This document shows, piece by piece, positions 1 to 64,000 of a stretch of 64,000 bases of DNA. This stretch comes from Dendrobates tinctorius (lineage: Eukaryota). The stretch's first letter is position 1. Each line of letters begins with the position of its first letter. The position numbers were made by a program, and so were the translations under genes. The stretch is from NCBI RefSeq assembly GCF_039654945.1, contig NW_027361727.1, positions 20,708,001 to 20,772,000 on the forward strand, in the 5' to 3' direction. Below the pieces are notes generated by a model. The model did not search any database and was not told where the DNA came from. It worked only from the letters and a program-made list of their open reading frames with translations.

Positions 1-479
1 GCTTCCCCACTTGCAGGCCGTCACAGGCTCTGCTCACACGTGGCCGGTCAGCAGCACATCACATGGCTTCCACAACCGTCAGCACTCCTGGCTCAGCGTT
101 GCTCTTTGCCACTGAATTTTGCAGTCCTTATCCGCTGCTCCCAGCAACAAGGCTACACCACTGCCCATAGCCTTTTCCACCAATTGTGAGGTAGCGCTGT
201 CATTCAAGGTTGGGGGACACTCGCTTGGCAGCAAATAAATCACATCCGGTACGGGTTTTCCATAAAACCATATCAGTCCGTGAGGTTTATTCACCATCAT
301 AAACCACAGCAGCAATATACAACAGCATAGCGTCCATTGTATAGCTTTACATTACAGCATAGCGTCCATTAAACAGGCTATTTAGCCTCATCATTATCTC
401 ACCCGTCAGGGTTCCTTATGCGGCTTCACTATCGCATACGTTAGTTCCCTCCAGGGAGCTCTCAGGCACACATCGCCAA

Positions 480-1301
480 TGCTCACACAGCTGCTCCACA
501 GGCTGTTAGCGAGGAGATCCTTCTCCTCACAGGACCTTCCAAACTGGACCAATCAGGTCCCAGCATTCACTCCTTGTGACCCTTATATGGTCCATAGCCA
601 CGCCCACTGGGTCACATGGCTATGACCTCATCACAGGTCCTTCACACACTTACAAAGCCTTTTACTATAGGCGTTTTCAGACACACCCCTGGGTGGATTT
701 GTAGGTAACCAGAACCCGCCCATCTCTCTAGTTACCTGAAGACTTCTCCCTTATACTTAGAAACAATACCTCAGCCATGATATTGCTGATCACACATACA
801 CAAGTCTCCATCTCAAAGCCACCCAGTTTGAGATACATAACTATCCTTCAGGATTCTGCCACACAGCTGCTCCACAGGCTGTTAGCGAGGAGATCCTTCT
901 CCTCACAGGACCTTCCAAACTGGACCAATCAGGTCCCAGCATTCACTCCTTGTGACCCTTATATGGTCCATAGCCACGCCCACTGGGTCACATGGCTATG
1001 ACCTCATCACAGGTCCTTCACACACTTACAAAGCCTTTTACTATAGGCGTTTTCAGACACACCCCTGGGTGGATTTGTAGGTAAACAGAACCCGCCCATC
1101 TCTCTAGTTACCTGAAGACTTCTCCCTTATACTTAGAAACAATACCTCAGCCATGATATTGCTGATCACACATACACAAGTCTCCATCTCAAAGCCACCC
1201 AGTTTGAGATACATAACTATCCTTCAGGATTCTGCCACCCATCCGTTCTCTTGGGACATCCACACAGCGCCCCCTAGTGGACACAGTGGTCATTACACCA
1301 C
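480..1301 (-). mobile_element. Probable 5' LTR of an LTR element running off the left edge, with an internal 376-bp tandem duplication
   Basis: The minus strand begins TGTGGTGT at 1301 and ends CA at 480, followed by a TGGCG PBS-like start. 485-860 is repeated at 861-1236. Confidence 0.55.
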
Positions 1302-1401
1302 AGTACATAGGAGCAGTATTATAGTAGTTATATTCTTGTACATAGGGGCAGTATTATAGTAGTTATAGTCTTGTACACAGGGGCAGTATTATAGTAGTTA
1401 T

Positions 1402-3722
1402 TGTAATGTATTGTAAGATATGTATGTTAAGTAAAGTATGATGTTTCTAGAACATTATAGAAATCTCCCATTTCACTCTGATGAGAAAATCAGCTTGTCA
1501 CATAGCTTGCAGCATCCCTCCCATCCTTAACAGCTCTGTGTTCACATTGGTAATAGGACACTTCCTGCTACAAGCATTTAGCCCCTCTCCACAGAAAAGA
1601 ATGTTAATTAGTTAAGGGAAAGGATTCCTTTGTTCTGGCCACGAGGCTGGATGCAAGTATATGGGAAGTATTAAAACAAGTCATATTGCAAAAACCATAC
1701 ATCACAGAGATATAATAATTACATTTCTGCGACGGGCACGAAACCAGCTTGTCTAACCTCTAATTTTCACGGCTCTGATCCCTCCAGAAACTGAGATATG
1801 GGTTGCTCCCAAATGGAGTGTATTAATTATGGCATGTGTGATGTTGTTTTATTGTATTCGATAAACTACAACCAATGAGGCCCTCAGTGTTTTGATACAA
1901 GCTTCCCTTGTTAAAATATGGTTATCATAAGTTTTTTAGTTACTTGGCAACTTGGAAAAAGGGGGGCTGAACTTCTGCAGACTGCCCCTTTCGTGATGTA
2001 ACCGACCCTGGGCTATAAGGTACCCCTCCCTTACAGTGCTTCAGTTGAGCTGGAGTTTTGATGCTAAAAAGACGTGCCGATGTCTTGGGATGTCTGGCTA
2101 AGCGGCCCATCCCCCAGCCACATGGTCTGCCTAATACCAACTACGCACATGTAAGTGTTAATCTCTGTTTTCTTAATCCTTGTTAATTTTATATATTTGT
2201 AATGTACATATTTAATGTCTCAACTTTATAACAACCTTTATCTGTGTAATCACTGACCACATTTTGGGAATAAATGATAAAATCTATCAGTCTGCCTTCA
2301 TGCTCTAAGAAACGAACTATGCGTCTTTTTTAGATAATTCCGCCACTGTTTGGGTTGGCTTCGAACCCCTCCATTAAGTCTATAACTTAAGTGGAGAAAC
2401 CAGGAGCTGGTGGCAGCGTGGTGTGTGCGGTTGGTTAGGCTAGCTGGCAGTACAGACGGGTATTACATGCTGAATGAGGGGCTGCGGCCAAAGCATTGAT
2501 AATTCCCTTACTGCAGTAGTCTAGTTGCCCGTGCACAACAAGCAGCCCGTCCAGCGACTAATTATCCTAGGTGCAGTTCCCTGACTGACCTGAGGGTAAG
2601 GGGGGCGCCGGAGAGCTGCGAGTTCTAAAGTGGAACTGAGAAAGTGGGATATACATAAATACCCGCAGTTCTTGGGAGGTTGTTAGAAGTGGTGGGGCAA
2701 CCAAAATACCCCCCTGCGATAAATTGTTAGAGCAAGATTAGCTTGCTGTATTTTTGTCACATGGTGCCAGTGGTGGGATAACTAAGATAAGCCCCCACTG
2801 TGCCTGTGATAGCCGTGTGTCGGCTGTGTGTCGGGTCCCTTCGTCTGCTGATACACCAGTGTCAGCGGTGGGATCGTGACATATTGATGGCAAAGGGTCC
2901 ACTGTCCGTCGCCAGTTGGTGGCAGCGGTCCGCCGTTCCTCACATATTGGTGGCAGCGGTGGGATGTTCCTCACAATCCTTGCTAATTTTATATATTTGT
3001 AATGTGCATATCTAATGTCTCAACTTTATAACAACCTTTATCTGTGTAATCACTGCCCACATTTTGGGAATAAATGATAAAATCTATCAGTCTGCCTTCA
3101 TGCTCTAAGAAACGAACTATGCGCCTTTTTTAGATAATTACGCTAGTTTGGGTTGGCTTCGAACCCCTCCATTAAGTCTATAACTTAAGTGGAGAAACCA
3201 GGAGCTGGTGGCAGCGTGGTGTGTACGATTGGTTAGGCTGGTTGGCAGTCCAGAAGGGTCTTATACTGCTGAAGGGGGGCTGCGGCCACAGCATTGATAA
3301 TTCCCTTACTGCAGTAGTCTAATTGCCCGTGCACAACAAGCAGCCCATCTGGCGACTAATTATCCTAGGTGCAGTCCCCTGACTGACCTGATGGTAAGGG
3401 GGGCGCCCGGAGAGCTGCGAGTTCCAAAGTGGAACGGAGAAAGTGGGATATACATAAATCCCCGCAGTTCTTGGAAGGTTGTTAGCAGTGGTGGGGCATC
3501 CAAAATACCCCCCTGCGATAAATTGTTAGGGCAAGATTAGCTTGCTGTATATTTTTGTCACATGGTGCCAGTGGTGGGATAACTAATATAAGCCCCCACT
3601 GTGCCTGTGATAGCCGTGTGCCGGCAGTGCGTCGCATCCCTCCGTCCGCTTACATACCCGTGCCAGTGGTGGGATCATGACAATTTGGGGGTGGCGGCGG
3701 CGTGCTGTCATTGACCATCACA
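1402..3722 (+). mobile_element. Solo LTR-like insertion (2.3 kb) with an internal duplication of about 0.8 kb
   Basis: TGTAAT...ATCACA ends with GTTAT duplicated (1397-1401, 3723-3727) inside a satellite unit. TATAA at about 2014, AATAAA at about 2268 and 3069; about 2175-2960 is repeated at about 2975-3690. Confidence 0.75.
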
Positions 3723-6260
3723 GTTATATTCTTGTACATAGGGGCAGTATTATAGTAGCTATATTCTTGTACATAGGGGGCGGTAGCATAGTAGTTATAT
3801 TCTTGTACATAGGGGAAGTATTATAGTAGTTATATTCTTGTACACAGGGGCTGTATTATAGTAGTTATATTCTTGAACATAGGGAGCAGTATTATAGTAG
3901 TTATATTCTTGTACACAGGGGCAGTATTATAGTAGTTATATTCTTGCACATAGGGAGCAATATTATAGTAGTTATATTCTTGTACACAGGGGCAGTATTA
4001 TAGTAGTTATATTGTTGTACATAGGGGGCGGTAGCATAGTAGTTATATTCTTGTACATAGGGGCAGTATTATAGTAGTTATATTCTTGTACACAGAGGCA
4101 GTATTATAGTAGTTATATTGTTGTACATAGGGGCAGTATTATAGTAGTTATATTCTTGTACATAGGGGGCGGTAGCATAGTAGTTATATTCTTGCACATA
4201 GTGGCAGTATTGTAGTTATATTCTTGTACACAGGGGCAGTATTATAGTAGTTATATTCTTGTACATAGGAGCAGTATTATAGTAGTTATATTCTTGTACA
4301 TAGGGGGCAGTATTATAGTAGTTATATTCTTGTACACAGGGGCAGTATTATAGTAGTTATATTCTTGTACATAGGAGCAGTATTATAGTAGTTATATTCT
4401 TGTACATAGGGGGCAGTATTATAGTAGTTATATTCTTGTACATAGGGGCAGTATTATAGTAGTTATATTCTTGTACATAGGGGGCAGTGTTATAGTAGTA
4501 ATATTCTTGTACATAGGAGCAGTATTATAGTGGTTATATTCTTGTACATAGGAGCAGTATTATAGTAGTTATATTCTTGTACATAGGGGCAGTATTATAA
4601 CAACAAAGCAAGGGTAAATAACAGCATCATGTGTACTATAACTAAATAGGATGCCTGTGTTATGGAATAAACAAAGGATCAGTCGTTGATATGCATAGCA
4701 AAGGGGATGTGGAAACCACAAATTACGACCAAAAGAACCATTAGAAAAACATCTTTATTAAAGAATCACACAGAACGGGGCAAAGGGGGAGACACGTGCA
4801 AGGGAACAGTATTATAGTAGCTATATTATTGTACATAGGGGGTGGTAGCATAGTAGTTATATTCTTGTACATAGGGGCAGTATTATAGTAGTTATATTCT
4901 TGTACACAGGGGCAGTATTATAGTAGTTATATTCTTATACATAGGGGCAGTATTATAGTAGTTATATTCTTGTACATAGGAGCAGTATTATAGTAGTTAT
5001 ATTCTTGTACATAGGAGCAGTATTATAGTAGTTATATTCTTGTACACAGGGGCAGTATTATAGTAGTTATATTCTTGTACATAGGGAGCAGTATTATAGT
5101 AGTTATATTCTTGTACATAGGAGCAGTATTATAGTAGTTATATTCTTGTACATAGGGAGCAGTATTATAGTAGTTATATTCTTGTACATAGGGAGCAGAA
5201 TTATAGTAGTTATATTCTTGTACACAGGGGCAGTATTATAGTAGTTATATTCTTGTACATAGGGGCAGTATTAGTTATATTCTTGTACACAGAGGCAGTA
5301 TTATAGTAGTTATATTGTTGTACATAGGGGCAGCATTATAGTAGTTATATTCTTGTACATAGGGGGCGGTAGCATAGTAGCTATATTCTTGTACATAGTG
5401 GCAGTATTATAGTAGTTATATTCTTGTACGCAGGGGCAGTATTATAGTAGTTATATTCTTGTACATAGGAGCAGTATTATAGTAGTTATATTCTTGCACA
5501 TAGGGGCAGTATTATAGTAGTTATATTCTTGTACATAGGAGCAGTATTATAGTAGTTATATTCTTGTACATAGGGGGCAGTATTATAGTAGTTATATTCT
5601 TGTACATAGGGGCAGTATTATAGTAGTTATATTCTTGCACATAGGGATCAGTATTATAGTAGTTGTATTCTTGTACATAGGGGGCAGTATTATAGTTGTT
5701 ATATTCTTGTACATAGGAGCAGTATTATAGTAGTTATATTCTTGAATATAGGAGCAGTATTATAGTAGTTATATTCTTGTACATAGGAGCAGTATTATAG
5801 TAGTTATATTCTTGTACATAGGGGCAGTATTATAGTAGCTATATTCTTGTACATAGGGGGCGATAGCATAGTAGTTATATTCTTGTACATAGGGGCAGTA
5901 TTATAGTAGTTATATTCTTGTACACAGGGGCAGTATTATAGTAGTTATATTCTTGTACATAGGGGCGGTAGTATAGGAGTTATATTCTTATACATAGGGG
6001 CAGTATTATAGTAGTTATATTCTTGTACATAGGAGCAGTATTATAGTAGTTATATTCTTGTACACAGGGGCAGTATTATAGTAATTATATTCTTGTACAT
6101 AGGGAGCAATATTATAGTAGTTATATTCTTGTACATAGGAGCAGTATTATAGTAGTTATATTCTTGTACATAGGGAGCAGTATTATAGTAGTTATATTCT
6201 TGTACACAGTGGCAGTATTATAGTAGTTATATTCTTGTACATAGGGGCAGTATTATAGTA

Positions 6261-8916
6261 CCCCAGGGCCAGCCACCACCTTCTTTGACCACTTCACCAC
6301 CTGGCTATTTCATTTCCTTTCCGTGGACATCCCTACTATCATCATGGGCGACTTCAAAATCCCCATTGACACTTCCCTCTCAGCTGCCACTAAACTTCTA
6401 TCTCTCACTTCCTCCTTCGGCCTCACTCAATGGTCTTCTACAGCCTCCCACAAAGATGGCCACACACTGGACCTCATCTTCACCCGCCTCTGCTCCCTAT
6501 CTAACCTCTCTAACTCACCTCTTCCTCTCTCTGACCACAACCTTCTCACATTCTCTTCCCTCTCCACTCCATGTCTACAATCCCCACCCCACAAACTTTC
6601 ACACCCTCGCAGAAATCTTAAACACTTTGACCTACACTCATTCTCTGAATCCCTCCTCCCTCTCACAGATATAAGTTCCTTACACAATGCGGATGACGCT
6701 GCTGCTCTTTTTAACACCACAATAGCTGTAGCTTTGGAATCTGCTGCCCCACTTACACATACCAAAGCTCGCTAAATCAACAGACAGCCCTGACACACCA
6801 GCCTGACCAAAGAACTGAGGCGAGCTTCCAGGGCTGCTGAGCGCAGATGGAAAAGATCCCACTCCAACGAGCACTTCATCGCATTCAAACAGTCCCTCAC
6901 TACTTTCAAGACCACACTCGCCACAGCTAAACAAACCTACTTCTCATCTCTCATATCCTCCATGTCTCACAACCCTAAACTGTTATTCAACACCTTCAAT
7001 TCTCTCCTCCATCCCCCAGCACCTCCTCCCTCCCCACTCATCTCAGCTGAAGACTTTGCCTCATTTTTCAAGCAGAAGATTGATAACATCAGAGACAGTT
7101 TTGGTCAACAACCCACAGAGCCCTTCCTCCCGACTTCCCAGCCCTCCACCTCCAAAACCAACTTCTCCACCATTACAGAAGATCGACTCTCCACTCTACT
7201 CTCAAGATCACATCTCACCACCTGTGCACTTGACCCGATCCCATCCCACTTCATCCCAACCCTAACCCATCTCTTCAACCTATCACTAACAACTGGTGTT
7301 TTCCCCTCAAGCTTTAAACATGCCTCCATCACACCTATCCTCAAAAAGCCCTCTCTTGACCCATCCTCTGTATCTAGCTATCGCCCTATATCACTTCTCC
7401 CCTACGCCTCCAAGCTACTGGAACAACACGTCTACCTTGAACTGTCCTCCCATCTCTCTTCTTGCTCCCTCTTCGACCGCTTACAATCTGGCTTCCGGTC
7501 ACACCACTCCACTGAAACTGCCCTTACTAAGGTCACCAATGACCTCTTAACCGCCAAAAACAAGCGACACTACTCTGTCCTCCTCCTCCTGGACCTGTCG
7601 GCTGCCTTTGACACAGTGGACCATTCCCTATTATTACAGACCCTCTCATCCCTTGGCATCACAGACTTGGCCCTATCCTGGATCTCATCATACCTAACAG
7701 ACCGGACATTCAGCGTCTCCCACTCACACACCACCTCCTCACCTCGCCCCCTATCTGTCGGAGTCCCACAAGGTTCAGTCCTAGGACCCCTGCTCTTCTC
7801 CATTTACACCTTTGGCCTGAGACAGCTCATAGAATCTCATGGCTTTCAGTATCATCTCTATGCTGATGACACACAGATCTTCATCTCTGGACCAGATATC
7901 ACCTCCCTACTAACCAGAATCCCTCAATGTATGTCCACTGTTTCATCCTTCTTCGCTAGATTTCTGAAACTTAACATGGACAAAACAGAATTCATCATCT
8001 TTCCCCCATCTCACGTGACCCCCCCAACGCACCTATCCATTACAGTAAATGGCTGCCCACTCTCTCCAGTCCCACAAGCTCGCTGCCTCGGGGTAATCCT
8101 TGACGCTGATCTCTCCTTCAAACCACATATCCAAGCCCTTTCCACTTCCTGCCGACTTCAACTCAAAAATATTTCACAAATCCGTTCATTCCTCAACCAA
8201 AAATCTGCAAAAACCCTAGTCCATGCTCTCATCATCTCTCGCCTTGACTACTGCAACCTCCTGCTCTGTGGCCTCCCCTCGAACACTCTAGCACTCCTCC
8301 AATCTATTCTAAACTCTGCTGCCCGACTAATCCACCTGTCCCCCCGCTATTCCCCAGCTTCTCCCCTCTGTCAATCCCTTCACTGGCTCCCCATTGCCCA
8401 GAGACTCCAGTACAAAACCCTAACCATGACATACAAAGCCATCCACAACTTGTCTCCTCCATACATCTGTGACCTCGTCTCCCGGTACTTTCCTGCACGC
8501 AACCTCCGATCCTCACAAGATCTCCTTCTCTACTCCCCTCTTATCTCCTCTTCCCACAATCGCATACAAGATTTCTCTTGCGCATCACCCCTACTCTGGA
8601 ACTCTCTACCACAACATATCAGACTCTCACCTACCATCGAAACCTTCAAAAAGAGCCTGAAGACCCACCTCTTCCGACAAGCCTATAACCTGCACTAACC
8701 ACTGATCGACCAAACCGCTGCATGACCAGCTCTACCCTCGCCTACTGTATTCTCACCCATCCCTTGTAGATTGTGAGCCTTCGCGGGCAGGGTCCTCTCT
8801 CCTCCTGTACCAGTTATGACTTGTATTGTTTAACATTATTGTACTTGTTTTTATTATGTATAACCCTCCTTACATGTAAAGCACCATGGAATAAATGGCG
8901 CAATAATAATAATAAT
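6261..8916 (+). mobile_element. 5'-truncated L2/CR1-group LINE inserted in the satellite array
   Basis: Endonuclease C-terminus (MGDF..GHTLDLIF..LSDH) 6323-6775, RT ORF 6962-8698 ([14 protein letters not shown]), 3' UTR ending in (AAT)n; stops between the domains. Confidence 0.93.
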
Positions 8917-11900
8917 AGTTATATTCTTGTACATAGGGGGCAGTATTATAGTAGTTATATTCTTGTACATAGGGGCAGTATTATAGTAGATATATTCTTG
9001 TACACAGGGGGCAGTATTATAGTAGATATATTCTTATACATAGGAGCAGTATTATAGTAGTTCTATTCTTGTACATAGGGGCAGTATTATAGTAGTTCTA
9101 TTCTTGTACATTGGAGGGCAGAATTATAGTAGATACCAACCCAAATTACAGCTCACCCATGCATAAACTGGGACCACCCTAAAAGCATTACAGCTTCAAG
9201 TGTGACATACAGAGATGCTTTTAATCACAGACAAACAATCTGTTAGCATTGCTTATTTACATTGATGAGCCAATTGTAGGTATCACTCAGCCTTCATTAA
9301 CCTTTGAATAGACGAATGCACAATGAAAGTACAACTGACAAAATGTAATTAACAAAAGAAGAAAACCACTTGAATGTATTCACTGTTCTACAGAACAGAC
9401 TATAGTGAAGGGCTAATGCCAAATAAAATGAGTTTTCTTACTAAGATCAAAAGGGACACAAGTATTTGGGGAAAATCCAATAAGTTTCCATGTTGAGTGT
9501 GCTCTCCACAGCTGTAAGTCTTGTTAACTCTTTGTATTCCTTGCATCCTTAAATAAGGGGTGCTTCCTGTATGTTTGGTAATGCAATGTGCTAACACTTC
9601 TGAGATGTTTCTTTTAATTGAGGAGGAGGCATCCCAAATATCTATAAAGTTGTGCTTTTTAAGTTACCAGTAATGCATCCCAGATATTGAAATTATAAAA
9701 GGTTGTGCAAGTGATCAGATTCACAATGAAAACAGTATTACAATTGATATGTTGTTTTAATTAAAACATTTTGTTATTGGAAGTAGAGGCAAAAGCATGT
9801 TCACATCAAGATATTTTACTACATAAATGTTGTGGACGATCACATTCGCAGTATTATAGTAGTTATATTCTTGTACATAGGGGGCAGTATTATAGTAGTT
9901 ATATTCTTGTACATAGGGGGCAGTATTATAGTAGTTATATTCTTGTATATAGGGGGCAGTATTATAGTAGTTATATTCTTGTACATAGGGGGCAGTATTA
10001 TAGTAGTTATATTCTTGTACATAGGGGCAATATTATAGTAGTTATATTCTTGCACATAGGGGGCAGTATTAGAGTAGTTATATTCTTGTACATAGGGGCA
10101 GTATTATAGTAGTTATATTCTTGTACATAGGAGCAGTATTATAGTAGTTATATTCTTGTACACAGGGGCAGTATTATAGTAGTTAGATTCTTGTACATAG
10201 GGGCAGTATTATAGTAGTTATATTCTTGTACATAGGGGCCAGTATTATAGTAGTTATATTCTTGTACACAGGAGCAGTATTATAGTAGTTATATTCTTGT
10301 ACATAGGGGGCAGTATTATAGGAGTTATATTCTAGTACATAGGGGCAGTATTATAGTAGTTATATTCTTGTACACAGGAGCAGTATTATAGTAGTTATAT
10401 TCTTGTACATAGGGGGCAGTATTATAGTAGTTATATTCTTGTACATAGGGGCAGTATTATAGTAGTTATATTCTTGTATATAGGAGCAGTATTATAGTAG
10501 TTATATTCTTGTACATAGGGGCAGTATTATAGTAGTTATATTCTAGTACATAGGGGCAGTATTATAGTAGTTATATTCTTGTACATAGGGGCAGTATTAT
10601 AGTAGTTATATTCTTGTACATAGGGGGTAGTATTATAGTAGTTATATTCTTGTACATAGGGGGTAGTATTATAGTAGTTATATTCTTGTACATAGGAGCA
10701 GTATTATAGTAGTTATATTCTTGTACATAGGGGCAGTATTATAGTAGTTATATTCTTGTATATAGGGGCAGTATTATAGTGGTTATATTCTTGTACATAG
10801 GAGCAGTATTATAGTAGTTATATGCTTGTACATAGGGGCAGTATTATAGTAGTTATATTCTTGTACATAGGGGGCAGTATTATAGTAGCTATATTCTTGT
10901 ATATAGGAGCAGTATTATAGTAGTTATATGCCTGTACATTGGAGCAGTATTATAGAAGTTATATTCTTGTACATAGGGGCAGTATTATAGTAGTTATATT
11001 CTTGTATACAGAAGCAATATTATAGTAGTTATATTCTTTTACATAGGAGCAGTATTATAGTAGTTATATTCTTGTACATAGGGGGCAGAATTATAGTAGT
11101 TATATTCTTGTACATAGGGGGTAGTATTATAGTAGTTATTTTCTTGTACATAGGGGGTAGTATTATAGTAGTTATATTCTTGTACATAGGAGCAGTATTA
11201 TAGTTGTTATATTCTTGTACATAGAGGGCAGTATTATAGGAGTTATATTCTTGTATATAGGGGCAGTATTATAGTAGTTATATGCTTGTACATAGGGGCA
11301 GTATTATAGTAGTTATATTCTTGTACATAGGAGCAGTATTATAGTAGTTATATGCTTGTACATAGGGGCAGTATTATAGTAGTTATATTCTTGTACATAG
11401 GGGGCAGTATTATAGTAGCTATATTCTTGTATATAGGAGCAGTATTATAGTAGTTATATGCCTGTACATTGGAGCAGTATTATAGAAGTTATATTCTTGT
11501 ACATAGGGGCAGTATTATAGTAGTTATATTCTTGTACATAGGGGGCAGTATTATAGTAGTTATATTCTTGTACATAGGGGGCATTATTATAGTAGTTATA
11601 TTCTTGTACATAGGGGGCAGTATTATGATAGCTATATTCTTGTACATAGGGGGCAGTATTATAGTAGTTATATTCTTGTATATAGGGGCAGTATTATAGT
11701 AGTTATATTCTTGTATATAGGGGCAGTAGTATAGCAGTTAAATTCTTGTACATAGCGAGCAGCATTATAGTAGTTATATTCTTGTACATAGGGGCAGTAT
11801 TATAGTAGTTATATTCTTGTACATAGTGGCAGTATTATAGTAGTTATATTCTTGTACATAGGGAGCAGTATTATAGTAGTTATATTCTTGTACATAGGAG

Positions 11901-13829
11901 GCAGTATTATAGCAGTTATATTCTTGTACATAGGAGGCAGTATTATAGTAGTTATATTTTTGTACATAGGAGCAGTATAATAGTAATTATATTCATGTAT
12001 ATAGGAGCAGTATTATAGTAGTTGTATTCTTGTACATAGGGGCAGTATTATAGTAGTTATATTCTTGTACAGAGGGGCAGTATTATGGTAGTTATTTTCT
12101 TGTATATAGGAGCAGTATTATAGTAGTTATATTCTTGTACATAGCGGGCAACATTATAGTAGTTATATTCTTGTATATAGGGGCAGTATTATAGCAGTTA
12201 TATTCTTGTACATAGAGGGCAGTATTATAGTAGTTATATTCTTGTACATAGGAGCAGTATTATAGAAGTTATATTCTTGTACATAGGGGCAGTATTATAG
12301 TAGTTATATTTTTGTACATAGGAGGCAGTATTATAGTAGTTATATTATTGTATATAGGGGCAGTATTATAGTAGTTATATTCTTGTACATAGGGGCAGTA
12401 TTATAGTAGTTATATTCTTGTACATAGGGGCAGTATTATAGTAGTTATATTCTTGTACATAGGGGCAGTATTATGGTAGTTATATTCTTGTATATAGGAG
12501 CAGTATTATAGTAGTTATATTCTTGTACATAGGAGGCAGTATTATAGTAGTTATATTTTTGTACATAGGGGCAGTATTATAGTAGTTATATTCTTGGAAT
12601 TCTTCTTGCGGCAGTGCGGGGATGATCCTTCCTTCCTTCCTAAGTGTATGCTTCAACCAGGTCCTGCACTGACCTGTGGATCTGCAGCAGCGGCCATTAA
12701 TATATGTCTTTCCTTCACTCTCACCAGGTGAGTAGTTTTCTTGGTGGGCAACTCTGTGTAACGTTTGATAAGACCCTATTTGCGTTTTTTGTGTCTCCCT
12801 CTTTTCTCTGAGTAATTATGTTTTATAATAGGTAGTGATGGTAGAGCACGGTAAATGTATTCAGTTTACTGACTATATAAGTTGTTAGAACAATAGTCGT
12901 AGGGAATAGAAAAGTAATAATCACCTAACCTGTATTTTTGGCAGGACAATCGTAAAATATGTTCCCAAATCAAATAATGGATGAGTGACAAAATTATAGC
13001 TACCATCTGTACAACTCTCAAGACTGTGGTTATAATGAGACAGCTTTTATGATCAGCAGGTTCCGTACTTGCTTTTTGCATTACAGGTTAATTATTGTAA
13101 TAGAACTTTTTTTACTGCTCATGTATCACGTTCCCATCGTCTTATGTGATATAGGGGATTTGTATGTGTTACTCTGGTACATAAAAAAAAACCTCAAAGA
13201 GAATGTTTGGGATTACAAAGTCAAAAAAAGCAAACCAGAAAGCACAAAGAAAAATAACCCCTACTATGAGATAAGCCCTAATTTTGGGGGATATATACTA
13301 CGAGAAGTTTACAGCACTTTAGCACTTTTTGTTGAGACCGAGTGTCTCTCCACTAGGGTTTTTTTTTCTTTTCGGTTATACATGTATGTGTGTGTTTTTC
13401 TGTGTATCCTGTTTTTGTATAAGCAGGGTGGTCTAGGGCCTTCTAGGGATTACCAACGTTGAGCGGGGGGCGCCACATCATCAACTAGGGTGCCAACCTC
13501 CGCAGTCTGGAAGGGATTTTATTAGGGCCCAGTAGGGTGTGATTAGCTTTTTTGCCCCCTTTCATATGTACATACCTATTCTGACGTTGATTCTGTACTT
13601 TGCTATTTGGCTTTAGACCCTCTGGTTTCTAGAAGTTTTCTACTATGATGTTTTAATTATTGAATTAAAAGGTAATTTTTAGGGGTTATCCTTCTTTGTG
13701 CTTTCTGGTTTGCTTTTTTTTTGTTGCTCTGGTACATACAGTATTTGTATGGGATGACACTGGCACGGCTTTCATTGGCACCTCAGGCGGTATAAAGTCT
13801 ATAAGAGATTTTATAAACTAAACTCGTAC

Positions 13830-16800
13830 CCATTTCCAGAGTGGATATTCAGATAGTCCTTCTCTGTGGTCCTTTCCGTAAATCGGATACAAGTTAGGGT
13901 TGTGAAGGTCTCGAGGGCGGCCGTAATCAGCTCTTTATTTTCATCACCTGGAAGCACAAGGTGGGAGCAACAAATCTACAATCTGCTTCATTTTCTGCAT
14001 TGGTGACCTGCATCTGAATCATAGCAGGGTTTTCTTTGACCCAAGGGACTAGATTCCGTTTTTCTGCCATACATCAAAATACTATAACCAAAATCCCCTG
14101 ACCCATGTGGAGTGGCTTGGTGGTGCCTCAAAGTGGACATTCACCATAAAGCTCCTTTTTTGAAGCTCTGCCTTTGTACAAGATGTTAAAATGTTAATTA
14201 ATGTCCATGCTTTCTTATCTTGCAACAGTGACATCAGGATATCAAGAATAAATGTTATCACATGTCCCAACTTCATACAATACTCCCCAAAATTAATACA
14301 TTAGCATACATGGCACATCTCTGTCTGCCTAGTGCTTGGCACCAGTAGAAATATAAAGTACGGTATAAGCCTAAAAATGTATGTGCCAAGTCACTGAATA
14401 CACTGCAGTGCCCTATGCTAGGCTGCCAGTGCCCCCATTAGCAACACATCACCCCTTTCACACTTACTATAATCAGAGGCCAGACTGTAGGGCACCGTTA
14501 CCACGCCATCCGCAGATTTTTCCCACAGACAATAGGGGCACTTTATGGCACTGTACCTTGTGTCCATCACAATATCACCATGATACAATTTAACTGTGGA
14601 GTCTAAATAACAGAACAGAGCATGTGTGTGATGAAGACACAGTTCTTTCTTTATGCTGTGGAGAGAAAGGACGATAGTTACCTTTGTTGGACCTTAGTAT
14701 CTTTGTGAAAACATCGTCTATCTCCTCAGCCTCTGTGCTGGTTAACATTGGAGCTGATGGATAAAAATAAATTACATGTTATGCAAAATGCATGTAAATG
14801 CAACATTATGGCCTGTAGTGGACCCCCATTGCGGTGCCTCTTCATTAAAACAGTACCGTAACTATTTAATGTGTGACAGTATATAGGACATAACACTGTA
14901 GATTAGGAAATCACAAAGAAGGACTTTTAGAGCATATACACTACATGGACAAGAGTAAAAGGACACCTACAGATTACACTATAGGAGATTTTCATACACA
15001 GGACGAAAGGGGCTGAATGTATACATCAAAGGGCCAACAAGGTTGGATGTCATTAATAGTGATGAGCGAGTATGCTTGTTATTCGAGATTTCCGAGCATG
15101 CTCGGGTGCTCTCCGAGTATTTTGGGCGTGCTCGGAGATTTAGCAACAGGGCCAGATGTTATACAGTGGGGGCAACAAGGTCTAATGGTATACACCGGAG
15201 GTAATTGTGCTGGATGTTTTACACCAGTGGTGAGGGGCAGGATGTTATACATCGGGGGGCAATGGGCAATGATGTTATGCACTGGTGGCAATGAGGCCGG
15301 CTATTATAGACCTGGAGCAAGGGGCCGGATATTATACACTTGGGGCAACGGGGCCAGATGTTATACACCGGGGGCAACAGGGCCGGATGTTATACGCAAG
15401 GGGAAATTTGGCTTGCCGAATAGGTTTCTCTTCCAGGAAAATAGAATGGGTCCCAATATGTGTCGGCACTTAGCTAATGTGGACTATGGATGCCAAGAAC
15501 TTACCATCTGTTGTCATTCTGTTTTTTAGCTGAAAAGAAATAAAAGGTTATTAGAATAATTCTAACACCAACATTAATCTGCTCCTTGTCTTTTATAAGT
15601 AATATACTTTATGTTCTATATCATTTTATGAATTCTGCTTGCTTTCAATGATTGGAGTCCTTGGAAGAATAGAAACCTATATAAACATATAACAAGTTCC
15701 AATGCCTGGACTCAGATGTTTTTTTTAATCCACCTGATGTTACACTTGTCATCCATGTGTCCGTTTTTTATATCTGTCTGACTTCAATTTTATACATTCA
15801 CAATTAGAAAAACAAACAAAAAAAACAAATACGGTATTCTACGTCGACCATGGCAGTGAGTCCTTTAAAGGGAATCTGTCACCGGAAGTTGCAGGCCTAT
15901 GTAAATGGCTTGGGTCCGGTCCGATGGGCGGTGTTTCTTCTTTTTTTTTCCATCCCATCCGTGGCCCCCATCCGCGCTCTTCTCTGGTATTCTTCTCCAT
16001 CGTTTGCGCGTGCGCAAAGCAATCTTGATTCGCGCACGCTCAGTATGCTTTGCCCAACTGCTGGCAAAGCCGAAAATCATTACTCCGTATGCGCCGGTAC
16101 ACTATGTCCCAGAAGTATTTCGCTGTTTTCCTGGACATAGTGTATCGGCGCATCCACAGTAATGATTTTCGGCTGCCAGATTGCTTTGCGCACGCGCAAA
16201 CGATGGAGAAGAATACCGGAGAAGAGTGCGGACGGGGGCCATGGATGGGGTGGAGAAAAAAGAAGAAACACCGCCCATCGTACCAGACCCAGGCCATTTA
16301 CATAGGCCTGCAACTTCCGGTGACACATTCCCCTTAAAAATTGGTGCCATACAGATAATGGATCAGAGTAGTGAATGAAGCAGCATTTTTTTTTTAGACA
16401 TGGATCATGGTGAGTCCACTTGCACTTGAGCGTACACTCATCTGAACGAGCCCTACGTCAGTCGCAGATAATGAGGATAAGTTTTCAACCTGTGAATATA
16501 TAAAAGGAATCTTTTTGCAAACTTAAAGCAAGCAGCGGCGACATCGGCCAGAGTTCTAGGACAAAGTATCCGCGGCACTGGCAGAACTTTTCCTCCTGTC
16601 AGATCCACTTATATGTTTCCGGAGGCCTCATCAAAGTCTGCGGCTGCCGATAAGAAGCCAGAGAAAGGTGACTATGTGGTCAGCTCTTATTAACATCTGT
16701 CAGCAGCACCTGCTTGTTGATGGTTTCCATTCAGAAACTTAAAAAAAAAAAAAAAAAAACAAATAAAGACAAAACTTATGTTCATTGAGCTTACCCTATA

Positions 16801-17085
16801 TATTTTTCAACAACTTTTAAAAGGGGCACAACATTTCAAGCTTGTCCACAATGCCAAAAATTTCTAATAGGTGTTGGATCCACTTTTTCAATTTCCTTTC
16901 CCATAGAAGTGAACGGAGAGGTCCACTAGGTGGTCACAGAAAAAAAGTCCAAAAGTGGAAGCAGCAGCACCCATCAGACTGGAATATCCCTTTAAGTGCT
17001 CACATTGCTGAATGGCTTCTGTACTCACCGGAAAGACATCAGTAAATGGTAGAAGTAGGAGGCAGATGAGGACAGGACTGCGCAT
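13830..17085 (-). CDS. Astacin-family (M12A) secreted metalloendopeptidase, hatching enzyme/UVS.2-like; first five coding exons only
   Basis: Minus-strand GT-AG exons 17085-17029 (MRSPVLICLLLLPFTDVFP, signal-like), 15529-15505 (LKNRMTTD), 14753-14682 (PMLTSTEAEEIDDVFTKILRSNK), 14602-14468 (STVKLYHGDIVMDTRYSAIKCPYCLWEKSADGVVTVPYSLASDY), 13947-13830 (DENKELITAALETFTTLTCIRFTERTTEKDYLNIHSGN). Phases join without stops. GDI propeptide motif, CLW..S.DG.V.VPY and TCIRF..R....DY are astacin hallmarks. HExxH exon not found. Confidence 0.88.
15869..16333. mobile_element. Palindromic MITE with TTAA target and AGGGAATCTGTCA ends (Kolobok/T2-like)
   Basis: TTAA|AGGGAATCTGTCACC...GGTGACACATTCCCC|TTAA with inverted arms along nearly the whole length. 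Confidence 0.85.
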
Positions 17086-17784
17086 TGTTCTGTTTCTGTG
17101 TAGCAGCTGCGTCTGTCTCCTGGTATATGTACCGGCCTCACCGGCCAGCTGCCAAGGTTCCTCATCGATAAGGATGATGGGAGTCATTACTTGTGCACAA
17201 TTCTGGAAGACCTTGGTATGAATAAATATCCCGTCATCAAGGTGTTTCCATTGTTCGAGCCATTGGCTATGTTACCTGTGGTGGCATCGGGGAGATTTGG
17301 GGCTCAGAATCCCATAATTTATATATGGAGGATCATTAGATTTGTATATTTGTGCCCCCGACCCCCTTACCCCCCCACTGCCGCCTCCATCGTGGCACCC
17401 TGCAAATATCTGCTCACAAGAGTCAGGGGGGCTGTCTACGGCTGATGCATGTATTTAGGACTGAAATCTGGTTTTGCAATTCGGTTTTTATTAAAAATGT
17501 TGCTTTTTTTTTTCTCAGCACATTTAACAGTTGATGTGGCCTGCGGTCATAAATCAAGCCATAAAAGAGTTAGAATCCCTCCGATTGGATCTTCAAAATA
17601 AGCTCACTGATGGTTTCTCAGTTAACTCCTACAATAGAAAGCGCAACACGTGAGACCATAGAAGGCAGACAGAGAAAAAAAAAGTATTATTAAAACTAAT
17701 TACATAAAGTTATTTTCAGTAAAAAAATAAATAAATGTTTTCAAGGTGGACAACCCCTTAGTAAGGGCCAATAGTAGCCAAATA

Positions 17785-18057
17785 AAGACCACGCCCCCCG
17801 TTACAACCACGCCCCCTAGAAAGACATGCGCATGAGACGCCTCTGAGCGTCACTCAGTGCAGGGAACCCTCCAGGAGGCGCGTGCGCTCTTCGAGCTGTA
17901 GTTGGTTCAGGAGCCGCCAGGTGGCGCTGTGGGTTTAGCAGCATAGACGGCGCCGTGATCCGGTCTTTTCCCGCTTCCCCTCTGTCCAGTTGCTCTCTGC
18001 GCACACACTGAGGAGATTACCGTCACTGAGAGAACATCGCCGGTGTTAGATACAGAC
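17785..18057. promoter_or_regulatory. API5 CpG-rich promoter/5' UTR, inside the <1 kb divergent interval shared with the astacin gene
   Basis: Two CCACGCCCCC GC boxes (about 17789 and 17807), NRF1-like CATGCGCATG (about 17825), CTCF-like CCGCCAGGTGGCGC (17914-17927), high CpG density. Confidence 0.65.
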
Positions 18058-21000
18058 ATGCCGACCGTGGAGGAGCTGTACCGGAACTACGGGATCCTGG
18101 CCGACGCCAAGGACGACGTGAGCCAGGTAAGAACCGAAACATGGTGCTGCGGGACGTAGGCCTCTGTGTGCGGCGCTCAGGGCCAGTCTTTCGCGGCCTG
18201 TACTTTCCCTCCTCTCCTGTTTCCAGGCCTGGTCTCTCGGTGCTCGCCTCTGTGTTTCCCAGGCCCTTCTCCCGCCTTTTCCCCGGGCCTCGTCCTCTCT
18301 CTATGCTCCATAATGTGTTCTTCCTCACAGCAACCAATCACAGAGCAGCTTTCCTACGGACAGTGTAGAGTGTGGAATGAAAGCCGAGCTGTTATTGGTT
18401 GTTATGGGCAAAAACACTTTTCTTCTTTTAGGCCCCTTCATAAATCCCCCCCCATTATGTTTACATCTTGTGAAGGTTGTGTGCAATACCCGTGATTGGG
18501 GGACATGTCACCTCCACATGCTTCTTGCTATTATCCCCCCCCCCAATTGCATTTTAAATGAGATTTCAGCCGGATCGTGCAGCCCTTTAATGAGCAGTAG
18601 GCTCACAATCCTGCTGTATATGCTCAGCCGCTGTGTAACCTTTACACTTGTCACTGCGGGCCTCACACACCTGCTCTGATTTGTGGCTTCCTTTTCATGT
18701 TGATTTCTTAAGTTTTCTGTATGTACAATAATAAATTATATTGTGGTACCGTGTTAGCCAGAAAAATCAATGTGAATACTTTTCTGCCCAATGATGACAA
18801 AAGTATTCTCAGAGTGATACCTTTTATTGGCTAACCAGAAAATGTTTGCAAGCTTTCAGAGCACAGAGGCGCCTTCTTCAGGCAAATAACAAATGGATGA
18901 ATAAGAAAAAAAGCACAACATTTAAGGGATACTACAGTAGGATATTTGTTCATTAGGTGGGAGGTGTGATGCCTCCTAAAGAGAAGTCAAGGAAATCGAA
19001 TTAGCATTTTCTTATAGTGGTAAGAAAAAAGTGGTTTGGTACTGAGTTAGCAAGTAGAAAAAAAATATATAAAGTGCTCTCAGTGAGAGAAAAAAAATAG
19101 GAATCTTGTCTCAAAAGCTTGCTTTGTAACATCATTCACTATAATTTGTTAGCCATTAAAAGGTATCATACCCACAAGATTCCTATTTTGTTTCTCTCAC
19201 TGAGAGCACTTTATATATATTTTTTTTCTACTTGCTAACTCAGTACCAAACCACTTTTTTTCATCTTACAAATGGAGAGGCAGTGGGAATGATGTTCTTA
19301 GTTGACTGGAGTGAAGTGTGAACTTCCACCAGAAGGACTTCAGACATCTAAGAACATCATTCCCACTGCCTCTCCATTTGTAAGAAAATGCTAATTCGAT
19401 TTCCTTGACTTATCTTTAGGAGGCATCACACCTCCCACCTAATGAACAAATATCCTACTGTAGTATCCCTTAAATGTTGTGCTTTTTTTCTTATTAATCC
19501 ATTTATCTTGCCTGAAGAAGGAGCCTCTGTGCTCTGAAAGCTTGCAAACATATTATTTTCTCATTAGCCAATAAAGGTATCACTCTGAGAATACTTTTGT
19601 CATCATTGGGCGGAAAAGTATTCACATTAAGTTTTCTGTAGTAATTTTTATGATTTAACTTTTCCCAATCATTCTCATTTATAACATGCTATTAATGTTG
19701 ATATTGACCACCGCTGTGCCAGGTAAAAACCAAATAGGCTCATTATCAGAGTTTTCTTCCTCCTGGTTTGCATACGTTCTCAGTTTTGCTGTACAAGCCT
19801 CCAATGCAATATATATAACCACCGAGCTACTGCATGACCAGCTCTACCCTCGCCTACTGCATCCTCAGCCTTCCCCTGAAGATAGTGAGCCTTTTCGGGC
19901 AGGGTCCTCTCTCCTCATGTGCCAGTCGTGACTTGTATTGTTTAAGAATACTGTACTTGTATTTATTATGTATACCCCTCCTCACATGTAAAGCGCCATG
20001 GTATAAATGGCGCTATAATAATATATAGCCCGTCATCAGCTGCAGTGTAATACAGGAAATAAATATTATTCCTGTGTCACACTGTTCTATATTATACTGC
20101 AGCTGAAACCAAAGATTACTAGAATATATTCAATCTGCCACTCACTTCAGTTGTAATTCCTCGGGTATCTTCTTGTATGATTATAAAGATGGCCACAGTC
20201 GGCAATATTAATGCTTTACTTCCTTGAAAAGCCGCATCTGGTAACTCATTTTTGTCCGGGACCTTGCACACTCAATCAATAAAAGGAAGGATCCAGCTCA
20301 ACGAAATCGTGAAATAAATTGTGATCCTTTATTCACTGGGAAACATGCTTGATAGAGGATTAAAACATCATTATGAACAGTTGATGAAATGCGATATTGG
20401 CGCGTTTCGGTCACCAGAAACGCATCGATGTCGCGTTTCATGATCTGTTCACGCTGATGTTTTCATCCTCTATCAAGCATGTTTCCCAGTGCATAAAGGA
20501 TCACAATTTTTTTTTTACTATTTTGTTGAGCTGGATCCTTCCTTTTATTGATTGCTTCACAGCGTTTCCGTGCTCCGAACTTTAAAGATGTCTAATACGG
20601 TGTGCTGAACTTTGTTATACTCAATGCATTTATATCCTTGTAGTAGACACTTGTATAATTCTCCAATCTTCCAGAAACACTTTTCTACTATTTTAAAATG
20701 GCTTCCGTAGTGGACTGAACTGGGGCTGTCGGAGCAGATGCCCGGAGCCTGCTTGCTGGGAAGGAAACCTAGACCAGCTCCTAAACCTGGCACTATGGGG
20801 GTTATAAAGAGTCCTCTAAAGTAGAGTAATAGTTAAGAGTTTACCGAATTTTTAATACATTTATTAGAAAAAAAAAAGCTTAAAGTGGTTGTCTAGTCTT
20901 AGGGTGTGTGCACACGCTGCGGATTCTGCTGCGGTTCCGGCCGCTGCGGGTCCGCAGCAGTTTTTGCTCCGGTGTACAGTACCATGATTCCCTATGGGAA

Positions 21001-24000
21001 TGCAAAACCGCAGTGCAGACGGTGCGGATTTTTCCGCGTGGGTTTTCTGCGGTTTTGAAACCGCAGAAAGAATTGACATGTCAATTCTTTCTGCGGATTC
21101 CGCTGCGGTTTGCCATCTCCTCCATTGAGGAGATGCAAAACCGCAAGTCTTTTGACCTGCAGATTTACCTGCGGATTTTGCCAAATCCGCAGCGTGTGCA
21201 CATACCCCTTATGTTACTGAATAGGTCATCAATATATCATTGTGAGTATCAGACCCGACATCCCTACTGAATAGCTCTTTTCCTGTCCAATGGCAGCCAG
21301 ATGTAAGCGGAGGATGGAGCCAAACTGCACAGCTCTGCACTCTGCAATGGTTGTTGCTGAGAAGCATGCTTATTTTTGCTATATTTTATGCTGCGTTTCT
21401 CCTGTGACATCCCCTCTTCTACATGCCCATGGTTTGGCAGAGATCGGCATCATGTGTCAGGAAGGCTGCATATTGCTTTGTAGCTGCTGTGTTGCACATG
21501 ACAGCGGTTTCCATTGCTCCTGGATTCGGGGTCCACACTAAGCTAGAAATATCTGAGCACACAATGGTCGGCCGTGGTGCTGCACACGCAGCTGTCGGCT
21601 TATACTTGTCTGGTTTTGTTTCCCACCTAGCTTATGGCGCTTCACTTTCTGATTTGTAAAATTTGTGTGAATTAATTATGTATTTCTTCTACATTTTTCT
21701 TCATAGCACAAAGCTTCGTATCAGGTTATCCTGGATGGTGTGAAAGGAGGAGCGAAGGAGAAGAGATTGGCGGCTCAGTTCATCCCCAAATTTTTTAAAT
21801 ATTTCCCAGAGCTTTCCGATGCTGCGCTCAATGCTCAGCTGGATCTGTGTGAAGATGAGGAAGTGTCGGTAGGAAATCATCTCTTCTGTTGTTGTTGTGT
21901 TTTTGTTTTTTTTTTATCAGTCAATACAAAGTTTCATCTTTAGAATATCTTTTGCGTTAAATGAGTATTGCTGCCACTTTGCCTTAAGGTTATGAACTGT
22001 TTGAGAAACTGTGTTGGTTTTAGCTGACATTCCCCCATCGAACAACAATACTTGAGTGTCAGGTCCCCCGTGTTTGCTAGCACAAGAATACCACTACTGT
22101 AACTGTTCACCATATTTTCTTTTCTCCTTGTGTCTCTTAGATCCGACGTCAGGCTATTAAAGAACTGTCGCAGTTTGCTACTGGAGAGAACCTGCCCCGT
22201 GTGGCAGACATCCTTGCCCAGCTTTTACAGTCAGGTACGTTATAACTTTTCACTGAAGTTACATTGCAAGTTGTGAGTAAAATAACAGATGAAGTTATAG
22301 GTTACCTCTCCATACAATGCGTATGGCGTTATGGAAACAGACATGTGTTGTAGTTTATTGTGTTTGTAGTGAAAAGGACTGGAAGCTGGAGGTAATCAAG
22401 TTTAACCTTGTGATCGTAATTTTGTATTTTTTTTTTTTGCTTTTCAGACGACTCCGCTGAGTTCACATTGGTGAACAATGCTTTGTTGAGCATATTCAAG
22501 ATGGATGCAAAAGGTAATTGCACATAAGACTTTTTTTTTCTGCTCTGCTTTATGCGACCCTATAGATTTGTAAAGTAAGAGGTATAAATAAAATATACAC
22601 TTAGTTTAAAAAGCACTAATCATCAAAATAGCCCTCTTTCTTATTTAATACTAGATATAAAAACTTTTCCATGTGAAAGGCTTGCGCACAGTATATATAC
22701 CTGACTGTATGCTGAAAGTCACTGTCAGCACTACTATGGCACAGAGGGGATCTATCTGCTCTGAGTAGCGTGACCTTACAGATTATGTACGGCTGCTGCT
22801 GGGGACATGGTTTCACTTTAGTTTCCCTTGCTTCTCCATGACGCTTCTCCTTCTGTCACTATTGCTGATCTCTCTTCTGATCAGTGTGTGAAGACTCCAA
22901 TCACAGCTGTGTGGTAGAAAAACGGAGCGCTCTTGTTCTGTCTTCACATGTTCATTTTAAAATAGGTGTTAAATTCAATCGGTTTTGAATGCTTTGAAAG
23001 TCGCTGTATTGCTAAATCAAGTAAATACACACATTTGTGTGTGTATATTTTAAATAAAAGTGGCATTTTACTGATTGGGCCTCTTTGGTCAAAGCATAAT
23101 CCATTAATCATTGTTCATACACATTATGCCCAGAGTATCCACTATAGGATGGATGTATATGGCAGCATATTGTCAATTGGGCCTCGTTGGACCTTATTGT
23201 ACTTTCAGTACAGCTTTTTTTTTCTCTTGCATCATGCATTGCTCACCTTCTTGATTTTTTATTTTTTTTATTTTATATATAACTCAAATTCCTATAAGTA
23301 AGGCTTACAATTAAATTATTTTTGTAACTGGGTTTAATTAAAAAATGTGCAGCTTTTACCTTCTATAGCCGCTTGCTAGACTGTTTCTTGCTGTCCTGCA
23401 TAATGAGTTGACTGAGAACCTGTCAGTCAGCCCGCTGTGACACTCTAACAAGGGAGTTGGTAACTCTTATCGATCTTTTTGTGAGCTCCTCTCAGCTGAC
23501 TTGTGACCACAGACCACATCAAATTTGCATTTTTCAGGAAAAGGCAAATGATGTAACATTTTTATTGAAGTCCAATTTTTGGAATTATTTTTTTTTTTTA
23601 GACCGAAACACATGCATCAGAGTAAAAAAAGTCTCCCCAAAGGTGGACAAATCATTTAGGTTTAGAAGCATTATACATATTAAGATGTTTGTTTTCTGTC
23701 ATACTCAGGCACATTGGGTGGTTTGTTCAGCCAGATCCTTCAAGGAGAAGATATAGTTCGTGAGCGAGCCATTAAATTCCTTTCCTCTAAGCTGAAAACA
23801 CTTCCGGAGGATGTTATGACGAAGGAAGTGGATGACTTAATATTCTCTGAATCCAAGAAGGTAATTGTATACTCATTGGTAATAAAAGGTGTCATCTAGA
23901 GATTGGTTTATTGCAGAGAAGTCATCTGTGCACGATGGGGGACAGTGGTCAGTTGCTCATTTTGGAACATCTTTGCAATATACCAACAATGTCTATCCTG

Positions 24001-27000
24001 AGACATTACTATGTTGTGCCTCGCAATGAGAATGCATCGACCTGTGCGACTTGGTATTCCACAGCTGTGACTATTATTAATTACGTCTTGTCCCTTAGGT
24101 TCTGTATGACGTCACTGGAGAAGAATTCGTCCTGTTTATGAAAATTCTTTCTTCGTTGAAAAACCTCCAGACTGTCAGCGGCAGACAGCAGCTGGTGGAT
24201 TTAGTGTCTGAACAGGCAGGACTCCAGCAGACACCGCTCAATCCCGCAGACCCTGACTCTGTGGATCGCCTACTCCAGTGTATGCGCCAGGCAGTGCCGC
24301 TGTTTTCAGTAAGTGCGCTGCTGTGCCCAACAGGTTTTCTGACTTCCTGATGAGTATCTCTGCAATTAATAATTCCGACTTTCCCTTTGTAGAAAAACGT
24401 TCACTCCACAAAGTTTGTGACCCATTTCTGTGAGCATGTTCTACCAATCCTGAGCACCCTGACCAGTCCAGCCGAGGGCATCGATGTCCAGTTGGAGGTA
24501 AGTACTAACTCCAGTGATTGGCTGTAGTCAATTCTGTCTAGATTGCAGTGTAAAGTGAAGTGTGCCCTTTATAATTATGGAATGTTTGTTTGTTTTTTTT
24601 TCTTAAGGTATTGAAGCTCTTGGCTGAGATGAGTTCCTTCTGTGGAGACATGGACAAACTAGAATCGAACTTGAACAAGCTTTTTGAGAAGTTGCTGGTA
24701 TGTACTTAAAGTCCTCTTTACGCAAGAGGGTCTCTTCTATACCTTTTTTTTCTAATTTTTTTCGCTTCCTTTTCTAAAAGACATTGAGTTTAGGACTTTA
24801 CTGACCTTAATGGCCAATGGCTGCCCGATTTCAAAAAAAATTATTTGTATTGCACGAACATATTCCACAGCAATTTTACAATTAAGCAAATGAAAGTAAA
24901 AGGTACAAAACAGACAAAAGAAAAAGGAGTTTACAATATAGGTGAAAGAGTTTAGAATCTGCACATAGTCCATAGAAGCTGAAGTATTTTATTTGAGTCA
25001 TTGGGAATGGAGGATGTCCGTAATTTAATTCTCATGGTGTTTAAAAATTCCCTGTGTTTTTTTTTTTTTTGTTTTTTTTTTTATATATTGGGGATTATGT
25101 GTCTCTTCAGACGTTCTGCTATGACTGTATATAAAAATAAAGGATTAAAAACATTGTCATAAAGTCAAAGGGAAAAATAAATAGTTCTACTCTGAGGTAT
25201 AAGGACCAGACAAAAGACAGGACTCTTGAAATCAAATTTGTCCCTTCTTTGTTCTTTACACCTTTTTAAATTTATTTCCAGGAGTACATGCCTCTTCCAC
25301 CCGAAGAAGTAGAAAATGGGGAGAACTCTGCAAATGAAGAGCCCAAACTTCAGTTTAGTTATGTTGAATGCTTACTCTTCAGCTTCCATCAGCTTGGAAG
25401 GAAAATGCCCGACTTTCTGATCGGCAAAGTCAATGCAGAGAAACTGAAAGACTTCAAAATCCGGTCAGTTTTGAATCACAAGATGGGTCTGAATTTAGAA
25501 AGTTAAAGTGGGGGATGTCACCTTTTCTAATGGAAATGTTTGCTTTGCAGGCTACAGTACTTCGCCAGAGGACTCCAGGTCTACATCAGGCAGCTCCGCT
25601 TGGCTCTGCAGGGCAAAACTGGAGACTCACTAAAAACAGAAGAGGTGATTTTTGTTTCTTGCAAACTTGTATGGTTGTCTCCCTTAATAATTACTAATAA
25701 ATTGACAAATTATCCTGATTCCCCCTTTGAAAATTGTATCCATGTCCTCATACCTTGTCTATTATGTTCTTATCTTTGCAGAACAAGATCAAAGTGGTAG
25801 CCCTAAAAATAACAAACAATATTAATGTGCTGATCAAGGTAAGCCTATGATCCTGTTGATTATATATGCAGATCATTGTTCTTCAGAACTGCTTATGCAT
25901 CATTTTACTATATTTTAATTGCATGAAAGCAAAGAAAAAAATGCCATTAGACCCTTGCTAGAAACCGAAAGATTTAAAAAAAATTTCTGCCATCTGAGCT
26001 TTGTCACATGTCCTTATAATTGAATGTATTCCCTTAGGATCTGTTCCATAACCCTCCATCCTATAAGAGCACGGTGACTTTGTCTTGGAAGCCAGTCCAG
26101 AAGACAGAATTCGGGTGGGTATGACAGTGACTGGCTGTTTTATTTTTATTGATTTTCTTTGTATCTTTGGCTATAAGTAGTGCACCTTATTCTTCATGTT
26201 AGACTACATTGCTGTATGCCCGTATCTCCGTCACAGTTCTACTGCCATGATGGCGAACAATGTAGTTCTGTGTGGTTTTTTTTCATATGCAAGCACCAAC
26301 TAGTAAAAAAACCAAGCATCCTTGTTTTATTTGGTATCTCTTGCTGGTGATGATGGCAGTCGCACTGCACGAATGATGCTTAGTCTTCTGTACATAGTGT
26401 TCTAAAGGCTGGATATAATCTAATCGTTGCCCGTGGCATAATATCTGGGTGCCAAAACGAGGGTATCTATATATCTTGTTGGCACCCGCAGTGTCAGATC
26501 TCACCTGAGTGATGGCGACATGGGATCCCATACTATTTTGTTAACTCCTATTTGTCTTTAGATTCTACACTCCGATATGTGAGGTTTTAAAGTATTTTCT
26601 ACCTTTTTCAGACAAAAGAGGTCAAGTGAAGACACTTCATCTAGTTCCCCGCCGAAAAAAATAATTGCAGGACCAAAGAGAGATTCCAGACAGATCTACA
26701 ATCCTCCTAGTGGAAAATACAGTGGAAGCCTGGGAAACTTCTCTTATGGTGAGTATCATTTATCAACATGTGATGTGTATACAGCCAGCTCTTGCACTTA
26801 AATGACCCTTCACCAGGTGAAATTGGCCAGTTTTTACTCTTTCTTCCCTCTGCTCCACCGTACAGTTATGGTCCTTTGTATTTAGTGCTACTTTTGATGA
26901 ACTTTGCCAAGGGGTTACAGGTTAATAATGCAGAGCAGCCTAAAGAGACACCCCTGAGGATCCTGTGCACCATGTCTTCTTTAACACTATGTGAAACGAC

Positions 27001-27265
27001 CATTAAAAAAATAGTTGCTGCTCAAGAAGTGCTTTCTATTGCATCCAATGTTGTTCATAAGCTATCTCTTTGAATCCAGCATTGTATAGAAATCTTGAAA
27101 AATATTTTAAAGCGGCACCTTAAAATATAAAGCATCGGTATATTCTGACTTTGATTCCTAACTATTTGATATTTTCATCTTGCAGAGCAAAGAGGAGGAT
27201 TTCGCGGAGGCAGAGGGAGAGGTTGGGGAGGACGCGGGAATCGCAGCCGAGGCAGAGTTTATTGA
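18058..27265 (+). CDS. API5: Apoptosis inhibitor 5, complete 14-exon CDS (524 aa)
   Basis: GT-AG exons 18058-18126, 21707-21868, 22141-22234, 22448-22513, 23709-23860, 24099-24308, 24393-24497, 24608-24697, 25282-25463, 25551-25644, 25782-25838, 26038-26114, 26612-26748, 27186-27265 total 1575 nt with consistent phases. Translation MPTVEELYRNYGILADAK...AAQFIPKFFKYFPELS...RGRGWGGRGNRSRGRVY* is recognisably vertebrate API5. Confidence 0.98.
18769..19629. mobile_element. Nested inverted repeats of Penelope-like pseudo-LTR sequence in API5 intron 1
   Basis: 18769-19013 pairs with 19381-19629, 19025-19109 pairs with 19174-19260, and there is an inner hairpin at 19265-19385. Carries GATACCTTTTATTGGCTAAC and CTGAAGAAG...GAAAGCTTG motifs. 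Confidence 0.75.
19797..20022 (+). mobile_element. Short 3'-end copy of the same LINE in API5 intron 1
   Basis: Colinear with 8678-8916 (gcatgaccagctctaccctcgcctactg...catgtaaagcgccatgg.ataaatggcgc.ataataat). Confidence 0.85.
20273..20554. repeat. About 280-bp palindrome, Penelope-like
   Basis: caatcaataaaaggaaggatccagctcaac... versus ...gttgagctggatccttccttttattgattg, with GCGCGTTTCG at the centre. Confidence 0.75.
20902..21207. mobile_element. PIF/Harbinger-like MITE in API5 intron 1
   Basis: TTA|GGGTGTGTGCACACGCTGCGGATT...AATCCGCAGCGTGTGCACATACCC, TTA nearby on the right, internal TGCGG repeats. Confidence 0.75.
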
Positions 27266-29428
27266 TGTGCAGCCGCTAGAAAACTACCTGCAGTAATCGC
27301 TGTAGTAAGGATGGACTGCTGATCACTCGCCAACGGCAACAGACTTTTTAACATGAAAAGCGTTCTTTATACCTTTGTATGTACCTACCGTTTTTTGTAT
27401 ACAGATGTTGCTGCACATCCAGGATCCAGAACTGCCTCATGTGCAGAACTGCTAATACTCGCTGAATAAGACCAGAACTCTAGAATTTACCTTATGGCTC
27501 TAGGACATTCACCTGAACTTTCCAGTTGTTTTTGACATCCATGATTCAAGGGGGAGTGCAGAAATCCTTTTAAATCAAGAAATTAACTTCCATACATATG
27601 GGGGGGTTTATTGCCAAAATATGCCTTCATCACAAGGATCCGTTGCATAAGGAACCGCAAGATGTCTCCTTCCATCTCACTGTTTGGTTCTATCCAATTT
27701 AATTTTTTATTTAATTTATTTTACGGCAAAGCTGCGGCACATCAGAAGTTTTTTGCCCCTCTCCATCAAGCTATGTTTCTATTTTAATTTTTTTTTTAAA
27801 ATTTTTGAGGGTATAATGTATTATGTACCTATCATGACTGTGTATACGAGAGCTTGGAAGTATTTCTTTCGTACTTGTAATTTTGCCTTGGAAATTTTTC
27901 CAGATGTGCTACCGCTGTGTGCTGTTTTTGTGTTTATAAGTGGGAAAATACCATTTTGGGCTTTGACAAGAGCTGTTTTCTGTTTTTCTTACAATGGCTT
28001 GAATTTGAAACCTAATGTTCAGGTTACCCGGCGCCATAAGCACTCATGAAACATTCCAATATTAAAATCAGTCCTAGGCTGCTGCATGAAATGTCTTTAC
28101 TGCGAGCCACGCTTCCGGTATGACTCATTATACGTGTCCATCTGAAGCAGGGACCACACGTGCAGTTTTTGGTGCATTTTTTTTTTTTTTTTTTTTTTTG
28201 AGCTTAAACCTTATAAAATTATTCCTGGCTATGTGAAATCTTAAAGGAAGATTTGTGCTTCCTTCTGGATTCACTTCTGGCATCAGATTTCTCCCTGCCA
28301 AGCAAGTCTTCTGGAAGGATAGATTGATGCAGACCATAGCAACAAATTAAACTGTGGAATGCAGTTCTTATGAGCTCGGCGATGGTCTGGCTTTAGGGAA
28401 ATTAGGCAATAGGGATACTTAAAACGGTAGGGTGGCTATTGGGAGTGGTCAGTTATTGGATGGCTATTTTGAGCGGTCTGTTACGAGACGGTTATTGGGA
28501 GCGGTCTGTTATGGGACGGTTAATGAGAGCTGTCAGTTATGCGATGGCTGTTTTGAGCTGTCAGTTATGGGACGATTATTGAAATTTAAAGTCAACAGCT
28601 TTTTTTTTTTTTTTTCTTTGTAATTTTGAACCAGATAAAAAGGTCCTGGCTTAACCATTTGTGGTTGGCAAGTGTTCTGCCGATCATCCGTCACAGGAGG
28701 TCAAGTTTACGGCCAACCTTTTTGTAATGATAAATCTCATAAAAGACTTGTGCAGCACATCTCCTTTCGGCATTTGATGGAGAGAGATGGTGCTGTACGC
28801 TTGGCAGGAAAGGTGCCAGGGCAGACAATATTCTTGTTAATCAGTATAGGACTAGTGCACCCTACCTGCTAGGCGACTGATGGATATCTTGACAGCTATG
28901 CTGCCTGGCGCATGTATCAGTTTCTCTCCCCATCAGAAACGGAAAAGAGTCTTTGCATCAGGTATCATCATTTTGGACAGTGGTCTGTCTGACAGATCTC
29001 CCAGCCCCCACAACCTCAGTTCCAAGAGGCTTCCTACCTGCGGTTTTATTGTTATGCAGCATGTGCCCTCTGGTGGTGACTGTGTATCAGACATTTTACA
29101 GTTTAGCTCTAAGCTGTAACTTTGACTGTGCATAAAACAAAGATTCTGTAGAAGAAGAAATTATTCTCAACTTTGTTGGATATACTTAATGAACAATAAG
29201 TGTTCTAAGCTGGGCATTCACTGTAACAACGCATCACGTGCTCCCTGCCGTATCGACTACTTGTGTATGTAGTCTGGTGAGCAACACTCAGGCTTCTTGA
29301 TCCAGGTGGTGTCAAACGGAGCAGCTCTTACTGTTAGTTTTGGTCACTTATCAAATGAAAAGTTGATGTCAGGCTGGTTCAAGGGCACAGTCACACCCCA
29401 GTATTTTGGATGCTGATTACTTGAGTAA

Positions 29429-29827
29429 GGGTACGTTTCCACGTACCGTAATCCCTGCTCTTTGGATGGAACGGAAACCCCGCTCCGCCCAAAGTGCCGC
29501 CTCCTTCTGTACACGCTGTGATTCCGGATCTGCTCATTGAACACATCCGGAATTGCCGCAGCATATCCATAGAGTAGACTGTTTACCTTGCGGAGACGCT
29601 CAGTCTTCGCAAGGTAAACAGACATGCTGCAGTCTAAAAAGATATGCCGCAAGTCCGGTTTAGCGGGTGTGTCACCCGCGTATTCGGAAGCATAGTGGAG
29701 ACGGGATTTCATAAAATCCCATCCACTATGCTGGAACATCTGGCCACTGCAGATTAATCGCTGCGGCAGGACGCAGCGTTCAATCCGCAGCAAATACTGA
29801 ATGTTTCCGATACGTGGATACATGCCC
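29429..29827. mobile_element. PIF/Harbinger-like MITE
   Basis: TAA|GGGTACGTTTCCACGT...ACGTGGATACATGCCC|TCA imperfect terminal inverted repeats. Confidence 0.6.
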
Positions 29828-31299
29828 TCACACATTAGGCCCCACACTTACTTTTAGGAGGGTTTCTAGCCTCAAAGAAGAAAATTACATTACACAAATT
29901 AGTTAAAATAATGAAAAACTGGTCAAATAAGTGACTCATCGACTTCGAAGCTGTGTGGAAGCTCTTAAGGGTAACTAATGTTTTTTTTTTTTTTAATGTT
30001 TTAACACATTTTCTGCTTGGTGTTTCTGACCGTGCCATGTCTCCCATTTTTTTTCTTAGATTGCTTCTAAATACAAACTTTCCTATTTCACCCCCCCCCC
30101 CCCTAAAAGCCTGTTATTTCTTGGTAATGTATGATGTTAAAGGGAATGAGTTATCAGGAAATCTTTATTAAAAGTGAAAAAAATAGAAATCTTGCTATTC
30201 TCACCTTTTAGTCAATTTTTAAGCTCTAACTTCTTGTTTCGGGAAATTCACCTGAACATTAGCCGCAATGATCAGACTCTGATTCTTTCATTTGTATTGA
30301 AAGCTTTTAATGAGCGTGTGCAAAGGTCATTGTGAAGTGACTGGGAGGAGGTGAGCTGTGATATCCCCATCTGGTGTTATCGGCTGTGTACAGAGGGATC
30401 ATCTGTCATGGTAATGTTGCCTCTGATAAACGACACAATTTAACCCAGTAACCAGTATGAAAATGGCAAGTTTACATTTTTTTTTTAAAAATAAAATTCC
30501 TGATATATATTTTTCATATTTAAATACATAACACAAATCTTATCTGAGCAATAGGTCATTTTTTATTTACACCTTCCCCCTTTTTTTATCCACAGTTTTA
30601 CAGTGTACTGGAAAGTGTGTTTTTGTTTTGGATCTGGAAGAATTTCTATGTGCTGGAATTGGTATTTTTTTTGTGTACGTTCTCATTCACCATCGTGGCA
30701 AGAAATGAGTGTATAGTATTGATATGTGCCAACCACCAACTGGTCCGCGCACTCAGATATCATCTACTGGTTCATAATTGCCTTTAAAGAGTAGCAAAAC
30801 TTAAAAAATATATATATAATGTGTCCAGCATGGAAAGTTTCAAAAGTTTGCTAATCACATTAAGAGTTGTCTTAATTCCTGTGTATATATAAAAAAAAAA
30901 GCATGCAAATGGCTTCCAACCCCTGCCAGCTCAGCAATTGTCTCACAAAAGCAGAGTCCAGACATTCGTGTAACACGGTCTGCAATGAATGTGGCAGTCC
31001 CATATGTAACAATGAAGCTGTCAAGTTTGGGTCGAGAGCCCCTCATCCAGTCTGTACATGGATGTCTGATTTTGGCCTGACTACATGCTGCTGCAGGTGA
31101 CTACTCTGATAAGCAGCAACTGTCAAAGCCCATATATACCTTATGTGTGACCGCTGCAGCCAATCACCATTGATTGCTGCATAAGTCTCTATTTGTATCC
31201 AAAACCAGGAGTGGGTAAAAAATGCAGAAGTGGTGCAAATGTTTCTATTATGCTTTTCCTCTGACCGTTCCACTCCTGGAACTGACAGCAGTTTTAAAT

Positions 31300-31840
31300 A
31301 TATTGAGGGGGCTCTGTTTTCAAAATGGTATCACTTGTGGGGGGTTTCCAATATATAGGACCCCTAAAGTTACTTCAAACCTGGAGTGGTCCCTAAAAAA
31401 AAAAAAAAAAAAATCCATGAAAAATGATTGCTACATTTTTAAACCTCCTAAAATGCTAACAAAATAAAATAACATGTTACAAATGGTGCCGATGTAAAGC
31501 AGACATGTGGGAAATGTTATTTATGAATGTTTTGCTATGGTATGACTATGAATTAAAGAGATAATCATTCAAAGTTTGAAAATTGCTAAGTTTTTTTTTT
31601 ACATTTTTGTCAAATTTCTGAGAGAGAGAGATAGATATAGATATATAAATATATATAGATATAGATATATATATATTTTTATAAATAAAAACAACATATC
31701 AACCTAAATTTACCATTATCATAAAGTATAAATGTCACGAAAAAACAGTCTCAAACCCACTGGAATTTGTCGACACGTTTCAGTTATTACCACATAAAGT
31801 GACACTGGTCAGATTTGGCCCGGTCACGAAGGGGTAAAAA
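31300..31840. mobile_element. Probable non-autonomous piggyBac-like DNA transposon fragment
   Basis: Ends ..GGTCACGAAGGGGTAA, resembling the reverse complement of the TTAACCCCTTAATGACC terminus at 55057. Left boundary approximate. Confidence 0.4.
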
Positions 31841-33399
31841 AAAAAATGCATGTTCATACCTTTTATTGTGATCTTTTGATCTCCTACAAATGATTCCACT
31901 GATCAGTAATGCCATTTGTATGGAAAAGGCGACACCTAATGTGAACGAACAAAGTGAGGCCCACGGACACTCGCTGGTGCCACAAAATCTTATGGGTCGG
32001 GTGTCGCTAGGGGTATCAAACACAACCCATCCTGCTGGGAATAAGCACCACCTTCAGGGCTAGAGTGGTATAGCAAGCATTAGAAAAGCTAGCGTCTCAT
32101 CGTGCCCATTAGAGGCTCTCTCCCCCCCATGCTTTACACTGCAGTTTTACCTCTCAACATTGGGTGATGTGTATAAGCAGGCGACTACTGAGTGGTCACA
32201 GAATGTGTTTTTTTTTTTTTTTATATCACAAATAGTAAGGAAAAAAAAAAGTTCCCAGTTTGTTGTTGCCGTGATTGAGCTGGAGAATTGTCACCTGGGC
32301 ATTTCTCGTTCGCCTTATTGGGGGACACAGACCATGGGTGTATGCTGCTGCCACTAGGAGGCTGACGCTATGCACAAAAAAGGTTATCTCCTCCTCCGCA
32401 GTGTACACCCCACGGACAGGCAGGGAATTCCTCAGTTTAGCTTAGTGTCAGTAGGAGGTGGACACGGGTCTTTGATTAGACCCATATCTACCTCGTCGTG
32501 CGTCGTTTCTTTTCAGGTTTTTCCGGAGGGATACAGAGTGAATAGTCACATCTGTACTCCCACAAGGAGTCTGTGAGTAAGGCGTGTACTGCCACCCCGT
32601 ATCCTCGCAGATCTCCATAGCAGGACCAGCAGCCTTCCAGGCGGTCGCCAACAAGAAGCCGTGTCAGCGATTCCGAGGGTCCTTCTCTTCAGTCTCCCAC
32701 CCACTCGCCTACCAGAGCCTGTCGGTTGGACGAGACGCAGACGCCCTTCAGGAACAAGGTAGAGTTCTGGCCCGGGACGGGTAAGTATTGGGCACCATTG
32801 GCCTCCTCAGAGGGCACAGTTGCAGCGTTCCCCCTGGAGCAGGGATGCGGCAGCGCTGCGGACACCTGCGGCCTTCCTGCGCCTACAGGCAGCCTCCGCT
32901 CCCTCTTACAGCCGTCCTTTCTTCCCTGGCAGGTTTTTTTGGCGGTACCTCCGTGCCGACCCCGTGCCGACAGGCGGCCGCCGCTATTAATTTAGGCCCC
33001 GGCTTCATTTCGGGCCTACTTCAGCGTCGCAGCCACGCCCCCCGCCCCTTTCTTCTAAGCAGGCTTCTCTCCCGCCCATTCCAGGCCCTCCCAGCCTCCT
33101 TCCCTTGCACCAGCCTGTTATTGGGCGGTGCTTATTTCAGTCCAGCGGTTAGCTCCGCCCTTCTTCCCCTGGAAGTGAGCTTTTCCACTGTTCCTCTCAG
33201 GTGGTTGCCATCTTCTCAGCCTGTAAGCCGGACACCATTCTCTTGCCGGATATCGCTCCCTTGGCCTGTCAGCCGGATTTCGCTCTGGCCTGCTTCTGCA
33301 GACAAGTCGGATAGCATCGTCTCTGGGGACCGTGAGTAGCTCTGCATCTGCAGACTGACACCCTTCTCTGCCTACTGTCCCCCAACCTCCTGGCACTAC

Positions 33400-34798
33400 C
33401 TCAGTTTCTTTGCATGTTCTTCCTGCAATCGCAAACTTCCCTCAGGTCAGTCTACTCCCCTCTGCCTGGACTGTAGCAATCCAATTCAGCCTGACGCCGC
33501 TCAGGAGCCATCTATGGCCCCATGTGAGAGTGAACCCCCCATGCCTGGCTGGGCTTCGTCTCTATCACAATCAGTGGCAGACCTCACCAGGGTGTCTCAG
33601 TCCCTAGTAGCCGTTCTGGATAAGTTGCCCCTGGACACTTCTGCAGGGCCCAGCAGGTCTCAAGAGAAGACCCAGGCAGGATCTCCAGCCGGAATCCTCT
33701 TCTCGTCCCACCTCACCGCATAGTCCTCAGCAGCCTCCCTCCCGGGCCTCCTCTCACGAGTCAGGTGAAGCGTTTTCGGACAGGCCATCTGACGGGATTT
33801 TAGAGCTGGATTCGGACCAGGATGCGAACATGAAGGTTACGGTGCAGAACCTCATTGCAGCGATTCATCATACCTTCGACATCGCTGATTCCCCTGCGAA
33901 ATCCTCAGATCAGGAGGTTTCGTTCAGACGGGCGGAAACAACCACCAAGGTGTTTCCTTTCCATTCCGAGTTTGGAAAGATTTTTACCAGGGAAAGAGAA
34001 GATCCGACCAGACGCTTTCAAAGAGGAAAGCGTCTCGGCGTACTGTACCCGTTTGCTTAAGAGCTCACGGACAACTGGTCTGCTTCTCCCTCGGTGGACC
34101 CTCCTGTGTCCAGACTTTCTAATAACACGGTTCTCCCACTTTCAGGTGTGGCATCTCTAAAGGATTCTAATGATAGGATTATAGAATCCCTAGCAAAGTC
34201 TGCCTTCGAAGCGGCTTCAGCGGCGGTATGTCCAATCTTTGCTTCATCTTGGGCAGCAAAGGCCATAGCTACTTGGGCAGAGGATCTTCGTCAGGGCATC
34301 CTAGATAAAGCACAACCAGAGCGATTGGCCGATCTCGCCAATCAGATTTCCCATGCGGGGGATTATCTGCTTGCTGCTTCTCTGGATGCCGCATCTTGCG
34401 CGGTTCAGGCGTCAAGTAACGTTGTGGCAATCCGACGTACAATTTGGCTCAAGGCCTGGCAGGCGGATTTGTCTTCTAAAAAGTCTCTTACTAATCTGCC
34501 CTTTCAGGGAGTCCGTCTTTTTGGATCCCAATTGGGCCAGATTATTAAGGACGCTACCGGAGGCACGAGTTCCCTCATCCCTCAGTCCAAGCCTCGCAGA
34601 CCTCCACTAAGGCGTCAGTTTTGTCCCTTTCGGGCTTTCCGCCGTTTCAATACGGCGGAAAACCCTTCCAACCAACAAAGACCGCAGGCACGCCAGGATA
34701 TAAAGAAGGTTTCCTTCAGTCCCACTCCTTCCTGGCGATCCCACTCTTCCCAGGGCAGACCATCCAGATCCAGATCTGGACGGTCTACATCAGCATGA
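33400..34798 (+). pseudogene. DIRS ORF1 (gag-like), disrupted
   Basis: N-terminal CxxC...CxxC (CSSC...CLDC) near 33415-33477. Segments 33830-34060 and 34094-34798 (VDPPVSRLS...RRTIWLKAWQAD...LPFQGVRLFG) are separated by a stop. Start coordinate approximate. Confidence 0.75.
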
Positions 34799-34829
34799 CT
34801 ATCGTCGGACTCCCGAGGGTCCCTTCCAA

Positions 34830-36701
34830 TTGGGAGGTCGACTTCTTTTCTTCAGGGACGTCTGGCTGGCCTCCGTAGAGGACGCTTGGGTCAGGGAGGT
34901 TGTATCGTCAGGATACAAGATAGAGTTCGTTTCTCTTCCACGGGATCGTTTCTTCCAATCCCGTCCTCCAAAAGATCCAGCCTTGATCCCGGGGTTCGTT
35001 TCGGCCATCACCTCTCTTCTCAGTTCCGGGGTGATTGTGCCCGTTCCCGAATAGGAACGCTTCACAGGGTTTTATTCGAACCTATTTGTGGTGCCGAAAA
35101 AAGACGGGGCGGTCCGACCCATCTTGGATCTCAAGCTACTCAACAAGAGAGTTCACCTTTGCCACTTCCGGATGGAGACGGTTCGTTCGGTAATCGCTTC
35201 CATGGAGGAGAAGGAATTCATGTGTTCAATAGACATCCAAGATGCCTATCTACATGTGCCCATATTCTCCGGACATCAGAAGTTCCTGCGTTTTGCGATT
35301 CACCAGGAACATTACCAGTTCGTCGCGCTGCCTTTCGGGCTCGCCACCGCTCCCAGAGTCTTCACGAAGATTATGGCTGCGCTGATGGCCTTGTTGAGGA
35401 TCAGAGGTCTCGTTCTTTTTCCGTACCTCGATGATATTCTGATCAAAGCTCCCTCCTTTCAACAGGCTCGCCTAAGTTTGACGATCGTCCTAGACACCCT
35501 TTCCAGTTTCGGGTGGATCGTCAACAGGAAAAAGTCCTGTCTGGTTCCTACTCAACGTCTTGTGTTTCTGGGCCTACTGTTCGACACTCGTCGGTCAAGG
35601 GTCTTTCTTCCACAAGAGAAGATTCTTTCCCTGCAGCAGGATGTACGATCACTGCAGATCACACGATTTCCGTCCCTCCGAACAACCATGAGGGTCCTGG
35701 GGAAGATGGTGGCGGTGATAGAGGCAGTTTCCTTTGCCCAATTTCACGCCAGACCTTTCCAGCATGCCATTCTGTCGAGGTGGAACAGGTCGGCTCTGTC
35801 CCTAGATCGCCCTGTTCGTCTTTCATGCCGGATCAAGCGGTCACTCAACTGGTGGTTGACGTCTCCTCTCATCCGCTTGGGTCGGTCTTTTCTTCCCGTT
35901 CACTGGCAGATTGTAACAACGGATGCCAGCCTCCTCGGCTGGGGTGCAGTGTTCCGCAATCACACTGTTCAGGGTCGATGGTCGACTCAGGATTCACCTC
36001 TCCCGATCAACGTCCTAGAGATACGAGCGATCCATATGGTTCTCGTCCACTGGGAGAGGCTCCTCAGGGGCCTGCCTGTCCGGATTCAGACAGACAATGC
36101 CACAGCGGTGGCATATATCAACCGCCAAGGAGGGACACGGAGTGTCTCAGCCCTGGCAGAAGTGTCCAAGATTCTTCGCTGCGCAGAGATTTCCGTTCCG
36201 ACAATTTCCGCGGTACACATTCCCGGCATAGACAACTGGGCCGCCGATTTTCTCAGCCGTGAGGGTCTCACGGCGGGAGAATGGTCCCTACATCTGGAGG
36301 TGTTTCATCTGGTCTGCCGTCGGTGGGGAACCCCGGATGTAGACCTGCTGGCGTCTCGCCTCAAAAGGAAAGTCCCACAGTTTGTCTCCAGGTCCCGAGA
36401 TCCTCTGGCAGTGGGCGCCGACGCTCTGGCCGTTCCTTGGTCGCAGTTCCAACTCCCCTACCTGTTCCCTCCCCTGCCTCTTCTTCCCAAGCTGTTGAAG
36501 AGCAAAGCAGAAGGAATTCCAGTCATCCTCATCGCCCCGAATTGGCCCAGAAGGTCTTGGTTCGCGGACATTGTCAACCTTCTCGCGGACGTCCCCTGGA
36601 AGCTTCCAGACAGGGCAGATCTGCTTTCTCAAGGCCCAATTTGCCACCCCAATTCTCGGTCGCTCAATTTAACGGCGTGGCTGTTGAGACCGAGGTTTTG
36701 A
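34830..36701 (+). pseudogene. DIRS reverse transcriptase - RNase H - methyltransferase-like ORF with a premature TAG at 35052-35054
   Basis: GGRL..F...W, FVVPKKDG..RPILDL, LPFGLATAPRVFTK, YLDD, TTDAS, INVLE, TDN, N..ADFLSR, DLLAS, YLFPP. Confidence 0.9.
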
Positions 36702-36970
36702 AACGGGCAGGATTCTCCGATCGAGTAATTCATACCATGATCCGAGCCAGAAAGCCTTCATCTTCCAAGATTTATTACCGTACTTGGAAGGCCTATTTCA
36801 CTTGGTGTGAGGCCAATGACATCGCGCCCATGTATTTTTCGCTCCCTTCTGTTCTGGCGTTTCTTCAGGCAGGGCTGGATGCGGGGCTTGCCCTCAGTTC
36901 CTTGAAGGGTCAAGTTTCGGCACTGTCCATTTTATTTCAGAAGACGTTGGCCTCCCGCCCTCAGGTCAAG

Positions 36971-37715
36971 TGTGACGTTTTTAGGTAAAATAGCTACGTC
37001 GGAGAGTGGACCCTCTGGATCGCGGATCCGGAGCCCCCGGGCCGAGCACTCCAGGTGAAGACCGACCCCTATACAGGGATCGTTTGGGGCAGGACCACAG
37101 GGGACGGAAACGCAACAGCCGGAACCAAGAGGGACGGCTCCACGGACAAAAAGGACTAGGGAGAAGGATGGCTTAGATACGGACCCAGGACTGACGGACA
37201 GAGGAATGTAACACAGGGCACGGCAGGGAGGCAGAGCACGGACAAGAGGAACTACAGAGGCATGTAACACAGGCAAGGCAGGGAGAGAGCATGGACAAGA
37301 GGAACTACTGAGGCAAGGAACACTGGCAAGGCAGGGAGAGAGCATGGACAAGAGGAACTACTGAGGCAAGGAACACTGGGCACGGCAGGGAGGCAGTGAG
37401 ACAGGGAGTGGACAATAGGAACTACAGAGGACTGTAGCGGCCAGAGGGTGCAGGAGACTACACGATCATCAGGCGTCCTCCTTACAGCGAGGACGCCTGA
37501 AGTATCCTAACACCCGGAAGTGCGTCCCCCTGTCCTGCCCCTCAGCGCCGCCCACCGCTGGAGGGAGAGAGCGGGAGGGGGCGTGCGCGCGACAGGGAGC
37601 GGGTGCCAGGAGCCGCTGTGAGGAGGATCGCAGGACGGGAGCGCGCAGGTAAGAGGAAGCTGTGGCGTGCGCTGCTGCGCGAGGGACATCGGCGGGCATA
37701 GCCGCCGATGTCACA
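36971..37715 (-). repeat. 3' LTR of the chromovirus
   Basis: TGTGAC...GTCACA ends, abuts the PPT complement GTACCCCCCTCCTT, contains tandem units of about 50-60 bp. Confidence 0.95.
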
Positions 37716-40700
37716 GTACCCCCCTCCTTACGTCCTCCCCTACTGAGATTGGCCAAGAACTTTTTCAGAATCTTGGGGGCATTGATATTCTCTCGAGGCT
37801 CCCAGGACCTTTCCTCGGGACCAAAACCCTTCCAATCGATAAGAAAAAGGGTCTTTCCCTTGACTCTTTTCATAGCCAAGATGTCTTTGACCTCAAAGAC
37901 GTCCGAGGCAACTGGTGAAGGAGGGGCGATGGAAACCGGTTGGAACCGATTCAGGACTACGGGTTTCAAGAGCGAGACATGGAAAGCGTTGGGAACCCGG
38001 AGCGAAGCAGGCAACCTCAGCTTATAAGCCACTTCATTAATGCGTCCGATCACTTCAAACGGTCCAATGTACCGAGGGCTCAACTTGTAAGAGGGAACTC
38101 TCAGACGGATATGTCGAGTTGAAAGCCAGACTTTGTCACCTGGATGGTACGGAGGCACGTCCTTTCATCTTTTGTCCGCATGTTTCTTGATCCGGTTATT
38201 GGCACTCTTGAGCGCTTCCCTGGTCTCCCTCCAAATCTGCGATAATTCCAATGCGAGTGAATCAGCTGCGGGCACTCCCGTAGGCGTGGAAAAGGGTAGC
38301 GGAATACCTGGTTTTTGTCCGGTTACCACAAAGAATGGTGACTTGGCGGTAGATTCGCTGGGATGGTTATTGTGCGAGAATTCAGCCCAATGTAGGAGCG
38401 CGACCCAATTGTCCTGATGGGCGTTGGAGAAGTGACGTAAGAAGGTAGTTAACACCTGATTAATTCGCTCCACTTGCCCGTTGGTCTGAGGATGGTATGC
38501 AGAGGAGAAGTCGAGAGACGTACCCATAAGCCGGCAGAGAGCCCTCCAGAAGCGAGAGGTGAACTGGACCCTCCGATCCGACACAATCCGCTGAGGAAGA
38601 CCATGTAGCCTGAAGATCTGGTGGATGAAGATCTCGGCCAACTTCGGGGCGGACGGCAGTCCCGGTAAGGGAACAAAGTGGGCCATCTTGGAAAAACGAT
38701 CAGCTACGACTAAGATGGTGATACATCCAGCTGAGCGGGGTAAATCGGTCACAAAATCCATAGCGATTTGCTGCCAGGGAGCCTCTGGAACTGGTAATGG
38801 GTGAAGAAGACCGGAGGGCAAAGCCCTAGCCACCTTGCTCTGGGCACAGGTTGTGCACGAAGCTACATAGTCCATCACATCCTGGCGAAGCGTGGGCCAC
38901 CAGTAATACCGGGAAAGCAGCAAGAGAGTCTTCTTAGTCCCAACATGTCCAGCAACTTTGGAGGAATGCCCCCAGCGTAGCACCTCTGAACGTCTGCCTT
39001 GAGGAACGAAAGTTTTACCAGGCGGAGGAGTGGAAAAATTCACAGGAGCCACGGTGATCATCTTAGTAGGCTCGATAATATAGGATGGGTCTTCATCCCT
39101 CTCTGGTGACTGTAACGACCTGGAAAGGGCATCAGCCTTGATGTTCCTATTACCAGGTCGAAAGTGAAGTTGAAAGTCAAAGCGGGAGAAATACAGGGCC
39201 CACCTGGCTTGCCGGGCATTGAGTCTTTGGGCAGACTGCAGGTAAGCCAGATTCTTGTGGTCCGTAAGGATGGTGAAGGGATGTACAGCCCCCTCGAGTA
39301 AATATCGCCATTCAGCCAAGGCCATCTTAATCACAAGTAATTCCCGGTCTCCAATGGAGTAGTTGCACTCCGCAGGCGAAAAGGTTTTAGAAAAGAAGCC
39401 GCAAGGGACCAGGCGCCCGGATGAAGCCAGCTGGGACAGGACCGCCCCCGCTCCAGTGGAGGAGGCGTCCACCTCTAGGACGAAGGGCCTGCTGGTCACT
39501 GGCCGATGCAAGATGGGTGCCGATGCAAAAGAACGTTTCAGAGCCAGGAAGGCGTTTTCAGCTTCGGGGGACCAGCTGTTGGGTTTCGTTCCCTTACGGG
39601 TCAAGGACGTGATGGGTCTAGTAACCGTAGAAAAATGAGGCACAAATTGACTGTAATAGTTTGCGAACCCAAGGAACCGCTGGATGGCCTTTATCCCCAC
39701 TGGACGGGGCCACTTGAGTACCGCACTGAGTTTTTCGGGATCCATCTTCAGACCGGAATCAGTGACGATATATCCCAAGAAGGGCAATGACGTCTGCTCA
39801 AAAAGGCATTTCTCAATCTTGGCATAGAGTCGATTCTCTCGAAGGCGATGCAAGACCAAGCGTATGCTCTTGCGATGGGAGGACAGATTGGGCGAGAAAA
39901 CGAGAATGTCGTCTAAATACACCACCACACAGGAATAGAGCAGATCCCGGAACACCTCGTTGATAAATTCTTGAAACACAGCTGGTGCATTGCAAAGACC
40001 GAATGGCATGACTAAGTATTCATAATGCCCGTCACGGGTATTGAAGGCCGTTTTCCACTCATCCCCTGCGTGGATCCGGATCAAATTGTAAGCTCCCCGC
40101 AGATCTTACTTCGTGAAGATCCGAGCTCCTCTCAGCCGGTCAAAGAGCTCAGGAATCAACGGAAGGGGATATCGGTTTTTAACGGTGATATTGTTTAGGC
40201 CCCGGTAATCTATACAAGGCCGCAGTGATCCGTCCTTCTTCCGGACGAAGAAAAAACCCGCGCCCGCAGGAGAAGAGGACTTCCGGATGAACCCCTTGGT
40301 CAGGTTTTCCTGAATGTATTCCGTCATGGCAGAGGTCTCGGCTGGAGAAAGAGGGTACGTTCTTCCTCTGGGAGGGACAGCCTAGGGAATCAGGTCGATA
40401 GGGCAGTCATAGGACCGATGTGGAGGCAGGGAATCCGCTTCCTTCTTGCAGAAAACATCAGCGTAGGCGTGGTAAGGAACAGGAAGGCCCGGAAGATCGG
40501 TTGGCTTAGGCAAAGAATGGGGACAAACAAGGGTCCGCAAACAGCGTGCATGGCAGGCGTGCCCCCAGCGCAAGATCTCCCCGGAGCGCCAGTCGACAAC
40601 TGGCTCATGCCGCCTGAGCCAAGGTAACCCTAAGAGAATGGCGTGGGATAGTTGAGGCAGGACATAAAAGGCAATCTTCTCGGAGTGAAGTGCACCAATT

Positions 40701-40870
40701 TGTAGCTCAACTTCAGTGGTAACCGTGGTGATGAGTCCAGGCAGAGGTTTGCCATCGACGGAGGTGATAGCTCGCGGATTTCTTAAGACGACCACGGGAA
40801 TCTGGAGTTTGTCCACCTCTTCCTGGCGGATGAAGTTGCCTGCTGCGCCCGAGTCCACATACGCTTCCAC
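37469..40870 (-). pseudogene. Chromovirus pol (protease, RT, RNase H, integrase, chromodomain) in four ORF pieces
   Basis: ORF track pieces 40382-40870, 40106-40327, 38165-40084 and 37469-38158. Chromodomain FEVKDILAMKRVKGKTLFLIDWKGFGPEERSWEPRENI. Confidence 0.92.
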
Positions 40871-42001
40871 AGAGCCACGCCCCCGACCTGTAATAAGCAG
40901 AGCTGAAAGAGTAAGTGGAAGAGAGGGGGTCTGATCACCTAGGGGGCCCTCTCCTACCTGGCCTAGGCGGATGCGTTTCCCGGTCTCTCAGGACAAGTGC
41001 GTACGAAGTGATTGGCCCCTCCACAATATAAACAGAGTCCATTAGTCATCCTCTCCTTGCGCCGTTGTTCGGACAGCTTGATGCGATCCACCTGCATAGG
41101 CTCAGGAGCGGAGTTACTAGAGGGAGCAACAGCGCACGGAATGGGGGCTTGGTATAACCTAAAGGGCCTCCTCTCCCTGGCTGACTCTCTAGCGCGTTCC
41201 TGAAAACGCAGATCAATACGAGTAGCTAGAGAGATGAGATCTTCCAGGGTGGTTGGGGAGTCACGCCCGGCCAACTCATCCTTGATCTTACTAGAAAGAC
41301 CTCTCCAAAAGGCACCTACAAGGGCTTCATTATTCCACCCTAGCTCCGAGGACAGGGTCCGGAAACGGATGGCGTATTGCCCTACCGTCAGGGATCCCTG
41401 GCGAAGGTTAAAGAGGGCCTCCGTAGTGGAAGCAAGGCGCCCGGGTTCATCAAATACCTTGCGAAATGTCTCCAAAAAACTCTGGATACTGGTGACCACC
41501 GGGTCATCCCTCTCCCATTAGGGATTCACCCAAGCCAGCGCCTCTCCCTCAAGATGGGACACTATAAAGGCCACCTTAGCGCGGTCCGTGGGATATTGTT
41601 GGGGCAGGAGTTCAAAGTGCAGTCTGCACTGGTTTAAAAATCCCCTACACAACTTCGGGTCCCCACTATACCTGGGCGGTTTTCCAAGGCGGAGAGGAGG
41701 AGCTGAGACAGCGTCCCGCGGTTGGGTAGAGACGGCCGCAGAGGACTGTAGAGCAAGCAGTCGATCATCCACGGACGCCATGTACCCCAGAATGTGAGAT
41801 TGAGCGTCGCGCTGCTGCGCGAGCTCCTGCTGGAGACTGGCTAAGAGGGGGGCGTGCCCAGAGTCAGTGGTTTGCAGGGTGGAAAGCCGGGTGTCCATGG
41901 ATTTCATGAAGGACATAATCCGGGTCTGATTTTCCCTTAAAAACAGCAGTTCCTTTTGAGTGGCAGCCGTGGCACCGGCGGGGTCCATGGCCTGATGATA
42001 C

Positions 42002-42826
42002 TGTGACGTTTTTAGGTAAAAAAGCTACGTCGGAGAGTGGACCCTCTGGATCGCGGATCCGGAGCCCCCGGGCCGAGCACTCCAGGGGAAGACCGACCCC
42101 TATACAGGGATCGTTTGGGGCAGGACCACAGGGCACGGAAGCGCAACAGCCGGAACCAAGAGGGACGGCTCCACGGACAAAAAGGACTAGGGAGAAGGAT
42201 GGCTTAGATACGGACCCTGGACTGACGGACAGAGGAATGTAACACAGGGCACGACAGGGAGGCAGAGCACGGACAAGAGGAACTACAGAGGCATGTAACA
42301 CAGGCAAGGCAGGGAGAGAGCATGGACAAGAGGAACTACTGAGGCAAGGAACACTGGCAAGGCAGGGAGAGAGCATGGACAAGAGGAACTACTGAGGCAA
42401 GGAACACTGGGCACGGCAGGGAGGCAGTGAGACAGGGAGTGGACAATAGGAACTACAGAGGACTGTAACACTGGGCAAGGCAGGGAGGCAGAGAGACAGG
42501 GAGTGGACAATAGAAACTACAGAGGACTGTAGCGGCCAGAGGGTGCAGGAGACTACACGATCATCAGGCGTCCTCCTTACAGCGAGGACGCCTGAAGTAT
42601 CCTAACACCCGGAAGTGCGTCCCCCTGTCCTGCCCCTCAGCGCCGCCCACCGCTGGAGGGAGAGAGCGGGAGGGGGCGTGCGCGCGACAGGGAGCGGGTG
42701 CCAGGAGCCGCTGTGAGGAGGATCGCAGGACGGGCGCGCGCCTGGACGGGGGCGCGCAGGTAAGAGGAAGCTGCGGCGTGCGCTGCTGCGCGAGGGACAT
42801 CGGTGGGCATAGCCGCCGATGTCACA
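42002..42826 (-). repeat. 5' LTR of the chromovirus
   Basis: Near-identical to 36971-37715 but 80 bp longer (extra repeat units). Followed on the minus strand by the PBS and the gag ATG at 41988. Confidence 0.95.
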
Positions 42827-43625
42827 TCAAGACCTTTCTTCAGGGCGTGGCCCACACGGCTCCTCCGTACCGAGCGCCCGTGGATCCTTGGGATCTTAAT
42901 CTGGTTCTTGAGGTTCTGCAAGGTCCTCCTTTTGAACCTCTCAGGGATGTTTCCCTTTCTCTCCTTTCTTGGAAGGTGGCTTTTCTGGTGGCGATCACTT
43001 CCATCCGGCGCGTCGGAATTGGCGGCTCTTTCTTGCCGCTCTCCCTTTTTGGTACTTCACCAGGACAAGGTAGTTCTGCGGCCTCCGCCCTCTTTCCTTC
43101 CGAAGGTGGTGTCCTCGTTTCACCTCAATGAGGACATTGTTCTGCCATCCTTCTGTCCGAGTCCAACTCATCCTCGGGAGCGGTCCTTGAACAAGCTGGA
43201 CCTGGTCAGGGCGATGAGAGTCTATCTATCTAGGACGACTTCCTTGCGAAAGACAGAGTCTCTCTTCATCATTCCAGATGGGGCGCGGAAAGGTCACCCA
43301 GCTTCAAAGGCCACTATTGCTCGCTGGATCAGATCGGCAATTTTGGAGGCCTACTGAGTTAAGCATCGAGTGGCTCCTCCGGGGATCAGAGCGCACTCTA
43401 CCCGGGCAGTGGGTGCCTCCGGGGCGGTACGCCACAGAGCTTCCGCGCTGCAGCTTTGCAAAGCTGCAACCTGGTCATCGGTTCACACGTTTGTGAAATT
43501 CTACAAAGTCCACACCTACGCTTCGGCGGATGCCAGCCTAGGTAGAAGTATTGTGCAGGCTGCGGTGGTGAGTCCACTGGCCTGATGGAAGTTTGTTTCC
43601 CACCCCAGGGAGTGCTTTGGGACGT

Positions 43626-43725
43626 CCCATGGTCTCTGTGTCCCCCAATAAGGCGAACGAGAAAACAGGATTTTTGGGTTGCTTACCGTAAAATCTGTTT
43701 CTCGGAGCCTTCATTGGGGGACACA
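43626..43725 (+). repeat. DIRS internal complementary region (ICR)
   Basis: The first half (..cccccaataaggcgaacgagaaa) is complementary to the left terminus and the second half (acaggatttt...gcttaccgtaaaatctgtttctcggagcc..) to the right terminus. Confidence 0.92.
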
Positions 43726-44567
43726 TCACCCTCCCATGTTCTACAACTCCTGTTCTTACTTTGGTTGTTTGGTTACAGTTGAGTTGTTTGTTCAGTTTTC
43801 GATCTATTCTGTCACTTCTACTGCTTTCTCACTAACTGAGGAATTCCCTGCCGGTCGGTGGGGTGTACACTGCGGAGGAGGAGCTAACCTTTTTTGTGCA
43901 TAGTGTCAGCCTCCTAGTGGCAGCAGCATACACCCATGGTCTCTGTGTCCCCCAATGAAGGCTCCGAGAAACAGATTTTACGGTAAGCAACCAAAAAATC
44001 CTGTTTTTGACCGCTCTGTGATCCTCATATAAATAATGGAAATGCATGTGTTTTTATTTTTTATTACTATTTCACCATATTTTAAACTACATTTCATCCC
44101 CTAAAATAAGAATGCCTGGTATGGCCGAGGAAAGAAAGATAAGGTTCTGTTTCATGGAAGAGGAGGAAATAGAGATGTAAAAAAAAATAAATTCTGGTCA
44201 TGGTGTGAAGAGGTTAAAGCAAGATGTGTCAATACTGTGATTCCACAAAAATTGCTGTGAAAAAAAAAAAAAAGCTTTGAGCCCAGTGTGTGAATGGGCC
44301 CTTATTGTCAGCCAGAATCCTGATGATGTGCTCATTTGTGTCATGTGATTGGTCCCAGCCAGTCAACAGCTAGGAAGAGAGTCGTGACAAGCACAGTGGT
44401 CACATGATGCATTGGACAGCTGATGATTGGCTGACAAGGATCACGTGATATTACTGCTAGGGGCTTTTCGGTTGCATGGTGCACAGTGGCAGGTTCTGCA
44501 CCGGAGCTCTGTTTTCTGCTGCTGGTGGACTCCCTCTCCTGCAGCCACCGGGAGGCGAGTTTACACT

Positions 44568-44822
44568 TCGCAGGTGAAGGTTGTAGTGGGGAGTGGCAGC
44601 CTTTGGGAGCTGCAGCACTGATTGGTTGATCAGGGCAGTGAAGGCTGTGCATTTAGGAGCGCGCTCAGTTCTTGAGGCAGGCTTGGAAGGCGTTCATTCA
44701 GGAATGCGCATTTCTACCTCTTGGCGCGCATTCAGGAGCGCGCATTTCTATCTCTTGGCGCGCATTCAGGAGTGCACATTTCTACCTCTTGGCGCGCATT
44801 CAGGAGCGCGCATTTCTGCCTC
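44568..44822 (-). repeat. Diverged inverted copy of the TTC17 upstream segment 58598-58765, with a 32-bp unit locally expanded to about 4 copies
   Basis: The reverse complement reads gaggcagaaatgcgcgctcctgaatgcgcgc...gcctgcctcaagaactgagcgcgctcctaaatgcacagccttcactgccctgatcaaccaatcagtgctgcagctcccaaagg...ctacaaccttcacctgcga, colinear with 58598-58765. Confidence 0.85.
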
Positions 44823-45425
44823 TCCACCGTTTGCCACTCTGCCGTATGATGATCCGTATTGTACCTGTAGTAAGCTGTTGCCTTTCTTCCCAGGTGCTGC
44901 GTCTCCTGGAAGGTGTGGTTTTGCCAGAGCTGCTGATTCAATTAGCCACATTGGCCATCTCGGAGACTGCGGATGACCTGAAAAGTCAGGTAATGCTATG
45001 TACAAGCTCTCGTGTCCTTCTCTATGTATCTATGATATTTTTTGGTGAGTGACCAGATGTCTCCTGATTGTAGGCGACTTTGAGGACTCGTATCTTCAAG
45101 TATCACCTGGATTTGGGACACAGCCAGTTGTACGACGCTCTTGCGCATATTTCTGATCGCAGTAGGTGAGACTGAGGTCTGACAGCTCATGTTGTGGGGC
45201 GGAGGTGTGTACGTTGTGCCTGAGCCTTAGACCCCAGCATTTGCTCCATACATGTTCAAATGGAGGATGGAAGCATCTCCTTTGCGTGTCAGGCCCCGAT
45301 CATGAGCCGCTCCGTACACCCGCTCCTGGCCTGTAGTGTACATTCACCTCAATGGTTGGGAATGTATTAAAGGCACTGCAGGAAATAGCAATGGGCAGAA
45401 ACATCACAGTGACCCCACTTGTTAA

Positions 45426-46381
45426 AGTGAACCTGTCACGTCGTTTTGGCCCTGTATGCTGCGGCATTCTATAATGCTGTAGATAAGCCCCAGATCTAAC
45501 CTGAAATAGAAGAAAAACAAGTTTTATTATACTCACCCTGGGGCGGTCCGGTCCGATGGGTGTCTCAGGTCTGGGTCCGGCGCCTCCCATCTTCATGCGA
45601 TGTCATCATCCTCCTTGCTTCGTACAAATGACAGAAAAAACTGACGGCACATCCTAGTCTGAACAGGTGCATACCATAAAAAACAGCTTACATATCAAAA
45701 TAAGGAAATGGTTGCACTCAATTGCATTAAGGCATGTCAAATATATGAAATGTGAATATCATAATGGCTTTTGAAATTTAGAAAAAACATATGAGATACT
45801 TAGCACAAAATTTGGCCAAAAGATGTGAGCCCATTCACCAACGTCAAGGTGATCTCATTGAACGGGTCCCTCTTCTCACTACCTTATGTGAACTACTGGC
45901 TAATAACAAGATAAAGCATATATTTATAGGAAAAGACATTATGCTATTCACATTTCATATATTTCATATTTGATATGCCTCCTTGCTTCGTGTCACGGCT
46001 CCTACGCAGGCATATTTCTTTGCCCTATTGAGGGCAGAGCAGAGTACTGCAGTGCGCAGGCGCTGGGCCTCTCTGACTTTTCCCGGGGCCTGCACACTGC
46101 AGTACTCTGCTCTGCCCTCAATAGGGCAAAGAAGTACGCCTGCGCAGGAGCCGTGACACGAAGCAAGGAGGAGGACGTCATCGCATGAAGATGGGAGGCA
46201 GTGGACCCGGACCTGCGATGCCCATGGGACCGGACCGCCCCCGGGGGAGTATAATAAAGCTTGTTTTTCTTCTCATTCAGGTTAGATCGGGGGCTTATCT
46301 ACAGCATTACAGAATACTGTAGATAAGCCCTGAAAGGCAGTGGCTGCATCTTACAGGGCCAAAACGATGTGACAGGTTCCC
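45426..46381. mobile_element. Palindromic Kolobok/T2-like MITE carrying a secondary insertion (45624-45977)
   Basis: TTAA|AGTGAACCTGTCAC...GTGACAGGTTCCC; shares the gctgtagataagcccc..tatactcacc arms with the 60763-61255 element. Confidence 0.8.
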
Positions 46382-48886
46382 GATAACCCTCACTTAGCCA
46401 GAGTAGGTGCCCAGTTACACGCTGCGGTCAGGAGCGCTGGAATATTAGGGTCTGGTTGGTTCCTCATCCCACGTCCTCCCGTTTTGCAGACAGCTGGATT
46501 GCCTTCAGCAATCAGGAACTTGTGGAATTCCCTTACGTGAATTTACAGAGTGAGGTGGTCGTCACCCGGCCGGATCCATCATCTTCTTACCGAGCCAGCT
46601 GGTATATCATTGCTGTGTCTCCCTCAGGTTTTGAGCATCATTGAAGCTCGGGCTCGAGCCGTGGATCTGCTGACCCATAATACTACAAGCTCCTGTATGC
46701 TTTCCATATTCATCGGCACAACTATCGGAAAGGTATCGGGGGGTTTTACTTTTCTGATCTTAGCTCTAGTAAGAGATTGTATTAGAAATTCTGGAGCCGC
46801 TGATTTTAGGACCCTACATTCCTCCTGTGCGTTATGTGAAGCCTCTCCGCTTTACCTGGTCCAGCGCGGAATCTCCACTGCTGCTCTTGGTGTATTGTCT
46901 GCCACGCTAACATCACGTTGACACCGCTGCAGACAATCAGTGTGCTAAGTTGCGGGCATGAGCCACTCTGATCATCTGTACTTATGATTGGCTCCACATT
47001 GCAGCCATTTAGTAGAGAAGTTTTTAGTTTGTCTTTGCACACAGAGGGGAGGCACACTCGGGGGTCAGGTAGTTATCCGTCGTATTTGGGATTGTCCCCT
47101 CTAGTGATCTCCATTTCTCTTGTGATTTCCATCTCTGCTGAATGTCATTGTCACCTTCCTCAGCCGGCACCGTGATGTTTGAGTACGGGATGTGTCTTGG
47201 CAGAGAGGTCCGAACTCTTAGAGGTCTTCAGAAGCCAGTGAATGCACACCTGGCGTCTCTGAACCCTCTGCAGCTTATACGGCCCCAATACGCCAGGATT
47301 GTGCAGCCTGCGTCGGGGGCAGTGGGAAAGAGATTTATACTTACAGGGGATTTCCTGCCTAGGGGTGGATTCTCATCTCAGGCGTTCACGGGAATATCTG
47401 TCAGTAAGCACAAGTGTATGCCATTTATTATTATAGCGCCATTTTTTATGATAGCACCATTTATTGCATTACGCTGTAATACGCCATTTTCCAAACTCGT
47501 CATTAAGAGTCACAGATCCGGCGCAGCACAGCCATATCTGTAGCTTCAACCCTTACACTGATATTGGGGTCCAAGCCGTGAACGATCACTGTCTATGAGC
47601 TGGTCGTGCAATGTCATTTCTGTAAGTGGATGAGCTCCGGCCGATATGTCTGTAACTCTGAACACGTGACATATTCCCATCTGTGACTGAGATAAGAAAG
47701 CCCCTTTAATTTACTTAGAGACCCTACATAACCAGAGCAATTTATTTTGCATGATCCAGATTGATAAACTTCTCCTTTTAGAAACTTCTGTTATAAATTT
47801 GTACTGGCGCACCCTGGTGTTCTGTGGGACCCTATGCTCGGTGCTGGTGATCACACGTGCCCCGTGTGTACATGGGCAGAGGAGTGATTCCTGCAGACAG
47901 GGACGCTGCAAAAAAGTGGACGTTCTGATAGGGATTCAACCAAACACAATGGTGCGCCGTAACAAGAAACGTAACTTCTAGCCACCGGTAAATAAAAAAA
48001 TGTTTGCAAGATGAACAGAGAAAATAAAAGTAATTTTCAGCAAATCCATTTACAGGGGTCGTCCAGGGTTAAAAAATATGGCTGCTGTATTAGAAACAGC
48101 GCCACCCTTGTTCGTTGTGTCTGTCCGTGGTATGGCAGCACAGCGTTATTGACTAATGGGGCTTCTTTGCAGTACGAGACAACTTATGGTCTCGGGGCGG
48201 TGTGAGTGAAAGCAGCAACGTAGTAAAAAGCAGCGATGTAACTGGTCACTTCAAGGAGAGAAAAAAGGGGACTCGCTTATCAATGAGGGTTAATTAACAA
48301 AAAAGGTTTAATTCCATAAATCCATTTAAGTCATGGATTGGTTCTACCAGTGTTTTATATAGACGCCTTCAAGGATCTGTTCACAGCTGCAGTAAATGGC
48401 CGGCTCTTCCTGTGATTTAACTCTTGACGATACGATGCATTTTCCTTTATTTTAAGTAGGAGCGTCTCCGAAAAGCAACCACGAAGGCGAGTCCTTGTCC
48501 CTTCCCGGTAAGTGTGTTCTCCGGTTCTCACAAACTCTCTGGTCGTTCTCTGTCACATCGCTAATGGCCGTCCTGCATTTACCAGGTGGAAGTCAGGTGG
48601 AGATTCTGGAGCTGTGGGATTTGAAGAAGGAATTTGTCCTGTCCCGGACACGGCTGACCTTGGCTCGGCATGATAATAATGTGGCCACAATAGCCGGTAA
48701 GGATCCATCTCATCAGACAGTATAATAAATGTGCAGAGGAGGCCGAGGACTCGGAGACGTAATCGGCCTTTATGAAACTGAAGGGCAGGAATAAAGGTGC
48801 AAATTCAGGAGAACGAATATCTGCTCCTGGACTACAGTCCTCATCATTTCATGGGGTTATCCCTCCTGTATTAGCTACAACACACA

Positions 48887-50430
48887 GCAGCCTCCGCTCT
48901 ATGGCACCGGCCCTATCTGTCCATTACACGTCACTTTTCCTCCAGCAACCTCCGCTCTATGGGGCCGACCCCGTCCATCCATTACACGTCACATTTCCTC
49001 CAGCAACCTCCGCTCTATGGGGCTGACCCTGTCTGTCCATTACACGTCATATTTCATCCAGCAACCTCCACTCTATGGGGCCGACCCCGTCCGTCCATGT
49101 CACATTTCTTCCAGCAGCCGCCGCTCTATGGGGCAGACCCTGTCCGTCCATTACATGTCACATTTCTTCCAGCAGCCTCCGCTCTATGGCTCTGACCCTG
49201 TCCCTCCATTACACGTCACATTTCCTCCAGCAGCCTCCGCTCTATGGCTCTGACCCTGTCCCTCCATTACACGTCACATTTCCTCCAGCAGCCTCCGCTC
49301 TATGGGGCCGACCCTGTCCGTCCATTACACGTCACATTTCCTCCAGCAACCTCCACTCTATGGGGCCGACCCCGTCCGTCCATTACACGTCACATTTCTT
49401 CCAGCAGCCTCCGCTCTATGGGGCCGACCCTGTCCGTCCATTACACGTCACATTTCCTCCAGCAACCTCCGCTCTATGGGGCCGACCCTGTCCGTCCATT
49501 ACACGTCACATTTCCTCCAGCAACCTCCGCTCTATGGGGCCGACCCTGTCTGTTCATTACACGTCACATTTCCTACAGCAGCCTCCGCTCTATGGGGCCG
49601 ACCCCGTCCGTCCATTACGCATCACATTTCTTCCAGCAACCTCCGCTCTATGGGGCTGACCCCGTCCGTCCATTACGCGTCACATTTCCTCCAGCAGCCT
49701 CCGCTCTATGGGGCCGACCCCGTCCGTCCATTACGCGTCACATTTCCTCCAGCAGCCTCCGCTCTATGGGGCCGACCCCGTCCGTCCATTACGCGTCACA
49801 TTTCCTCCAGCAACCTCCGCTCTATGGGGCCGACCCCGTCCGTCCATTACACGTCACATTTCCTCCAGCAGCCTCCGCTCTATGGGGCCGACCCCGTCCG
49901 TCCATTACGCGTCACATTTCCTCCTGCAGCCTCCGCTCTATGGGGCCGACCCCGTCCGTCCATTACGCATCACATTTCCTCCAGCAGCCTCCTCTCTATG
50001 GGGCCGACCCCGTCCGTCCATTACGCGTCACATTTCCTCCAGCAGCCTCCGCTCTATGGGGCCGACCCCGTCCGTCCATTACGCGTCACATTTCCTCCAG
50101 CAGCCTCCGCTCTATGGGGCCGACCCCGTCCGTCCATTACGCGTCACATTTCCTCCAGCAACCTCCGCTCTATGGGGCCGACCCCGTCCGTCCATTACAC
50201 GTCACATTTCCTCCAGCAACCTCCGCTCTATGGGGCCGACCCCGTCCGTCCATTACGCGTCACATTTCCTCCAGCAACCTCCGCTCTATGGGGCCGACCC
50301 CGTCCGTCCATTACGCGTCACATTTCCTCCAGCAGCCTCCGCTCTATGGGGCCGACTCCGTCCGTCCATTACGCGTCACATTTCCTCCAGCAGCCTCCGC
50401 TCTATGGCTCTGACCCCGTCCTTCCATTAT
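48887..50430 (+). repeat. 58-bp minisatellite, about 26 copies
   Basis: Unit CAGCAGCCTCCGCTCTATGGGGCCGACCCCGTCCGTCCATTACGCGTCACATTTCCTC. Confidence 0.97.
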
Positions 50431-51931
50431 GAAGGTCAGCAGTCTGGAATCCGGCATCAGACAGAGTTTGGAGACTCCAGATTGTTGAATTGTATCACAC
50501 AGCAGAAAAACTCTTTGTGGTCCATTGTCCCATATAACACATACATACATTATCTACATGAGGCACAATTGTTAAAGGGGTCGTACAGAATTTGGAAAAC
50601 ATTCTCTTTGGAGCTGAGCTGTAATACCTGACACAACCTGTAGACTAAGGTGGCACTGTTTTTAAAGGAAAGCTGCCATGATTTTTAATCTTTTCCATCC
50701 TGTATACTTCTCACCAGTGGCCTCTGTCCGCCTTGTCTCCTTTGGTTTGGCTGCCGTATTCCCCCATCGATCACCTTCTGCAAGCGCTGGAAGAGAATAA
50801 CAGTCTGCTAAACCGAGAGGTAAGAGGCGCAGTCACCGTCACACATGTGTGTGGTGTTTGGGGAGCTTGGTATATGCTCCGATTATAGGACTTTTCCCCC
50901 ATTAGTCGCTGTACATTCTGCCGCCTTCCTTACCGGATGCCACGATAGGCCCCATTCTAAGTCTGTGCTGCCTGGTGCTACTGGGATGATTGACATGTAA
51001 GGATGAGAACCGGAAAAGCCAAAGCTTGTCCTCCGCATGTGCCTGGACTCCCTGACCGTTAATGGCGAGAATTCACAACTCATGACCGTGGTGACTAATG
51101 GTGATGTCATTCATGGTGACGTAATGCCACACTCACAAACTGTGAGGGATTAGAGCCATGGCAGCCGGGCTCAGACCATGTGTGCACCATTAATGTTTTC
51201 CTCCATTTCCTCTACAGCTGCCGGAGAAGCTCAGTGACAAACTTGACTACTACTTTCAGAAGTTGGGAGACTCCACGCCGCATCTGCTCAGCCAATGGAG
51301 AAGCTAGGGCCGCTCTGTGCTCCATGGTTTTCCCCTTTTGTATCTGTATTTAGTCATTTTTGTTCAATAAAATGTAATATTTTCTATGTTTTTGCAATCT
51401 GGAGTCGCTGGTTTTTCGGTAATGGGCCGTGTTCTCAGTGTTAGATAAGTTACATCAAGTTTATGGCTTATATTAATTAAACGGCTAGCAGACTCCTCCC
51501 CTCCCACTAAGCCCTGCCCACTTTTTAGAACTGTGTCATAAAGGTGGGTCCAGCTGGCAGAGAGTAAGTAATGGCATCTTGTAGCTGCTTGCAAGCAGTG
51601 AATTGAAACATCCCTGTTCTTGCATGAACACAACTGCCACAATATAAACACGAGCGGCTCGTGGTCCTCGTCCTCACGGGTCTCTTGAGTCCAGATGTCA
51701 TCAGTACGGCCGTCGATGTTGTGCTGAGCTGCTGCAGCAGCGTTGGAGGGGCTGCCATGGTGGGCATGAGCTTTCATCCCTTGAGCTCTTCTCTTTTTAA
51801 AGAGGTTGTCCAGGACTGTGTCTGTGACGGTCTCTCCTTAGAATAGGTCATCTGTGTGTGATCAGTGGGGGGTGCGACACTGGCAACTCCGCCTATCAGT
51901 TGTTGACCGGAACTTGTCAGTCCCTGCGCTG

Positions 51932-54900
51932 CACAGCTCCGCCGACAGACCTGCAGTACCCGACCGTGGACACAGCTCCACCAACAGACCTGCAGTACCC
52001 GACCGTGAACACAGCTCCACCGACAAACCTGCAGTACCCGACCGTGGACACAGCTCCACCGACAAACCTGCAGTACCCGACTGTGAACACAGCTCCACCA
52101 ACAGACCTGCAGTACCCGACCGTGGACACAGCTCCACCAACAGACCTGCAGTACCCGACCGTGGACACAGCTCCACCGACAAACCTGCAGTACCCGACTG
52201 TGAACACAGCTCCACCAACAGACCTGCAGTACCCGACCGTGGACACAGCTCCACCGACAGACCTGCAGTACCCGACCGTGGACACAGCTCCACCAACAGA
52301 CCTGCAGTACCCAACCGTGAACACAGCTCCACCAACAGACCTGCAGTACCCGACCGTGGACACAGCTCCACCGACAGACCTGCAGTACCCGACCGTGGAC
52401 ACAGCTCCACCGACAGACCTGCAGTACCCGACCGTGGACATAGCTCCACCGACAGACCTGCAGTACCCGACCATGGACAATGCTCTGCCGACAGACCTGC
52501 AATACCCGACCTTGGACACAGCTCCGCCGACAGACCTGCAGTACCCGACCGTGGACACAGCTCCGCCGACAGACGTGCAGTGCCCGACAATGGACACAGC
52601 TTCGCCGACAGATGTGCAGTACCCGACCGAGGACACTGCTCCGCTGACAGACCTGCAGTACCCGACCGAGGACACTGCTCCGCTGACAGACCTGCAGTAC
52701 CCGACCGTGGACACAGCTCCGCGGACAGACCTGCAGTACCCGACCTTGGACACAGCTCCACCAACAGACCTGCAGTACCCGACCGTGGACACAGCTCCGC
52801 CGACAAATCTGCAGTACCCGACCGTGGACACAGCTCTGCCGACAAACCTGCAGTACCCGACCGTGGACACAGCTCCGCGGACAGACCTGCAGTACCCGAC
52901 CTTGGACACAGCTCCGCTGACAGACCTGCAGTACCCGTCTGTGGACACAGCTATGCCGACAGACGTGCAGTACCTGACCGAGGGCACAGCTCCGCCGACA
53001 GACGTGCAGTACCTGACCGAGGGCACAGCTCCGCCGACAGACCTGCAGTACCCGACCGAGGACACAGCTCCACCGACAGACCTGCAGTACCCGACCTTGG
53101 ACACAGCTCCGCTGACAGACCTGCAGTACCCGACTGTGGACACAGCTCTGCCGACAGACGTGCAGTACCTGACCGAGGGCACAGCTCCGCCGACAGACGT
53201 GCAGTACCTGACCGAGGGCACAGCTCCGCCGACAGACCTGCAGTACCCGACCGAGGACACAGCTCCGCTGACAGACCTGCAGTACCTGACCGAGGACACA
53301 GCTCCACCGACAGACCTGCAGTACCCGACCGAGGACACAGCTCCGCTGACAGACCTGCAGTACCCGACCGTGAACACAGCTCCACCGACAAACCTGCAGT
53401 ACCCGACCGTGGATACAGCTCTGCCGACAGACGTGCAGTACCTGACCGAGGGCACAGCTCCGCCGACAGACCTGCAGTACCCGACCGAGGACACAGCTCC
53501 ACCGACAAACCTGCAGTACCTGACCGAGGACACAGCTCCACCGACAGACCTGCAGTACCCGACCGTGGACACAGCTCCACCGACAGACCTGCAGTACCCG
53601 ACCGAGGACACAGCTCCACCAACAGACCTGAAGTACCCGAACGTGGAAACAGCTCCACCAACAGACCTGCAGTACCCGACCGTGGACACAGCTCCACCAA
53701 CAGACCTGCAGTACCCGACCGTGAACACAGCTCCACCAACAGACCTGCAGTACCCGACCGTGGACACAGCTCCACCAACAGACCTGCAGTACCCGACCGT
53801 GGACACAGCTCCACCGACAGACCTGCAGTACCTGACCGAGGGCACAGCTCCGCCGACAGACCTGCAGTACCCGACCGAGGACACAGCTCCGCTGACAGAC
53901 CTGCAGTACCTGACCGAGGACACAGCTCCACCGACAGACCTGCAGTACCCGACCGAGGACACAGCTCCGCTGACAGACCTGCAGTACCCGACCGTGAACA
54001 CAGCTCCACCGACAAACCTGCAGTACCCGACCGTGAACACAGCTCCACCAACAGACCTGCAGTACCCGACCGTGGACACAGCTCCACCAACAGACGTGCA
54101 GTACCTGACCGAGGGCACAGCTCCGCCGACAGACGTGCAGTACCTGACCGAGGGCACAGCTCCGCCGACAGACCTGCAGTACCCGACCGAGGACACAGCT
54201 CCGCTGACAGACCTGCAGTACCTGACCGAGGACACAGCTCCACCGACAGACCTGCAGTACCCGACCGAGGACACTGCTCCGCTGACAGACCTGCAGTACC
54301 CGACCGAGGACACAGCTCCGCTGACAGACCTGCAGTACCCGACCGTGAACACAGCTCCACCGACAAACCTGCAGTACCCGACCGTGGATACAGCTCTGCC
54401 GACAGACGTGCAGTACCTGACCGAGGGCACAGCTCCGCCGACAGACCTGCAGTACCCGACCGAGGACACAGCTCCACCGACAAACCTGCAGTACCTGACC
54501 GAGGACACAGCTCCACCGACAGACCTGCAGTACCCGACCGTGGACACAGCTCCACCGACAGACCTGCAGTACCCGACCGAGGACACAGCTCCACCAACAG
54601 ACCTGAAGTACCCGAACGTGGAAACAGCTCCACCAACAGACCTGCAGTACCCGACCGTGGACACAGCTCCACCAACAGACCTGCAGTACCCGACCGTGAA
54701 CACAGCTCCACCAACAGACCTGCAGTACCCGACCGTGAACACAGCTCCACCAACAGACCTGCAGTACCCGACCGTGGACACAGCTCCACCAACAGACCTG
54801 CAGTACCCGACCGTGGACACAGCTCCACCGACAGATGTGCAGTATCTGACTGAGGACACAGCTCCGCTGACAAACCTGCAGTACCTGACCGAGGACATAG

Positions 54901-54945
54901 CTCCACCGACAAACCTGCAGTACCCGACCATGGACAATGCTCCGG
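51932..54945 (+). repeat. 39-bp minisatellite, about 77 copies
   Basis: Unit GACACAGCTCCACCGACAGACCTGCAGTACCCGACCGTG with interspersed variants. Confidence 0.97.
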
Positions 54946-55056
54946 TGACGCCGCTGTGCTGTGGGTGTCGGTGACTGAGCAGCTCCGGCCAACACCAGGG
55001 AAGAGCTAACAGCCAAGATGGCGGGTGTAACCAGTGTTAAAGATGGGTTATCAATG

Positions 55057-55320
55057 TTAACCCCTTAATGACCGGGCCACTTTTGACCTTAATGACCAAG
55101 CCAATTTTTACATTTCTGACCACTGTCCCTTTTGAGGTTATGGCTCTGGAACGCTTCAATGGATCCTGCTGATTATGACATTGTTTTTCGTGACATATTG
55201 TGCTTAATGATAGTGGTAAAATTTCTTTGGTATGCGTTTATTTCTGAAACAAAACAAGAAATTTGCCAAAAAAATTTTGAAATTTGGCAATTTTCAAACT
55301 TTGATTTTTTTTTTTTTTTG
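55057..55320 (+). mobile_element. Probable piggyBac-like terminal fragment
   Basis: TTAA|CCCCTTAATGACC start with a repeated CCTTAATGACC subterminal motif. Confidence 0.45.
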
Positions 55321-55467
55321 TGCCCATACATCTGTAAAAACCGACCCGAATCACGTTCCCTGGAGATTTTCTAACGCTGGGGGCGCTACCCACTTATTTC
55401 TTAGCGCCGTTAAAGTCCTGGACAACCGCTTTAAAGGGAAGGTGAGGAGCCGTGGCATCATAGTGTC

Positions 55468-58088
55468 ACCCCCACACTGTGCACCTCCATCCCACCCACT
55501 GCCCCCACACTGTGTACCTCCATCCCACCCACTGCCCCCACACTGTGCACCTCCATCCCACCCCCACACTGTGCACCTCCTTCCCACCCACTGCCCCCAC
55601 ACTGTGCACCTCCATCCCACCCACTGCCCCCACACTGTGCACCTCCATCCCACCCACTGCCCCCACACTGTGCACCTCCATCCCACCCACTGCCCCACAC
55701 TGCACCTCCTTCCCACCCACTGCCCCCACCCTGTGCACCTCCATCCCACCCACTGCCCCCACACTGTGCACCTCCTTCCCACCCACTGCCCCCACACTGT
55801 GCACCTCCATCCCACCCACTGCCCCCACACTGTGCACCTCCTTCCCACCCACTGTGCACCTCCATCCCACCCACTGCCCCCACACTGTGCACCTCCATCC
55901 CACCCACTGCCCCCACACTGTGCACCTCCATCCCACCCACTGCCCCCACACTGTGCACCTCCTTCCCACCCACTGTCCCCACACTGTGCACCTCCATCCC
56001 ACCCACTGCCCCCACACTGTGCACCTCCTTCCCACCCACTGCCCCCACACTGTGCACCTCCATCCCACCCACTGCCCCCACACTGTGCACCTCCTTCCCA
56101 CCCACTGCCCCCACACTGTGCACCTCCATCCCACCCACTGCCCCCACACTGTGCACCTCCATCCCACCCACTGCTCCCACACTGTGCACCTCCATCCCAC
56201 CCACTGCCCCCACACTGTGCACCTCCTTCCCACCCACTGCCCCCACACTGTGCACCTCCATCCCACCCACTGCCCCCACACTGTGCACCTCCATCCCACC
56301 CACTGCCCCCACACTGTGCACCTCCTTCCCACCCACTGCCCCCACACTGTGCACCTCCTTCCCACCCACTGCCCCCACACTGTGCACCTCCTTCCCACCC
56401 ACTGCCCCCACACTGTGCACCTCCATCCCACCCACTGCCCCCACACTGTGCACCTCCATCCCACCCACTGCCCCCACACTGTGCACCTCCTTCCCACCCA
56501 CTGCCCCCACACTGTGCACCTCCTTCCCACCCACTGCCCCCACACTGTGCACCTCCATCCCACCCACTGCCCCCACACTGTGCACCTCCATCCCACCCAC
56601 TGCCCCCACACTGTGCACCTCCTTCCCACCCACTGCCCCCACACTGTGCACCTCCTTCCCACCCACTGCCCCCACACTGTGCACCTCCTTCCCACCCACT
56701 GCCCCCACACTGTGCACCTCCATCCCACCCACTGCCCCCACACTGTGCACCTCCATCCCACCCACTGCCCCCACACTGTGCACCTCCTTCCCACCCACTG
56801 CCCCCACACTGTGCACCTCCATCCCACCCACTGCCCCCACACTGTGCACCTCCTTCCCACCCACTGCCCCCACACTGTGCACCTCCATCCCACCCACTGC
56901 CCCCACACTGTGCACCTCCATCCCACCCACTGCTCCCACACTGTGCACCTCCATCCCACCCACTGCCCCCACACTGTGCACCTCCTTCCCACCCACTGCC
57001 CCCACACTGTGCACCTCCATCCCACCCACTGCCCCCACACTGTGCACCTCCATCCCACCCACTGCCCCCACACTGTGCACCTCCTTCCCACCCACTGCCC
57101 CCACACTGTGCACCTCCTTCCCACCCACTGCCCCCACACTGTGCACCTCCTTCCCACCCACTGCCCCCACACTGTGCACCTCCATCCCACCCACTGCCCC
57201 CACACTGTGCACCTCCATCCCACCCACTGCCCCCACACTGTGCACCTCCTTCCCACCCACTGCCCCCACACTGTGCACCTCCTTCCCACCCACTGCCCCC
57301 ACACTGTGCACCTCCATCCCACCCACTGCCCCCACACTGTGCACCTCCATCCCACCCACTGCCCCCACACTGTGCACCTCCTTCCCACCCACTGCCCCCA
57401 CACTGTGCACCTCCTTCCCACCCACTGCCCCCACACTGTGCACCTCCTTCCCACCCACTGCCCCCACACTGTGCACCTCCATCCCACCCACTGCCCCCAC
57501 ACTGTGCACCTCCATCCCACCCACTGCCCCCACACTGTGCACCTCCTTCCCACCCACTGCCCCCACACTGTGCACCTCCTTCCCACCCACTGCCCCCACA
57601 CTGTGCACCTCCATCCCACCCACTGCCCCCACACTGTGCACCTCCATCCCACCCACTGCCCTCACACTGTGCACCTCCTTCCCACCCACTGCCCCCACAC
57701 TGTGCACCTCCTTCCCACCCACTGCCCCCACACTGTGCACCTCCTTCCCACCCACTGCCCCCACACTGTGCACCTCCATCCCACCCACTGCCCCCACACT
57801 GTGCACCTCCATCCCACCCACTGCCCCCACACTGTGCACCTCCTTCCCACCCACTGCCCCCACACTGTGCACCTCCTTCCCACCCACTGCCCCCACACTG
57901 TGCACCTCCATCCCACCCACTGCCCCCACACTGTGCACCTCCTTCCCACCCACTGCCCCCACACTGTGCACCTCCTTCCCACCCACTGCCCCCACACTGT
58001 GCACCTCCATCCCACCCACTGCCCCCACACTGTGCACCTCCATCCCACCCACTGCCCCCACACTGTGCACCTCCTTCCCACCCACTGC
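55468..58088 (+). repeat. 33-bp C-rich minisatellite, about 79 copies
   Basis: Unit CCCACACTGTGCACCTCC(A/T)TCCCACCCACTGCC. Confidence 0.97.
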
Positions 58089-58597
58089 TGTCCCCTTTCT
58101 GACTGGCGTTTCCGAGGTGAGTGGAGCCTGTGGCAGTCATCTGCCCCCTAATTACTTGTGGAGGCTCCCCGGTGACGCTGCTGACTGACGTGTCACACAT
58201 GAAGCAGTGTTCGTGTCCCAGCGACATGGATGTTCGCCGGGATAAACGTCTGCACACGGCGGCTCCTGCCTGTGACGCTGTGGAGCCGCCATTCTGTAGA
58301 GCCCTCCCGACCGCGCATATCAACTTCTACATTGATTCTGTGCGCAGTATTTTCGCAGCATGGGGGCGAGATTTCCTGCACTCTCACTTTGCTGGCTACT
58401 GAATTTGCCGTCGAATTTCCATGCAGACGAGCCACACAGAAATCACTTTTTGTCTCCCTCAGGCAACACCACACCTATTTTTTCAAAGTGTCTGAAATAA
58501 AAACTGTATTTAAAATCTTTTATTTTTAAATTGTAAAACATTTTCATGTTACATGTGCCAACCATTATGACTGTGACATGCCTTATATTATATACAT

Positions 58598-58870
58598 GAG
58601 GCAGAAATGCGCGCTCCTGAATGCGCGCTCCTGAATGCGCGCCTGCCTCAGGAACTGAGCGCGCTCCTAATTGCACCGCCTTCACTGCCCTGATGACCCA
58701 ATCAGCGCTGCAGCTCCCAAAGACTGCCCCTCCCCGGACACACCCTCTACAACCTTCCCCTGCGATTTACCGCTGTCTGTGGAGTTTTGCCTCTAGAAAG
58801 ATGGCGGCTACTTTGCTTCCTTTTCCGATGTGCGCGGCGGAAGTGATTTCAGCAGGAAAGATGGCGGAGA
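58598..58870 (+). promoter_or_regulatory. TTC17 proximal promoter
   Basis: CpG-rich, with TGCGCGC repeats, CCAAT (about 58698), YY1-type AAGATGGCGG at both ATGs (58798, 58858) and ETS-type GCGGAAGT (about 58837). Confidence 0.6.
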
Positions 58871-59040
58871 GCAGGAGCGGGCCGCAGTGCCCCCCCGACA
58901 ACGGAGCGCGGGCGGCCGCCGTCAGGAGCCCTCAGGGCTGGGCCTATGTCCTAGGACTTTTCTCTCTGCTCTGTACAGTGGGGCCCTCGGGGGCCACAAC
59001 ACACTGGGTGGTGACTGAGGACGGCAAGATCCAGCAGCAG
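58801..59040 (+). CDS. TTC17: Tetratricopeptide repeat protein 17, first coding exon (start at ATG 58801 or in-frame ATG 58861)
   Basis: Encodes ...WAYVLGLFSLLCTVGPSGATTHWVVTEDGKIQQQ followed by a GTAAC donor at 59041. ATTHWVVTEDGKIQQQ is the conserved TTC17 N-terminal motif, and TTC17 follows API5 in human. Confidence 0.93.
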
Positions 59041-59048
59041 GTAACAGG

Positions 59049-60030
59049 GCGCTGACAGGAGGAGGGAAGGGGGCGCAGCGCGCTGACAGGAGGAGGGAAG
59101 GGGGCGCAGCGCGCTGACAGGAGGAGGGAAGGGGGCGCAGCGCGCTGACAGGAGGAGGGAAGGGGGCGCAGCGCGCTGACAGGAGGAGGGAAGGGGGCGC
59201 AGCGCGCTGACAGGAGGAGGGAAGGGGGCGCAGCGCGCTGACAGGAGGAGGGAAGGGGGCGCAGCGCGCTGACAGGAGGAGGGAAGGGGGCGCAGCGCGC
59301 TGACAGGAGGAGGCAAGGGGGCGCAGCGCGCTGACAGGAGGAGGGAAGGGGGCGCAGCGCGCTGACAGGAGGAGGGAAGGGGGCGCAGCGCGCTGACAGG
59401 AGGAGGGAAGGGGGCGCAGCGCGCTGACAGGAGGAGGGAAGGGGGCGCAGCGCGCTGACAGGAGGAGGGAAGGGGGCGCAGCGCGCTGACAGGAGGAGGG
59501 AAGGGGGCGCAGCGCGCTGACAGGAGGAGGGAAGGGGGCGCAGCGCGCTGACAGGAGGAGGGAAGGGGGCGCAGCGCGCTGACAGGAGGAGGGAAGGGGG
59601 CGCAGCGCGCTGACAGGAGGAGGGAAGGGGGCGCAGCGCGCTGACAGGAGGAGGGAAGGGGGCGCAGCGCGCTGACAGGAGGAGGGAAGGGGGCGCAGCG
59701 CGCTGACAGGAGGAGGGAAGGGGGCGCAGCGCGCTGACAGGAGGAGGGAAGGGGGCGCAGCGCGCTGAGAGGAGGAGGGAAGGGGGCGCAGCGCGCTGAG
59801 AGGAGGCGGGAAGGGGGCGCAGCGCGCTGAGAGGAGGCGGGAAGGGGGCGCAGCGCGCTGAGAGGAGGCGGGAAGGGGGCGCAGCGCGCTGAGAGGAGGC
59901 GGGAAGGGGGCGCAGCGCGCTGAGAGGAGGAGGGAAGGGGGCGCAGCGCGCTGAGAGGAGGAGGGAAGGGGGCGCAGCGCGCTGAGAGGAGGAGGGAAGG
60001 GGGCGCAGCGCGCTGACAGGAGGAGGGGGG
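59049..60030 (+). repeat. 31-bp G-rich CpG minisatellite directly after the TTC17 exon 1 donor, about 32 copies
   Basis: Unit GCGCTGACAGGAGGAGGGAAGGGGGCGCAGC. Confidence 0.97.
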
Positions 60031-60762
60031 GGTCACGTGCCGACTAGATTCTCCTACGATATTTCTGTATTTCTGAATGTTTTAGAAGAGAAGTTCAGGA
60101 GATTGTAGTTAACATGTCACATACATGTGTTTGGGCTGCAATAACAGGAGCTTCATGTCATTGTGCGCATAGCATATTGTGGTTTGATGGAGCTCGACCA
60201 GTGGAAGGAGAGGAGTTAAATCATAACACCGGTGAGCTCTCTTAAACCCATTGATGTGTATACATCAGTTAGCTGCTCACTTCCTCCCTCCCCTCCCTTT
60301 TGGCTCCTGACAAGCTGCTGATATAAATCCTGCAACAATCACCAACCCCCAGCATTGGTTTCTCAAAATGCAGTTATTCTAATTACTGCTCTCACTGTCC
60401 CGAGCTGTGTGCATCTTCAAATGCTCTGTTCTGTCTATATGCAAATATAGTGATACCACTGTACACTCCAGAAGAAACTGCTTATAGTGGCAGAAACTGT
60501 GCTGAGTCTTCTAGTTCTACTAATACTACAGCTCTGCTACTTACCAGTACTGTCACTGAAGTAGGAGTGCCTGCCTCCTCCATCACCTCAAACCCCAGAA
60601 ACTATGAAGTGAAGAGACTGAAAAGCAGTGTGCTGCTCAAGAGACAACTTGAGAATAGCTCTTTAATTTCTTTTTAAAAAAAAAAAGTTTATTATTTCCT
60701 TGTTTTCAGCTTGAATTGTATCTTTAAGATCTGCCATTTTTAAATTTTTTTCACGACTTTAA

Positions 60763-61255
60763 AGGGAATCTGTCACCCCATTTTTCGAGTATCAGCTGCC
60801 GGTACCGCCATCAGGGGCTTATCTACAGCATTCTGTAATGCTGTAGATAAGCCCCCCGATGTAACCTGAAAAATGAGTTAGATTATACTCACCCAGGGGC
60901 GGTCCTGTTTTGGTCCGATGGGTGTCGCGGTCCAGTCCGGCTCCTCCCTCCGACGCCTGCGCACTGCACAGTATTCTGCTCTGCCCTCAACAGGGCAGAC
61001 AGAGCTGTGCGCCTGCGCAGGAGCCACAACAGGTAGCAAAGAAGAGGACGTCACCGTTAGAAGATGGGAGGTGCCGTACGGCAACACCCATCGAACCAAG
61101 ACCGGACCCCGCCCCTGGTGAGTATAATCTAACTCATTTTTCTTATCTTTCAGGTTACATCGGGGGCTTATCTACAGCATTACAGAATGATGTACATAAG
61201 ACCCTGATGGCGGTGCCGGCAGCTGATACTCGAAAAATGGCATGACAGATTCCCT
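60763..61255. mobile_element. Palindromic Kolobok/T2-like MITE
   Basis: TTAA|AGGGAATCTGTCA...TGACAGATTCCCT|TTAA with long inverted arms. Confidence 0.88.
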
Positions 61256-61269
61256 TTAATACTCTCCAT

Positions 61270-62256
61270 TATGTACAAGAATGTACCAGTAACTACTATA
61301 ATACTGCTCCCTATGTACAAGAATATAACTACTATAATACTGCCCCCTATGTACAAGAATATAACTACTATAATACTGCTCCCTATGTACAATAATATAA
61401 CTACTATAATACTGCTCCTATGTACAAGAATATTACTACTATAATACTGCCCCTATGTACAAGAATATAACTACTATAATACTGCCCCCTATGTACAAGA
61501 ATATAACTACTATAATACTGCTCCCTATGTACAATAATATAACTACTATAATACTGCCCCCTATGTACAAGAATATAACTACTATAATACTGCCCCCTAT
61601 GTACAAGAATATAACTACTATAATACTGCCCCCTATGTACAAGAATATAACTACTATAATACTGCCCCCTATGTACAAGAATATAACTACTATAATACTG
61701 CCCCCTATGTACAAGAATATAACTACTATAATACTGCCCCCTATGTACAAGAATATAACTACTATAATACTGCCCCCTATGTACAAGAATATAACTACTA
61801 TAATACTGCTCCCTATGTACAAGAATATAACTACTATAATACTGCCCCCTATGTACAAGAATATAACTACTATAATACTGCCCCCTATGTACAAGAATAT
61901 AACTACTATAATACTGCCCCCTATGTACAAGAATATAACTACTATAATACTGCCCCCTATGTACAAGAATATAACTACTATAATACTGCCCCCTATGTAC
62001 AAGAATATAACTACTATAATACTGCCCCCTATGTACAAGAATATAACTACTATAATACTGCCCCCTATGTACAAGAATATAACTACTATAATACTGCCCC
62101 CTATGTACAAGAATATAACTACTATAATACTGCCCCCTATGTACAAGAATATAACTACTATAAAACTGCCTCCTATGTACAAGAATATAACTACTATAAT
62201 ACTGCTCCTACCTATGTACAAGAATATAACTACTATAATACTGCCCCTATGTACAA
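61270..62256 (-). repeat. Same satellite in opposite orientation, homogeneous 39-bp units, in TTC17 intron 1
   Basis: About 25 copies of CCTATGTACAAGAATATAACTACTATAATACTGCCC[C]. Confidence 0.97.
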
Positions 62257-64000
62257 TATCACGGGGTCCTTCTCTGGTATCACACAATCAACAGAGCAGC
62301 TAAGAGTGAACAATTCCAAGACCTTTATTCAGGCAAAAATACGAAAAGATCCATATTCAGTCCACCACACAAAGGATAAGATATTCCAGAATAAGAATGC
62401 AGTCCAGTATCAGGATAAAATGTCCAGGGAAACGAGATTTCAAAACTCTAGCACCAGAGGATAAAAATGGATCCTTCTCTCTGAAATGCAGCCTTTTCAC
62501 CATCTTGTCTCTACCGGAACTGACTTGTCCAGCTGCTGTTCTTCCCCCCACCCCCTTCCTTGTCCAGGGGTAGTCAAACAAGTTGCCTCCCAGAGGAGAA
62601 CAAAAGGCCTTGGGGATTAATGCACTACAGGGGGTCATCAAGAGACAGATACAGTGAGGCTGTAGACTTACAATGTAATAAGAAAAACACTGTGAAAATA
62701 ACTGGAATTGTTAAAAATAGGAATATACAAAAAATGACATCCACATAACATATCACACCATCACAACCCCCCCCCATAATAAGTGAGCACACCATGAGGT
62801 CTACACAGACCTCTGGCCTGCTCACTTTAGTCCACATTGCTCAGTTATTTATAGTTCCTTGTACAGTGGCAGGGGTAGGTCGGCCTGGGGAGCCTATGGT
62901 TCTTCTTGTCGAGACAGTCCATCGGCGTTCTGGTGTTGGCTTCCCCGCTTGTATTGGATGGAGAAGCTGTAGGGTTGTAAGGACAAGCTCCACCGCAGCA
63001 ATCTTCCATTGTCCCCTGATACGCGATTCAGCCATGTGAGGGGGTTGTGGTCTGTAACAATTGTAAAGTCTCTGCCATACAAGTAGGGCTGCAATTTTTT
63101 TTAGCGCCCATACGATGGCAAGGCACTCCTTTTCAATAGTGGCATAGGCAACTTCCCGATCCAGTAGTTTCCGACTGGCAAAAGCAACAGGATGTTCTTC
63201 TCCGGCGGCGTTCACTTGGCTAAGTACTGCCCCAATCCCAAAGGTGGATGCATCTGTCTGCACGAGGAACCTGCGTTTATAATCTGGGGCAGCCAAGACA
63301 GGAGCAGTAACGAGGGCAGTCTTTAACGCTGAAAAGGCATCCTCGCATGCAGGCGTCCATGTCACATTCCTAGGCATGTTCTTGCGGGTCAGGTCGGTTA
63401 GGGGCTTGGCCAAGGTGCTGAAGTTAGAAACAAATTTGCGATAGTAACCAGCAGTTCCTAAAAACGCAAGTACCTGCTTTTTAGTCTGGGGTCTACACCA
63501 GATGCTAATGGCTTCCACCTTGGCAGGCTCAGGCCTTAGTGTCCCACCCCCTACTCTATGCCCGATGTACTGCACCTCAGCCATCCCTATTTGGCACTTA
63601 TCAGGGCGAATGGTCAGTCCTGCAGTAAGGATACAGTCCAGCACTATGCCCAAGTGTTTAAGATGTTCCTCCCAGGTTGTGCTAAAAATGACGATGTCGT
63701 CTAAGTAAGCACAGGCAACGTCCTGACATTGTAACAGTCGATCCAACAGTCTCTGGAAAGTAGTGGGGGCAGTTTTCATCCCAAAGGGCATTCCCAGGAA
63801 CTCATAAAGCCCAAATGGAGTATTGAAGGCTGAGCGCTCCCGAGCGTCCTCCATTAGGGGTATCTGCCAGTACCCCTTGCTCAAGTCTAACGTGGTCACA
63901 AATTGGGCACTGGCCAGACGATCCAATAGATCATCAATCCTGGGCATGGGATAAGCATCACTCTTGGTGGCATCATTTAGTCGTCTGTAATCAACGCAGA
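62257..64000 (-). mobile_element. Gypsy LTR retrotransposon, 3' part (RT-RNase H, PPT, 3' LTR about 62257-62765), Gmr1-like domain order; runs off the window
   Basis: RT (CVDYRRLN, YLDD) and RNase H (QTDAS..GAVLSQ, EKECLA, TDH, NADGLSR*) at 63947-62894 with a frameshift, then directly a G-run PPT (62766-62775) and an LTR. No integrase after RNase H. Confidence 0.85.

Follow-up and report, generated by a model that had tools for sequence, protein, structure and literature searches.

Five exons beside API5 in Dendrobates tinctorius are very probably the 5' end of an annotated, hatching-enzyme-type astacin gene

Five short minus-strand exons in a 64-kb stretch of Dendrobates tinctorius DNA (the whole stretch analysed here, hereafter the window) lie head-to-head with API5 and encode the beginning of an astacin-type protease, and no catalytic exon follows them in the window. 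This raises the question of whether they belong to a functional gene. The original prediction described them as a hidden gene, either lineage-specific, with a large repeat-filled intron and a divergent promoter region shared with API5, or a recently truncated copy. We conclude, with a probability of about 93%, that the five exons are the true 5' end of an ordinary single-copy astacin gene of the hatching-enzyme (HE) type, which is already annotated and whose catalytic and CUB exons are placed to the left of the window by the NCBI gene model. The features of the locus are listed in Table 1.

Table 1. Features of the astacin–API5 locus in the window.
Feature	Coordinates	Strand	Description
API5 exon 1 (MPTVEELYRNYGILADAKDDVSQ)	18058..18126	+	Head-to-head neighbour; 17897-18135 matches other API5 5' ends
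N-terminal extension of RefSeq X1	17086..17187	-	34 codons; translates to XP_073434647.1 residues 1-34
Conserved proximal astacin promoter (candidate)	17120..17301	-	Four-species alignment; blastn to Engystomops, Rhinoderma, E. coqui and Dendropsophus
Exon 1	17029..17085	-	57 nt; start codon and putative signal peptide MRSPVLICLLLLPFTDVFP; residues 35-53 of XP_073434647.1
Foldback element	15864..16338	.	Palindromic, about 475 bp; inside intron 1
Exon 2	15505..15529	-	25-nt micro-exon, propeptide; within the exact match to XP_073434647.1
Exon 3	14682..14753	-	72 nt; propeptide (…EAEEIDDVFTKILRSNK)
Exon 4	14468..14602	-	135 nt; aspartate switch HGDIVM; mature N-terminus with KCPYCLW
Exon 5	13830..13947	-	118 nt; first astacin-domain strands (…TLTCIRFTERTTEKDYLNIHSGN-G); ends in phase 2
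Proximal intron 5	1..13829	-	Donor GT 13829-13828; runs off the left edge of the window
Conserved intron-5 segment	12836..13095	-	69-72% identity, collinear in Engystomops, Rhinoderma, E. coqui and Dendropsophus
Satellite block 1 (35 bp)	9848..12596	.	78 copies (TRF)
Satellite block 2 (35 bp)	8912..9135	.	6 copies (TRF)
LINE fragment	6285..8698	+	Partial endonuclease ORF and 578-aa RT ORF; antisense to the astacin gene
Satellite block 3 (35 bp)	3722..6260	.	72 copies (TRF)
Satellite block 4 (35 bp)	1303..1401	.	2.8 copies, same orientation; array still running near the window edge

Reading the exons confirmed the predicted structure: the five exons, which span 17085-13830 on the minus strand and amount to 407 nt when joined, contain no stop, have compatible phases and are all flanked by AG/GT, with ten of ten splice sites intact. 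Exon 1 has a homologue with an identical donor in Engystomops, Rhinoderma, Eleutherodactylus coqui and Dendropsophus, the Engystomops orthologue has a 25-nt exon at the position equivalent to exon 2, and exon 4 is 84% identical to its counterpart in the E. coqui orthologue. In a spliced mRNA contig of a relative the 3|4 junction is exact, both the 3|4 and 4|5 junctions fall at the boundaries predicted in the window, and the contig continues uninterrupted beyond the position where exon 5 ends. The predicted lack of a catalytic exon also held: a search by regular expression found no exon encoding the HExxHxxGxxH, Met-turn or GCxSxxG motif on either strand of the 64-kb window, and tblastn of 237 astacin-family proteins against the window matched exons 1, 3, 4 and 5 only, with no match past exon 5. 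Looser expressions for degenerate zinc-site, Met-turn and GCxSxxG motifs returned chance matches only, for example ISGMHYW at 9684, followed by a stop.

The joined 135-residue peptide is exactly identical to residues 35-169 of the D. tinctorius protein XP_073434647.1, and the exons are therefore far beyond chance; exon 5 by itself is 100% identical to residues 132-170. XP_073434647.1 (X1) and XP_073434648.1 (X2), named 'astacin-like metalloendopeptidase', come from assembly GCA_039654945.1, and because of these entries the gene cannot be called hidden. The RefSeq product is complete and its name carries no low-quality flag: it has the zinc site HEINHALGFYH at 199-209 with RSDRD at 213, encoded by an exon outside the window, the Met-turn SVMHY at 251-255, also outside the window, and two CUB domains after the protease domain. 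Since the annotated gene spans 54,345 bp (54.3 kb), about 37.2 kb of it extends to the left of base 1 of the window, and the exons encoding CWSS…HEINHALGFYH…SVMHY and the CUB domains would, according to the NCBI gene model, lie up to about 37 kb beyond that edge. The gene is thus already known, being present in RefSeq, and is neither hidden, truncated nor lineage-specific.

XP_073434647.1 has API5 head-to-head at the same distance as the window gene and differs from it in its start. In the annotation API5 lies 871 bp from the X1 start, in agreement with positions 17187 and 18058 of the window; X1 begins 34 codons upstream of ATG 17085. This extension overlaps a conserved block containing a TATA-like motif and is interrupted by indels in the other species of a four-species alignment, and the Ranitomeya imitator model begins at MRSPV, i.e. 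at the ATG corresponding to 17085. The extension is probably 5' flank or promoter and not coding, X1 starting 34 codons too early, and ATG 17085, which is also the start originally predicted, is more likely than 17187.

Membership of the peptidase family M12A, as originally proposed, was borne out by searches run exon by exon, with Pfam also run on the full annotated product; the exons were joined for the frame and exact-match checks. Exon 5 alone, a 38-aa piece, matched Pfam PF01400 (Astacin) with an E value of 1.8e-4 and 21.7 bits for a cut-off of 22.5 bits, and the whole product XP_073434647.1 scored 193.5 bits (E 3.8e-57). Exons 3 and 4, searched singly, gave no Pfam match because they are too short, and recognition of exon 4 in a protein-atlas search was below threshold. 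The best PDB match of exon 4 was the mature N-terminus of medaka HCE-1, and exon 5 matched astacin, ZHE1 and HCE1. Features of a secreted zymogen are found in exon 1, which encodes a hydrophobic N-terminus, MRSPVLICLLLLPF, recognized by eye as a signal peptide, and in exon 4, which encodes HGDIVM. C6astacins are defined by two additional cysteines at the mature N-terminus, six in all (PMC8812170); here the two are found in KCPYCLW (C107 and C110 of XP_073434647.1) and align with HCE-1 residues 5 and 10. The product would be a secreted zymogen of the C6astacin branch of M12A, in which a signal peptide is followed by an aspartate-switch propeptide, a zinc protease domain and two CUB domains. By analogy with other frog HE genes, we infer expression and proteolytic activity of this gene, for which the hatching gland or another part of the embryonic ectoderm is a plausible site. 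A hatching function should not be assumed, since there are frog HE paralogues with expression outside the hatching gland, e.g. in the fin (PMC8812170).

In a maximum-likelihood tree of 48 rows, to which the window peptide contributes 83 columns only, this peptide falls on a short branch beside Anomaloglossus in a hyloid clade (100% support). This clade is nested in a 25-row anuran orthogroup (100% support), which lies inside the amphibian HE radiation and tracks the frog phylogeny. Its members share no more than 55% identity with the UVS.2-like paralogues, and the orthogroup contains one orthologue per frog across Anura, for which reason the idea of a lineage-specific gene was abandoned. We also considered that the window gene might be a partial paralogue of Engystomops GDO81_011093, as suggested by satellites that are 94-96% identical while the exons are 77-81% identical, and further by the absence of API5 exon 1 from the Engystomops and Rhinoderma flanks. 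This was rejected because API5 lies beside the orthologue in E. coqui and Dendropsophus, and because of the exact match to the D. tinctorius protein.

The prediction of a large repeat-filled intron is supported: intron 5 exceeds 13.8 kb, and region 1-13829 consists mostly of 35-bp satellite, a LINE and other repeats, as had been described. The LINE, which has satellite on both sides, carries its RT ORF at 6962-8698 (+), with a weak match to an RVT-bearing protein. A satellite with a unit of 35 or 36 bp is also found in intron 5 of Engystomops, Rhinoderma, E. coqui and Dendropsophus, where it ends 25-570 bp before exon 6, and the conserved intron-5 segment precedes it in every orthologue whose DNA was read. 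The unit, AACTACTATAATACTGCCCC(C)TATGTACAAGAATAT, is almost unchanged in the five hyloid species, while the flanking intron is about 70% identical, and a literature search for it returned nothing. That hyloids from several families have an apparently orthologous satellite, conserved in sequence, in this intron is one of the small additions of this check, along with the API5 adjacency and the doubtful X1 start described here. In the large genome of D. tinctorius the array has been amplified, with the LINE and further repeats splitting it, to over 13.8 kb. That the satellite has a maintained role, for example in the control of splicing or transcription rate, or is a hyloid-wide satellite of unusual sequence conservation, seems to us unlikely; alternatively, a genome-wide repeat family that these species share may have seeded the intron repeatedly and neutrally. 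The foldback element in intron 1 has inverted repeats of 83, 84 and 47 nt, which are 87-94% complementary.

With no catalytic exon in the 13.8 kb past exon 5, the exons could be taken for a recently truncated or decaying copy, of which only the 5' third remains beside API5, the annotated model joining this remnant to exons that have lost their function. We give this explanation hardly any credence. On the terminal branch leading to the window gene, least-squares estimates over the 249 nt of exons 4-5 are 0.41 for dS and 0.042 for dN, i.e. a dN/dS of about 0.1, and pairwise dN/dS values over the same 249 nt range from 0.14 to 0.29; exons 4-5 are under purifying selection on the D. tinctorius lineage. 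This branch ratio and the completeness of the RefSeq product are the reasons for which the proposal of a recently truncated copy fails. In addition, the window's protein branch in the maximum-likelihood tree measures 0.073, less than the 0.10 found for Anomaloglossus, the reading frame is free of stops and all splice sites are intact, the promoter is conserved, the orthologues of Ranitomeya and Phyllobates are likewise full length, and relatives, too, normally have a long intron 5 filled with satellite. As a gene of 54 kb may have no more than its first third inside a 64-kb window, finding no catalytic exon nearby is no evidence of truncation, a caution that applies to large repeat-rich amphibian genomes.

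The short spacer invites a different explanation of the locus, in which it acts as a functionally shared bidirectional promoter that couples a tissue-specific protease to the housekeeping gene API5. The ATGs of the two genes (17085 on the minus strand and 18058 on the plus strand) are indeed merely 973 bp apart, exactly as predicted, and API5 is annotated adjacent to the astacin gene in the D. tinctorius record. In E. coqui and Dendropsophus ebraccatus, where API5 is also head-to-head with the orthologue, the 5' end of API5 shares 79-80% identity with window positions 17897-18135. The adjacency is therefore genuine, is retained among hyloid frogs and is unusually close here; it extends the published picture of HE synteny. 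However, the spacer measures 8.9 kb in E. coqui and 6.5 kb in D. ebraccatus, where it contains a transposase-derived gene, and API5 exon 1 was not found within 6.8 kb (Rhinoderma) or 12.4 kb (Engystomops) of the orthologue. Moreover, conservation in the spacer is confined to two separate blocks, 17120-17301 and 17897-18135, each hugging its own gene, and the roughly 600 bases that separate the blocks are not conserved. The astacin side appears to be of the TATA type while the API5 side was judged GC-rich by reading the sequence. In the astacin block the alignment suggests a TATA-like ACATATA, a GATA-like CTTATC and an E-box CAGCTG, which are candidate names, and the astacin gene seems to have its own conserved TATA-type proximal promoter of about 200 bp. 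These separate blocks and long spacers leave the predicted shared promoter region unsupported, and functional coupling of the two genes is quite improbable.

In conclusion, the locus is best read as the opening third of a gene that is correctly annotated and belongs to a well-known, much-duplicated frog HE family, and as such has little biological import. Its closest known counterparts are the frog HE genes (Xenopus XHE/UVS.2 and XHE2; Nagasawa et al. 2022, PMC8812170), with which it shares the signal peptide, propeptide, astacin domain and two CUB domains, as well as the two extra N-terminal cysteines. It lies within the multi-copy amphibian HE radiation but differs from the UVS.2-like paralogues in forming a separate single-copy orthogroup, represented in Xenopus by XP_017948750 and XP_018112508. 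In X. laevis the member of this orthogroup adjoins a C2-domain gene, presumably syt13, and an accs-like gene. This location is in or near the 'HE-synteny-set' of PMC8812170, where API5, the neighbour of the hyloid orthologues, is not mentioned; the Xenopus accessions of the orthogroup, sought in the supplements of that paper in order to map an XlHE/XtHE number, were not found there.

Structurally closest to exons 4 and 5 are the teleost enzymes HCE-1 (PDB 3VTG) and ZHE1 (PDB 3LQB), which share the mature N-terminus N/S-A-x-K-C-x-x-C-x-W-x-K and the TCIxF…DYxxI strand. Unlike the product of the window gene, teleost hatching enzymes have no CUB domains, and a good many of them are encoded by intronless retrocopies that lie at different loci (PMC8812170). 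Crayfish astacin (PDB 1AST), the M12A prototype, is more distant, exon 5 aligning to its residues 30-59 with 20 bits, and the crayfish enzyme is likewise without CUB domains. Its protease domain has four cysteines, not six. The zinc site HExxHxxGxxH and the Met-turn SxMHY are nevertheless common to crayfish astacin and the full product of the window gene.

The five minus-strand exons belong to an ordinary member of the frog hatching-enzyme (HE) family, and the gene is annotated already. The 90% cluster of an Anomaloglossus protein holds two Dendrobates tinctorius entries, XP_073434647.1 (P0242, 531 aa, isoform X1 of an "astacin-like metalloendopeptidase") and XP_073434648.1 (P0247, isoform X2). 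Together the five window exons encode 135 residues that are identical to residues 35–169 of P0242; the original description of the gene as hidden is therefore not supported. P0242 continues with CWSSIGKVGG…HEINHALGFYH (199–209)…RSDRD…SVMHY (251–255) and ends in two CUB domains. The indexed gene spans 54,345 bp, with API5 in the opposite orientation at a distance of 871 bp from the start of X1, exactly the distance between 17187 and 18058 in the window; by these two values, the gene extends about 37.2 kb leftward beyond window base 1. Exons 6 onward are known from NCBI's gene model, not from DNA read here.

Coordinates of the exons, the LINE and the satellite arrays in the window and in orthologous loci
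Feature	Location	Strand	Length
Exon 1	window 17085-17029	minus	57 nt
Exon 2	window 15529-15505	minus	25 nt
Exon 3	window 14753-14682	minus	72 nt
Exon 4	window 14602-14468	minus	135 nt
Exon 5	window 13947-13830	minus	118 nt
API5 exon 1 (MPTVEELYRNYGILADAKDDVSQ)	window, starts 18058	plus	
LINE with 578-aa reverse-transcriptase ORF	window 6962-8698		
35-bp satellite blocks left of exons	window 9848-12596, 8912-9135, 3722-6260, 1303-1401		
Satellite arrays, window	9848-12596, 8912-9135, 3722-6260, 1303-1401, 61290-62256		
Satellite arrays, Engystomops (L001)	17250-17605		
Satellite arrays, Rhinoderma (L002)	14155-14293, 18543-19893		
Satellite array, Eleutherodactylus coqui (L003)	15943-19150		
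Satellite arrays, Dendropsophus (L006)	13511-14646, 15096-15332		

Reading the minus strand and rebuilding the exons by script (sum 407 nt) gave AG at all acceptors, GT at all donors, compatible phases and no stop, with 973 bp between the API5 exon 1 start and the astacin ATG, exactly as in the original prediction. The absence of a catalytic exon left of 13829 was likewise borne out: none of the window's frames contains an exon for HExxH in an astacin context, for the Met-turn or for GCxSxxG, and 237 astacin-family proteins compared with the whole window by tblastn matched exons 1, 3, 4 and 5 only. Intron 1 contains a near-perfect palindrome of ~475 bp (15864–16338), foldback- or MITE-like, with arms 87–94% complementary.

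Isoform X1 starts at an ATG at 17187, and its 34 extra codons (17086–17187, minus strand) overlap a TATA block within the proximal promoter, a stretch of ~200 bp (17120–17301) strongly conserved in the alignment of four species, in which a TATA-like ACATATA lies ~40 nt upstream of ATG 17085. Other species have indels in the region of these codons. The Ranitomeya imitator model begins at MRSPV, and the Phyllobates X1 model also starts 34 codons upstream of MRSPV. The extension is probably an annotation artefact, because the signal peptide would be buried by it, and ATG 17085, originally proposed, is a more likely start than 17187.

Family searches were run exon by exon, the joined peptide being assembled in local scripts only. 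Exon 5 alone matched Pfam Astacin with an E value of 1.8e-4 (21.7 bits, cut-off 22.5 bits) and, in the PDB, crayfish astacin, zebrafish ZHE1 and medaka HCE-1. The best PDB match of exon 4 was the HCE-1 mature N-terminus, including the C-x-x-C-x-W motif that is the defining criterion of six-cysteine astacins (PMC8812170). The aspartate-switch motif, HGDIVM, is likewise encoded by exon 4. Together with the Pfam Astacin score of P0242 (193.5 bits), these matches support the astacin call.

Two origins had been envisaged, a lineage-specific gene or a recently truncated copy. With exon 5 as query, phmmer against a representative library of 1.84 billion proteins led to P0002, an Engystomops pustulosus model that is truncated and 79% identical over exon 5. 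P0002 and the Rhinoderma protein P0018 then served as seeds for word searches, from which a clean orthogroup emerged, with one protein of ~497–502 aa per frog species, composed by Pfam of an Astacin domain and two CUB domains. Identity to the query declines smoothly from 84% (hyloids) to 62% (Xenopus, Bombina); the paralogues that come next reach 55% at most. In a maximum-likelihood tree of 48 rows, in which the exon 4–5 peptide represents the window, this peptide falls in the hyloid clade (100% support), nested in a 25-row anuran orthogroup (100% support) whose topology matches frog phylogeny; the row closest to it is that of Anomaloglossus, at 86% identity, and it sits on a short terminal branch (0.073). 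One orthologue per species in so well supported an orthogroup does not fit a lineage-specific gene. As for truncation, Nei–Gojobori estimates on exons 4–5 (249 nt, five taxa) gave dN/dS of 0.14–0.29 in all pairs, a least-squares fit of the same 249 nt to the ML topology gave dS 0.41 and dN 0.042 on the window branch (ratio ~0.1), and a three-taxon estimate including exon 1 gave 0.21. L005, a contig of spliced mRNA from a related frog that includes the full CDS (Logan SRR5149420), shows the 3|4 and 4|5 exon junctions precisely at the sites predicted from the window splice sites, and it continues unbroken past the point where exon 5 ends. The low dN/dS, these junctions, the conserved promoter and the complete RefSeq product leave little room for a truncated copy.

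The third element, a large repeat-filled intron, is supported by the 54,345-bp gene and by the region left of the exons, which is mostly satellite, LINE and other repeats. The promoter, exon 1, exons 3–5 and a 130–280-bp piece of intron 5 (window 12836–13095) are collinear and 69–86% identical in all four orthologous loci compared (L001, L002, L003 and L006); the exon 2 region has a match in L001 and L002 only. In all four species the same 35/36-bp satellite follows the conserved intron-5 piece, and 25–570 bp separate its end from exon 6, which encodes the zinc site and begins with CWSS. Intron 5 is shortest in Engystomops (0.85 kb), followed by Dendropsophus (2.2 kb) and E. coqui (4.3 kb), and longest in Rhinoderma (6.9 kb). 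The four window blocks left of the exons share one orientation, the last lying near the window's edge, and the simplest reading of this arrangement is one ancestral array that was amplified and later interrupted by the LINE and by further insertions. Among relatives, the whole gene covers 9 kb (Xenopus laevis, Dendropsophus), 24 kb (E. coqui) or 40 kb (bullfrog), with which a 54-kb poison-frog gene is in keeping. The unit, AACTACTATAATACTGCCCC(C)TATGTACAAGAATAT (35/36 bp), is present in intron 5 of the astacin orthologue in five hyloids that represent different families, among which its consensus differs by only 1–3 bases, the flanking intron being ~70% identical. Judged by eye, the unit has no histone stem-loop and so looks unlike a histone-derived 36-bp satellite. 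Arrays of it occur elsewhere in these loci as well, none is present in the X. laevis locus (L004, 1–29127), and a literature search found no paper on the unit sequence. This orthologous intronic satellite, nearly unchanged in five hyloids, is the only mildly unusual thing at the locus. Other repeats in the window are a 376-bp unit in tandem duplicate (484–1238, 99.5% identity), two 711-bp direct repeats 93 bp apart (2175–2881 and 2975–3682, 92.7% identity) and a 190-bp stretch just past the LINE 3' end (8718–8907) that recurs in API5 intron 1 (19830–20019, 88% identity) and is probably a LINE 3' tail or a SINE.

The D. tinctorius gene record likewise shows API5 and the astacin gene head-to-head, and this arrangement recurs at the orthologue in E. 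coqui (8.9 kb apart) and Dendropsophus (6.5 kb apart, with a DDE_Tnp_4 gene between); the nearest 6.8 kb in Rhinoderma and 12.4 kb in Engystomops contain no API5 exon 1. A shared promoter had been proposed. Conservation in the 973-bp spacer is limited to 17120–17301 and 17897–18135, each block adjoining one gene, which argues for two ordinary promoters, close here by chance, rather than one shared bidirectional promoter. The intervening Dendropsophus ebraccatus gene (L006, 3756–6744) is annotated, encodes 395 aa and is Harbinger-type transposase-derived. In Engystomops pustulosus (L001, CM033644.1; 10001–18074, 21437–28074) the GenBank model GDO81_011093 is truncated (275 aa), with a spurious 51-aa N-terminus; the remaining protease and CUB exons were not found before an opposite-strand wnt gene 3.4 kb downstream, in a locus that holds 198 N.

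The genes syt13, prdm11, tp53i11, tspan18 and cd82 form the 'HE-synteny-set' (Nagasawa et al., 2022, PMC8812170). The X. laevis orthologue, XP_018112508.2 (L004, chr 4L, CM030346.1, 1–29127), is not beside API5; it lies between an accs-like gene (Myb_DNA-bind_4/aminotransferase) and a C2-domain gene that we take to be syt13, and these neighbours suggest that the X. laevis member is in or near this set. In human, the genes of the set and API5/TTC17 all lie within ~2 Mb at 11p11.2-p12. Mammals are reported to have lost the HE gene (PMC8812170), which explains why no astacin next to human API5 was known to the original prediction.

Follow-up and report, generated by a model that had tools for sequence, protein, structure and literature searches.

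In the window analysed here (64,000 nucleotides of DNA from the poison frog Dendrobates tinctorius), the last third of NUP160 lies between two inverted copies of a short promoter-like sequence, one of which directly precedes the first exon of TTC17, and this arrangement raises the question of how a gene fragment and a candidate promoter came to stand together at this place. The explanation that we favour, tentatively, is that a promoter-bearing unit that duplicates, and is most likely transposon-like, carries this part of NUP160, and that the block is one of its copies.

Inverted arms at the ends of the block

The left arm of the block (44568–44723) is the reverse complement of the right arm (58595–58765), with 90% gap-free identity, and is extended to 44822 by a tandem array. 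The blastn alignment of 44568–44723 with 58765–58595 covers 171 columns with an E value of 1e-35, in a global alignment 139 positions match, with 15 mismatches and 19 columns of gaps (90.3% identity without gaps), and an inverted-repeat search places the arms at 44588–44682 and 58641–58735 (95 nt, 92% complementary), so that the inverted copy reported in the preliminary description is confirmed. The block is thus bounded by terminal inverted repeats of 171–255 bp and 90% identity, with 18 of the outermost 20 nt matching, and neither blastn nor sequence comparison found homology past either arm. That the similarity arose by chance or through misassembly, in favour of which one could cite only the general difficulty of assembling a repeat-rich genome, has a negligible probability, being refuted for practical purposes by the E value, by a core 33-mer that occurs twice in the 64-kb window with none expected, and by independent same- and related-species contigs that span the left junction. 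Since the related-species contig covers 44005–44724, the left outer junction is no assembly artefact of the D. tinctorius genome.

Each arm consists of a core and an array. The left core (44568–44680, + strand) is, by alignment, an inverted copy of 58652–58765 and carries an inverted CCAAT box (ATTGG) near 44620; it is followed by a GC-rich array (44681–44822, + strand) that ends with CTGCCTC. The unit of this array, described earlier as 32 bp long and expanded about four times, is present in 3.8 copies as expected, but its length is 34 bp (44695–44823 according to TRF). Each unit matches 58595–58628, and the last one (44792–44822) is identical to it at 31 of 31 positions. In the right arm, the core (58652–58765, − strand), delimited by alignments and motif positions, adjoins a short array of a 14-bp unit in 2.6 copies (58595–58651, − strand), found by repeat search between GAGGCAG and CTGCCTC. 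This array is predicted to fold into a hairpin of −15.3 kcal/mol (z −3.0; 1 of 200 shuffles equally good). Both arms terminate sharply on the inner side at GAGGCAG/CTGCCTC (58598 and 44816–44822), as had been noted.

The right arm ends 35 nt before ATG 58801, the in-frame upstream start codon of the first coding exon of TTC17 (58801–59040, + strand, donor at 59041), with its CCAAT box (58698–58702) pointing to that gene; both the box and the distance agree with the preliminary description. By homology, the conserved start of TTC17 is at 58861, and Staurois parvus (P0001) as well as other vertebrate ORFs share MAESRSGP... / ATTHWVVTEDGKIQQQ. The CCAAT boxes and GC-rich repeats of the arms presumably resemble Staf/NRF1-type sites. 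Three GC-rich repeats, the CCAAT box at 58698, and then the 5′ UTR succeed each other towards TTC17 in what we take to be the layout of a housekeeping promoter, and the homology between the arms stops near the likely TTC17 transcription start. These features would suit an extended form, in our estimate unlikely, of an origin suggested earlier: a rearrangement here copied the native promoter of TTC17 in inverted orientation and joined it to the 3′ fragment of NUP160, the divergent activity of the copy expressed the fragment, and the resulting chimera, in our extension, seeded other loci.

As anticipated, the interior of the block contains the AATAAA of the NUP160 fragment (51366–51371) and three minisatellites identified by TRF. 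The first, with a 58-bp unit in 27 copies (48885–50429), lies inside the fragment at a place where, judged by exon order, several NUP160 exons are absent; the other two have units of 39 bp in 77 copies (51932–54943) and of 33 bp in 80 copies (55469–58088). A length of 14.2 kb would be unusually great for a transposon-like unit and counts against that reading, although 7.2 kb is minisatellite. Additionally, intron 2 of the fragment hosts a high-copy fold-back transposon (45421–46387; arms 45459–45623 and 46158–46322, 87%), with a DNA contig depth of 1e4–1e5.

The NUP160 fragment and its RNA

The copied part of NUP160 starts at about residue 963 (Xenopus ~963–1439) and includes introns. Exons E1–E3 match residues 963–1035 of Xenopus/human Nup160 (E 1e-25), E5 matches residues 1095–1152, the E values for the Xenopus and human Nup160 chains are 1e-25 and 2e-21, and a Pfam match to TPR_NUP160_120_M (PF23354) is present. 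All exons lie on the + strand. The spacer that leads to them (44823–44893, + strand) is the 3′ part of the NUP160 intron that precedes the first of the copied exons, and a RefSeq CDS begins in it with an ATG at 44846 that continues unspliced into the exon. The distance from the end of the left arm to the first acceptor is 71 bp, as against the estimate of about 70 bp made previously. Exon E1 (44894–44989, Xenopus Nup160 ~963–995) is placed by homology and by the GT..AG joint 44989>45074 in RNA contigs, and E2 (45074–45165) shows in protein alignment a 3-nt deletion relative to the paralogues and Xenopus. In E3 (46490–46554), a net deletion of 32 nt creates a frameshift: the NUP160 mRNA of a relative has 34 letters between 46510 and 46513, the RefSeq model resorts to a cryptic donor at 46550, and P0029, a paralogue from R. 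imitator, has the exon intact. Exon E4 (46628–46732) contains the RefSeq CDS stop (46632–46634) and, near 46680, a frameshift of 1 nt. Exon E5 (47164–47324, Xenopus 1095–1152), placed by homology and the relative's mRNA, has lost its parental last 12 nt and its donor, the relative's mRNA having 12 letters between 47324 and 48459. Exons E6 (48460–48507) and E7 (48586–48696) follow from the relative's mRNA contig and the sequence, E8 (50718–50819) from protein alignment and the sequence, and the last exon, E9 (51218–51307), carries the NUP160 stop codon ahead of the AATAAA.

With the E3 deletion, the E4 frameshift, the lost E5 donor, and the exons missing at 48885–50429, the full-length intact frame of ~1,400 aa is absent, and the NUP160 copy in the block is a fragment and no functional NUP160. 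Its introns are at parental positions, the relative's mRNA contig skipping 46555–46627, 46733–47163, and 48508–48585, each with GT..AG ends; on this basis, the fragment is an unprocessed DNA-level duplicate, not a retrocopy.

The product of the fragment is identical to RefSeq XP_073434726/7 (P0011), "Nup160-like" from D. tinctorius, whose CDS length of 1789 nt fits 44846–46634. Same-species RNA-like contigs (X6) cover 44061–44272 and 44281–44738 with 0 differences and 44788–44987 also exactly, and they include the E1–E2 joint and leave the introns uncovered. Because these exact contigs splice onward, spliced RNA exists at the locus, and because they cross the whole left arm from 44061, the arm is exonic here. 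The expectation that a divergent promoter would drive a spliced NUP160-derived RNA is thus upheld as regards the RNA, together with its RefSeq model, but not as regards a visible start in the left arm, given the cover of 44061–44738 by contigs that carry no strand or end information. The same crossing of the entire left arm speaks against the derivation of the family from a TTC17 promoter copied at this site. The stretch to the left of the arm (44061–44567), covered by exact RNA-like contigs, is single copy, with a DNA depth of 6–10. Motifs in this flank include TATAAATA at 44028–44035 (+ strand) and AATAAA hexamers at 44065–44060 and 44058–44053 (− strand).

Copy number and the family of Nup160-like copies

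The depth of same-species DNA contigs is 6–10 at 44067–44567 and 342–366 at 44568–44901, a jump of about 40-fold in the bin that starts at 44568 and that, extending to 44734, mixes the core with 45 nt of the array. Across the same boundary, the depth in the related species goes from 9–20 to 248–626, figures equally explained by a multi-copy array alone. By derived arithmetic, the core, array, and spacer stand at about 16–20 in the RNA of a third species, with 44401–44567 at 0. The spacer is multi-copy (7 DNA contigs at 44861), and the depth drops towards the middle of the fragment. We infer that the core, beyond the array alone, belongs to the repeated unit, against which it counts that two ORF searches spanning the core turned up no further copies.

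A raised depth over the module, as well as the same two ends shared by both arms in the manner of discrete-element copies, could also mean that the 170-bp module is a short repeat dispersed on its own, with one copy that happened to lie in the NUP160 intron that became the front of the fragment family and another by chance before TTC17. We regard this variant of the dispersed-repeat proposal as quite improbable: the depth of the module, ~300 by derived arithmetic, equals that of the spacer (247–286), as if the two always travelled together, no target-site duplications were found around either arm alone, blastn detected no arm copy in the 64-kb window besides these two, the ORF searches spanning the core were negative, and the module has no Rfam match.

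Other Nup160-like models are located on four other D. tinctorius scaffolds (P0013; P0017; P0016/19/20; P0018) and in Ranitomeya (P0012/21, P0014, P0015/22, P0023, P0028/47, P0029/48), which amounts, with the present locus, to at least five loci in D. tinctorius, at least five in Ranitomeya variabilis, and at least one in R. imitator. The paralogues share the first NUP160 exon behind the same array and spacer, and the N termini of several of them are the translated left-arm array (HSGARIS, AFRSAH, SAHFY, MEGA/LEGV), with the MEGA/LEGV terminus, at 44683, specific to the first array unit. Because these N termini come from the left-arm array, the junction between the array and NUP160 is family-wide. 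The suggestion that this junction was simply made at the present locus does not hold unless the locus is the founder, since other scaffolds and Ranitomeya have it as well. The Ranitomeya copies P0023 and P0047 exhibit the same damaged E5 end and the same read-through, with intron sequence also shared, and because of this common damage the copies derive from an already broken fragment. The approximately dozen RefSeq "Nup160-like" models in the three poison-frog genomes are broken fragment copies, and studies of gene families or of expression should not treat them as NUP160 paralogues.

The copy in the window retains the ancestral residues AISE and RIFK, lost in four other D. tinctorius paralogues, and the arms have diverged from each other (~10%) about as much as the fragment has from the genomic copy nearest to it (8–10%). 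Both observations would agree with this locus as the founder, but the ancestral residues are also kept in Ranitomeya copies. Moreover, since 44067–44567 is single copy, all secondary copies would have to begin at precisely the outer boundary of the arm.

Two of the paralogues have head-to-head neighbours, an RFT1-like CDS at a distance of 233 bp and RIC1 at 600 bp, a situation similar to that of the right arm beside TTC17. The RFT1-like neighbour is only 211 aa long and may itself be a fragment; annotated copies are biased to expressed ones, and the apparent link with host promoters may be inflated. Such partners would also fit an inversion with staggered breaks, in which a family member once stood head-to-head with TTC17 and shared one module with it, and a 13.8-kb inversion, with staggered breaks to either side of the module, duplicated it in inverted orientation at both ends, the array–spacer junction at 44822/44823 being old and those at 44567/44568 and 58597/58598 new. 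In Drosophila, 17 of 29 inversions have inverted duplicates at their ends, which are 46 bp–1.9 kb long (median 321 bp; Ranz et al. 2007, PMC1885836). The arms (171–255 bp) fit this signature, with a short sequence once at each end of the segment, inverted, and in the same size range; however, the Drosophila sequence is non-repetitive, whereas the one here may be multi-copy. An inversion would account both for the occurrence of the left inner junction throughout the family and for the unrelated AT-rich sequence that follows the right arm, and it would place a break at the foot of a hairpin-forming array. Nevertheless, the spread of the family would require a separate mechanism, a core native to TTC17 predicts only two copies and fits poorly with the depth arithmetic for the same and the third species, and the left outer junction is present in the related species as well, so that no uninverted state was seen. 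We consider such an inversion improbable, to about the same degree as an origin of the family from the TTC17 promoter.

Comparison with mobile elements and duplicated segments

Of the earlier proposals, an element that captured a gene fragment fits best, on account of the multi-locus family copied from a broken fragment, the depth jump in the bin that starts where the arm does, and the adjoining 5′ ends of host genes, although the target-site duplications are unconvincing: the 8-bp flanks TTTACACT and TTTACCGC agree at 5 of 8 positions in register, with p 0.03 that is non-significant after correction for ~80 trials. In such a promoter-bearing unit, the module would comprise a ~115-bp CCAAT-containing core and a hairpin-forming GC-rich array. 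The left arm (44568–44822) would be the module in its proper position ahead of the fragment, at its 5′ end, and the right arm (58595–58765), which directly precedes TTC17 exon 1, would be either the opposite end of the unit or the module present a second time. Transcripts that start in the module or pass through it would contain the copied exons spliced at old NUP160 sites, giving rise to a broken Nup160-like RNA with a 100-aa ORF, and the unit would have been copied from the already damaged fragment, some copies landing head-to-head with host genes. On this reading, the two arms would be the termini of a single element, the family would have spread by transposition, and the module may act as a promoter in either direction. 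If the unit is indeed a mobile captured-fragment element, TTC17 has a repeated element directly upstream, and this sequence in poison frogs is repeat-derived.

Helitrons are known to carry captured gene fragments in Xenopus, one frog family being bounded by minisatellites (PMC12001565), and those of bats carry captured promoters and exons, such as HelibatN3 of vesper bats, which has the NUBPL promoter (PMC4778049). The present family resembles such elements in that part of a host gene, splice sites included, is copied as DNA to many loci and produces new spliced transcripts, with copies just upstream of host transcription starts (PMC4778049). The block differs from Heli1Xen1 of Xenopus laevis and HelibatN3 in that its captured piece comes from the 3′ third of a gene, Helitrons tending to capture 5′ ends, and in having long inverted-repeat ends, absent in Helitron1. 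No CTRR end or Rep/Hel gene was found here, and the copies number tens, not thousands. TC is present at the outer ends of both arms, preceded by A in the right one only, with no 3′ end identified, and apart from this 5′-TC no canonical hAT or Helitron ends were seen at the termini. If mobile, the unit would show clearly that, in a vertebrate, a promoter can move jointly with a gene fragment and insert next to host genes; such a process is already documented in bats and plants.

Pack-MULEs of rice and other pack-type elements have long terminal inverted repeats around an intron-bearing gene fragment, lack a transposase, are expressed, and lie near the 5′ ends of genes. In turn, the long repeats of the block bracket an intron-bearing fragment, without transposase remnants anywhere in the block, and the block is likewise expressed and located near the 5′ end of a gene. 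Unlike pack-type transposons, it has no convincing 8–11-bp target-site duplication, its termini do not resemble hAT or MULE ends, and both ends are seen in one copy only. We can speculate, with more doubt than attaches to a mobile unit in general, that it represents a so far undescribed vertebrate pack-type element, non-autonomous and with long promoter-like terminal repeats, that took up the 3′ third of NUP160 before the split of Dendrobates and Ranitomeya, reached tens of sites, prefers the 5′ ends of housekeeping genes (RFT1-like, RIC1, TTC17), and supplies or shares a bidirectional promoter there.

Core-duplicon families of primates, for example LRRC37, include duplicates that gained new promoters (PMC3371713, PMC6920530). 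They resemble the present family in that a transcribed gene piece spreads as DNA and relies for its expression on promoters that it gains or shares at the new sites, but they extend over tens to hundreds of kb without defined ends, whereas the unit described here seems to begin sharply at 44568.

Inverted arms and the sequence between them

The inverted repeat that the preliminary description had placed at 44568–44822 and 58598–58765 is borne out by blastn, which aligns 44568–44723 to 58765–58595 (E 1e-35). A repeat search gives inverted arms of 95 nt that are 92% complementary (44588–44682 and 58641–58735), and a global alignment of arm against arm contains 139 matches, 15 mismatches, and 19 gap columns, corresponding to 90.3% identity without gaps. 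No third copy of the arm was found by blastn within the 64-kb window, in which a 33-mer of the core occurs twice versus 0 expected. The left arm comprises the core (44568–44680) and a GC-rich array (44681–44822), together referred to here as the module. The repeat unit of the left copy is indeed expanded about four times (×3.8), but it is 34 bp long rather than the 32 bp first reported. Every 34-bp unit matches 58595–58628, with the last one (44792–44822) identical at 31 of 31 positions, and the right copy has a 14-bp unit repeated 2.6 times. Other elements were found as originally outlined: both arms end on their inner side with GAGGCAG/CTGCCTC, the left arm lies 71 bp from the NUP160 acceptor (about 70 in the earlier account), the right arm carries a CCAAT box at 58698–58702, three minisatellites (48885–50429, 51932–54943, and 55469–58088) lie between the arms, and the fragment has its own AATAAA at 51366–51371.

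Past the ends of the arms, no homology was detected except for one 19-nt island (58458–58476), located 122 nt inside the right arm, which matches the start of NUP160 exon E1 (44911–44929) in the same sense at 17 of 19 positions and is oriented to its arm in the way that E1 is to the left one. GVVLPE is encoded in both, and an acceptor-like tttcag stands just before the island. Its E value is 0.017 in a small search, none of 300 shuffles scored as well, and no sequence around it is collinear with the surroundings of E1; it may be a chance match or the last remnant of a second fragment. The region 43900–45500 has no match in Rfam, and an ORF across the left core used as a query gave no matches, while one across the right core matched only relatives of TTC17 exon 1; these matches include GC-rich sequences that may come from amniotes (P0003, P0005, P0007, and P0010).

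The fragment between the arms (exons E1–E9, 44894–51307) is a broken and unprocessed copy of the last third of NUP160. With the exons searched singly, and the RefSeq product as the only spliced protein query, E1–E3 match residues 963–1035 of Xenopus and human Nup160, and E5 matches residues 1095–1152. In a third species (set X8), a NUP160 mRNA contig skips the introns of the fragment, which have GT..AG ends, and has 34 letters in place of the window's 2 at 46511–46512, as well as 12 letters after 47324 that are missing from the window. These losses in E3 and E5, taken together with the skipped introns, a 1-nt frameshift in E4, and the absence of some exons at the 58-bp minisatellite, mark the copy as both unprocessed and broken.

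Intron 2 of the fragment contains a fold-back, MITE-like transposon (45421–46387), which is among the most abundant sequences in all four runs (summed depth 1e4–4e5) and is also present in RNA contigs. Over 46702–48774, covering introns and E4–E7, the same-species DNA contigs (set X1) include a second set at 90–92% identity and about half the depth (2.8–4.2 versus 8–9), which represents either the parental NUP160 or the closest paralogue; the related species has both 97–98% and ~90% versions of this region.

A family of Nup160-like copies

When the ORF 44672–45049 was used as a query in a word search, six short "Nup160-like" proteins were retrieved. One of them (P0011, XP_073434726/7, 100 residues) is the D. 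tinctorius product of this locus, the gene model of which is thus already known in RefSeq. Its N terminus is the spacer between array and fragment (44823–44893), translated from an ATG at 44846, and its path continues through E1, E2, and E3, where a cryptic donor at 46550 is used, to a stop in E4; the CDS span of 1789 nt fits 44846–46634. Other D. tinctorius models are found on four more scaffolds (P0013, P0017, P0016/19/20, and P0018). An exhaustive profile search brought further models from Ranitomeya, with at least five loci on three chromosomes in R. variabilis and at least one in R. imitator, along with many ordinary NUP160 exon ORFs from other vertebrates. A pseudoscorpion protein, P0041, was rejected as a family member, its low-complexity match being spurious.

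The N termini of several paralogues are translated array peptides of the left arm (HSGARIS, AFRSAH, SAHFY), and the N-terminal MEGA of paralogues corresponds to LEGV at 44683, which is peculiar to the first array unit, beside the core. In two Ranitomeya models, P0023 and P0047, the end of E5 is read through into the same downstream sequence as in the window copy; the lost E5 donor is therefore common to all three. The paralogue P0015 matches intron sequence at 50999–51052. The deletion in E3, in turn, is private to the window copy, since E3 is intact in the R. imitator model. The common array leader and E5 defect, set beside the private deletion in E3, show that the junction of array and NUP160 is family-wide and predates the split of Dendrobates and Ranitomeya. 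The family copies thus descend from an already damaged fragment, rather than being repeated duplicates of the functional gene. The sole paper found with the term "Nup160-like" was unrelated to such copies.

Two of the paralogues start close to host genes. A distance of 233 bp separates the start of the P0013 CDS from that of a divergent RFT1-like CDS, which may itself be a fragment, as its product has only 211 residues; no RFT1-like coding sequence was found left of the left arm in the window. For the R. variabilis model P0014, the neighbour is a divergent, full-length RIC1, with 600 bp between the two starts, and in the window the right arm's outer end lies, as noted before, 35 nt from the first ATG of TTC17 (58801). 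No called neighbours were present within 10 kb at three other loci. Distances this short would seldom be expected of randomly chosen sites when the genome has ~6.4 Gb (PMC11152451), although the annotated copies are a sample biased to expressed ones.

Copy number of the module and means of spread

The depth of X1 contigs is 6–10 over 44067–44567, rises to 342 over 44568–44734 and 366 over 44735–44901, and drops again to 121, 66, and 103 as far as the fold-back transposon; beyond 47.1 kb it is 9–17. In the related-species DNA (set X5), the corresponding depths are 9–20, then 248 and 626. At spacer position 44861, seven X1 and six X5 contigs, all unlike the window, have a summed depth of 247–354. 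Because the bin starting at 44568 contains both core (122 nt) and array (45 nt), what can be concluded from it is limited. On the assumption of even array depth, the core is estimated at ~296 in X1, near the value for the spacer, and at ~16 in RNA of the third species, the same as array and spacer there, whereas the same assumption gives ~0 in X5. The evidence for a multi-copy core, favoured in two of these three data sets, is thus suggestive. An X5 contig spans 44005–44724 at ~96% identity, so that the left outer junction predates the split from that related species.

In both DNA runs there are contigs (depth 62 and 234) in which 44906 is linked back to 44795 through one additional A. A tandem repeat of ~113 bp, made up of the final array unit, the spacer, and 13 nt from the start of E1, would seem to exist elsewhere in the genome; the joint could also be an alignment effect.

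To explain the family, a means of spread at the DNA level is needed, one that has a sharply defined 5′ boundary. We tentatively consider, at somewhat less than even confidence, that the vehicle might be a non-autonomous transposon-like unit, bounded in the window by the two inverted arms, as the preliminary description had proposed among its readings. Such a unit suits the inverted arms, the host 5′ ends beside the module, and the retention of end exons with loss of the middle in many paralogues. Against it stand the weak target-site duplication at the outer flanks (five of eight positions match), the absence of a transposase or other domains in the block between the arms, and termini that are not canonical. 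Helitrons are known to capture pieces of genes and promoters in bats (PMC4778049) and Xenopus (PMC12001565); the genome paper (PMC11152451) mentions neither Helitrons nor pseudogenes or gene fragments. The arm pair would be explained equally well locally by a staggered-break inversion that duplicated the module (PMC1885836), a reading favoured by the hairpin located at the break; however, this leaves the spread of the family unexplained, and we regard it as unlikely. Similarly improbable is a founder version of the earlier proposal, in which a rearrangement duplicated the native TTC17 promoter, and the simple form of a third proposal, in which an independent short repeat serves as the promoter of TTC17, is less likely still.

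RNA from the locus and its setting

Set X6, which bears the species label of X1 (the best DNA match to this stretch), was read as a transcriptome because of its 33 Mb of contigs, its GT..AG joints, and the lack of coverage of the fragment's introns. Its contigs are identical to the window over 44061–44272, 44281–44738, and 44788–44987, the last of them continuing over the splice joint 44989>45074. Where letters of E1 and E2 are diagnostic of a copy, this contig (depth 9) has the window's letters, and other contigs (36–52) have those of other copies. Its other 245 letters correspond to E2, E4, and E6 (92 + 105 + 48), and bin depths of 5.72 and 2.61 are exactly those expected if 105 and 48 nt were covered at 9.09 and E3 and E5 not at all; from this arithmetic of length and depth we infer an isoform without the two damaged exons, E3 and E5. 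A spliced NUP160-derived RNA, which had been suggested as a possible product of a duplicated promoter, is thereby shown to exist at this locus by exact contigs with a joint, but RNA extends across the entire left arm and also over the 500 nt before it. With unstranded contigs, two readings of this upstream RNA remain: a + strand start near 44060, with TATAAATA at 44028–44035, or a separate − strand RNA ending at AATAAA hexamers at ~44060.

API5, the coding exons of which extend on the + strand from ~18.06 kb to ~27.3 kb, was rejected as the source of the RNA at 44.06–44.99 kb because its coding sequence ends well before and retroelements occupy 32.3–44.0 kb. A + strand element bearing a reverse transcriptase (32320–44007) has 118-nt inverted ends (32320–32437 and 43834–43951, 94%), and a further inverted pair, of 64 nt, lies at the right end; we would guess that the element is DIRS-like, and no recombinase was detected in it by Pfam. 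Nested within it, on the − strand, is a Ty3/Gypsy element with LTRs at ~36971–37715 and 42002–42826 (96–98%).

The identification of the first coding exon of TTC17 was upheld by homology: MAESRSGP... and ATTHWVVTEDGKIQQQ are found in a protein of Staurois parvus and in ORFs from other vertebrates as well. The conserved start is at 58861, and the ATG at 58801 is upstream and in frame. The motif GAAAGATGGCGG occurs twice in 58796–58866, with the two ATGs 60 nt apart, and only the second copy matches the start of the Staurois protein. A 31-bp GC-rich minisatellite (59045–60027, ×31.7, 99% matches) starts 4 bp past the donor of exon 1. API5 and TTC17 are flanked on both sides by a 35–36-bp satellite containing GTACATAGGGGCAGTATTATAGTAGTTATA, present in four arrays (3722–6260, 8908–9135, 9848–12596, and 61290–62256), the last of which is reversed.
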